This document shows, in pieces, positions 1-64,000 of a stretch of DNA of 64,000 nucleotides. The translations under genes were made by a program, and so were the position numbers. The notes beneath the pieces are model-generated. The model was not told the origin of the DNA. It saw nothing but the letters and a program-made list of their open reading frames with translations, and ran no database searches. Location of the stretch: contig JAPDFW010000092.1 of NCBI GenBank assembly GCA_028826165.1, positions 992,001-1,056,000 of the forward strand, in the 5' to 3' direction. Positions within the stretch are counted from its first letter, which is position 1, and the number at the start of each line of letters is the position of its first letter. The stretch is from Anaeramoeba ignava BMAN (Eukaryota; Protista; Anaeramoebae).

Positions 1-1
1 G

Positions 2-476
2 GTTATATATATAAATATATATAAAATATTAAAATATTCATATAAAATATATAAAATATATAAAATAAATATTTATAAAATTTATAAAATCTTCATATAA
101 AAATATATAAAATATTTGTAAATATTTATAAAATATTTATATAAAATATTTATATAAAATATATAAAATATTCATATAAAATATTTATAAAATATTTATA
201 AAATATTTATAAAATATTTATAAAATATTTATATAAAATATTTATATAAAAAATATATAAAATCTTCATATAAAATCTTCATATAAAAAATATATAAAAT
301 ATTTATATAAAAAATATATAAAATATTTAAATAAAATATTCATAAAATATTTAAATAAAATATTCATAAAATATTTATATAAAATATTTATATAAAATAT
401 TTATATAAAATCTTCATATAAAATATATATAAAATATTTACATAAAATATTCATATAAAATCTTCATATAAAATAG
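2..476 (+). repeat. SZT2 intron (G|GTTATA...ATAG) filled with degenerate (ATAAAATATTT/ATAAAATCTTC)n repeats
   Basis: GT at 2-3 and AG at 475-476. A phase-1 join gives Gly in frame with the SZT2 exon. Confidence 0.7.
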
Positions 477-3400
477 GCTCACCTCCTCCAATAATTTATT
501 CGCAATTTATCATATCAGAATACAGACTAAGTGCTGTTTTTATTGACGTCTTGGATGCAAGATTTAAAGAAGGATTTATTTTATATAAATTTAATATTAA
601 ATCAGAAGATGAACTGGAATTCGATATCCCAATAAGATGTGAAACTCTCCAAATTGATCTTGGCCTTCATTGGCTAAATGGAGCAAAATTAATTTATAGA
701 GTAGAACAAAAAAGAAGAATTGTTGCAAAAAATTACGAGGATATGAACAAATACGCATTTTCAATGGAACTTCTTCAAATATCAATCATTTTGCATTCAG
801 ATTTAAATTTCATCGATCATTTCAGAAATTCATATCCAAATGAAACCCCAGTTGGATCAGCATCTAAATTGAACAACTTTATAGATTCAATCATGGAAAC
901 AGACAATCTTTTAACAAGATTACACAATTTCGCAAGCAACCAATTTTTGGAAGCTTTGCCAATAGATACATTCCTTTCAGGAACACCAAAAAATCAATGG
1001 CATTATTGCTTTACAATTGACAAATTTAGCGTGATTTTAAATACGCCTGATAAAATCACTCTTGAACACTGCAATCCACAAAAACTCAACGAACATTTCA
1101 ACCATTTATATGATGGATTGCAGAAATTTTTCAAGAAATGGGGGAAAAATTTGGATAAAAATTTATTTTTAAAAGTGTCAAGAAATTTGAATGAAAAAAC
1201 ACCGATTCAAATATCACTCTCTTCATACTATAAATATCAAGAAGAGAAGCAAAAAAGAGAGGCAGGAATGAATATCGAAGATTTGGAATATCAAGCAAAC
1301 ATGAATCAAAACACAGGATTAAGAAGGAATTTTGAAAGTGGGAAAATCCCACCATTTTCACTGGATCACCAACAAGGACTTCCATTTTGTGTTGTAAAAT
1401 TATTGAGGAACCCGAATAGTGTTGTTGAAATATTCATGGGCTTTTATGGGTTATCATCCTTGGAAACATTGAAAATTTCTCGGCAAGAATTGAAGAAGGA
1501 AATGACAAACATTAAGTCATTGAAAGAAGACAAATCAATATTCAAATCCATGCCGAGTTTCCTCACAATGAATGTGAAAAGTGAAGAGGACGATTTTGCC
1601 AAGACAACATTGTGGCCGTTTTATTTCTGTGAAAGAAATACTGGGCCTTTGATAAGTTCTTTTCGCGATATTGAACAGAAAACAAAGAAATCGCGAATAT
1701 TTGATTTGGATGAAGAAGATCAAAACTCAAAATTACAAAGAGAGAAAATCAATATGAACATGAACATGAATATGAATATGAATATGAATATCAACATAAA
1801 TAACAACGCAAATAATAAAATTGGGAAACAAGTACTTTTGCAAAATGAAATTACTGCGCAACAAACAAAAAAAATAATAAATGAAACAAATAGTGTAAAT
1901 GATAGTAAAAATAGTAGTATAACTGACAGTATTATCGATATCATCAATGACAGCGGGAACAATAGCGCCAACGAAAGCCTCTCCAATAGTATCAAAAGCA
2001 TGATCAATGCGAACGAAGATATGAGCACAATCAAGACGCAGAACGAAAGTGAAGAGAAGCGTGAGGAAATAGAATTTGAAAGTGGAAATCCAAAAAAAGA
2101 AACAACAACAAAAATTACTCCACAAAAATATCACAACGGAGAAGAAAGAAAGAAGAGCGTATTTGGGCAATCAATGCTTCTTGATGCAGAGACAACCAAG
2201 AAGAACGAGAATACCCAAACAAGAGGGGTTCTTCGTGGTTACAACATGAAAAAGACCGCTGAAGAGCAGAACATGGCACGACTGCGTGTTGCTCCTTACG
2301 AGCTTCCGCAGTTAGCGGTCATCAAGTCTTATATGTACACAAAACGATGGACATGGCATCCCCATTCGGCTCAGACACTTGATGAGTTTGTAAAGCTTCT
2401 GCGATACAGACGACTTTCAGAAAAATTTCTTGTGACCCAAGAGGATGAACTTATTTTTTACAAAGAGCTCGCGCTGACGCAGAGCATCAACACAATGCGC
2501 GAGCATACAATCGCATCACCATCCATGGTGCAGTATTTGGTGCGCGTGGATCGGGATGTTCTTGTGACAGAACTTGCAATGGAACCGCAAGCGAGTGTGG
2601 GATATCTCAACCGCAACGAATTTTTTCCCAGTTCAACTGACGAAATCTTCAGTGATCTTGCCAGTTATTTCTATGAGAATGACTGCAAAATATTCTCGCG
2701 AGTTTCAACGTTTGGGCTTCTTGACTCAATGTGTTTACAGAAAAATAGCTTTGTTCTTAATCTTCATTCCAAACAATATTACAAAGAAAATCCTGAAACA
2801 ACTCCTCGTTTTGAGCTCGCATGGCTTGGCGGGTGTCGACGCCAGGTCATTCAATTGGAGATGCTCAGCGAGAAGGAGATAAAAAATGTGGACGAAAAAA
2901 CCGCGCAAATACAGAACGAAAAGGGAAACTACTTGCTGTATTTGCTTCTTTGGAAGGAGCTACTAATTGCTACTGATATTGTTCTCCCAATGAAAAAGAA
3001 GACCTGGGACTTCAATCCCAGAGAAGAGCTTCACGGTGAATTAGACATCAATGAAATGCTCGAAGGCTATCCGAGCGACTATTCTCAAAGCACCGCCACA
3101 AAAGGTGGAAAATGCTTTGCAAGAAGAGTCGCTGCTGATGTTCTTCTTCTTTTTTTTCTTCCAAGTTGGGATTATTTCCGCAGTCTTAGTCTTGAAAACC
3201 GCAAGAAAAACTCTCCTCTTTCTAGACGCTTCACAGTTGTTTGTGTAGAGTGGAGAAAATCAAGCTATCATTGGGCAAATATAGAAAATCCATATCCCAA
3301 ATCTAATTCTGTTCCTGATCCTCAATTTCCTGTTTTATCCGATTCCCAATCAAACCAATCCAAACAGAACCAAATAATCTCAATGCTTCTTCAGGCAACA

Positions 3401-6400
3401 ATTTCTCCTTCTGTTGTTAAAAATGAAAGCTATCTCGAAAGTGATTCTGAAAACGAAAATGAAAATGAAGATGATATTCTTATTGATTCACAATTTAAAT
3501 CAAAATCAAAATCAAAATCAAAATCAAATCAAAAAATTTCCAAAATTTTCGAAGATGCAAAAAATCAACTTGTGAAGTCTCATAATAACAACTTTGTTCG
3601 TTGTGGATTTGCTTGCATGAGATCAGGGATTGAGCTTTCTACAGGAAACGTCAAGCAAATCATTCGTTTATGCGAAGAAAACCGCTGCGAAATTGATCTA
3701 ACAAATTTTTTCCAAGTCTCACTTGAAGCACAAAAAAGTTGCAAGGATTTCTCAATCGAAACTGAAGATCAAAACTTGCAGAAAAGATTTGAAGGAATCA
3801 TAGCACAAAATTTTCAGCCGTTGAAAAACTTAAGAGATCGACATTATTATTACAGTCCAAATACAGAGAATAAACGAATTGGAACATATATTGATACGAA
3901 AACAAAGCATGTGATCAACTCTCTTCTTAAATTTCGCGACTCAAACAAATTCAGTTGTGAAATTAACATGCCTCTTTTTCTGGGATTTGATTTTGCTTGC
4001 GAATTTGACGAATGGAAAAGTGGAAGAGAAAAAGGGATCACAAAATCATTCAACAAAACAATAACAATCTCAGTGTCAATGCTTCCGACACCAGAGAATC
4101 AGCGACATGTAATAGGAGCAGGACGTGATAGTGGGAAAATTGAAGCGGGAATGGAGAGACGCAGTGTAATTTATGAACCGAAAAAAGTGTCGTTTTTTCT
4201 TGTTGTTCTGAAGCTTCCAATAGAAAACAACGAGGACGTTTTTAATGAGGATTGGCTTTTTTCAGGAGGAGGAGTTATCCCTCAGGACACAACCCATGTG
4301 GCAGATCCTCATGGTCTTTTTGCAAATGATGGACTTGGAAGAGATAATTCTCACGATATAACAGACGTAATTCGATCCAACAGAAATAACGACACAAAAG
4401 ATTTGCAATGTTATCCTGGTTATTTTCGAGATCCATTGAATGAGATGCTTGGACTTCCATCTTCCCATTTGAAATCACTGCAAACATCTGTAAATAATGT
4501 GGATTCTTTAATCCAAGAAGAAACTCTCCACAGACTCAAGTTTTGGCTGCCGATTAAAAGGGAATCCGTTGTTCTTGTCCTTTCAATTTCCCGTTCGATT
4601 TCTTCACAATATGTTGGATATGTCCGGATCCAAAATGTATTTGTGGATCCTGACAAAGGACAATCGATTTTTCCTGGAAACTTTGTTTCGGATCATCTTT
4701 ATGTTCTTCATAGATTCTCTCAATATTACGTTCTTGTTGAGAAATCTGTGCTCGGAAACCCACTTCCTTCGCAAGAAAACCTCAAATCCATTGTTCTTCC
4801 TTATTGGCTTTGTTTGAAACTCTAAAGCCAGATTCTGCTTCTTTAGCTTTTCATTCAAGAACAATTTTTGGTGAGCAAAGACAAGCGCTTTTTGATCATG
4901 CTCTTCATGCTATCGAACACACTACAAAGCTCACTAACCAGCAAATACTTCTCCAAAAACTTTGGAATCAACATTTGTGCAGCTCGTATCTTGTCCCGCC
5001 TCCTCAGAAACAATCCAAGAATGAGAGGGACAGATCACCTTTGTATATCGACGATGAAGATCTTCTTTTTCTTCGTTTTTCTGAGGGACAATTCCAATGT
5101 CCTTGCCACGAAAAAATACGCGTCTCGATCCCTCTTGTAAAAAGACTTGATCCACAATCTGTTCTTGAGCATCTGAAAATTGGGATGCTGCGTCCTTTTC
5201 TTGTTAAAAATAGACCCAACTTACTTGTTTATACTGAAAACGATCAGAAATCAATATTCTATATTATTTTCGGACTTTCAAAATCGAATCCCAAGAAATC
5301 ACAAGCAAAAAAGCCAAGAGGTGCCTATTCATTATTACTTAAATTCCATGGAATTGAAAAGCCTTCTGCAGAAGGGATCCAGAAATGGCGAAAAGAAATC
5401 AAAATCAAAATCAAAGAATTCACGATCCAAATAATTGCGCAATTCATGCGTAGTTCTCCTTCTTGCGTTCTTACCAATCAAGATTTGCAATTTCTTCTTC
5501 CCCAAAAGAAAAACCCTGATAAAATATTCCGAATTGAATTGCCAACTTTTGTGACCAATCCCGTTGATTTACTTATTTTTCTTCGCCAAAATCTCTCACA
5601 ATTTCTTGTTTGCGTATCCTTTGATTTCATCACTTCTAGCCATTCTGGAAACGCTTTCAAAAGACCCGATTTCCGTTCTGCAAATTCTTCTGATTGGTCA
5701 ACACTATCTTTTTCCACCCAAATTTCTTTTGGTTTATCCGATCTTGTTTTTGCATATTTTCCCAATCCCCAAAATTATCTTTTTGGCTCTGGTCTTGCTT
5801 TCATTGTTATTTCTCCTCTTGATTATTCTTTGGATCTTTGTCCCAATTTCTTGCATTTTTCTTCTCCTCAATTAATGAATGGTCTTGATCCCAAATCTTT
5901 TTCTCCACAAAATATTATTTTTGATGAGATTGATGGAAACGAAAAAACAGCAACTTTTCGTGATTTTATTTATTCTTCAGAAAGTTCAATAAATAAAAAG
6001 CAAAATTCATCAAATAAAAAAGAAGACTCAAATATAAACCTCAAATATTGCACACACTTGCTTTTTGAGGTTTTTTCACTTGATTCTATCGATATAGAAC
6101 CTCTTTCTCAGCGAATCAAGAAATGTTTCATTCAATCCCTTTATGAATATGGTATTCAACACTCAATTTCAACAGTGCCTTCTAAAACATCTCCATTCAA
6201 CTTCCAAAAAACACTTTTTGGTGCTTCGGAATGTTTAACACCTTCTGTTCAAAGACTCTCGACAACAGTCCATTTCCCTTCATCTGTTCGCATTCCTTTT
6301 ATTAAACAAATTCACAGAATTGTATCATTTCTTAATCCAAATCTTACGATATTTAAAATAATGCTCCAATCTCGCAAAAAACCTAAAACAATATCCCGTA

Positions 6401-9400
6401 TTTTGGATTGCGAAGATCCTGAACAATGCAAAATTCTTGAAGATCAAGAACGTGGTTTTTATATTTTGGTTACTCAAGATATAACCGAATCCGTCTTGGA
6501 ATCTCCTCAAATATCAAATATTCACAATCCAAATTTGAATTTGAATTTGAATTTTAATTTTAATTTGAATTTTAATTTTAATTTGGATTCGAATCCAAAT
6601 AATCACAACCAAAAACCAAAACAATCTTTCTCTTCTTTCAAACAAGATTCCAATTCTCAAAACAAATTTCTTTTCCCAAAATTTCAGCTTATTGACAAAT
6701 TGAATAATCCTGTTTCTGTTTTTCGCAAATCATTTTTTTTTCTTGCTTGTTCTGATCAAAAAATGAGTATCTATACTTTCAATTGGATATTCGAAGATGT
6801 CCAAAGACTCTGTGATCTTGTGAATGAACTGATTTTGTGGATCGAAGCAAGACACAGAATTTTTACCAGTATTATTATGCAAAAATTAGGAATCAAACAT
6901 ATATCAACAACCTCTAAATGGGATGATTATCGATTTCCCATTTTGAAATCTACAATTCCTTCTAAAAACAATGACCAAAATTCTGGAGTTTCATCTCCTC
7001 CATTTCAATTTTCATCTTTTTTATTGAAAAATGTGGAAAATTTAATTGTATTTGATTTTCCATTAAAAAATAACAAATTTGTTCCTGTGAAAGTTCCTGA
7101 AAAAAAAGAAAATGAAAAACCGAAAATGCAAATTGCAAATAATATTGAAAATATGAATATTGATTCAATTTCTATTGAAGAAAAAGATCATGATTTAAAA
7201 AATGAAAATGAAAATGAAAATGAAAATGAAAATCAAAATCAAAATCAAAATCAAAATCAAAATCAAAATCAAAATCAAAATCAAAATATCATTAATGAAA
7301 ATAGCAAAGTTAAGGAATTCATCAGAGAAACACTATCTCTAATCAATGAAAATCATCACCAAATAACAAGATTTTCTTTCGATAGACTTTTCTGGGATCT
7401 TGTTCATTTTATGGACTTTCAACAATACAGAATAATATTTCCTTTTTCGAAAATGATTAATATCCATCCAATTCTTTTCCACAGTTTATCTTTCCTGAAA
7501 ATTCTGTATTTCTGCGCTTCTCGTAGAAATTTCCAAATCAAAACACTTGAGGCCACACGTATATTAAAAGGAGCTCTTGAAGAAGATCCAGTCGCTCTTC
7601 AAGAACTGGATCTGAAGAAAATTCTTTCACTTTCCAATTTAGTTTATAATGCAAAAGTTCCATTGGTTTTTGAGCATTTTGCACCAATTCATGACAACGA
7701 ACAACCAAATATCAACCAAGAACAATTTGATTTGCAAACTACACAAGATAAATTACACAAATATTTCCTCTATTTCATTATTCAGGAATATTCCAGTTAT
7801 TTAAAGTCAAAGGGAATCCAAAAAATCAATGTGAATTATCAAACGCACAAAACCGAAGTGAAGGTTGAATTGGATCATCAGCCAAAATATCCTTATGTAG
7901 AGGAAGATCTGAAAGGAAAAGAGCAGGCAACAGAAAGAAACATATATTTCTGGAGGGGAATCAACAAGGCAACAATGTTTATTGAAATTTCGTTTTATTA
8001 TCATTTTATCATTTTGAAAGTTTTTCTTTTTCCTCACACCGAAAATTTACACGAAAGAGGAAGCACACCTGATCATTTAATCAACTATTATTCTGAAATT
8101 ATGGAAATACAACAACTCTTACGCTTCAATTCTTTTGTTTATGATTCGATTGTTGAGAAGTTCCAAGAATATTTTAAATCAAAAGAAACTCAATCAAAAT
8201 TCACACTTGAAGAATTCAAGAATGCAATGACAATATTTTATGGATATTTTCCCAGAATCGCCTATGTTTGTCGAAAATTCAATCAATCTCAATATATTGA
8301 ATATTGATACAAATGTTGTAGTTAATCCAAATAAATTTTTGATGAATTTATACGAACGCACAAAAGATTTGGGATTTGATTTTATTAAAGTTGGAAATCA
8401 AGTGAGTGCTATTTTTGTCAGTTCTAATGAAAAAAACAAGCACTTTTTCCAAAACAAAAATCAAAACAAAAATCAAAACAAAAACCAAAACAAAAATCAA
8501 AACAAAAATCAAAACAAAAACCAAAACAAAAACCAAAACAAAAACCAAAACAAAAATCAAAACAAAAAAAATATTGATATTGATATTGCAAATTTTGATA
8601 CTGATACTGATGATAATAATATTGATATTGATTTCAAAAAATCTCCATCTTATTCTCTTATTATATTTGCAAATTGTGAAAAGAAAATGCAAATCCAAAA
8701 AATTGAATCAAGTTCTTTCCAGCTTGTTGTTGAATTTTTCACATTGAAAAATAGACCCGAAATAGCAAATCAGACAGAAGAAATATATCAAAATAATCTT
8801 CATAAAATGATAGAAAATCAGGCACTTATCAAATCACCAACAGAAAGACTTCTCAATTTGAACAATTCATTATCACCAATTCAAAATCAAGAAAATATTT
8901 TACGCTCAGATACAAAAAAAAGACGGTTTTTCCCATTCGAAATGAGGATGAACCAGCAAATCTCACATTCACCTTCACCTCAACAACACAGCCACAGAAA
9001 ACTTCCAATAATAACTCAATCATCCACTCAAAAATTAACACAAATTCATTTGAAAGAACAAAATTTGATCAAACCCGAAGATTCCGGTTTTGATCTCATT
9101 TTATCTCCTAAACAAAGACACAAACAGCACAACGGACAAGAAAAGAGTCACAGTATTAATCAAAAGATTCTGGATCCAAAAGTGGCTGTTTCTTTTTCTT
9201 TCTCTCCAGATTCAGAATCTGTGATGATCGACTCACTCGACCAAAAACTTCCCGAACACATTATTTCTCTTTTGGATCCAATCAAGTTTGCAATCGACGA
9301 ATGCAATCTTCAACGAACATGGAAAAAGCTGGAAACGCCTGTTGGAATGATGCCTCAAATTGTTTTACCAGAGATGAGTGAAATGGATGATCTTTCAATT

Positions 9401-9814
9401 CATGATGAAGAATTTCGTAATTTAATTCAACTTGTTCATCGAATTCCGATCCAAAAATTGGACAATAAAGTTTACAAGAAAATTCTTCGTTTCCGAGATA
9501 AACCTCTTCTTTTTACACATTTGTGTCAGATATATAAGGGTCGGTTGAGACGTTTTGGTCTTGATAAAAATGCTCATATGGTTTTAGTTTGTTCAAGAAC
9601 GTTTTTTTTACATTTTATTTTATCAAAAGAAGGAAAAAGTTTTTCTTTTGAGATTTGTCGCAAATCAAAACCTCAATTTGATCCTGAGAAGAAACTTCCA
9701 CAAGAATATAATCCTGATGTTGTTGAGATTACTCAACTTGAAAGAAGATATGTGAATGAAGTTGTTAATCATATTTGCAGTTATATTTTAAGATCTTTAA
9801 TGAATTTGAATTAA
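477..9814 (+). CDS. SZT2: KICSTOR subunit SZT2, 5'-partial; one giant exon read across two 1-nt homopolymer frameshifts (about 4810 and about 8252)
   Basis: ORFs 551-4825, 4804-8307 and 8240-9814 join into about 3100 aa. SZT2-like blocks: EYRLSAVFIDVLDARFKEGF...LGLHWLNGAKLIYRV, LPYWL..., RPFLVKNRPNLLVY, LKFHGIEKP...LTNQDLQFL, YFPESPMFVENSI. Acceptor TAG at 474-476 with an open frame upstream of 551. Confidence 0.85.
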
Positions 9815-10037
9815 TAAAATTTATTTAAAAACAAAAACAAAAACAAAAACAAAAACAAAAACAAAATTAAAATTAAAAATAGTTTTTTGGTTTAAAAGAA
9901 TTGTATTGAAATGATTTTAAAAAAAAAAAAAGTTTTGTTTCTTTTTTGTTATTGTGAATTTTCTGATTGAATTTGAAATTAAAATTGGAAATTAAAATTG
10001 GAAATTAAAATTGTAATGAAAATAATTTTTAAAAGCT

Positions 10038-12116
10038 CTATTTCTTTTTTGGTTTTGGTTTTTGTTTTTGAACTCTTTTTTGTTGTCTTTCTTTCTTTTT
10101 TTGTTGTATTTCTTTTTTCTTTTCTTGGAATTTCTTCTTTAATTCAGCTTTATTCTTTGTTTCTTGTTTTTTGGGTTGTTCTTTTGGTTTTTCTATAAGA
10201 TTGTCTTTTGGTTTGTCTTTTGGTTTTTCTTGTTTATCAACTTCTTGAAGAAGTCCTCTTCTCTTTTCTTTAAGTCTCTTTGTTCTGTTTCTTCTTGCTT
10301 CGGCTTGTTTTAATAAAAGATCCTCTTTTTTTTTTTCAATCTTTGTCTTTACAATGTGTTCCATTAAACTTTTCTTGTTTTTAAATACATTTCCTTTTAC
10401 TTTCATATAAAGCTCGTGATGAAGATGTTTGTCAATTTTGCCTTTTTCTCGATATTTTTTAAGTAATCTTCTTAAAGCTCTAATTCTTCGCATCCATAAA
10501 ATTTTTGTTGGCATTCTTGCCTCTCTTGTTCCTTTTCTCTTACCAAGTCCTGTATGTCTTCCTGTTTATTTTTTGAATTTAAATATTGAATTAAATATTG
10601 AATTATTATTGAATTTAAAAATTGAATTTAAAAATTGAATTTAAAAATTGAATTTAAAAATTGAATTTAAAAATTGAATTTAAAAATTGAATTTAAAAAT
10701 TGAATTTAAAAATTGAATTTAAATATTATTGAATTAAATATTGAATTATTTTTGAATTAAATATTGAATTAAATTATTTTTGAATTAAATTGAATTAAAT
10801 ATTGAATTAAATTATTATTGAATTGAATTGAATTATTTTTGAATTAAATTATTATTGAATTATTATTGAATTATTATTGAATTTAAAAATTGAATTAAAT
10901 TATTATTGAATTGAATTATTTTTGAATTAATTATTGAATTAAATTAATATTGAATTAAATATTGAATTAAATTATTTTTAAATTAAATATTGAATTAAAT
11001 TATTATTGAATTATTATTGAATTATTATTGAATTGAATTATTATTAAATATTGAATTAAATTATTATTAAATTATTATTAAATATTGAATTAAATATTGA
11101 ATTAAATTATTTTTAAATTATTATTAAATTAAATTATTTTTGAATTAAATTATTATTGAATTAAATTATTGAATTATTATTGAATTAAATATTAAATTAA
11201 ATTATTATTAAATTGAATTATTAAATTAAATTATTAATGAATTAAATATTGAATTAAATTATTATTGAATTATTATTGAATTATTTTTGAATTAAGTTAT
11301 TTTTAAATTATTATTGAATTTAAAAATTGAATTTAAAAATTGAATTTAAATATTGAATTATTATTGAATTATATATTGAATAAATATTGAATTAAATTAT
11401 TAAATTAAATTATTATTGAATTATTATTGAATTTAAATATTGAATTGAATTATTATTGAATTATATTATTATTAAATTAAATTATTATTAAATTAAATAT
11501 TGAATTAAATTATTATTGAATTAAATATTGAATTAAATTATTATTAAATTAAATTAATAATGAATTAAATTAATAATGAATTAAATTATTATTAAATTGA
11601 ATTATTTTTGAATTATTATTGAATTATTTTTGAATTATTATTAAATTGAATTATTGAATTAAGTTATTTTTAAATTGAATTATATTTAAATTATATTATT
11701 AAATTAAATTATTATTGAATTAAATTATTATTGAATTAAATTATTATTAAATTAAATTATTTTTGAATTAAATATTGAATTGAATTATTTTTGAATTAAA
11801 TATTGAATTAAATTATTATTAAATTAAATTATTATTGAATTAAATATTGAATTAAATTATTTTTAAATTGAATTATATTTAAATTATATTTAAAATTACC
11901 TTTTCTTTTAGCAATAAGTCTTGCACGAACTCTTGCTCTAGAATGAATTTTAACAGGTTTTTTGACAATTAATCCATCTCGATACATCTTTCTAATACTT
12001 TGTCTTGTATTGGCTAATGATAATGTTGATATTTCATTTGGATCTAACCATACTCTTCTTTTTCCAACTCCTAAAACAGAAGATGCTAATCTTTTTTGTA
12101 ATTTTAATGATGCCAT
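10038..12116 (-). CDS. RPL19: 60S ribosomal protein L19 (eL19); exons 12116-11900 and 10561-10038
   Basis: [28 protein letters not shown]...KRKG|[38 protein letters not shown]. Intron 11899-10562 is GTAATT...AACAG. Confidence 0.97.
10562..11899 (-). repeat. 1.34-kb RPL19 intron made of degenerate TTGAATTAAA/TTATTA repeats
   Basis: Continuous low-complexity repeat bounded by GT and AG on the minus strand. Confidence 0.9.
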
Positions 12117-12211
12117 CTGTTGATTTTTATTTTCAATTCAAATTTTATAATTTAATTTTTTAATTTTTAATATTTTAATTTAATTTAATTTAATTATTTA
12201 ATTTAATTTAC
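12117..12211 (-). other. Probable 5'-UTR intron of RPL19 ending directly at the start codon (CAG|ATG)
   Basis: The minus strand reads ...CATTTTCTT|GTAAAT (12211) ... AATCAACAG|ATGGCA. Confidence 0.55.
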
Positions 12212-14859
12212 AAGAAAATGAAAAATGAAAAAAAAAAAAAAATTTTTTTTCTTTGTTTTTAAAAAATAAAAAAGGGGAAAATATTTTTTCAAATTTCTCC
12301 TTTTTATTTAAATTTTTTTTTTAATTAAAAACAAAAAAAAAACCTTTTTATCTTTCTTTCATTATTTAATTATTTAATTATCTTTCTTTCATTATTTCAT
12401 TATCTTTCTTTCATTATTTAATTATTTAATTATCTTTCTTTCTTTATTTAATTATTTAATTATTTGATTATTTAATTATTTCATTATTTAATTATTTAAT
12501 TATTTAATTATCTAATTATTTCATTATTTAATTATCTTTCTTTAATTATTTAATTATTTAATATTTAATTATTTCATTATTTAATTATTTAATTATTTAA
12601 TTATTTAATTATTTAATTATTTAATTATTTAATTATCTTTCTTTCATTATTTAATTATTTAATTATTTTTTATTTCATTATTTAATTATTTAATTTTCTT
12701 TCTTTTATTTCATTATTTCATTATTTTGTTTATTTATTTTTTTTATTTTATTATTTAATTATTTCATTATTTTCTTTATTTAATTATTTTGTTATTTCAT
12801 TATTTTTTTTTTGAGAAAGTTCCATTTTTTAATTAAGAAATTGGAAATTGAAATTATTGTTTTCATTATTGATTTTTATTCATTATTTCAAAAATCATAT
12901 TCCAAATTATTCCATTATTTAATTTTTCAAATTTATTATTTTGTTGTTTTAATTATTTAATTGTTGGTTTTCAAGAATTTTTAATTATTTCAAATTTTTT
13001 AATTTTTTATTTAATTTTAGATTAAATTTATATTAAATTTAGATTAAATTTTAGATTAAATTTTTGATTAAATTTTTAATTAAATTTTATATTTAATTTT
13101 TGAATTAATTTTAGATTTAATTTTTATTTTTATTTTTAATTATTTAATTTTATTTAATTTTTAATTAAATTATTTAATTATTTTTTATTTAATTTTTAGA
13201 TTAAATTTTATATTTAATTTATATTTAATTTTTTGATTATTTAATTAAATTTTAATTTAATTTAATTATTTTAATTAAATTTTATTTTAATTTTTAATTA
13301 TTATAATTATTTAAATTTTTATTTAATTTTTTAATTAAATTTAATTATTTTTTTTTCATTATTTTATTATTTAATTTTTTCTTTAATTTTTTATTAAATT
13401 GTTATTAAATTTTATTTTTTTTATTCTTTTTTATTTTTTTTATTATTCTCATTATTTTTATTAAATTTTATATTATTTTATATTTATTTTCGTTAAATTT
13501 TTATTTTTCATTTTATTTTAATTTTATAGAAAATTTTAGATTTAATGATAAATAAAATTGGACTTTGAAAAAAAGTTATTGTTCTGAATTAATATTGATT
13601 TTTATTCATTATTTCAAAAAAATCAAATTAAAAATTAAAAATTAAAAATATTTAGTTTTTCAAATAAATTGTATTTTAATCCTGTTCCATCAAAACTGAA
13701 AGGAGAAGGTTAATTTTTGAAGAATAAATTTTTACAAAGTTTTTCCTTCAAAATTTTAAATTTTTGATTTAATTTTAAAAATAATTGCAGGAAGATTTTT
13801 AATTTAATTTTTGATTAACTTGTATCTTTTTAAATTAAATTTTTTATTATATCCAAAAATTTAATTTTTAATATTAAATTTTTGGATTGATTTTTTAGAT
13901 TTAATTTTTAAATTTTAAGTTTTTGATTAAATTTTTTTGATCCAATTTAATTTTAGATTAAATTTGAAATTAAATTTTTTTATATTAAAGATTTTACCAT
14001 TTTATATATTTCGGAAAAATTTTAATTTTTTTTAATTTTAATTTTAATTTTAATTTTAATTTTAATTTTAATTTTAATTTTTTTGATTTTATTTTTATTT
14101 TTAATTTTAATTTTAATTTTAATTTTAATTTTAATTTTTAATTTAATTTTAATTTTAATTTTATTTTATTAAATTTTAGATTTTAAATTTTATATTTAAT
14201 TTTATTTTAAATTTTATTTTAAATTTTAATTTTAAATTTTAATTTTAATTTTAATTTTAATAAAAGAATTTTGTAATTAATATTGATTTTTAATTTTAAA
14301 TTTTATATCAAATAATATTTTTAAATTAAAAATTATAAAAATTAAAAATTAAAATTTTAATTTTAATTTTTAATTTGATTTTTTCAAATAAATTTTATTT
14401 TAATTTAAATTTTATTTTAATCAAAAATTGAAATGAGAAGGATAATTTTAATTTGAATTTTAAATTTTAATTTAAATTTTAATGATTTTTTCAATTAAAA
14501 TATCAAATTTTAATTTTAAAAATAATATATAATTTAATCATCAGGAAGATTTTTTCAACTTAATTATCAATCTTGTTGTTTTTCATATATATAAAAAAGA
14601 AGGACTTTATTTTGAATAAAGAAAAATTTCTATCAATTAAAATGTGTTTTTAATGTTTGAAAAATTTTTTTGTGATTGATTTAATGGAATATTTTAATTT
14701 TATAAAGTTTTTCCCTAAAAGAAATTTTTGTGAATATTTTATTTCAATATAAATTTTAATTTCAGCAAGAATATTTGAAACAGAATTTTGAAATGAAATT
14801 TTTGATTTTGTTTCTGAGATTAAACCATTTAAATTTTATATATTTCGGAAAAATTTTAA

Positions 14860-16110
14860 ATTTTATATTTTAATTTTTTTAATTTTAATTTTAATTTTAA
14901 TTTCAGTTTTAATTTCAATTTTAATTTTAATTTTAATTTTAATTTTAATTTTAATTTCAATTTTAATTATAAATTTTAATTTTAATTTTAATTTTAATTT
15001 TAATTTTAATTTTAATTTTAATTTTATTTTAATTTAATTTTAATTTTAATTTTAATTTTAATTTTAATTTTAATTTTAATTTTAATTTTAATTTTAATTT
15101 TAATTTTAATTTTAATTTTAATTTTTGAATTTAATTTTTACATCAACTTGAACAGTTTTAATTTTAATTTTAATTTTAATTTTGTTTTTAATTGATAATT
15201 ATTTTTAATTTTAACTTAATTTTGAATAAAGAAAATTTTAATTTGAATTAAAATGTTTTGTTTAATGTTTGAAAAATTTTTCTTTGATTGTAATTGATCA
15301 TCTGGAATATTTTTTGATTGGGAATTTGAAATTTTAATTTTAAAAGAAATTTTTATTTTAATTTTTAATTTTAATTTTAATTTTAATTTTAATTTTAAAT
15401 TTTAATTTTAATTTTAATTTTAATTTTGATTTTTTAATTTGAATTTTAATTTTAATTTTAATTTTTAAATTTTAATTTTAATTTTAATTTTAATTTTTAA
15501 TTTAATTTTAATTTTAATTTTAGATTAAATTTTAATTTTTAATTTTAATTTCAATTTAATTTTAATTTTAAATTTAATTTTAATTTTAATTTTAATTTTA
15601 ATTTTAATTTTAATTTTAATTTTAATTTTAATTTTCAATTTTAATTTTTAATTTTAATTTTAATTTTTTTAATTTAATTTTAATTTTAATTTTTAATTTT
15701 AATTTTAATTTTTTTAATTTTTATTTTTAATTTTAATTTTAATTTTAATTTTAATTTTAATTTTAATTTTAAATTTTAATTTAAATTTTAATTTTAATTT
15801 TAATTTTAATTTTTAATTTTAATTTTAATTTTAATTTTAATTTTAATTTTAATTTTAATTTTAATTTTTTGAATTTTAATTTTAATTTTAAAATTTTAAT
15901 TTTAATTTTAATTTTAATTTTAATTTTAATTTTAATTTTAATTTTAATTTTAATTTTAATTTTAATTTTAATTTTAATTTTAATTTTAATTTTAATTTTA
16001 ATTTTAATTTGAATTTTAATTTTAATTTTAATTTTAATTTGAATTTTAATTTTAATTTTAATTTTAATTTTAATTTTAATTTTAATTTTAATTTTAATTT
16101 TAATTTCAAT
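14860..16110. repeat. (TTTTAA)n hexamer microsatellite tract within the PHAF1-like gene
   Basis: Long near-pure ttttaa runs; these produce the spurious IKIK/LKLK ORFs. Confidence 0.9.
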
Positions 16111-16139
16111 ATAAATGAATTTCAATTTAAATTTTATAC

Positions 16140-16553
16140 AGGATAATGATGAAGATAAAATTTCTTATTTCTTGTAAATTTTCCTTCATAAGATGGACCA
16201 ATAACATTCAAAACATGATCCAAAGTAAGTTTTATATCAGGACTTGATAAAACAACCTTTCGATTATTTAAATAACGTTTAGTAACAATTTTTATTTTAT
16301 TAAAATCAACAACTTTAATTATTCTAAGTTGTTGAGTTTTGGAACAAAATAATAGTTTTAATCCAATGTTTTCAACATATAATTCAAGATCTCGATGAAT
16401 AGGATCATCTTCTTCATAAATTAAATGCACTTCTCCATATTTGTAATACATTTTTTTAAGTAAATTAATGACTTCTTGAAGAATCATTCCCAATTTAAAA
16501 GGTCCAAAAGATTTTCCAAAAATTAATTCAAATTTATTTAATTCTTTACTCAT
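16140..16553 (-). CDS. PHAF1: PHAF1/C16orf70 (UPF0183)-like protein, exon 1; downstream exons (about 12800-15350) are garbled
   Basis: FGPFKLGMILQEVI...VHLIYEEDDPIHRDLEL...GLKLLFCSKTQQLRIIKV...IGPSYEG...LHHYP followed by a GTATAA donor. A remnant KISFQNSVSNILAEI lies near 14760-14810. Confidence 0.8.
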
Positions 16554-16712
16554 TTTTGATTTAAAAAAAGGAAAAAAAATGAAAAATGAAAAAATAAAAA
16601 AATAAAAAAATAAATAAAAAGGAGAAAAAAAATAAAAATTAATTTTCGCAATTCTTTCAATTCATTTTCCTTTTTTTTAAATCATTTTTCAATCATTTTT
16701 CTTTTAGAATTG

Positions 16713-19630
16713 ATGAATAATACAAATAATTTTTTTTATAAATTCTTTAGTCATCAAAATAAAAAATATCTTTTAATTTTCTTTGTAATTTTAAATTTGG
16801 GTGTATTTTTTCAAAGCTGGAGAAGATATAATCATTTTTTAAGTCGATCAGTTCCACCAAATCAAAATATTAATAATTTATGTGCTTGTAATTCTTCTCA
16901 TTTTGCTTGTTCTAAATCACTTTCTCATCAATTTGATAAATTTATTTGGTTTATTATTGATTCTTATCCTTATAAAAGGTTTGAAAGGATTTTACCAACT
17001 TATGAAGATCATTCAATTATATTCACAGTTTCTGTTTCTGGAATGAAATGGTCTCATGCTATTTTTTCATGTTGGTGGACTGGTATAAAATTCAATTATT
17101 TATTCAAATAATCAATTCATTACTTAATTAATAATTCAATTATTTAATTATTAAATCAAATTTAAAATTAAAATCAAAATCAAAATTAAAATCAAAATCA
17201 AAATCAAAATCAAAATCAAAATCAAAATCAAAATCAAAATCAAAATCAAAATCAAAATTAAAATCAAAATTAAAATCAAATTCAAATTCAAATTCAAATT
17301 TAAATTCAAAATCAAAATCAAAATCAAAATCAAAATCAAAATCAAAATCAAAATCAAAATCAAAATCAAAATCAAAATTAAAATCAAAATCAAAATCAAA
17401 ATTATATTTAATAAAATAATTAGGAATGCCTCCAACAAATTATTTTGCAACTACAATTAATGGTGATAATTTATTTCAAGCAATAAATAGAGCTTCAAAA
17501 AGTTGTTCAAATCAAAATCAAAATCAAATTCAAAATCAAAATCGAAATCAATTAGAAAATAAAAATCAAATTCAAAATCAAAATCAATTAGAAAATAAAA
17601 ATCAAAATCAAAATCAAAATCCAAACTTTAAATTGAAATTTGTTGGAACTGAATGGCCATTACTTACAGTATTAGGTGGAAAAGAGAAAATAAATCATCT
17701 TTTTGATGAAATCGAAATTATTAAAGATCAAGATTGTTATCCTCACAATTATCCTGAAATTCAAGATCCTATTATTCTTAATCAGAAATTAAAAGATGTT
17801 AGATCTAAAAATCAAAGTTTAATAATGTATTCAAGTATCTTTGATCATGAAACACATACAGGTAATAGAGATAGACTCAATTTTTTGGATAATTCAGCTG
17901 TAGAACTTTTTAAAAAAGATACACTTGTTAATTTCATTAAAGAAAATCCTGATTATTTACTTATTTTATCTTCAGATCATGGTGAAAGTATATCTCAATT
18001 TCATGGAGAATCAGAAACACTTCCAACAAAAAATATTGGATTTTTCTTATTTTATCATCCAGATTTCCAATATCAAAAATGGACACAGATCAAAGATGTT
18101 GATATAACAGCAACTTTAACATCTTTTCTTAAATCAGTTGATATCCCATTTTTTTCATTTGGGAAAATTGGAAATTCATATATTTCAAGAAATTTAGAAG
18201 ATGAATATAAAATTGAATTAATGAGAAATATTATACAACTTAAAAATGTTGCAAATTATTATGAGAAAGAAATTGAACCTAATTTTTATTATCCTTATCA
18301 AAATCAAAATGAATTTGATCAATTTTTACAATCATCATCTGTTGAAACATTATCAAAAATTGCTGACTTATATCAAGAAATTATCTATTTTCCTATTATT
18401 CCTATTCATAGATTTGATATGATTTTTTTAATTATATTATGTGTTTCAATTTCATTAATTTTATTGATATTAAATTATGAAAATTTAATAATTGAAATTT
18501 TCACATTAATTTGGACATTTTGGCCTTTGTTAACACTTTGGTATCAGTTTAAAACACTTTACATGGACACAAATAAGATTTATTTAATAACACATTTGGG
18601 GATCACATTAGTTTTGATTATTTACGAAAACCAAAGATTTTATATTTTATTTATTGAATTATTAAGTGCTATTATTTTGTTTATCAATATTTTTGATCCA
18701 TTTTCACCTTCAATTTACCAAAAAATCGGATTAATCATAATATCATTCATCATTTATCTGATTCAAAATAAATTTCAAAATCAGAATAGAAGTCAAAATC
18801 AAGAGCAAAATGAACTAGAACATCAAATGGAAATTATTCAAAAATCCCAAACTAAATTGAAACAAAACAAAGAAACAATAATTGTTTTAATTCTTCATAT
18901 TTTTATAATTTTATTTTTTATAACTCAAGATATTAATTGGTTTTATTTTTTATTTGATTTCCATATTTTTGCATTTGGATTTTATTCAATAATTTTTGGA
19001 ATAATGATAACAAGTTTTATAAAAAAAGATACAAAAATAGGAGTTGAAGCATTATGTTGGATGATTTTTATTCTTCAAAATTGTAATCCAAGAGCAATTT
19101 TAATTAATATTCAATTTAGATTTTTTATTTCCAAATTTGGAAAAACACAAATAAATGAAATGAACAAACAAAAAAGATTACAATTAATTCAAATATTATC
19201 TATATATTATTTAGATTATATTTTATATTCAGATTTATTTCTTGGAAAACAAACATTAGATTGGAATGTTGATGTTACACCAGGAGAAGTTGGAATTACA
19301 AGTTGGAATCTATATCCAATATTTAGTGCATTTTTAATGTTTATTGGAAAAACAGGAACACTAATAATTCCAATAATATATTCAATTATATTTTTAAAGA
19401 ATTATATTTTTTCATTATTGTTACTACTATTAGAAGTTTCAATTAGTTCTTTAGCATTAATCGCCGGTATCGCTGTTTTTAGAATTCCAGAAACAAGTCC
19501 TATTGCAGAAATGTTTACATTATTGACAATATACTCAATTATTTTAATAATATTAATTTTAATACATTTCTTTCAAGAATTTAAAAATTTTTCACAAAGA
19601 AATCAAAATAGAAATGAATTAATTTTTTAA
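16713..19630 (+). CDS. GPI ethanolamine-phosphate transferase-like protein (PIG-G/PIG-O type, alkaline-phosphatase superfamily), copy A; exons 16713-17082 and 17424-19630
   Basis: N-terminal TM anchor; WFIIDSYPY, WWTG|MPP, IFDHETH, LILSSDHG, FHGE, DVDITATL...IPFFSFGKI; multi-pass C-terminal half. Intron GTATAA...TTAG filled with (AAAATC)n. Confidence 0.75.
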
Positions 19631-19785
19631 AAGAAAATTTTTAAAATTACAAAAAGAGAATTCTAATTAAATAATGATTTCTTTTCCTTTTCCTTTTTCT
19701 TTTAAAAAATTTAATAAACATCAATAAAACAATTAAATTATTTTTTTTCTTTTTTATTTAAAATCTAAATCAAGAAAAAATTTTT

Positions 19786-22720
19786 TTAAATAATTCCTTC
19801 AATTATTTCATTTCTATTTTGATTTCTTTGAGTAAAGTTTCTGAATTCTTGAAAAAAATGGAATAAAATTAATATTATTAAAATAATTGAATATATTATC
19901 ATTAAATCAAAAAGTTCTACAATAGGACCTGTTCCTTCATCATTAAAAATTGAAATTCCCCAAATTAATGCTAAAGAACTAATTGAAACTTCTAATAATA
20001 GTAATAATAATGAAAAAATATAATTTTTTAAAAATATAATTGAGTATATTATTGGAATTATTAATGTTCCAGTTTTTCCAATAAACATTAAAAATGCACT
20101 AAATATTGGATATAAATTCCAACTTGTAATTCCAACTTCTCCTGGTGTAACATCAACATTCCAATCTAATGCTTGTTTTCCAAGAAATAAATCTGAATAT
20201 AAAATATAATCTAAATAATATATAGATAATATTTGTATTAATTGTAATCTTTTTGTTTGTTCATTTCATTAATTTGTGTTTTTCCAAATTTGGAAATAAA
20301 AAATCTAAATTGAATATTGATTAAAATTGCTCTTGGATTACAATTTTGAAGAATAAAAATCATCCAACATAATGCTTCAACTCCTATTTTTGTATCTTTT
20401 TTTATAAAACTTGTTATCATTATTCCAAAAATTATTGAATAAAATCCAAATGCAAAAATATGGAAATCAAATAAAAAATAAAACCAATTAATATCTTGAG
20501 TTATAAAAAATAAAATTATAAAAATATGAAGAATTAAAACAATTATTGTTTCTTTGTTTTGTTTCAATTTAGTTTGGGATTTTTGAATAATTTCCATTTG
20601 ATGTTCTGGTTCATTTCGAAATAGATAAATGATGAATGATATTATGATTAATCCGATTTTTTGGTAAATTGAAGGTGAAAATGGATCAAAAATATTGATA
20701 AACAAAATAATAGCACTTAATAATTCAATTTTGAGAATTGGAAACTTGTAAGTTGGTTCAATTTTTATCAATATTAAGCTTAATAATAAATTTGATAATG
20801 GAAAAAATAATTTTTGATTTATAAAATATTCTTTAAATTGCCACCAAACTGTTAATAAAGGCCAAAATGTCCAAATTAATGTGAAAGTTTCAATTATTAA
20901 ATTTTCATAATTTAATATCAATAAAATTAATGAAATTGAAACACATAATATAATTAAAAAAATCATATCAAATAGATAATTTTGTTTAAAAGGAGAAGAA
21001 AGTATTGCTCGATATAAACTTGCAATTCTTGATAATGTTTCAACAGATGATGATTGTAAAAATTGATCAAATTCATTTTGATTTTGATGAGGATAATAAA
21101 AATTAGGTTCAATTTCTTTCTCATAATAATTTGCAACATTTTTAAGTTGTATAATATTTCTCATTAATTCAATTTTATATTCATCTTCTAAATTTCTTGA
21201 AATATATGAATTTCCAATTTTCCCAAATGAAAAAAATGGGATATCAACTGATTTAAGAAAAGATGTTAAAGTTGCTGTTATATCAACATCTTTGATTTGT
21301 ATCCATTTTTGATATTGGAAATCTGGATGATAAAATAAGAAAAATCCAATATTTTTTGTTGGAAGTGTTTGTGATTCTCCATGGAATTGAGATAAGCTAT
21401 CACCATGATCTGAAGATAAAATAAGTAAATAATCAGGATTTTCTTTAATGAAATTAATAAGTGTATCTTTTTTAAAAAGTTCTACAATTGAATTATCCAA
21501 AAAATTGAGTCTTTCAGTTTCAGTATCGTGTGCTTCATGATCAAAGATACTTGAATACATTATTAAACTTTGATTTTTAGATCTAACATCTTTTAATTTT
21601 TGATTAAGAATAATAGGATCTTGAATTTCAGGATAAATGTAAGGATAACAATCTTGATCTTTAATAATTTCAATTTCATCAAAAAGATGATTTATTTTCT
21701 CTTTTCCACCTAATACTGTAAGTAATGGCCATTCAGTTCCAACAAATTTCAATTTAAAGTTTGGATTTTGATTTTGATTTTGATTTTTATTTTCTAATTG
21801 ATTTTGATTTTGATTTTGAATTTGATTTTGATTTTGATTTTGATTTGAACAACTTTTTGAAGCTCTATTTATTGCTTGAAATAAATTATCACCATTAATT
21901 GTAGTTGCAAAATAATTTGTTGGAGGCATTCCTAATTATTTTATTAAATATAATTTTGATTTTTATTTTGAATTTGAATTTGAATTTGATTTTGATTTTG
22001 ATTTTGATTTTGATTTTAATTTTGATTTTGATTTTGATTTTAATTTTGATTTTGATTTTGATTTTGATTTTGATTTTAATTTTGATTTTGAATTTGATTT
22101 TGATTTTGATTTTGATTTTGATTTTAATTTTGATTTTGATTTTGAATTTGAATTTGAATTTGAATTTGATTTTAAATTTGATTTTAATTTTGATTTTGAT
22201 TTTGATTTTGATTTTAAATTTGAATTTGATTTAGATTTAGATTTAGATTTAGATTTAGATTTAGATTTAGATTTAGATTTTGATTTTGATTTTGATTTTG
22301 ATTTTGATTTTGATTTTTGATTTAGATTTTAATTTTGATTTTAAATTTAAATTTCTACCAGTCCACCAACATGAAAAAATAGCATGAGACCATTTTAAAC
22401 CAGAAACAGAAACTGTGAATATAATTGAATGATCTTCATAAGTTGGTAAAATCCTTTTCAAACCTTTTATAAGGATAAGAATCAATAATAAACCAAATAA
22501 ATTTATCAAATTGATGAGAAAGTGATTTAGAACAAGCAAAATGAGAAGAATTACAAGCACATAAATTATTAATATTTTGATTTGTTGGTGGAATTCCTTG
22601 ATTCATAAAATTATTATATTTATCTAAACATCTAAAAAATATTAACATTTGAATCAATAAAATACAAACTAAAAGTAATATTTTCTTTGGATTATTAAAA
22701 GTTTCTTCAAATTTTCGCAT
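19786..22720 (-). CDS. GPI ethanolamine-phosphate transferase-like protein, copy B (inverted paralogue); exons 22720-22359 and 21931-19786, with two homopolymer frameshifts (about 22456 and about 20252)
   Basis: Near-identical to copy A over long tracts and shares the intron position (GTAGAA...TTAG). Versus copy A it has +1 A at TGAAAAGG and -1 A at ACAAAAAG. Confidence 0.72.
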
Positions 22721-22845
22721 TTTATTTATTAAAATTAAAGTTAAAATTATAATTAAATTAAAAAATGAAAAAATGAAAAAAAAATTAATTTCATTTTTCC
22801 ATTTCTTGTTATATTTTCTTTATCAACAAAAAATTATTAAAAAAT

Positions 22846-25800
22846 ATGGAATTTATTGAAGAATTTGAAAAGAAAAGTACATTTGCAAAATATCTTTTAA
22901 ATCCTTTTTTTCGACAAGTATTACAATTTGACCCAAAAAAACCTTTTAATTCAGATGCAGAATATTTTGAAGTAAAAATTAAATTAAAAATTAATTCAAA
23001 AAAAAATTCTAATTTTAAAAAAAAAAAATTCTTTAATTAAATTTTTTTTAATTATTTTTTATTTAGTTAATGGAAGCTCGTCTTTGGTTTTGTTTTTTAG
23101 AGCATGAATTACAAACAAATAATGCAGATTCACTTGTTCTTCCTATTGGGAAAACTTTACATTTAAGTAAGGATTTACTTTAAATTATTTTTTCTTCTTT
23201 TATTTTAAATTATATTTTTTTTTTCAATTTTTTTGTTAATTTTAATTTTACAAGATTTTGAACAAGTTATTGAAGTTTTAAGTTTGATCAAATCTTTAGA
23301 TCAAAAAGTTATAGAAATTCGGGAAAGTAAATTAAGTGTTATGAAAGTAAATAAAACCAAATTAAATTAAATTTAAATCAATTCAAATCAAATCAAATTA
23401 AATCAAATTAAATCAAATCAAATTAAATTAAATTAAATTAAATTAAATCAAAATGAAAATCAAATCAATTATTTAAATCAAATTAAATTCAAATCAAATC
23501 AAATTCAAATAAAATTAAAATCAAATCAAATTAAATTCAAAATTAAATCAAATTAAATTCAAATTCAAAATTAAATCAAACCAAATCAAATCAAATTAAA
23601 TCAAATTCAAATCAAATTCAAATTCAAATCAAATTCAAATTCAAATCAAATTCAAATTAAATTAAATTAAATCAAATCAAATTAAATTAAATCAAATTAA
23701 ATCAAATCAAATCAAATCAAATCAAATCAAAATTAAATAAAATCAAAATTAAATCAAAACCAAAATGAAAATTAAATTAAATCAAATTAAATTAAATAAA
23801 ATTAAATCAAAATTAAATTAAAATTTAAATCAAATTAAATTAAATCAAATTAAATTAAATCAAATTAAATTCAAATTCAAAATTAAATTCAAATCAATTA
23901 TTTAAATCAAATTAAATTCAAATTAAATTCAAATTAAATTAAATTAAATCGAATCAATTATTTAAATCAAATTAAATTAAATTTAAATCAAATCAAATTA
24001 AATTCAAATCAAATTAAATCAAATCAAATTAAATTAAATTAAACCAAATTAAATCAAATTAAATTAAATTAAATTAAATTATTTAAATCAAATTAAATCA
24101 AATCAAATCAAATTAAATCAAATTAAAATTAAATTAAATTAAATTAAAATCAAATTCAAATTAAATCAAAATTAAATTAAATTAAATTCAAAATTAAATT
24201 AAATTTAAATTAAATCAAATTCAAATTCAAATTAAATTAAATTTAAATTAAAATCAAATTAAATTCAAATCAAATCAAATTAAATTAAACCAAATTAAAT
24301 TAAATCAAATCAAATTAAATCAAAATTAAATTAAATCAAAATTAAATTAAAATTAAATTAAATTAAATTCAAATCAAATTAAATTAAATTAAATTAAATT
24401 AAATTAAATCAAATCAAATTAAATCAAATCAAATCAAATCAAATTAAATTAAATTAAATTAAATCAAATCAAATCAAATCAAATCAAATTAAATTAAATT
24501 AAATTAAATCAAATTAAATCAAATTAAATCAAATCAAATCAAATCAAATTAAATAAAATCAAAATTAAATCAAAACCAAAATGAAAATCAAATTAAATTA
24601 AATCAAATTAAATTAAATAAAATTAAATCAATTTAAATCAAATCAATTATTTAAATTCAAATCAAATTAAATTAAATCAAATCAAATTAAATTAAATCAA
24701 ATTAAATTCAAAGTTGAAACCAAGAGTTGTAAGATGGTCTCAAAAAGTGGGTCTTTCAGAAAAAGAAGCATTAGGATTCACATACCTTGTATTGAACCAA
24801 ACAGGAAATCATGTTCGAGGATTGGAAGACTTCCAAATCAATATTCCTGTCAATTTTGTAACATATACAGGAATGAATTCACATGAACTCATGGGATTTT
24901 TCAGAGAAACAAGAAAACACATAAAAGAAAGCATTTTTGAATACTTTGACCCGCATTACTTCCTTCAAAATACATTGTACATCGCAGAAGAAGTTTTAGT
25001 TGCTTTGCTTAATGGAAAAATGTCAGAAGAGCAGATTCTTAAGATTGACAAAACAACTCTTCAGGAAGTTATTGATGAAGAAAAAACTGAAGATAAAATT
25101 GAAGTGAAAGAAAAAGAAAAAGAAAAAGAAAAAGATAAAACTGAAGTTAAAGAGAAAATTGAGGAAACAGATCTTTTCGAATTTATAAAGAAAGAAATGA
25201 CTGCTGATAAAATAACTAATAAAACAGATGAAAACTTGAAGGATTTTGCTGAAAGATTTAACAAGCAAGTCAAGGAAGAAAAAGATTTCGGATACGGAGA
25301 TGATCAAACACAATTAACTGAGGAAGTGGAAAAAGATATTGAGAAAATTACAGGACAAATTGAAAATGTCGAAATTGTCGAAAAAATAGGAAATGTCAAA
25401 AAAGTTGAATTAACAGAAATAACGGAAAATGGGGACAAAATGGAAAACACGGAAATGGTGGATAAAGAAGAGAACAGCGCGGATCTGAAGCCGTATAAGA
25501 CAGATCTGGAATATCTGGAGGATTACTTCGAAAAATTCACTGTTTTGATCCGGATCTCCAACGAAAGACAGAACGAAATGCAGTCTCGAATATACGGGGG
25601 ATACGCGCAGTCCGAGGTCATACTTCGGCAATTGATAGCGAAGGAGCGAGTATTAGGGAAGAAATGCGAACGCAGACTTGAACTAACCAAGAAAGAAGGT
25701 GAATGGCTGCCGAGAATTGAGCGACTCTCAGAAGCACGCCGGCTTAATGAATTCGAGAAGGAGGTTGTGCTTTTCCTTGTGGGATCCAACATCTCGCAAA

Positions 25801-27611
25801 GTATGCAGAACGCGGGTGCTGTCAGGGATCTCAGTGTGGCAAGACTGATCCGATTTTTCTGCCGGACATTGCATGAAGAAATGGAGAAAAGAAAATTTTT
25901 TTACAAAACTGGAACGCTTATAAGGGACGGGATAGTGCGAGTGCTAGGCGCGGGGTTCCACAACAACCTGGACGATCTTTATCTTACAGTGGATCGTCGA
26001 ATGCTGGATTTTGTAATGGGAATTGACACGGAAATGAGCGAAATGGTCGAGGGATCCCACTTGTACTCAAGCCAGGTCGAATTGGATAACGTAATCCTCG
26101 GCACTGAGCAGAAACAAACAATTGTGCGTACTGTACTTGAATATGACAACTTTGTCAAGTGCCGCAATAAGCTTGGATTGGAAGATGTCATCACGTTTTC
26201 CGGCGGCATTGTCATGTTGTTTTACGGCGAATCCGGAACTGGAAAAACAATGATGGCAAATGCACTTGGAAATGCGTTGAAAAAGAAAATTATGCTTGTC
26301 AACTTCCCAACTCTTGGACAATCAGAAGCAGGAGAGAATATCAAGTACATTTTTCGCGAAGCAAAAATATATCAGGCACTTTTATTCTTTGATGAATGTG
26401 AAGCTCTTTTTGAAAGTAGAGAACATGGAAAATATGACGTTAACTTACTTTTAACGGAAATCGAACGGTTCGACGGCATCATCATTTTGGCCACAAACCG
26501 CGCATTTGATCTTGATGAAGGCATGCACCGCAGAATCACTATTGCTGCCGAATTCACAAAACCTGATGCGCTTTTGCGGGAGAAGATCTGGAGAACACAT
26601 CTTCCGCCATCACTGTCACTCGACAAAGATGTCAACATCAAAGCACTAGCAAGCAAATACGAGTTGACAGGAGGATTTATCAAAAACGCTGTTCTTTCGG
26701 CATTGTCGTTGGCATTGGCAGAAAGCGAATCGCACACAAACGTGACATTGACACACAAGCACTTAGAACAAGGGGCGCAATTTCAGTTACGATCTCGATT
26801 GCGGATGGTGGACTTCCATCGCAGAGTTGTTCCTCAGCGCGGGATGGACGCGGTGGTGTTGCCCAAAGAGACGCAGGATATTCTGTTCGAGATAATCAAC
26901 GCAGAAAAAGCACGTCAAGTACTTCACAATTGGGGATTTGATTCACAATGTGGATTCCAAAGAGGAACAACCGTTCTTTTTACTGGATTGCCTGGAACAG
27001 GAAAAACACTTGCTGCCGAGGCTATCGGTTTCGAGACTGGAAAACCACTCAAAATTGTCAACGCGGCTGAGGTTCTATCGAAATTTGTGGGCGATACTTC
27101 CAAAAATATTGATTCACTATTTCATCAAGCAGCCGTTCACGATTCCCTGCTTGTTTTTGACGAGGCAGAAGGGCTCTTCGGCAAACGCCATCTTGACCAG
27201 ACAAACTCCGTCGATCGTTATGCAAACGTCGATGTCGGTCTTCTGCTCTATCACATGGAACAGTACAACGGCATTGTTATTCTCTGCACAAACAAGATTG
27301 ATTTAATTGATCCCGCGTTTTTCCGGCGAATGAAATATGTCGTCGATTTTTCCCTTCCTTCTCCTTCTCTCAGAGAGAAGCTCTGGAAAATCTTGATCCC
27401 AAATGCCGCTCCTTGTGATTCTGATATCCAATTTTCCCTTCTTGCTCGTGATTTCGCTTTTGCAGGTGGAAATATCAAAAACGCCATCTTTCGTGCTGCT
27501 TCAAAAGTTGCTCTTCGTGATGAAGGTGATCGTTCAATTCATATGGATGATCTTATTAAAGCTGCTCGTGATGAACAACGTAAAATGGAGAAAAGCAAAC
27601 TTGTTTACTGA
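22846..27611 (+). CDS. Tandem (double) AAA+ ATPase with duplicated N-terminal helical module; resembles bacterial Afp15/Pvc15-type ATPases; 4 exons (22846-22971, about 23067-23166, about 23255-23346, 24714-27611)
   Basis: Two Walker A motifs (GESGTGKT, GLPGTGKT) and two Walker B motifs (LLFFDECE, LLVFDEAE). Signature LFGKR...DRYANVDVGLLLYHMEQYNGIVILCTN...DPAFFRR...AGGNIKNA. GT-AG joins keep the frame. Confidence 0.8.
23347..24713 (+). repeat. 1.37-kb intron of (AAATT/AAATC)n pentamer repeats
   Basis: GTAAAT donor and TTCAAAG acceptor; the interior is almost entirely pentamers. Confidence 0.9.
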
Positions 27612-27818
27612 AATCAAAATTAAATCAAAAATCAAAAATCAAAAATCAAAATCAAATTTAAAAAAATTTTTAGAATTTCATTTGGAAAATTTTATTTAAA
27701 ATTCTATCTTCTCCTTTTTTATCTTCTTTCACTTTCTTCTTTTATTATGAAGAAACTAAATAAAATCAAAAAACCAAAAAAAATAATTTTTTCAAATCAA
27801 ATTTTTAACTTTCCTTTC

Positions 27819-30800
27819 TTATATTTTCTTCAAAACTATTCTTTTATTATCAGATTTCGAAACATATTTTCCAATTTCCAATTTCAATCTCCAAATTCTT
27901 CCGTCTTTAAATTTAAACTCAATCATTTTTGGTTTTTCCACTTTATTCACAATTACATCTGATTTTTTCTTAATAAAACAACGAGGAATCTTAATTGGAT
28001 CAAGAGGTGAAAGTAAATGAATCTTTGGTAACACCTTCCGTTTGGATTTTTTACGATATTTTTTATGAGATCTTGATGAAGTTGTTTTTGTTTTTGTTTT
28101 TGTTTTTGTTTTTGTTTTCTGTTTTTTCTTTTGAGATGGAATTTTTTGAGGTTTATTTACTTCATCACCCTTTTCCTTTTTTTCCTTGATTTCGTGGACA
28201 TTCTGGGTCTCAGCTTCTTCTGAGGTTTCTTCCTCAATCTGAACAGTTGCGAATTGTTGTTGCCAAACGCTAACTTTCATGATCTCTTGAGGTTCATTTT
28301 GTTGATCCAGAGGGACAAAAGTCGCAAAAAGAAGGGAAGGCAAGGCTTTAGTTTTCTCAGGCTCTGCATTAAGTGAAGAGTCTGTTTTATGACTATCACG
28401 ATCCTTTGCGCTCCGATGATGAGACTTGTTCTGGGAATCCGAAGATCTTGATCTTCGATCTTTTTTTCCTGATTTTTGGTGATTTTCAGAATTCAAATAA
28501 TATTGGTGTAAAACCTCAGGAGACTGTGAATATGCAAGTAGCGCATATAACTGAAAGAGCAAAGGACGAAGACAAAGATCCGATGCGATTTTGTCGTTAA
28601 GGAGGTTCCACAAACCGAACAAAATCTCATCAAGTGAAGTATTCAAAACAACAAGATTTTTTTTAAAAGAAACAATTATTTTTGTAAACAAAGTTTCCAT
28701 AAAAAAAGGTGAAGTTTCCGCATTGCTTTTAGTCAAGATGACTTCCTTGATAATTGTAGCGAGTATTTCTGCGACTTGCTCTTCTGCAGCAGTTTGTAGG
28801 CTTGCAATATAAGCTGCAATTCGAACATTTTCTGGAAAATCAATTGAACAAAAATTTCTCAAAAAATCTTCTGATATAATAATCCTATTTCCAAGTGATG
28901 CTAATGTTTCTAGGCATGTTATTGATAAAATATTATTTTGTGATGGAAATATCCGATCATGTTCTAGAAATCTTTCGATTTGTTTAAATATTTTTGAGTA
29001 AGCTTCACTTGAAAAGCTACTTATATTTGTAAGTGATGATATTATGTTTGAAATATAAAGATCATCAGAGAACTAATTTAATTTTTATCCGATTTTAATA
29101 TAAAAAATTAATATAAAAAATTATTTTTAATTTTAATTTTAATATTAATTTTAATTTTACATCATTGATTGAATTATCATTTAATTTTAATAAATCAAGT
29201 ATAAATTCTATAATAATTTTGGGTGTTTGATTATTTTCATCTTTTAAATGTGATAATGCAACTGGAATTTCTTTTTGAATTATATATTCCTCTAAATTAT
29301 TAAAAGAATTCGGTTTTACACATCCTCCATTTTGTGCAACAGTTTCTTGATCAAAAAAATTTAAACGATAATATTCAATTAATTTATTAGCAAGATTCCA
29401 AGATTGAGTTCCAGTAACAAGCTTTAAAAAAAAATAAATAGAATAAGTAATTTAATTATTATTTTAAATTTAAATATTTTGAATTTAAATATTTATTTTA
29501 AATTTAAATAATTTTTTGAATTTTAATTATTTTATTTTAAATTTAAATATTTATTTTAAATTTAAATATTTATTTTGAATTTAAATATTTATTTTGGATT
29601 TAAATATTTATTTTGAATTTAAATATTTATTTTTAATTTAATTATTTTAAATTTAAATATTTATTTTGAATTTAAATATTTATTTTGAATTTAAATATTT
29701 ATTTTGGATTTAAATATTTTTTTTTGAAATTTAAAAATATTTATTTTGAATTTAAATATTTATTTTAGATTTAAATATTTATTTTAGATTTAAATATTTA
29801 TTTTTTTATTTTTTAAATATTTATTTTTTTAATTATTTATTTTAGATTTAATTATTTATTTTAAATTTAAATATTTATTTTTGAATTTAAATATTTATTT
29901 TGAATTTAAATATTTATTTTAGATTTAAATATTTTGAATTTAAATATTTGGATTTAAATAATTTTTTAATTTAAATATTTATTTAAATTTATTTTTAAAT
30001 ATTTATTTTAAATTTAAATATTTATTTTAAATTTAAATATTTTTAAATTTAAATATTTATTTTAAATTTAAATATTTATTTTGAATTTAATTATTTATTT
30101 TGAATTTAAATAATTATTTTGAATTTAAAATATTTTGAATTTAATTATTTATTTTAAATTTAAATATTTATTTTGAATTTAAATATTTATTTTGAATTTG
30201 AGTTGAAATATTAAATGAATAAGTACAAAAACAATTCCATAAGCACATTCAGAACGTATTTTACAATATATTCTATTTTGATGAAGTTGATCAATTAAAA
30301 AATTAGTAATATCTCCTTCATTTCCTTCTTTATTTTTAGATAAAGAATGAATTGCATCATATTGAGCCAAAACATTTCTATCTAAAAGTAATTGACGAAA
30401 CCACATTTCTGGGAATTGTTGGAATTCAATTTTTGAAACCCATTCCCGATTTGGATCCACTCGAATATATAAAAGAGGAGAACTTGTTCTTGAAAGTTGA
30501 AATTCAATTTCATCTCCATTTTCATATGATATTTTTTTTTTACGATGTTTGTGTAATCTAGATGTAACTGGAATATGAAATATTGATGATTTTTGATCAA
30601 TATTAAGAATATGATCATAAACTCCTTCAAATTCACTAATTTGTATACTAATTGTCCCTTTGAATTTAAAATTATTTTTTTTTAATTTTTATTTTTTTAA
30701 TTTTTAGATTTTAATTTTTAGATTTTAATTTTGATTTTAAATATTTTTCCGATTTTAATTTTGATTTAAAGATTTTTCCGATTTTAATTTTGAATTTAAA

Positions 30801-33779
30801 TATTTATTTTAATTTTAATTTTAATTTTAATTTTAATTTTAATTTTAATTTTAATTTTTAATTTTTGAAAATTTTGAATAATACAAAAATTTTAATTTTT
30901 TTCAGAACGTATTTTACAATTTAATTTTAATTTTAATTTTAATTTTAATTTTAATTTTAATTTAGATTTTGATTTGAGCCAATTTTAATTTTAATTTTTG
31001 ATTTTAATTTTGAATTCAATTTTGAAACCATTTTTAATTTTAATATTTAATTTTAATTTTTCTTTTAATTTTAATTTTAATTTTTTAATTTTCAATTTTA
31101 TTTTTAATTTTGTTTTTTAATTTTAACTGGAATTTGAAAATTTAGATCAATTTTGATTTAAACTTTTAATTTTAATTTTGTATTTTAATTTTCCCTTTTG
31201 AATTTTAATTTTAATTTTAATTTTAATTTTAATTTTAATTTTAATTTTAATTTTAATTTTAATTTTAATTTTAATTTTAATTTTTAATTTTAATTTTAAT
31301 TTTAATTTTAATTTTAATTTTAATTTTGAATTTTAATTTTGAATTTTAATTTTTAATTTTAATTTTAATTTTTCCGATTTTAATTTTTTGAATTTTAATT
31401 TTAATTTTAATTTTAATTTTGAATTTTAATTTTAATTTTAATTTTTGAATTTTAATTTTAATTTTTAAATTAATTTTTAATTTTAATTTTAATTTTAATT
31501 TTAATTTTAATTTTAATTTTAATTTTAATTTTAATTTTAATTTTAATTTTTAATTTTAATTTTAATTTGAATTTTAATTTAAATTTTGATTTGATTTAAT
31601 TTTAATTTTAATTTTAAATTAAATTTTAATTTTAATTTTTAATTTTAATTTTAATTTTAATTTTAATTTTGATTTACAGTAAAAATTTGAGAATTTTTCC
31701 CACCAAAATCTTGCTCAATTGTTAAATCAACTTCTTGTTTACGTTTATTAAATACATAACTACATTTAAAAATTGGAAAACCAGAACCATAAACCCATTG
31801 TTCAGCAAAACTTTTCAAATTGACACCAGTCATTTTCTTACACAAAGTAAAAAAGATCTTTGTAGTGATCATAGTTTTCTGAGCAGATTTACTTCCATTC
31901 TCAAGGAGTTGCTTCAAAACTCTACGAAAAGCATTATGAGAAATTCTAACTTCAAGCATTTCAATAACAAGAATAGATTTTTTGATATATAAATCATCAT
32001 TTCGGGGAATAAATGATAACGGATCGCGACGATCCCTTAAAATTCCACCAAAAATATCTTCATCACAAACAAATTCAATCTGCTTAATTTTATTATATAA
32101 AAATTCAGATCTTCCAAATAATGTTCTAATACTTAAATTTTCTAAATATCCAGCTATTCCTGTGTAAATCCAATGATCTTTTGCATTTTGGAAGTGTAGA
32201 AATCTTCCAAAAAATTGATATGAAAAAGAATATGCAATCATTCTTTGACTGTTTATAACTGAATTAACTATATTTTCATCATAAAGATAATTCATTGAAA
32301 GAATTGTAAATCCTGAAAACGATAATTCGTTTTTATAAGGAATTGGAAGAAAAATAACCTTGAATGTACTAAATGGAAACGAGAAATCAAGCAGTGATTC
32401 CAGATAAACAACAATCTTTAATTTTATTTATAAAAATATTTATAAAAATATTTTAAATTTAAAAATTTAAAAATATTTTTGAATTTTTACTTTTGGAATA
32501 GTTTGTGTGCTTGTTTTCATTTTGTGTAAATTCTTTGAATCTTTGCCTGTTAAACAATAAGAAAAACAAACAAGAGAATTTCCGTTTTGATTTCCATTTC
32601 CATTTTCATTTTCATTTTCAATTTGAATTTCATTTGAATTTTCATTATTTTCATTTTCAATTTGAATTTCATTTGTATTTTCATTATTTTCATTTTCAAT
32701 TTGAATTTCATTTGTATTTTCATTATTTTCATCATTTTCAATCCAGTCTTTAGTAACAAAAATCAACATAAAAGATAAAACAAAGATATAAAAAGATATC
32801 GAAATCAAAAAAAAAGCAAGATTCAAAATGGATAAAAAAATTAATTCTGATAAAAATTACCTTTTTTGGGTGATTCAACCATAATTTCTTGTTGATTTGT
32901 TGTTGGGATAACTGGCTTTCTTTTAAACACAGTTATTTCATCAAACAAACCTGCCACAAATCCAATAGAAGAAGGTGTTGAGTCAAACGAATGATTATAA
33001 TAGAAAATTGTTGTTTTTTTGTTTGGCGAATAAATTTTTTTTTCCAATACACCATTTGAAATTGCTGTATAATTCGCTGGGACTTCAATTTCAATCTCAA
33101 ATGTGCAATGAACAGTTAATAAATGAATTGATGGGAACCAACTTCTTGAATCATAACTTCTATTTTCAGTAAAAATATCTGGTATTTTTTTTTGGAAAAG
33201 AAAATTCAATTTGGGAAATTTGAAAATTTAGAATTGAAAATTAAATTGAAAATCGAAATTACATTCTGTATTATTAGATTTATCTTTGCAAAAATGAATC
33301 CCAATTTGAGGATCTTTTAATTTATAAAATACTGTTAAATCAAAAGGATTCTCAAAATCTTTTTGATCTAAATTTTCAATAGGAATTTCTAATATTCCAG
33401 TTTTTTTCATTTTTTGATTAAAAGTTGAAGTAAATTGTTTTAAATCTGATTCGGAATCAGGAGATAAAATATAATCATTTTGTCCCATTGAATATTTAAA
33501 TGGAACACTTTGCGAATTGAATTGAACTTCAGAAACTAAACATTGATTTAAATGAAGTGTAATGTTCGTTATATTTTCTATATTTGAATGTGAATTAAAG
33601 AAAAGTTTTGAAACACAATCAAGTGAATGTTCAATAAAATCAATTGAAAAAAATAATTTTTGATGATCTTTTTATTTTTTTATTTAATTAATTAAAAAAT
33701 AAAATTAATTTTCAAAAACTGTTTATTTATTTATTTATTTACATAATTCTTGTTCAAAATAAATATCTGAAGAAGTCAT
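27819..33779 (-). CDS. TAF2: TFIID subunit 2 (M1-aminopeptidase fold), 8 exons
   Basis: YHQKLFFSIDF; SRSWFPSI...TAISNGVL; YQFFG...DHWIYTGIAGYL; FAEQWVYGSGFP; YIRVDPNREW...QFPEMWFRQLLLDRNVLAQYDAI; PNSFNNLEEYIIQKEIPVAL...LLKLNDNSIND|FSDDLY. Introns are GT-AG; one probable missing G at the acceptor near 30658. Confidence 0.92.
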
Positions 33780-33907
33780 TTTTTTTATAAGAATTAAAAG
33801 AAGAAAAAAAATGAAAAAAATGAAATTTTAATTTTTAATTTTTTTTCATTTTTTTCATTTTTCATTTTACATTTATTTGTTCCTTTTTTTTCTTTCCTTT
33901 TAAATTT
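33780..33907. promoter_or_regulatory. 128-bp bidirectional promoter (TAF2/DYNLT) with mirror-image TTTCATTTT initiator-like clusters
   Basis: AAAAATGAAAAAAATGAAA lies next to TAF2 and TTTTCATTTTTTTCATTTTTCATTTT lies next to DYNLT. Confidence 0.55.
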
Positions 33908-35280
33908 ATGTCTAGCCCAAATGATTTGAAAATTTTTCAAACACATTCAGAAACAATTAAAGGAATTATAAAAGAAGTGATTATTTAAAATTATTTTAAT
34001 TAATTTACATTTAGATTTTTAATTTTGAATCTAAAAAAAAAATGTAATAAATTTTTTTTTAGTGTGTTGAATCAACTCTTCAAAATGAAGTTTATAATCA
34101 TTTAAAAGCATCAAGATGGACATGTATTATTGTAGAAAAAATCCTGGAAAAATTATCAAAATTAAATTTATCATTTAAATATGTTGGTAAATTTTGATTT
34201 TCTTTTTAGATAAAAAATTTTTTCTTTTTTTTTTTAAATTGATTTTTTTTTTTGATAATTTATTTATTTAGTTAATTGTATTGTGATGGAATCTGGTTGT
34301 ACTGGAATGCATTCAACAACATCATGTTATTGGGATCCACAAACTGATGGTAGTTTTATTTTTTTTTTAAACGGAATATTTTTTAAATTATTTAATTAAA
34401 ATTATTTAAATTAAAATTATTTGAATTAAAATTATTTGAATTATTTGAATTATTTTTATTTAAAATTATTTGAATTATTTTTATTTAAATTATTTGAATT
34501 AAAATTATTTAAATTATTTGGATTAAAATTATTTGAATTATTTAGATTATTTGGATTAAAATTATTTGAATTATTTGAATTAAAATTATTTGAATTATTT
34601 AAGATTAAAATTATTTGGATTATTTGGATTAAAATTATTTGGATTAAAATTATTTAGATTAAAATTATTTGAATTAAAATTATTTGAATTATTTAAATTA
34701 AAATTATTTGAATTATTTGAATTATTTAAATTAAAATTATTTGAATTATTTGAATTATTTGAATTAAAATTATTTGGATTAAAATTATTTGAATTAAAAT
34801 TATTTGGATTAAAATTATTTGAATTAAAATTATTTGAATTAAAATTATTTGAATTAAAATTATTTGGATTAAAATTATTTGAATTAAAATTATTTGAATT
34901 AAAATTATTTGAATTATTTGAATTATTTGGATTAAAATTATTTGGATTATTTGGATTATTTGGATTAAAATTATTTGAATTAAAATTATTTGAATTAAAA
35001 TTATTTGAATTATTTGAATTATTTGAATTAAAATTATTTGGATTATTTGAATTAAAATTATTTAAATTATTTTGAATTAAAATTATTTGAATTATTTGAA
35101 TTAAAATTATTTAAATTAAAATTATTTTGAATTAAAAATATTTGAATTATTTGAATTAAAATTATTTAAATTATTTGAATTAAAATTATTTAAAATTAAA
35201 ATTATTTAGGAAGTGCTACTTATGAATGGAGTTCAAAAACTCTTTATTCATATACTACTGTTTATGGAATTGCAATTTAG
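33908..35280 (+). CDS. DYNLT: Dynein light chain of the Tctex-1 family, 4 exons (absent from the ORF track)
   Basis: Spliced product MSSPNDLKIFQTHSETIKGIIKE|CVESTLQNEVYNHLKASRWTCIIVEKILEKLSKLNLSFKYVV|NCIVMESGCTGMHSTTSCYWDPQTDG|SATYEWSSKTLYSYTTVYGIAI*. Intron 3 is filled with (AAATTATTTGAATT)n. Confidence 0.92.
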
Positions 35281-35687
35281 CTCTTATTCATTCCATTTTT
35301 TTTTAACAAACAAAAAAAAACAAAAAGATTTAAATCTTTAAAAAAATTTCCAATTTGTGTGATTCATTTTTTTTTTGAATTTTCTTCATAATTTTCTCAA
35401 CAAAACAAAACAAAACAAAAAAACCAATTTTATTTCTAAAAAAAACAAAAGCAATTTTATTTCTAAAACAAAAAATAATTTACTTTCCAAAATGAAAAAT
35501 TCTTTCCTTTATTTTTTTAAAATTTTTTTAAAATTTTCATTTATTCATTTTATTGAAAATGAAAGAAAATTTTTCAAAATAAAAATCATTCAAAAATTTC
35601 CCAGAAAAAAAACCAAATTTAAAACAAAATTCAAAAACAATTTTTAATTTTTAATTTTTAATTTAAAAAAAAAGTGGAATAAAAAAT

Positions 35688-36683
35688 TCAATTATTTTTT
35701 GCTTTTAAATTTGAATCAAATTTAGAAACTGTTAATTCATCATCAGAAATAATATAATTATAAACAACAGGATATTTTCCACCAAAACCAAATGCAAGTA
35801 AACTAAATGAAGGTTTAATATTAGAATTCATTAATGTTTGAGCTCCAGTTATACTTCCTGGATCTATTAAAAGTGTTTCTTCAAATATTTCAGTATTTAA
35901 TTTATGTGTATTTCCTTTAATAAGAATATCTAAATTATTTTCTGTTATTAATTCTTGTAAATTTGTTTTATCTTCTGTTATAAATTGATGTCCATGAATC
36001 ATTCCTATTTTATATCCTCCAATTTTTGTTTGATAAAATTCTGGAAATTGAAGTTTTTCCTTTTTTAATTTTGATTTAAATTTTGAATTTGAATTTGAAT
36101 TTATTTTGATTTTGATTTTGATTTTGGTTTTAATTTTGATTTTAATTTTGAATTTTAATTTTTAATTTTGATTTAAATTTTGAATTTGAATTTGATTTTG
36201 ATTTTAATTTAATTTTAATTTTAATTTTGAATTTTGAATTTTGAATTTTGAATTTTAATTTTAATTTTGGATTTGATTTTAATTTTAATTTTAATTTTAT
36301 TTTTAATTTTAATTTTAATTTTAATTTTAATTTTAATTTTAATTTTAATTTTAATTTTAATTTTAATTTTGAATTTTGAATTTGAATTTTAATTTTGATT
36401 TTGATTTTGAATTTTAATTTTGAATTTAATTTTAATTTTTAAATTTTGAATTTAATTTTGATTTTGATTTTGAATTAAATACATCATCAGAATCACCAGC
36501 AACACAAAAAACGTTTTTAGGTGTAATAGTTTCAAAATATTCAAGAATTTTGGGATCTGTTAAATTTCCTGTACATAAAGTTGTTTGAATTTTTCCTGGA
36601 GTAAAAAGTTTTGTAAACTTTTCTGGAATTTGTTTTGCTCTATTTGGAATAAAAATATCACCAATAATAAGAACAAGTGTCAT
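35688..36683 (-). CDS. VPS29: Retromer subunit VPS29 (divergent); exons 36683-36483 and 36059-35688
   Basis: LVLIIGDIFIPNRA..IPEKFTKLFTPGKIQTTLCTGNL...VAGDSD|...IGMIHGHQ...DILIKGNTHK...IDPGSITGA...PSFSLL. Confidence 0.92.
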
Positions 36684-36739
36684 TACAAAAAAAAATGAAA
36701 AAATGAAAAATGAAAAATAAAAAAATGAAAAATGTGAAA

Positions 36740-37283
36740 AATAAAAAAATGGAATTAAATTTATTAAATTAAAATAAAAAAATGGAATTAAATTTATTAA
36801 AATAAAATAAAAAAATGAAATTAAATTTATTAAAATAAAATAAAAAAATGGAATTAAATTAATTAAATTAAAATAAAAAAATGGAATTAAATTTATTAAA
36901 ATAAAATAAAAATGGAATTAAATTTATTAAATTAAAATAAGAAAAATGGAATTAAATTTAAATTAAAATAAAAATGGAATTAAATTTATTAAAATTAAAA
37001 TAAAAAAATGGAATTAAATTTATTAAATTAAAATAAAAAAATGGAATTAAATTTATTAAATTAAAATAAAAAAATGGAATTAAATTTATTAAATTAAAAT
37101 AAAAAAATGGAATATAATTTATTAAATTAAAATAAAAAAATGGAATTAAATTTATTAAATTAAAATAAAAAAATGGAATTAAATTTATTAAATCAAAATA
37201 GAAAAATGGAATTAAATTTATTAAATCAAAATAAAAAAATGGAATATAATTTATTAAATCAAAATAAAAAAAGTGGAATATAA
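36740..37283. repeat. 33-bp tandem repeat (AAAAAATGGAATTAAATTTATTAAATTAAAATA), about 16 copies, between the Rho 3' end and the VPS29 5' end
   Basis: Visible periodicity; it produces the 11-aa periodic spurious ORF 36958-37302. Confidence 0.9.
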
Positions 37284-37288
37284 TTAAA

Positions 37289-37883
37289 TCAAAAAATAAC
37301 ACATTTCTTCTTTCTCATTTGCTTTTTGATGAACTGTTTCCAATCCAATTTTTGCAGCTTCTTGAAAAATAATATCAACATTTTCATTTTTCAAAGCAGA
37401 ACATTCAAAATAACGAAGAGCACGAATTTCATCAGCCATACAAATACCTTGGTCTTTAGATAAAGGGATCATATCATTCTCAGCCAAAACAAGAGAACTA
37501 TGAGGATCTTGTCTCAAATCAGTGCGAGTAGCAACAAGAAAATAAGGAACATTTGGACAATATTGTTTGATTTCAGGAACCCATTTAGATCTGACTTTTT
37601 CAAAAGACTCAGGTTGATCAACAGAAAAGCAAATGAGGAAAATATCAGTTTGTGGATATGATAATGGTCTTAATCTATCATAATCATCTTGTCCTGCTGT
37701 ATCCCATAATCCAAGTGCGATCTCTTTTCCTTCAATTCTATAATTTTTGCATAGTGAATCTACAAAATTAAAACTGTAATAATCCGTTGGAAATTTTCCT
37801 GATGCTACTGTTAATAATAGTGATGTTTTTCCAACTGCTCCATCTCCTATTATAACTAATTTAACTTGTTCTATTTTCTCCAT
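37289..37883 (-). CDS. Rho/Rac-family small GTPase, intronless; probable true C-terminus QMRKKKCVIF* after a 1-nt homopolymer correction
   Basis: KLVIIGDGAVGKTSLL, LWDTAGQDDYDRLRPLSYPQTD, Rho insert helix, YFECSAL. A polybasic tract plus CaaX box lies in the alternate frame. Confidence 0.9.
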
Positions 37884-38173
37884 TTTGAAAAATTATTTAA
37901 TTTGAAAAAAAAATGATTTCTAAAAATTTTGTCAATTTAAATTTTATTTTTGTTTCAATTCCTCATTCAAAAAAAAAACAATCAAAAAAATAAGCAAATT
38001 TCTTTCAAACATTTTGATTTTTGATTTTGATTTTTGATTTTTAATTTTTGATTTTGATTTGATTTTTAATTTTGATTTTGATTTTGATTTGATTTTGATT
38101 TTAATTTTTGATTTTGATTTTGATTTTGATTTTGATTTTGATTTTGATTTTGATTTTGATTTTAATTTTAATT

Positions 38174-41100
38174 TTAATTATCATCCAAAAATATTTTTGG
38201 AAGCGATAATCTATCTAATTCTTTTTGGAAAGGAGATTTCAAATTAAATTGATAAAAATCATCAGCATCTTTAATTTCTTCCAAAACTTCCAAAGGAGTA
38301 TCATCACTCAAAGTTTCAGTGTATAAAAATTGAACAACAGTTTTAATAGCTTGAGGAGATTTATCACTATAATCACTAACAGAATTAGAACTATCATTAA
38401 CACTAAGAAACATTCCTCTAAATACTTCACTTCTTGCAAACAATATTATCTTATGAGCCTTTATTTCTTCTCCACGAACAAGAATTGTGAAATCTTTTGT
38501 TTCTTCATCCAAATATAATTCATTCATCATTCGAATTATTGAATCTGATTCAAGTCGATTTTCTGGATTAATTTCTAGATTTTTAAGAATTTCTTTGATT
38601 TGTTCTGAATCTTTTGCATATCCTGTATAAACCCATTTGAAAAAATCTTTTGCTACTTGAATTGATTGATTTTCAAAAAATGAAATGATTTCTGTTGGTT
38701 TTTTTTTAAGTCGGAAAAAAACAATTAAAGAGTGAATTTTTAATGATCCATCAAATGTTTCAATTTGATTATCACAAAATTCTTGTGAATCAAATAGTAT
38801 CTGTAAATCTTCTTTTAATGAAATGGAAATAAACAATGCCTAAAAAAATATTAATTCAAAATAATATTAATTCAAATAATTCAAATAATTCAAAATAATT
38901 CAAAATAATTCAAAATAATTCAAAATAATATTAATTCAAATAATTCAAATAATATTAATTTAAAATAATATTAATTCAAAATAATTCAAATAATTTAAAA
39001 TAATTCAAATAATTCAAATAATTCAAATAATATAAAATAATTCAAATAATATTAATTTAAAATAATATTAATTCAAATAATTCAAAATAATTTTAATTCA
39101 AATAATTTTAATTCAAATAATTCAAAATAATTCAAATAATTCAAATAAAATTAATTCAAATAATTCAAATAATTCAAATAATTTTAATTCAAATAATTCA
39201 AATAAAATTAATTCAAAATAATTTTAATTCAAAAATAATTCAAATAAATATTAATTCAAAAATAATTCAAAATAATATTAATTCAAATAATTTTAATTCA
39301 AATAATTCAAATAAATATTAATTCAAAAATAATTCAAATAAATATTAATTCAAAATAATTTTAATTCAAAATAATATTAATTCAAAAATAATTCAAATAA
39401 TTTTAATTCAAATAATTTTAATTCAAATAATTTTAATTCAAATAAAATACAGAAATATCCCAACTTCGAATTTTTGAATCACGTGAGCCAAGAAATAAAT
39501 AATTTTCTGTTACTCCTACAGCCCAAACACAAACAGGTGCTCTGAATTTTTTAATAACTTGATCATTCTAATAAATTTTATATTTAATTGTATTTTAAAA
39601 AACGTTTTTCAATTTAATTTTTCAATTTTTTTATTTCAAACAAACAGCCATATCTAAAGCAACTGAATAACCACTTTCATCTCCAGAAAATAAAAGTTTA
39701 TCTTTTTGAGCCATAAATACAATTGAGTCTTTGTTTTCTTTCCAATTTCCAACTCTTTTTTGATCCTAAATTTGATATTTTGATTTAGATTTTGATTTTA
39801 ATTTGATTTTAATTTTGATTTTGATTTTGATTTTGATTTTGATTTTGATTTTTGATTTTAATTTTAATTTTAATTTTGAATTTAATTTTGATTTTAATTT
39901 TGATTTTGATTTTAATTTTGATTTTAATTTTAATTTTGATTTTGATTTTGATTTTGATTTTGATTTTGAATAAAAAAATAAATTAATCCAAAAAATATCA
40001 ACCTCTAAATCCCATTTTCCAATTGAATGATCACTTGAACCAGAATAAAGAAAACCATTAGCATAAACAAGTGCCCAAACACCATTTGTATGATCTTTCA
40101 ATGTGCCAATATGATGTAAATTCTAATAAATAAATATATAAATATAAATATAAATAAATTCAAATATATAAATTTTGATTTTTTGAATGAATATAAATTT
40201 TCTACATTAAGATCCCAAATATAAATTTCTCCATTTGCAAGTCCTCCATAAATTTTTCATCTGCAATAACAAGTGACCAAATTCTTGTTGGACAAGAAAC
40301 TTTCTCTTTTAATTCAAAACTTTGATCTTTCTTTGAATAGGGAAATTAATTTGTAAAATTTAAAATGAATTTTTTCATTCAAAATTTTATTGTTAAATTT
40401 TATATACAATTTCAAATGAACGAAGAAGAAATTCTGCTCCTCCAGTATAAATCATGTTTTCATAAAATGCTTGACAAAAAATATAACCGCCAAAAGATGA
40501 GGAATATTCTTTTAATTTTGTAAAAGTCTTTTTTTGATTTTAATTTTAATTTTGATTTTAATTTTGATTTTAATTTTGATTTTAATTTTGATTTTAATTT
40601 TAATTTTAATTTTTAATTTTAATTTTGATTTTAATTTTAATTTTGATTTTAATTTTGATTTTAATTTTGATTTTAATTTTGATTTTAATTTTGATTTTAA
40701 TTTTAATTTTAATTTTGATTTTAATTTTGAATTTTAATTTTAATTTAAATATTGATTTTAATTTTAATTTTAAATTTTAATTTGAATTTTGATTTTAATT
40801 TTAATTTTAATTTTAATTTTAATTTTAATTTTAATTTTAAATTTAATTTTAAATTGAATTTTGAATTGAATTTTGAATTTTAATTTTGATTTTAATTTTA
40901 AATTTTAATTTTAATTTTAATTTTAATTTTGAATTTTGAATTTTAATTTTAATTTTGATTTTAATTTTGAATTTTGAATTTTAATTTTAATTTAAATATT
41001 GATTTTAATTTTGATTTGAATTTTGAATTTTGATTTTAATTTTGAATTTTAATTTTAATTTAAATATTGATTTTAATTTTGAATTGAATTTTAATTTTAA

Positions 41101-41781
41101 TTTTAATTTTTAATTTTAATTTTGATTTTAAATTTAATTTTAATTTTAATTTTAATATTAATTTTGATTTTGATTTTAATTTTGATTTTAATTTTAATTT
41201 TAATTTTAATTTTGAATTTTGAATTTTGAATTTTAATTTTAATTTTGATTTGAATTTTGATTCTTTACTTCAGGATCCCAAGCAATCAAATAACTTCCTG
41301 TAGAATATAAAACACCTTTATAAACAGATAAACTAAAAACGTAACTTTTTGCATCTACAGTTCCTAAACACTCTTGATTCTTATTAAAATAAAAATAATA
41401 AAAAATAAGAATTTTATTTAAGAAATTAATTGAAATGATTTTACTTCAATATTCCATTTTTTAATATTTGAATCATAAGAACCTGTAAAAAGAAAATCTT
41501 TATAAATATGTAAACAACGAATTTCAGAACTATGTCCTTCAAAAATATGAGTGAATTTTTCATCTAATGGAAGTTCTTTTTTTTCATTTTCATTTTCATT
41601 TTCATTTTTATTTTCTTCTTTATTTTCCTGTTGTTGTAATTGTGGTTTTTGTTGTAATTTTGGTTTTTTTGGTTTTTTTTTTCGACGAAACTTTTTAAAA
41701 TGAATTTTTTTTATTTCGTTTTGTTTTTTTTTTTGAAATATAGGAATTAAATTAAATTAATTAATTACTTACAAAATTCAT
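38174..41781 (-). CDS. Seven-bladed WD40 + BTB/POZ protein, 9 exons
   Basis: GHSSEIRCL...FLFTGSYDSNIKKWNIE; DHTNGVWAL...LYSGSSDHSIGKWDLE; LFLGSRDSKIRSWDIS. C-terminal BTB: KDFTILVRGEEIKAHKIILFARSEVFRGMF. One missing A near 40255. Confidence 0.85.
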
Positions 41782-41848
41782 TTTTAAAAAGAAAAAAAAA
41801 ATGAAAAATATTTTTTCAATTTTAAAAAAAAAATTTATTCATTTTGAT

Positions 41849-44412
41849 TTATTTATATTTTTCAATCCATTCTAAATATTTTCCCATTTCTTTTCCTCTT
41901 TCTTTTTTCTTTTCTATTTTCAAAATTTGAAGAAAATCTGAAAATTGAATTTTTGGTAATTGTAATGAATCTTTTGGAATATCTTTTAATTCAATTTTTA
42001 TTGCTCCTTCTTCATATTCTTCACAAGGAATATAAAATATTTCTGGTTCATTGCTATTATCATTACTTATTTGTTGAATCTATTTTAATTTTAATTTTGA
42101 TTTTGATTTTGATTTTGATTTTGATTTTGATTTTAATTTTAATTTTGATTTTAATTTTGATTTTAATTTTGATTTTAATTTTGATTTTGATTTTAATTAA
42201 TAAATTTTAATTTTGAATTTGATTTTAATTTTGATTTTAATTTTAATTTTGGTTTTGATTTTGAATTTTGATTTTAATTTTAATTTTAATTTTGATTTTG
42301 ATTTTGATTTTGATTTTGATTTTGATTTTAATTTTAATTTTAATTTTAATTAGATTGTTACTTTTTTAAAATATTTGGAATTTTGAATTTTTTGGATTGG
42401 AATCGTAAAAACTTTTTTAAAAAGATCTTTTATTTCTAATGGTGTAAAATCATTTGTGTTTTCTGCTAATAATTGTATTTCTTCTACTTTAAGATTTAAA
42501 TTTAATTCTTTTAACAAATTTTGGATCATTTGAAATCTATCATTTTCTTGAGGTAAAGGAAAAAATTGTTTTCGAAATCTTTTTATATTGAATAGAATTT
42601 TGAATTGAATTTTTGAATTTTGAATTGAATTTTGAATTGAATTTTGAATTGAATTTTGAATTGAATTTTGAATAAATTGAATTGAATATTGAATTGAATT
42701 TTGAATTGAATTTTGAATTGAATATTGAATTGAATTTTGAATTGAATTTTGAATTGAATTTTGAATTGAATTTTGAATTGAATTTTGAATTGAATATTGA
42801 ATTGAATATTGAATTGAATATTGAATTGAATATTGAATTGAATATTGAATTGAATTTTGAATTGAATTTTGAATTGAATTTTGAATTGAATATTGAATAT
42901 TGAATTGAAATTGAATTGAATTTTGAATTGAATTTTGAATTGAATATTGAATTGAATTTTGAATTGAATTTTGAATTGAATTTTGAATTGAATTTTGAAT
43001 TGGATATTGAATTGAATTTTGAATTGAATTTTGAATTGAATTTTGAATTGAATTTTGAATTGAATTTTGAATTGAATATTGAATTGAATTTTGAATTGAA
43101 TTTTGAATTTTAAATTGAATTGAATTTTGAATTGAATTTTGAATTGAATTTTAGAATTTTGAATTGAATTTTGAATTGAATTTTGAATTGAATTTTGAAT
43201 TGAATTTTGAATTGAATATTGAATTGAATTGAATTTTGAATTGAATATTGAATTGAATTTTGAATTGAATTTTGGATTGAATTTTGAATTGAATTTTGAA
43301 TTGAATATTGAAATTTAAATCAAAAAATAACCTTTTAAGAATAACTTGATCAATTTCCCAAGGATTTTCTGATGTTCCAATAACAAAAAGATCTTGAAAT
43401 TGTCGACTGTTTTCTAATTGAATCAAAAGTTCAGTTTTTAATCTTCGATTAGATTCACCTTCTCCATAATTATTGGAACAAAATAATTCAATTTCTTCAA
43501 AACAAATTAAAGCTGGTAAATAATCTTGCGCTGTTTCAAATATATATCGCAAAATTTTTTCTGCTTCTCCACACCATTGTGAGAAAAAACTGCATGTAGA
43601 TACTAAAAATAAAGATAGATGATATTCTGCTGCCAAAGCTGAACATAATGCTTTCTTTCCTACTCCATATGTCTGTGTATTGTTAATAATCCATTTAATT
43701 GTTTTTGATTAAAAAAATAATCAATCAAATCTTGTTTGAGTAATTGATTTAAATTAATACTCCTGAAAAAATGATATAATTATTTATATTATGTCTTTTG
43801 CAAAATTGAGGGAATTTTAGTGGAATAATTATTATTTCCTTCATTAATTGTTTTACTTCTTCTAATCCAACAATTTCATCTAATGTAATTATTGGTGATG
43901 TATAAAGGTATTTTTCAATAGCTAAATGTATTTTTTGCTAAAATTTGTTTTTTTATAAAATCCAAAATCCAAATTTTAAATTGATTATAAATTTTTTTTT
44001 TCTAATATACTTTTTGTGCACTTGGTCTTTGAATTTTGTTAGAAAAATAATTATTTGTTTGATTTGTTTGATTTGTTTGATTTGTTTGATTTGTTTGTTG
44101 AATGTTTTGAATTTTTTTGATTTGTTTGATTCTTTGAAGAATTAAATTCAAAATTGATTTTGCATTTTCTTTCTTTTTTTCATCACTATTTGCTTTTTAA
44201 ATTTTTTGAATTAAAATTTTTTGAATTAAAATTTTTTGAATTAAAATTTTTTGAATTGAATTTAATTGAGATTTTTTACTTGAATTTTTTATTATTTCAT
44301 ATAATTTTTTTGCAACATTTGTTAATAATTTAATTGCTTCTTCATAATTTTTTAATTTTTCTAATTCAATTGCTTTTTGAATTGTTTGATAAAAAAATTC
44401 TTTTGAATTCAT
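41849..44412 (-). CDS. VPS4-like MIT-AAA protein with degenerate catalytic motifs, 5 exons
   Basis: MIT-like N-terminus (IQKAIELEKLKNYEEAIKLL); ITLDEIVGLEEVKQLMKEIIIIPLKFPQF; SQWCGEAEK; GEGESNRRLKTELLIQ; VPS4 beta-domain-like IPCEEYEEGAIKIEL. A frameshift occurs near 44200. Confidence 0.8.
42580..43330 (-). repeat. Intron of the VPS4-like gene made of 12-bp (GAATTGAATTTT)n repeats
   Basis: Near-perfect dodecamer array; it produces the spurious NFEL-repeat ORFs. Confidence 0.9.
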
Positions 44413-44701
44413 TTTTAAAAATTTGTTTTTAAAAAAAATGATTTGAAAAAAAATGGAAAATTTTTGGAATGAAGATTGCTCTTTTATCAATCAAACAAAA
44501 AAAAAATTTCATTGAAAAAAACTCGGAGAGTATTGACTATCCGAAGTGAAATGATCAAATAGTAATTGAAAATCAAAAAAAAAAAGAATTTGAATTTTTG
44601 AATTTGAATTTGAATTTGAATTTTGAAATTTGGAAAAAAAGAAAAAAAAAGGAAAGAAGACGAAATAAAGTGAGTTAGAGATAATTCGTCTATTTCATCA
44701 T

Positions 44702-45794
<1,093 letters not shown>

Positions 45795-46124
45795 TTTTTT
45801 TTTTAAATTTAAAAAAAATAGCAAGTAAAAAAAGAAAAGAAAATTAAAACAAAAAAAATATAAAAAGAAAAATAAAAGTAAAAAAAAATGAAAAAAAAAA
45901 ATTAAAAAAAAATTTTTTCTTTTTAAATTAAAATAAAAAATAAAAAGGAGAAAAAAAATTAAAATAATAAAAATTTTTCTTCTTTTTTATTTTTAAATTA
46001 AGAATAAAAGAGAATAAAAGAAAATAAAAGAAAATAAAAGAAAATAAAAGAAAATAAAAGAAAATAAAAGAAAATAAAAGAGAATAAAAGAGAATAAAAG
46101 AGAATTAATTGAAAAAAAAGCTTT

Positions 46125-46565
46125 TTAATTGATTAAAAATATAAATTTTAATTTTAATTTTAATTTTAATTTAAATTTTAATTTTAATTTTAATTTTAAT
46201 TTAAATTTTAATTTTAATTTTAATTTTAATTTTAAAAACATACCAACTATAACAATAATCCAACAAATTAATGTAAGTGATCCACAAATAATATCTCTCC
46301 AACTTCTTAATTTGATAATCAAAACTGTAAACAGGATGATAAAACAACTTAAACCAATAACAGACATAACAAGACCTGCTTTTTGTGATGAATCAAATAA
46401 ACTCACAATAAATGAAAGTAAAAAATAAAGAAAAGATGAAACTCCAAAAAGTAATGTTTTCATTCCTGCTGTTTTTCTTGCTAAATAAACTATTAATGCA
46501 TAAATTCCAACTACAACTCCATATATTATTGTAACTGCTTGTGCTACTAATACTGATGATGCCAT
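46125..46565 (-). CDS. Small protein with about 4 TM helices, function unknown; 3' end uncertain (probable intron from GTATGT at about 46243)
   Basis: Four hydrophobic segments in the first about 108 aa. The LKLK tail is translated intron microsatellite. Confidence 0.55.
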   Translation of the reverse strand: MASSVLVAQAVTIIYGVVVGIYALIVYLARKTAGMKTLLFGVSSFLYFLLSFIVSLFDSSQKAGLVMSVIGLSCFIILFTVLIIKLRSWRDIICGSLTLICWIIVIVGMFLKLKLKLKLKFKLKLKLKLKFKLKLKLKLKFIFLIN

Positions 46566-46664
46566 TTATTATTTTTTGTTTACTATTTTTATTATTTTAA
46601 ATTAAATTCGAAAAAGAAAAAAAAGAAAAAAAAATGATTTTTATTTTTTTTTTAAAATGATCAA

Positions 46665-47650
46665 AAAAAAAATGAAAATAGATTTAATTTAATATTTAAT
46701 TTATAAATTAATTTAAAAATATAATTTAATATTTAATTTTATTATTAAAATAATAATTTAATGTTTTAGATTTAAATATTTTATTATTTAAATATTTAAC
46801 ATATAAATATAAAAAATGAAAATAGATTTAATTTAATATTTAATTTAGAAATTAATTTAAAAATATAATTTAATATTTAATTTTATGTCTAAAATAATAA
46901 TTTAATGTTTTAGATTTAAATATTTTATTATCTAAATATTTAACATATAAATATAAAAATGAGAATAGATTTAATTTAATATTTAATTTATAAATTAATT
47001 TAAAAATATAATTTAATATTTAATTTTATTATTTGAAAAATAATAATTTATTGTTTCAGATTTAAATATTTTATTATTTAAATATTTAACATATAAATAT
47101 AAAAATGAAAATAGATTTAATTTAATATTTAATTTATAAATTAATTTAAAAATATAATTTAATATTTAATTTTATTATTAAATTAATAATTTAATGTTTT
47201 TAGATTTAAATATTTTATTATTTAAATATTTAACATAAAAATATAAAAATGAAAATAGATTTAATTTAATATTCAATTTATAATTTAATTTAAAAATATA
47301 ATTTATTATTTAGTTTTATTATTAAAAATAATAATTTATTGTTTTAGATTTAAATATTTTATTATTTAAAATATTTAACATATAAATATAAAAAATGAGA
47401 ATTGATTTAATTTAATATTTAATTTAGAAATTAATTTAAAAATATAATTTAATATTTAATTTTATTATTAAAATAATAATTTAATGTTTTAGATTTAAAT
47501 ATTTTATTATTTAAATATTTAACATATAAATATAAAAAATGAGAATAGATTTAATTTAATATTTAATTTATAAATTAATTTATAAATTAATTTAATATTT
47601 AATTTTATTATTAAAATAATAATTTATTGTTTTAGATTTAAATATTTAGT
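46665..47650. repeat. Satellite array A-left: about 144-bp unit, about 7 copies
   Basis: The unit marker AAATG(A/G)AATAGATTT recurs at about 46678, 46821, 46965, 47111, 47255, 47400 and 47545. Confidence 0.92.
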
Positions 47651-47720
47651 GATTTCGGAACATTTTGAAATTTTATTGTTTTGAAAGCAAAAAAAAAGAA
47701 GAAGAAAAGAAATAATTGTT

Positions 47721-50081
47721 TTAGTTTGATTGTTTTGATTTTGAAATGAAAAAATCTTTGATTTGATCAAGAGAAAAAGAAGGTTTTAAAAGAGATAAGG
47801 AGTTTGCATTTACTAAAATAACTGGATCGAAAGAAAATTGTGAAGTAGTTTCCCAATAATTTTCAGCAGTAATATAAACATAATATTGATTTTGAGGAAG
47901 AACAAATTGGTTTTCTTGACTTTTTTCCTTGAATTCATTCTTTTCTTGATTTTCTTCATTCTTTTCTTGATTTGATAACAAATTGATTTTTTCTGAATCA
48001 AATTTCATTCCAGCTAAATTTGAATAGTATTCCAACAACGAAACTTTCTTTTCTTGAATAGAAAATTCAGATAATGAAAACAAATCATCTACTTTCTTAG
48101 AATGTTGGTTATATTTTTGAACAGAAACTTGAATGTAAAATAATTCCTTTTCATCTTCTTGATTTTTGGATAAACAAACAAAATCTATAACCCAATGATT
48201 TCCAAAACAAACAATAAAATCTCCAACTTCAATTTTTTTTAAAGGTTTTTCTCTTTCTTGATGAATGAAATTTTTAATTTTAATTTCAAAAGATTTTGGA
48301 ATTCCTTTGTTTCCTTTCAAATCAAAATTATCAAGTGTGATTTGAGAATTAATTTGTGAGTGAAATAAATTAAGAACAAATAATTCGAATGCCCACCCTC
48401 TGATATTTAATGAACAGAGAGTTCGAATAAAATTGATTTCTTGAAGTTGAAAAATTTGAATAATTGCTTCTTTCACAAATTCACAAATAGGAAGAATCTT
48501 TTTTTTCTTTTGAAATTTCCTAAAATTTGCATTTAGATGAGCATGAGTAGCTTTTTTATTTTCGAAATTCTTTTGATTTCTGTTATTTTCATCTGGAAGT
48601 AAAATATGATAAAATAAACCTGATTTTTCCCAAATTGGAGGTAAAACATTCAAATTATGATTTAGATATACTAGAGTAGGAAATATAATCTGTTGATAGA
48701 AAGAAGAATCGTTTTTGTTTTGAAATATTTTTTCAAGAAAGTATTCAATTCTTGTTTGATAAAAATCAATACTATTTGACACACATTGATAAGTAAAGTC
48801 ATTTGTTGTTTGATCATAATCTTTCCAATTTTGATAAGTTAATGATACAATATCCAGCATTTGAGGAACTTGATTCGTAAATTTTTGAAAAGTTTTAATT
48901 GAATTTTTTTGAGGAAGTTTTCTTTCTTTTTGTTTCCATTTACAAATCGAATTAAATTCAAATTTATTATAAAATCTAATTTCTGTTCCATAAAGTAATA
49001 AATTTAAATCAGGAATTTTATGATGATCAAAACTTGAACTCAGAGCAACTAGAAGCATTCCATTTCTGATTGAAGGGAAGTATCTAAAAACATTCAAAAT
49101 ATGATTAATATCAAATTTCTCTCGATAAAGGATATTAAATTCATCAATCGCAATCAAAATTCGAAATTTGTGAGTTTTTAAGTAGAATAAATTTTGTAAA
49201 AAATTTCTACAACTTTCAATAATTTCTTCTTTCATTTCAGTTGTGAATTTGGTTGAAAAGAATAAATCTTCTTCGAAATCAAATTTACATGTTTGAAATA
49301 ATTTCTTTCCATATCTGTGAAACAAATCTTCCATAATCCTCTTTGCAACATAAAAACTGGATTCATTAATCAAACTATTTAAATCGTTTAAATATAAAAC
49401 AACCCATTTTTCCTGTTTTTTTCCATAAGTTTTTGTTCTTTTTTGCTTTTCTTCTTTTTGATCAGAAATTAAATTGATATTTTCTTTTTCATCAACTTGA
49501 AATTGATGAAATCTATCTTGATTTGAATGTATTAGTTTTTTTTCATCCATTTCATTTGTGTGATTTTTTGAATTTGATTTTGAATTTTGATTCCTTTTAA
49601 TCTTTTCCTGTTTTTTCCAATTTGGCTTGTCATTTCCATCAAAATCGAAAGAAAAATAAAAATAAAAATAAAAAGAAAAATTAGTAAATGTTTTTTTGTA
49701 AGTTTGATTTATCAAATAATTGATTTGTGAAAAAACCTTTGATACATGAAATTGAGAGAAATATGCTGCTATATGATAGAGTGTATAGGATTTTCCTGCT
49801 CCATTTGATCCATATAGAACTTGTTTTCTTGAAATTCCTTTTTTGATTTTTTTGATTAAATTTTGAGTTTGTTTTCGAATCAAAATTGCTGATAATTTTC
49901 CTTGTTTTTCAAAATTGATATTTGATTCTTCCCAATCAAAAATATTAGAAGGTATTCCACCAATTTTGTTCACATTTTCTGGTTTTGTATGTAAATCTAA
50001 TGGTATTTCTTCTAATTCTTTTTCCATTTCTTCTTTAGTTACAATTCTTTTTGGTTTTTCTTTCTGATTTGATTTTGACAT
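47721..50081 (-). CDS. P-loop NTPase + C-terminal PD-(D/E)xK restriction-endonuclease-like protein (Crinkler/RHS-type NTPase-REase architecture)
   Basis: First ATG at 50081 (MSKSNQ). Walker A VLYGSNGAGKS, Walker B ILIAIDEFN, C-terminal RGWAFELFV...NHWVIDFV...LFYIQVS. Confidence 0.65.
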   Translation of the reverse strand: MSKSNQKEKPKRIVTKEEMEKELEEIPLDLHTKPENVNKIGGIPSNIFDWEESNINFEKQGKLSAILIRKQTQNLIKKIKKGISRKQVLYGSNGAGKSYTLYHIAAYFSQFHVSKVFSQINYLINQTYKKTFTNFSFYFYFYFSFDFDGNDKPNWKKQEKIKRNQNSKSNSKNHTNEMDEKKLIHSNQDRFHQFQVDEKENINLISDQKEEKQKRTKTYGKKQEKWVVLYLNDLNSLINESSFYVAKRIMEDLFHRYGKKLFQTCKFDFEEDLFFSTKFTTEMKEEIIESCRNFLQNLFYLKTHKFRILIAIDEFNILYREKFDINHILNVFRYFPSIRNGMLLVALSSSFDHHKIPDLNLLLYGTEIRFYNKFEFNSICKWKQKERKLPQKNSIKTFQKFTNQVPQMLDIVSLTYQNWKDYDQTTNDFTYQCVSNSIDFYQTRIEYFLEKIFQNKNDSSFYQQIIFPTLVYLNHNLNVLPPIWEKSGLFYHILLPDENNRNQKNFENKKATHAHLNANFRKFQKKKKILPICEFVKEAIIQIFQLQEINFIRTLCSLNIRGWAFELFVLNLFHSQINSQITLDNFDLKGNKGIPKSFEIKIKNFIHQEREKPLKKIEVGDFIVCFGNHWVIDFVCLSKNQEDEKELFYIQVSVQKYNQHSKKVDDLFSLSEFSIQEKKVSLLEYYSNLAGMKFDSEKINLLSNQEKNEENQEKNEFKEKSQENQFVLPQNQYYVYITAENYWETTSQFSFDPVILVNANSLSLLKPSFSLDQIKDFFISKSKQSN

Positions 50082-50229
50082 TAAAAAAAATAAAAGAATG
50101 AGAAATAAAATGAAAAAAAAAATTTTTTTTGAATTTTCTTTTAAAGATCTCAACTTCTTGTTTTTGGAAATTTTTTGATTTTTTTTTTTGAAAATGACAT
50201 TGACATTTTGATCTTTATTAATGAAATAA

Positions 50230-51075
50230 AAAAAAATGAAAATATATTTAATTTAATATTTAATTTATAAATTAATTTAAAAATATAATTTAATATTTAA
50301 TTTTATTATTAAAATAATAATTTAATGTTTTAGATTTAAATATTTTATTATTTAAATATTTAACATATAAATATAAAAAATGGGAATAGATTTAATTTAA
50401 TATTTAATTTATAAATTAATTTAAAAATAATATTTAATATTTAATTTTATTATTGAAATAATAATTCAATGTTTTAAATTTAAATATTTTATTATTTAAA
50501 TATTTAAAATATAAATATAAAAATAAGAATAGATTTAATTTAATATTTAATTTATAAATTAATTTAAAAATATAATTTATTATTTAATTTTATTATTAAA
50601 ATAATAATTTAATGTTTTAGATTTAAATATTTTATTATTTAAATATTTAACATATAAATATAAAAATAAGAATAGATTTAATTTAATATTTAATTTATAA
50701 ATTAATTTAAAAATATAATTTAATATTTAATTTTATGTTTAAAATAATAATTTATTGTTTTAGATTTAAATATTTTATTATTTAAATATTAAACATATAA
50801 ATATAAAAATAAGAATAGATTTAATTTAATATTTAATTTATAAATTAATTTAAAAATATAATTTAATATTTAATTTTATTATTAAAATAATAATTTAATG
50901 TTTTAGATTTAAATATTTTATTATTTAAATATTTAACATAAAAATATAAAAATGAGAATAGGTTTAATTTAATATTTAATTTATAATTTAATTTAAAAAT
51001 ATAATTTAATATTTAATTTTATTATTAAAATAATAATTTAATGTTTTAGATTTAAATATTTTATTATTTAAAAAT
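50230..51075. repeat. Satellite array A-right: same about 144-bp unit and same orientation as A-left, about 6 copies
   Basis: The unit marker recurs at about 50242, 50386, 50529, 50672, 50815 and 50958. Confidence 0.92.
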
Positions 51076-51475
51076 ATTTTGAAAATTGATTTTTTTTAAA
51101 TTAAAATTTTATCTTTTTTTTTGAATTAAATTGAATTAATATTAATTTAGAAATTTGTTTTAAAATTTAAATTTATTAATAATTTTTAAATTCCAAAAAA
51201 AAAATTAAATTAAAAATTAAATTAAAATAATTTTCCTTTTTTAATAAAAATTAATAAAAATAATAATAATTTATTAATAAATTAATTTAAAATAATAAAT
51301 TAAAAAGAAAATTAAATTAATTATTAATTTAAATTTATTCTTATTTTTATATTTTTATTCATTTTCAAAAATCCACTTTTTTTATTTTATTTTTATTAAA
51401 ATTTTTTTTTCATTTTTTTCCTTTTTTTTTAAAACACAAAACACAAAAACAAAAACAAAAAAACAAAAAAACAAA

Positions 51476-53188
51476 ATGGATAATAATAATAATAATAACC
51501 AAATTGAAAATGCAAATCAAAATCAAAAATGAAAATGAAAAGAAAAATTTAGAAAAAAAGTAACAAAAATTTAATTAAAGATTATTCAAACCTTTTAAAT
51601 GGAAATTCATTTAAAAGATTTTTCAATTTTTGTTGAGAATAAATCAAATCCTTTTGAAATTAAAGTTCATAAATCAATTTTATCTTCGAGATCTCCTTTT
51701 TAATGAATCATTAAGGCAAGAATCTCTTTCTATTTCTTTAAATCAATTTAATAAAAAGAAATGGAATCAATTTTGAGTTATATTTATTATGGAAATATTT
51801 CTTTTTGAGAATCAAGAAAATCTTATTCAATTATTGGAAATTTCAATTTATTTTAAATTAAATTTATTGAAAGAAATTATTCAAAAAAAATTTTAAATTC
51901 AATTAATTATTCAAATTTTTTCCAATTTTTTTTCCAAAATCGAAATTTAAATTCAAATGAAATTGAAATAAAATGTTTTGAATTAATAAATCAAAATTTT
52001 TCCCAAATTCAGAATAATGAGAATTTATTCAATTTAACTAAAGAAGAGATTATCAAATTTATTCAATTTAAACAAGAAAAAAAAGAAATTTTTCAATTTG
52101 ATTTTTCAATTTTTAAATAATTGGATTGAAAAAGAAATCAAAGATTAAAAGGAAAGAAAGAAAAAGAAAAAGAAAAAGAAAAAGGAATTGAAAAGAAAAG
52201 ATTATTTCATTCTTTTTTTCATTATTTGATAAAGATTCAATTTCAAAACAAGATTTTGATAAATTAAAACAATTTGATTTTTCCTAAATCTTTTTAGTTG
52301 ATATTCAAAACAAAGTTATTCAAGATAATCAAAAAAAATTGAAAACAAAGAAATTGAAGTTGAAGTTGAAAATAAAGAGAAAGAAAATCAACAAATGAAA
52401 ATTGAAATTGAAACAAAGAGAGAAATGGAAGAAATGGAAAGAAATTGATGACGAAAAAACAAAGAAAAAGAGAAAATAAAAAGAAAGAAAATGAAGAAAT
52501 GGAAAAAAAGTTTTTGATAAAATAAAGAAATGAAGATAAAAACAAAGAAATTGAAGAGAAATGGAAGAAAGCAGTCGAGAAAATGAAACCTGTTTTTGAT
52601 GAAATTGAAGAAATGAAAAAACAATTTCAGAGTTTTTGGAATTCAGAAATTATTAAAGAAATTGAATATGTTAAGAAATTACAAGAATGGATAAATGATA
52701 ATGATTTTTTTTCTAAAATGAAAAAAGGATTTTCAGCAAAAAGAGATGGATTTTCTTGTCAAAATTGGCATAAAGCAGTTGATGGGAAAGGAAAAACATT
52801 AGTTATTATCAAAACAAAAGATAATTTTATTTTTGGTGGTTTTACTAAAGTTGGATATAAATATTCACAAAGTGGAGAATACATTAATGATTCAAATGCA
52901 TTTATTTTTTCATTAAGAAATGATAAAGGGGATAGAATACCTGCAAAGTTTACTTGTAAAGAACCTCAATATGCAATTTATTCTCGCTTTAACGATCATG
53001 GTCCAATATTTGGTGATTGTGGAAATGATTTTTGTTTATATTCTAATTTACAACCTGGTTTATCAAATTTTGGTAGAAGTTATAATCTACCTAATGGAAT
53101 TACTCAAGGAACAAATGAAGCTAAAAGTTATTTAGCTGGTTCTTATTCTTCATGGGTTGTTGATGAACTTGAAACTTATTTCATTTAA
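51476..53188 (+). CDS. BTB + coiled-coil + TLDc protein; the 5' two-thirds is broken by many homopolymer indels (unpolished multicopy gene or pseudogene)
   Basis: Frame-corrected KDFSIFVENKSNPFEIKVHKSILSSRSPFF...ILSYIYYGNI (BTB). Intact TLDc: FSAKRDGFSCQNWHKAVDGKGKTLVIIKTKDNFIFGGFT...AFIFSL...GPIFG...ELETYFI*. Confidence 0.8.
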
Positions 53189-53629
53189 AAATTAATTAAT
53201 AATAAGAAAATCAAACTTTTTTTTTTTAATTTTTTTTTTCAAAATTTAATTCAATTTTAATTTACTTTTAATCAAATTAATTTCTTTAAAATAATAAATA
53301 AGAAACAAATTTAATTTTAAATAATTTAATTTTAATTTAAAATATTTATTAAAAATTTAATTAATAAAAATAATCCAAAAAAAAAATAATAAATTTTAAA
53401 AAATTGAATATTTTTAATATAATAAATAAAAATAAAAATTGAAAATAGAAATTAATAATAATTAAATTTAAATTCATTAATTAAAATATTAAAATAAAAA
53501 AATCAAATAAAATTTATTATTAATTAATATTTAAATATTAATAAATTATAATCAAAATCAAAAATAGAATAATTAGTAAATTATTTTTAGAAAGTTTATC
53601 TTATTCAATCATGTTAAATTCAATTTATT

Positions 53630-56600
53630 TAAAAATTTTTAATTTTTATTTTTATTTTTAATATATTTTATTATAATTAAAATTGAATAATAAATAATCA
53701 AAAATATTAATATAATAAATAAAAATATTATATCAAATTAAATTAAAATAAATTTAAATTAAATTATTATTAAATATTATTAAAATTAAATATATATCTT
53801 TATTAAAATATTTTATTCCACTTTTTTAATATATTTTATTATAATTAAAATTAGAATAATAAATAATTAAAAATATTAATATAATAAATAAAAATATTAA
53901 ATCAAATTAAAATAAAATAAATTTAAATTAAATTATTATTAAATATTATTAAAATTAAATATATATATTTATTAAAATATTTATTCCACTTTTTAATATA
54001 TTTTATTATAATTAAAATTGAAATAATAAATAATTAAAAATATTAATATAATAAATAAAAATATTATATTAAATTAAATTAAAATAAATTTTAAATTAAA
54101 TTATTATTAAATATTAAAATTAAATATTTATCTTTATTAAAATATTTTTATTCCACATTTTTAATATATTTTATTATAATTAAAATTGAATAATAAATAA
54201 TTAAAAATATTAATATAATAAATAAAAACATTATTTCAATTTAAAATAAAATAAATTTAAATTAAATTCAAATTAATTATTATTAAAATTAAATATTTAT
54301 CTTTATTAAAAATATTTATTCCACTTTTTAATTTATTTTTATTATAATTAAAATTGGAATAATAAATAATCAAAAATATTAATATAATAAATAAAAATAT
54401 TATATTAAATTAAATTAAAATAAATTTAAAATAAATTATTATTAAATATTATTAAAATTAAATATTTATATTTTTATTAAAATATTTATTCCACTTTTTA
54501 ATATATTTTATTATAATTAAAATTGGAATAATAAATAATTAAAAATATTAATATAATAAATAAAAATATTATATTAAATTAAAAATAAAATAAATTTAAA
54601 TTAAATTATTAATTATTATTAAAATTAAATATTTATTTTTATTAAAATATTTATTCCACTTTTTAATATATTTTATTATAATTAAAATTGGAATAATAAA
54701 TAATTAAAAATATTAATATAATAAATAAAAATATTATTTAAATTTAAAATAAAAATAAATCTAAATTAAATTATTATTAATTATTATTAAAATTAAATAT
54801 TTATATTTATTAAAATATTTATTCCACTTTTTTTAATATATTTTATTATAATTAAAATTGAAATAATAAATAATCAAAAATATTAATATAATAAATAAAA
54901 ATATTATTTTAATTTAAAAATAAAATAAATTTTAAATTAAATTATTATTAAATATTATTAAAATTAAATATATATTTTATTAAAATATTTATTCCACTTT
55001 TTAATATATTTTATTATAATTAAAATTAGAATAATAAATAATTAAAAATATTAATATAATAAATAAAAATATTATATAAAATTAAAATAAAATAAATTTA
55101 AATTAAATTATTAATTATTATTAAAATTAATTACTTATCTTTATTAAAATATTTATTCCACTTTTTAATATATTTTATTATAATTAAAATTGAAATAATA
55201 AATAATCAAAAATAATTAATATAATAAATGAAAATATTAAATCAAATTAAAATAAAATAAATCTAAATTAAATTATTAAATATTATTAAAATTAAATATA
55301 AATTAAAATTTTTAATATATATTTTATTATAATTAAAATTGGAATAATAAATAATTAAAAAAATATTAATATAATAAATAAAAATAATAAATAAAATTAA
55401 AATAAAATAATTTTAAATTAAATTATTATTAAATATTATTAAAATTAATTATTTATATTTATTAAAATATTTATTCAACTTTTTAATATATTTTATTATA
55501 ATTAAAATTGAAATAATAAATAATTAAAAATAATTTAATAAATAGGAACATTATTTCAATTTAAATTAAAATAAAATAAATTTAAATTAAATTCAAATTA
55601 ATTATTATTAAAATTAAATATTTATATTTATTAAAATATTTATTCAACTTTTTAATATTTTATTATAATTAAAATTGAAATAATAAATAATTAAAAATAT
55701 TAATATAATAAATAAAAACATTATTTTAATTTAAAATAAAATAAATTTAAATTAAATTATTATTAAATATTATTAAAATTAAATATATATCTTTATTAAA
55801 ATATTTATTCCACTTTTTAATATATTTTATTATAATTAAAATTGAAATAATAAATAATTAAAAATATTAATAAAATAAAAATAATTATTTTAATTTAAAA
55901 TAAAATAAATTTAAATTATTATTAAATATTATTAAAATTAAATATTTATATTTAAATTTATTCAACTTTTTAATATATTTTATTATAATTAAAATTGAAA
56001 TAATAAATAATTAAAAATATTAATATAATAAATAAAAATATTATTTTAAATTAAAATAAAATAAAATCTAAATTAAATTATTATTAATTATTATTAAAAT
56101 TAAATATATATTTTTTATTAAAATATTTATTCCACTTTTTAATATATTTTATTATAATTAAAATTAGAATAATAAATAATTAAAAATATTAATATAATAA
56201 ATAAAAATATTAAATTAAATTAAAATAAAATAAATTTTAAATTAAATTATTATTAATTATTATTAAAATTAAATATATATCTTTATTAAAATATTTATTC
56301 CACTTTTTAATTTATTTTATTATAATTAAAATTGGAATAATAAATAATCAAAAATATTAATATAATAAATAAAAACATTATTTCAATTTAAAATAAAATA
56401 AATCTAAATTAAATTATTATTAATTATTATTAAAATTAATTATTTATCTTTATTAAAATATTTATTCCACTTTTTAATATATTTTATTATAATTAAAATT
56501 GAAATAATAAATAATCAAAAATATTAATATAAATAAATAAAAATAATAAATCAAATTAAATTAAAATAAATTTAAATTAAATTCAAATTAATTATTATTA

Positions 56601-57288
56601 AAATTAATTATTTATCTTTATTAAAATATTTATTCCACTTTTTAATATATTTTATTATAATTAAAATTGGAATAATAAATAATTAAAAATATTAATATAA
56701 TAAATAAAAATATTATTTTAATTTAAAATAAAATAAATTTAAATTAAATTCAAATTAATTATTATTAAAATTAATTATTTATCTTTTATTAAAATATTTA
56801 TTCCACTTTTTTTAATATATTTTATTATAATTAAAATTGAAATAATAAATAATTAATATAATAAATTTAAATTAAAATAAAATAAATCTAAATTAAATTC
56901 AAATTAAATATTATTAAAATTAATTATTTATCTTTATTAAAATATTTATTCCAATTTTTTTAATATATTTTATTATAATTAAAATTGAAATAATAAATAA
57001 TTAAAAATATTAATATAATAAATAAAAACATTATATTAAATTAAAATAAAATAAATTTAAATTAAATTATTATTAAATATTATTAAAATTAATTATTTAT
57101 CTTTATTAAAATATTTATTCCACTTTTTTTAATATATTTTATTATAATTAAAATTGAAATAATAAATAATCAAAAATATTAATTTAATAAATAAAAATAA
57201 TATTTTAATTTAAAATAAAATAAATTTAAATTAAATTATTGTTAAATATTATTAAAATTAATTATTTATATTTATTAAAATATTTATA
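53630..57288. repeat. Satellite array B: about 167-bp unit, about 22 copies
   Basis: The marker TATTCCACTTTT recurs at about 53816, 53984, 54151, 54319, 54489, 54654, 54822, 54992, 55156 and onward to about 57120. Confidence 0.93.
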
Positions 57289-57453
57289 GGTGATATTAAG
57301 TTAGATTCTAATTTACAACCTGGTCAATCAAATTTTGGTCTTAGTTATAATTTACCTAATGGAATTACTTATGAATCAAATGAAGCTGAAAGTTATTTAG
57401 CTGGTTCTTATTCTTCATGGGTTGTTGATGAAGTTGAAACTTATTTCATTTAA
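57289..57453 (+). pseudogene. Orphan variant copy of the last 54 codons of the TLDc domain (possible alternative terminal exon or displaced C-terminus)
   Basis: GDIKLDSNLQPGQSNFGLSYNLPNGITYESNEAESYLAGSYSSWVVDEVETYFI* aligns without gaps to 53024-53188. Confidence 0.9.
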
Positions 57454-57627
57454 AAATTAATTAAAACAAATTAAAAAACAAAAGAAAGAATTTTCTCATC
57501 TAATAAATTACTTTTATTAAGAAACCTTTTCAGTTTTTACTTTTTACTTTTCATTTGATATTGATTTAAAAATCAAACGAAATTATGAGAAAAAAAAACA
57601 AAAACAAAAACAGGAACAAAAAAAAAG

Positions 57628-59457
57628 TTATTGTTCCAATTCATCTAATTTCTTGCAAATTTCATCAAAAGTGGGTCTTTGTTTTGGATCATAAGACCAA
57701 CATTGGTACATTATTTGGAGGATTTCTTGAGGAGCGATATTTTCGGAAATTCTTTTTGGTTTTGAATTTTTGGAAAGAATTTGGTGTTTCAAATCAAAAC
57801 CAGGAATCGTAGTTAATTCTTCACGAAAAGGTAAATCACGTGCGATAATTTCCCACAAGAGAATACCATAAGAATAAACATCAATTTTGGATGAGTAGTT
57901 TGTGTCTCCTCTGAGGATTTCTGGAGCCATCCAAAGATATGTTCCAACGTTAGTTGTCATTTCTTTTTCTAGTTTTGAATCATCTGGTCCATATCGAGCT
58001 AATCCAAAATCTGCTATTTTTAATCTGTTGTCGTTTGTTACTAAAATATTTGATGATTTTAAGTCTCGATGAAGAATGTTTTTTGAGTGAAGATATTTCA
58101 TTGCTGTTGCTATATCTTTTGCATATTGAATTATTGTTTTGGGTTTTAGAACTAGTTTTTTTTGTTTGAGTTTTTGAAGTCTTGAGCGTAAATTTCCTCG
58201 TTGGAGATATTCTAAAGCGATAATTGGAAAGGGGTAATTTTGGTGGAAATCGTAACCGATCATTTTGACGATATTTGGGTGGTCACAAATACTTTTTTGA
58301 ATTTAATTTTATAAATGATTTTAATTTTGAAATAAATTTTAATTTTGATTTTAATTTTAATTTTGATTTTGATTTTGATTTTAATTTCATTTTAATTTTA
58401 ATTTTGATTTTAATTTTGATTTTGATTTGAACTTTGAATTTTGATTTTGATTTTGATTTTGATTTTGATTTTGAATTTTAAATTTTATAAATGAATTTAA
58501 TTTTAATTTTAATTTTGATTTTGATTTTGATTTTGATTTTAATTTTGAATTTAAATTTTAATTTTAATTTTGATTTTAAATTTAATTTTATAAATGAATT
58601 TAATTTTAATTTTAATTTTGATTTTAATTTTAATTTTATAAATGAATTTAATTTTAATTTTAATTTTAATTTTATAAATGAATTAAATTTTAATTTTAAT
58701 TTTAATTTTAATTTTAATTTTGATTTTATAAATTAATTTAATTTGTAAATAAATTTTATAAATAAATATACCCTAAAATCCCAATCTCTCGTTGAAATAA
58801 TTTGAGAGATTTCAATTTAATTTGCTTCAAAGCAACAACAAAATCATTATAAGAAGCTTTATAAACAACAGAATGCTTAGATTTAGTAATAATACCAAGA
58901 ATATTAAGTTTAGAAAGAATAAGTTGAAATTGATATAAATTAGAAGGTAAATCCTCAGCAAAAAGAAAAAACAACGATGGAGAATAATCAGCAAAATGTT
59001 GAGAATAACGAACTAAGAACTTTTTAATGGGAACAGAACCAGTCATTTGAATTGGAAGTTTTTGATTTTTATTTTTAACAAAAGGATTCGGACCAAAAGA
59101 TAAAATAAGTTTAATCAATGAATAATTTCCTGAAGAAACAGCAAAATGAAGGGGGGTATTTAATTTTGTAGAATCAGCAAGATTAGGATCAGCACCCCTT
59201 TTCAAGAGCATTTGCGCCATTTGTTTATTAACTAGTGATATTGCTATGTGAAGTCCGGTATATCCCCCTAAATTCCGTTTATTTGTGTCAATTTTTTCAT
59301 TTAAAATTGTGTGCAATATTTCTGCATCTTGTGTTCCTACTCCTAAATGTATTGCATAATTCCCATCTTCGTCTCGTAATTCGTTTAGATTCGTGTTTTT
59401 GATCCGCTTTTTTAATTCGGAATTGTTTTTTGTTTTGATTAGATTGAAAATAATCAT
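57628..59457 (-). CDS. Ankyrin-repeat tyrosine-kinase-like (TKL) protein kinase; exons 59457-58772 and 58291-57628
   Basis: Ankyrin repeats (GNYAIHL, GYTGLHIA, NTPLHFAV); VVALKQI, ICDHPNIV, HRDLKSSN, KIADFG, GTYLWMAPE, DVYSYG, CWSYDPKQRPTF. Confidence 0.92.
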
Positions 59458-59703
59458 TTTGAATAAAGATAAAAAAATAAAAAAGAAAAAAAAATGAAAG
59501 AAAAAAAATGAAAAAAAAAATTAGGAAAAAAAAGAAGAAAAATAATATTTTTATTTCTAAATTTCTTTTTTATTAATTTTTTTTATTTCTTTCTTAATTT
59601 AAAACTTCATCAAAAAAAAAAAAAGAAAGAAAAAAGAAAAAAGAAAAAAATTTTTTTTTTTAAATTAAAAAATTAAATAATCATTTTTTTCTTTAATAAT
59701 AAA

Positions 59704-61630
59704 ATGATAAAAGAAAAAATCAAACGACAATTTAAAAATCAAAAACAACTTGCAATAGATTTAGGGGAATTTCTTGAAAAAGATAAAACAATGCGAGATT
59801 TTGAAATAATTGTGAGTGAAAAGAAAGAACGAAATCAAAAAGAAATTCAAAAAGAAATTTCACTTAAATGTCACAGTGTAGTACTTTCATCAAGATGTCC
59901 ATTTTTCCAAGAGTATTTCCACAACAACAAGCGAGCGCAATCAATAACACTTGACGAGTTCACACCGACGCCAATGCGTGAGATCTTGAGGTATTTTTAC
60001 ACTGGGGTTTTGGAAATAACACCATCAATTTCGCTGGAGATCCTACTTTTATGCCGACAGTTTTCTCTGCACAACGACCTGGTGGTGTTTGTTAATAACT
60101 ATATCAACGAGCAAATTAACGAGGCGGTTGTTGTGGAGATATACCACTTCGCCAAGTTGAATGATTTCAAGGAACTCGAGAATTTCTGCTTGAAGTTCAT
60201 CACCACACATTTCGAAAACGGCATGATTTCAGGCGATTTTTATCGCTTAACGGATGAGGATTTAAACGCCATTTTGCAGCGAAGTGATCTCCATGTAGAA
60301 AAGGAGGTTGAGTTGTTTTACTTTGTCTTATATTGGGCCGAATCACAGGTTGGGCACAGCGTCGGAGTTTCTCATCTCGAGGAGAAGAACCGCAGCCAGA
60401 TCCACGAAAAGATGATGCCGTTCCTCCCGCTGATTCGTTTCTGCGATATCGACACCGAGGATATTGACCGCATCAGGAAGAAAAAACTTGTTCCAGAAGA
60501 GACTATAACCCAATTGACATCTTATTGTGATTTGCGATTGCGTCATGACAAGTCCGCAATCCACAAGCTCAAAGAAGACATGATCAAGCAGAACAAGTTC
60601 ATGTTTGTTCACCGCCACAAGAAGCCCAAAAGCTCTATATTGCCGCAAAACAAGCAGTTCATCTCGTACTTGATGGAATGGATCGATGATGAGTCGTTTT
60701 TTGCTGATATGGCTCTTTGCTACTCGTCCAAAAAAGACGGTTTAACAGGCGCCGCCTTTCACAACAAATGCGACGGGAAGGGGAAAACACTTGTTCTAAT
60801 TGAGACCACAAAGCACTTCATTTTTGGCGGTTATACACAGATTGGCTGGTCAAAAAATCCTCAAGATTGGTCTTTTAATAACGGAAATTGCGGTTGGATT
60901 GCCGATCCAAATGCGTTTCTTTTTTCGCTCAAGAATTCTTTTCATTTCCGTCCTGAAAAGTTCCCTATTCAATCAGGAAGAGAGAAATGGGCGCTTTTTT
61001 ATGAACCTTCTTACGGCCCAACTTTCGGTGCTGATCTTGAAATGTACTCAAAATCAAGAAGAGCTCTGGATTCAATGAACCGTTTCATCTCTGAATTCGG
61101 TGATTCTTATACTGTTCCTAGTACTATCAGTGCTTACACAAAAAAGGCTTCAAGATTCTTTGGTGGTTCTAGTAATAAATGGAAGATTTTGGAAATGGAA
61201 GTATTTTGTATTAAGTCAATCCAAAAATCAAACTCTGTTGAAATTAATTTGAATCAAAATTTAAGTACAAATCCAAATGCAAATGAAAATCAAAATAAAA
61301 TTGAAAATGAAAATGAAAATCAAAAAGAAAATCAAAATGAAAAAGAAAATCAAAATGAAAATAAAAAAATTGAAAATCAAAATCAAAAATCAAAATCAAA
61401 ATATTTCTCATTCAAGTCCAATTTCTCATTCTTCTTACAACTTAAATCATCATCAACATATACATTTAGATAATCATTCCCAATCAAATAAACTTCATCA
61501 TTCTCATCCAAATCTCAAGCATGATATTCATCCAAATATAAAACAATCAAATCCAAATAAACTTAGATCCAAGAATTTAACAATTGAAAAGATGGAAAAA
61601 AATTCCAAAATTTCAAAAGATTCTAAATGA
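59704..61630 (+). CDS. BTB-BACK-TLDc protein; the end is probably 61630 after an extra A near 61388 (the ORF track stops at 61473)
   Basis: KCHSVVLSSRCPFF, ILRYFYTG, BACK region (LQRSDL.VEKEVELFYFVLYW...PLIRF), TLDc YSSKKDGLTGAAFHNKCDGKGKTLVLI...IFGGYT...AFLFSL...GPTFG...EMEVF. Confidence 0.88.
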
Positions 61631-61924
61631 AAACAATTAATTTTTCAATTTTCAATTTAAATTCAATTTTCAATTTAATTTTCAATTTAAATTTCCAAAA
61701 AAAAATAAATCATTATTATTCTCATTTTTTTTAATTTTTTTATTCTTATTTTTAATCATTTATGATAAACTTTACTTATCAACAAGATTCAAATCTTGTA
61801 ACATAAATGATTAACTAAGCAAAAAACAAAAAAAAAAACAAAACAAAAAACTGAGCAAAAGGAAAAGAAAAGAAAAAGAAAAAGAAAAAAGAAAAAAAAA
61901 ATTCAATTTAATTCAAAAAAAGAT

Positions 61925-64000
61925 CTAAAATTGATCTTGAGAATTCTGCCAATTTAATCCTTTTCTTTGAGAAAGGTTGTTTCGATAAATTTGATCTGAA
62001 ATATTTTGTTGAGATTTAATTGAATCTGAATATCCATTAATATTTGAATTTGCTTGAAACCCATCATTATAATTACGGTTAAAAGAATTATAATTTGAAT
62101 CAGAAGGATTAAATTCATAAAGACGGAAATGTGAATTATTTTGCCAAGAATTTTGAGAATTTTGAGAATTTTTTGAATAAAAACCAGAATTTTCTTGATT
62201 AATAGAAGGATGTGAAGAAACTCGATAAAGTGAAGACATATATTGATAATCTGAATCAAATCCATCATGGTGTTGATGAAGAGATAAAGAAGGAAAAGAA
62301 GAAATTCTCTGACCTGAGCTAAATTGAGGTTCGTATTGATTTATTCTATGAAGATGTTCTGATTGTTGAATTTTTTGTGATTCTTGATTTTGTAATTGAT
62401 TTTGCATTGGATTTTGTAATTGATTTTGCATTGAATTTTGTAATTGATTTTGCATTGGTTGATTCGGTGATTGTTGTTGCTTGCTTTTTTGTTGTTTTAT
62501 CTTTGGCTTATTTCTTGTTTGTTTTGTTTCTTTATGTAGTAAAGTGGTATTCCCACTTACTTTATTCTCGTTTGTTGATTCCTCTTTTAATAAAGTTGAA
62601 AAAGCATCTTCAGAAGGAAGAAAATATTCAAAATAAAAATCTTGAAATTTATTTGAATCAATCAACTTTTTATCATTAAAATCTGCCAAATATTGTTTCC
62701 AAAGTGATAAATTAAAACTCTTTGTTTTTTGTGAATAAGATCCTATAGTGCTAATAAGTGAATCACAAAAATTCAATAATTTATTTTTGTATTGCTTTGG
62801 AATCAATGGTCTTGAATTAATGGGAATGAATTTTGAATTGATTAACTTTCCGCGTTCATTTCTCATATCTAATTTATCTTGTTGCTCTTCAGGAATTAAC
62901 TGAATTTGTTGCTTTCCAATAACTAATAATTCATATAAATGAATTGCATATTTATCAAGTAAATCATTTTGTTCTTGATTAAATTCATCGCTTTTGGAAA
63001 TTACAGTTGCAAATTTTTGGATTCTTTCTGAAATTCTTCTTAATTGTGTATGATGATAAAGTAGATTTAGTAAACATTCATTTGTTAATTCCTTTAGAAT
63101 GAGAAAATAATAAAAGAATATTTTTTTTAAATATTTTTTAAATATTTTATTATTTTAAATTGTTTTATTTACAATTTCATTAATATCTTCATTTTCAGGA
63201 ACTGTTGGAAATCCAAATTCATCATCAACAATTGCTTTACTTGAATTCCAATCATTCCATATTGACTCGATAATTTCATCCACTTTCATTTCAACAAGTT
63301 TCCCTTTTTTCTTTGCATGACATGATTGATTCTTCATATTTTTGTTTCCAATCACAATTAAAAAATCAAAAGAAGTTGAAGTAATAATTTGAGCAAGATT
63401 TTCAGGTCGAATATCTAATTTTAAGAGAAATATTATTTTTTTTTGAAGATGAATAAAAAAATCTCAATTATAATAATAATAATAATTATTATAAAAACAA
63501 ATTACATCCTGAAAAATCAAGTTCTATATGAAGATAAATATCAATTCCATTTTTCACAAACATTTCTTGAATATCAAGTGCATATTTTCGTACTTTGGGA
63601 TCATTTGCATATAAAACAATAATATGTAAAGTTGGATTTCTATTGTATCTATGAATATGTTCTGTCATTGAATTAACTGTTGTTAAAATAAATTGTTCTT
63701 TTATTTTTGATTCTTTTTTTTCTAATTCTAATTTGGGTTGCATAGTTTCAAATGATAAAAGTTGATTTTCAATTAATTTTGTTGGATTTTCTTGAATTGT
63801 TTGATTTAGATTTGGTTCGCTATTTATTTTTTTTATTGGATTTTGGTTTAAATTTTGATTAAAATTTAGATTCTGATTTGGATTTAAATGTAAATTTAAA
63901 TTTTGTATTTTGATTTGATTTAAATTGGGATTTTGATTTTGATTTTGAATTTGATTTTGAATTTTGATTTTGATTTTGATTTTGATTTAAATTTGGATTT
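61925..64000 (-). CDS. 5'-partial multi-exon gene of unknown function with an anticodon-binding-fold-like (NCOA5-like) domain and a Q/N/S-rich tail
   Basis: GT-AG introns near 63505-63415 and 63172-63092 join ORFs 63489-63743, 63155-63355 and 61925-62866. IIVLY...RKYALDIQEMFVKNGIDIYL...FLIVIGNKNMKNQSC loosely fits that fold. Confidence 0.55.

Follow-up and report, generated by a model that had tools for sequence, protein, structure and literature searches.

The orphan stretch of TLDc coding sequence that follows an AT-rich array in Anaeramoeba ignava BMAN is, in our view, probably the recently cut-off 3′ end of a member of a large BTB-TLDc family, in which sequence exchange would homogenise the framework while selection would diversify a predicted binding surface. 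Taken alone the tip is ordinary debris (or possibly the result of a mis-join), and it exposes this hypervariable family. Judged from the predicted protein sequences, the hypervariable BTB-TLDc repertoire is real at the protein level. The window referred to throughout is the whole stretch analysed, 64,000 nucleotides of contig JAPDFW010000092.1; positions are counted from its first letter, and the features under study are collected in Table 1.

Table 1. Positions of the tip, the neighbouring gene and associated features within the window
Feature	Position	Strand	Description or basis
BTB - coiled coil - TLDc gene, ~570 codons, no intron seen	51476..53188	+	aligns end to end with paralogues P0004-P0027
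TLDc domain of the gene, ~20 family-hypervariable codons	52634..53185	+	AlphaFold2 model, fold comparison, column entropies
Gene stretch homologous to the tip, including 11 nt past the stop	53024..53199	+	codon alignment, blastn
Array B, ~22 head-to-tail units of ~168 bp, 3.5% G+C	53618..57288		unit split, composition
Orphan TLDc tip	57289..57453	+	last 54 codons and stop of a family member; without start codon or upstream coding sequence
3′ tail, 11 nt, common to tip and gene	57454..57464	+	alignment
Distant BTB-BACK-TLDc paralogue, TLDc 36% identical, GC3 0.40	59677..61473	+	outside the young expansion

The neighbouring gene has the BTB-TLDc architecture

The gene preceding the tip starts at the ATG at 51476, and the open reading frame at 52526-53188 is its end; its last 201 amino acids correspond to the called protein P0121. 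The long open reading frames of the window are open in the standard code. Pfam assigned the C-terminal domain to the TLD family (PF07534) with an E value of 1.9e-19 and a score of 70.7 bits, against a curated cut-off of 24.5. An AlphaFold2 model of this domain (pLDDT 92.4) aligned to the TLDc domain of human NCOA7-AS (7obp) with a Z score of 19.8 and an rmsd of 2.3 Å over 159 residues, and Foldseek matched it to 4acj with an E value of 6e-8. Z scores against 11 TLDc entries ranged from 14 to 19.8, and the best unrelated entry reached 4.6.

Frameshift-aware alignment placed approximately 12-17 single-base frame breaks in the gene, all of them within the BTB and coiled-coil part (51476-52535), with the TLDc part free of breaks. 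Twelve were common to two reference alignments, whose totals were 14 and 17 after removal of one start-offset artefact. All 12 shared breaks adjoin A/T runs, and the aligned path contains no in-frame stop. We infer that they are uncorrected long-read errors at places where paralogues are near-identical; A/T runs are common, and real pseudogenisation is the alternative. Among the family records described below, 60 of 188 are shorter than 300 amino acids, and assembly indels may have left a large share of the family under-annotated, or many of its genes may be truly broken.

Differences between tip and gene fall on family-variable codons

A gapless codon alignment of 57289-57453 with 53024-53188 reproduced the pattern recorded in the initial annotation, with 11 replacement codons (gene/tip: N/G, F/I, C/K, Y/D, L/Q, R/L, Q/Y, G/E, T/S, K/E and L/V) and one silent codon (CTA/TTA), an intact reading frame in the tip, and a stop common to both sequences. 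The annotated feature ends at 57466; identity past the stop extended over 11 nt (53189-53199 and 57454-57464) and no further. By blastn, the tip and the gene were 92% identical over 164 nt (57301-57464), and no second copy of the tip was found within the 64-kb window. The 54-amino-acid tip was 81% identical to the end of the gene and gave no Pfam match by itself. Since the first pair, N/G, falls in an indel-rich loop and could be aligned otherwise, 10 differences can safely be counted.

The counts of replacement and silent changes were then compared with neutral expectation. The NG86 method gave Nd 16 over 124 sites and Sd 3 over 38 sites, corresponding to an omega of 1.7 (Fisher p 0.30), and from S53042 onward dN/dS was 0.94. 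One silent codon or fewer was obtained in neutral simulations with a probability of 0.15 under uniform mutation and 0.37 under AT-biased mutation. The 11:1 ratio of replacement to silent codons is thus by itself within chance and not significant.

Neutral simulation gave a different result for the placement of the changes. The 19 base changes were packed into 12 codons (p 2e-4 for uniform and 5e-5 for AT-biased mutation), five of the codons had changed at more than one base (p ~0.015), and a stop was expected in 69-84% of the simulations; none arose in the tip. The changes sat on columns that vary across the family, with a mean entropy of 2.08 bits against 0.79 bits, a value that none of 100000 random draws matched. 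Of the 26 variable columns 10 differed, whereas the 27 near-invariant columns showed no difference at all (Fisher p 2.7e-4), and this concentration bears out the earlier statement that the pattern is not one of neutral decay. At all 27 near-invariant columns the tip carries the modal residue. The same is true of 69 of 101 close paralogues, the other 31% departing at one or more columns, and the lack of decay in the tip is therefore unremarkable for a young remnant.

That the tip arose by partial tandem duplication of the neighbouring gene and then decayed neutrally, as the 92% DNA identity, the 11 bases shared after the stop and the non-significant 11:1 ratio might suggest, is largely refuted and in our judgement extremely improbable: no near-invariant column has changed, each changed residue is an allele found in the family, the clustering into codons and the intact frame depart from the neutral simulations, and other paralogues are closer to the tip.

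The tip belongs to a large family

The family search returned 211 matches at E ≤ 1e-10 out of 326 candidates, and all 120 of those listed were labelled Anaeramoeba ignava, as were 68 of 100 shorter matches. The family analysed here comprises 188 A. ignava records of at least 279. Seven of the 188 lacked a full TLDc domain; the other 181 were kept, and the 101 at ≥72% identity were used for the entropy calculations. Left out of the family statistics were 32 metagenome matches and, for pairwise counts, the extra TLDc copies within P0001 and P0009. The architecture is seen in P0005, which has a BTB domain at residues 40-142 and a TLD domain at residues 402-537.

The gene and the tip differ at 10 of 53 residues, while close paralogues differ from one another at a median of 13 (2850 pairs of 76), with 18% of the pairs at 10 or fewer. 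The records nearest to the tip were P0004 and P0021 (8 differences) and the nearest to the gene was P0010 (5 differences). Seven exact paralogue segments tile the tip, which has no private residue. Its exact parent was not found among the 188 of at least 279 family records, the nearest differing at 8 of 53 residues. The tip is no special derivative of the neighbouring gene, and was likely cut from a different member of the family. Called proteins of 29-95 amino acids resembling the tip were also sought and gave no candidate, in a search that is weak in that such fragments are rarely called.

One further record, P0001 (1281 amino acids), carries a RING domain and a kinase together with a tandem row of five TLDc domains, of which four are identical over the C-terminal part shown. 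This suggests intragenic concerted evolution of the TLDc repeats.

Variation is concentrated in the C-terminal half of the TLDc domain

Among 53 full-length members, the median identity was 0.91 in the BTB domain, 0.99 in the post-BTB segment, 0.63 in the coiled coil, 0.82 in the N-terminal half of TLDc and 0.68 in its C-terminal half. The coiled coil is as divergent as the C-terminal half of TLDc, but it is of low complexity and poorly alignable. Of 161 TLDc columns in the 101 close members, 87 had an entropy below 0.3 bit and 20 had an entropy of at least 2 bits. The high-entropy columns are rich in Y, N, G, S and D. Seven TLDc columns that we examined held 9-18 residue types each, and 26-58% of the residues were two or more base changes away from the modal residue. 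The hypervariation of TLDc described in the initial annotation is therefore site-specific as claimed, and is not peculiar to the pair of gene and tip: the whole paralogue family displays it, and the alleles of the tip are ordinary ones.

In the model, every other residue along predicted C-terminal strands tends to be variable, with invariant residues in between (I125, C134/Y136 and L143), and further variable residues lie in loops; from this alternation we infer that the variable residues may form a single exposed face.

Variants at the sites of the tip were collected from contigs of four public runs at 80% likeness, independently of the polishing of the window, and contig depth was never taken as copy number. 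Among those listed, 39 variant letters fell on the tip, in 17 codons, with 20, 11 and 8 at codon positions 1, 2 and 3, respectively. Five of the 39 listed variants were formally silent; four of these accompany replacements in the same codon and one is independent. Thirteen fourfold codons on the tip had no listed variant, in a list that lacks common replacements as well, such as T/S at 57439, and may miss silent variants alike. In run X5, no listed contig carried the letter that gene and tip have in common at 57413; a contig can attest a letter but cannot attest its absence, and this was given no weight. Codon bias alone was rejected as an explanation for the scarcity of silent changes because approximately 16 of 43 silent differences would be expected at saturation, against the one seen.

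The family tree is star-like, with 84% of its length terminal and a support of at least 0.9 at 7 of 99 nodes. The consistency index was 0.28, and 218 of 325 two-state column pairs contained all four combinations. Linkage between TLDc sites was strong at 1-2 codons (mean z 6.4), and beyond 6 codons the mean z dropped below 1; a correlation between the N-terminal and C-terminal halves of TLDc (rho 0.41) indicates that they retain some shared history. The reshuffled variable sites fit short-tract exchange and recurrent change alike. Recurrent mutation without conversion can suffice for the four-gamete patterns and the homoplasy, and close to the indel loops some of the linkage between adjacent sites comes from the alignment itself.

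Antigenic-variation systems use silent donor cassettes. The tip could be imagined in such a role, as a cassette maintained to convert the variable codons towards the 3′ end of the gene upstream, given that it has the orientation of the gene, lies 4.3 kb downstream of it, is promoterless with its frame intact and covers part of the variable sites, and that the variation of the family looks reshuffled in short tracts. We regard this as quite improbable. Only one such piece is present in the window, it is no closer to the gene than other paralogues are, and the variable sites upstream of codon 167 are absent from it. Moreover, no dedicated cassette is needed, because at least 188 copies are possible donors. 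The tip likely gives rise to no protein, and at most it might serve as a passive conversion donor.

The number of residue types, up to 18 per codon and many of them two or three bases apart, beside almost monomorphic silent sites, together with the significant codon clustering in the gene-tip pair, would also be expected of a targeted mutator that randomises chosen TLDc codons, either by DGR-like reverse transcription or by an unknown codon-directed process. The changed bases were A7/T6/G3/C3 on the gene side and G6/T6/A5/C2 on the tip side, near the base composition and with no adenine bias in either direction; the adenine-specific templated mutagenesis raised in the initial annotation is thus not supported. 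By the genetic code, DGR adenine mutagenesis of AAY codons cannot yield K, E, Q, M or W; these residues make up 19% of those at the hypervariable columns. Codons ending in G or C were not significantly enriched at variable sites (4/38 against 5/131, p 0.12), and no reverse transcriptase family was detected among the 20 open reading frames of the window that were scanned. A mutator of this kind is accordingly a distinctly doubtful source of the variation.

The junction between array B and the tip

Array B breaks off at the tip when a further 168-bp unit is only 2-3 nt long. At the break lies a heptamer, AATATTT, which is common to the array unit and the GPIFG codons of the family; this is suggestive, post hoc, of homology-guided joining at the tip. 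The first residues of the tip, G-D-I-K-L, fit the family pattern GPIFG-G-DIKL (P0188), and the DIKL motif after GPxFG-x is found in P0098, P0174 and P0188. Coding sequence thus explains the AG at the junction, since the start of the tip matches paralogue-type G-G-D-I codons (P0111 and P0188).

This last result weighs against the proposal of an alternative last exon, in which the tip would be joined across array B to a donor inside the TLDc exon of the gene. The TAG acceptor, set in AT-rich sequence, resembles other local acceptors, introns of the window often consist of AT-rich arrays, and in-phase GT sites occur at 53001, 53013 and 53019. These in-phase donors read GTCCAA, GTGATT and GTGGAA, and all seven local donors read by eye start with GTA or GTT. 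Those that keep the TLDc domain whole are GTGATT and GTGGAA; splicing at 53013 (GTGATT) would leave a zero-length FG-D loop, seen in none of the 188 paralogues, and a consensus-like donor at 52956 would remove two predicted strands. With the junction AG explained by the G-G-D-I codons and a stop of its own in the gene, we consider alternative splicing to the tip very improbable.

We also considered a mis-join, in which an intact paralogue truly ends with the tip, its 5′ part having been collapsed or lost as long reads were joined across array B. A published A. ignava assembly was built from Nanopore reads with Pilon polishing (PMC11550330), the 12 shared A/T-run frame breaks of the neighbouring gene suggest poor polishing here, and the tip has not decayed. 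Among the contigs listed, none with few differences spanned the junction of array B and the tip. The junction is nonetheless base-sharp and adjoins the heptamer common to array unit and gene, and in a 917-nt contig of run X2 the final 28 letters of the tip region are connected to the downstream kinase gene, three letters short of the 31-letter rule for bridging. Runs X4 and X5 gave long contigs over the kinase exon and little or no cover from tip to kinase, and such contig gaps carry no evidential weight. On balance a mis-join appears rather unlikely, and if it were true the hypervariability at the level of the family would stand regardless.

At the other end of the tip, contigs of other copies diverge from it at 57455, 57462 and 57464 (among those listed), as the gene does. 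These loose ends, none of them more than about 11 bases past the stop, suggest a sharp common 3′ boundary of a homogenised or mobile unit. A retrocopy, with its 5′ truncation, common 3′ end and lack of an intron, was considered and set aside: inspection by eye showed no target-site duplication, and array sequence is not taken up again beyond the tip. A search for inverted repeats in the 44-64 kb region yielded low-identity AT-rich matches only.

Proposed origin of the tip and significance of the family

The account that we favour, of a family member cut off at its 3′ end, can be set out as follows. The 5′ part of the parent gene would have been lost by deletion or by ectopic recombination ending in array B, beside AATATTT. 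Short-tract gene conversion or recent expansion would homogenise silent and framework sites and reshuffle the variable codons, and diversifying selection would retain novel residues at positions of strands and loops that face outwards. BTB adaptors have an established role as Cullin-3 substrate adaptors. By analogy, the proteins of this family may be Cullin-3 substrate adaptors whose uniform BTB end recruits Cullin-3, and their TLDc domains may bind a variety of targets that are foreign or evolve fast, such as those of prey, symbionts or viruses. A predicted E3-adaptor repertoire is the best reading of the family.

A bolder version can be formulated, in which a directed process rewrites chosen surface codons in BTB-TLDc ubiquitin-ligase adaptors by the hundred, orphan tips next to AT-rich arrays act as donor cassettes, and the outcome is an antibody-like repertoire on the TLDc fold for recognising symbiont, prey or viral proteins within the cell; we hold this to be quite unlikely. 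Under the favoured reading, TLDc, a V-ATPase-binding module in animals and yeast, appears to have been put to a new use on BTB adaptors, as a hypervariable domain for recognition. If true, this would give a free-living anaerobic protist with bacterial symbionts a candidate system of recognition or immunity inside the cell, and would offer a reason besides oxidative-stress tolerance for the TLDc expansions of other microbial eukaryotes.

A literature search, with thin coverage of subscription papers, found no report of TLDc hypervariability, of this family, of Anaeramoeba with TLDc, or of TLDc with BTB and cullin. BTB and TLD are absent from the main text of the A. ignava genome paper, and 11 of its 15 supplements hold nothing relevant; the rest may list the family.

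Other features of the window

Directly upstream of the BTB-TLDc gene (window 46667-51072) lies an uninterrupted open reading frame of 843 codons at 47721-50252 on the minus strand. It encodes a P-loop NTPase with, by eye, a C-terminal restriction-endonuclease-like motif, its look-alikes include clusters of the Crinkler family and of ATPase-nuclease type (0.91-0.98), and it is flanked on either side by arrays of one 143-144 bp unit at 46667-47647 and 50232-51072. We presume that it may be a mobile element of the CR-NTPase/REase type.

Convergent with the tip is an ankyrin and protein kinase gene on the minus strand (57628-59520), which has a hexamer-repeat intron. A contig of run X2 skips 397 bases inside the kinase exon (57690-58088), and possibly comes from a paralogue. 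Introns made up almost wholly of AT-rich tandem repeats were also seen at 10573-11857, 36063-36476 and 42595-43320, for example in an AAA ATPase gene; two of the genes with repeat introns we take to be RPL19-like and Vps29-like.

Two near-identical membrane-protein genes form an inverted pair within 16590-22822, one at 17420-19630 on the plus strand and the other at 20238-21935 and 19786-20265 on the minus strand; neither had a Pfam match at 0.001. At 446-9814, three consecutive long open reading frames on the plus strand (1459, 1188 and 527 codons) overlap at their ends and likewise lacked a Pfam match at 0.001. They are possibly one very large gene with frame breaks.

Comparison with known systems

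The MATH-BTB and F-box adaptors of C. elegans form large families shaped by gene birth and death, in which a conserved Cullin-binding domain is paired with a substrate-binding domain under positive selection, and have been proposed to degrade foreign proteins (PMC4334554). Like these, the A. ignava family is large, with a conserved BTB domain and variation in the ligand-side domain. Unlike them, its variable module is TLDc and not a MATH or F-box-associated domain, and its paralogues look strongly homogenised at silent sites.

A uniform framework combined with a few diversifying codons is also encountered in the WD40 repeats of the HNWD genes of Podospora (het-d/het-e), which undergo concerted evolution and carry a few diversifying codons on the interaction surface (PMC1805685). 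There, an intragenic repeat in an NLR has four selected codons, whereas the A. ignava proteins are adaptor-like and have approximately 20 variable codons in a single globular domain, in genes spread over many contigs. In the finTRIMs of teleosts (RING/B-box - B30.2), near-identical N-terminal ligase modules are joined to a positively selected C-terminal binding domain, and dozens of dispersed, clustered genes are virus-induced (PMC2657112). The likeness to the A. ignava family lies in the uniform N-terminus and the variable C-terminal domain; the domains themselves differ.

Canonical TLDc proteins are present in few copies. The A. ignava family shares their fold, and differs in having at least 188 copies and a hypervariable C-terminal half. 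NCOA7, OXR1/Oxr1p, mEAK-7, TBC1D24 and Rtc5p, the canonical members, are V-ATPase binders (PMC9263379). When three of the eight named contacts of mEAK-7 were placed on our alignment, G276 fell on an invariant glycine, and P316 and Q317 fell in a hypervariable loop.

The BTB-TLDc architecture is itself widespread, with clusters of BTB-(BACK)-TLDc proteins in arthropods, Mucoromycota and Evosea. Expansions of TLDc in Paramecium bursaria and Tetrahymena utriculariae have been read as an adaptation for oxidative-stress tolerance, and site-specific hypervariability goes unmentioned in the available part of that report (PMC11834939). An expansion of TLDc is common to these ciliates and A. ignava.
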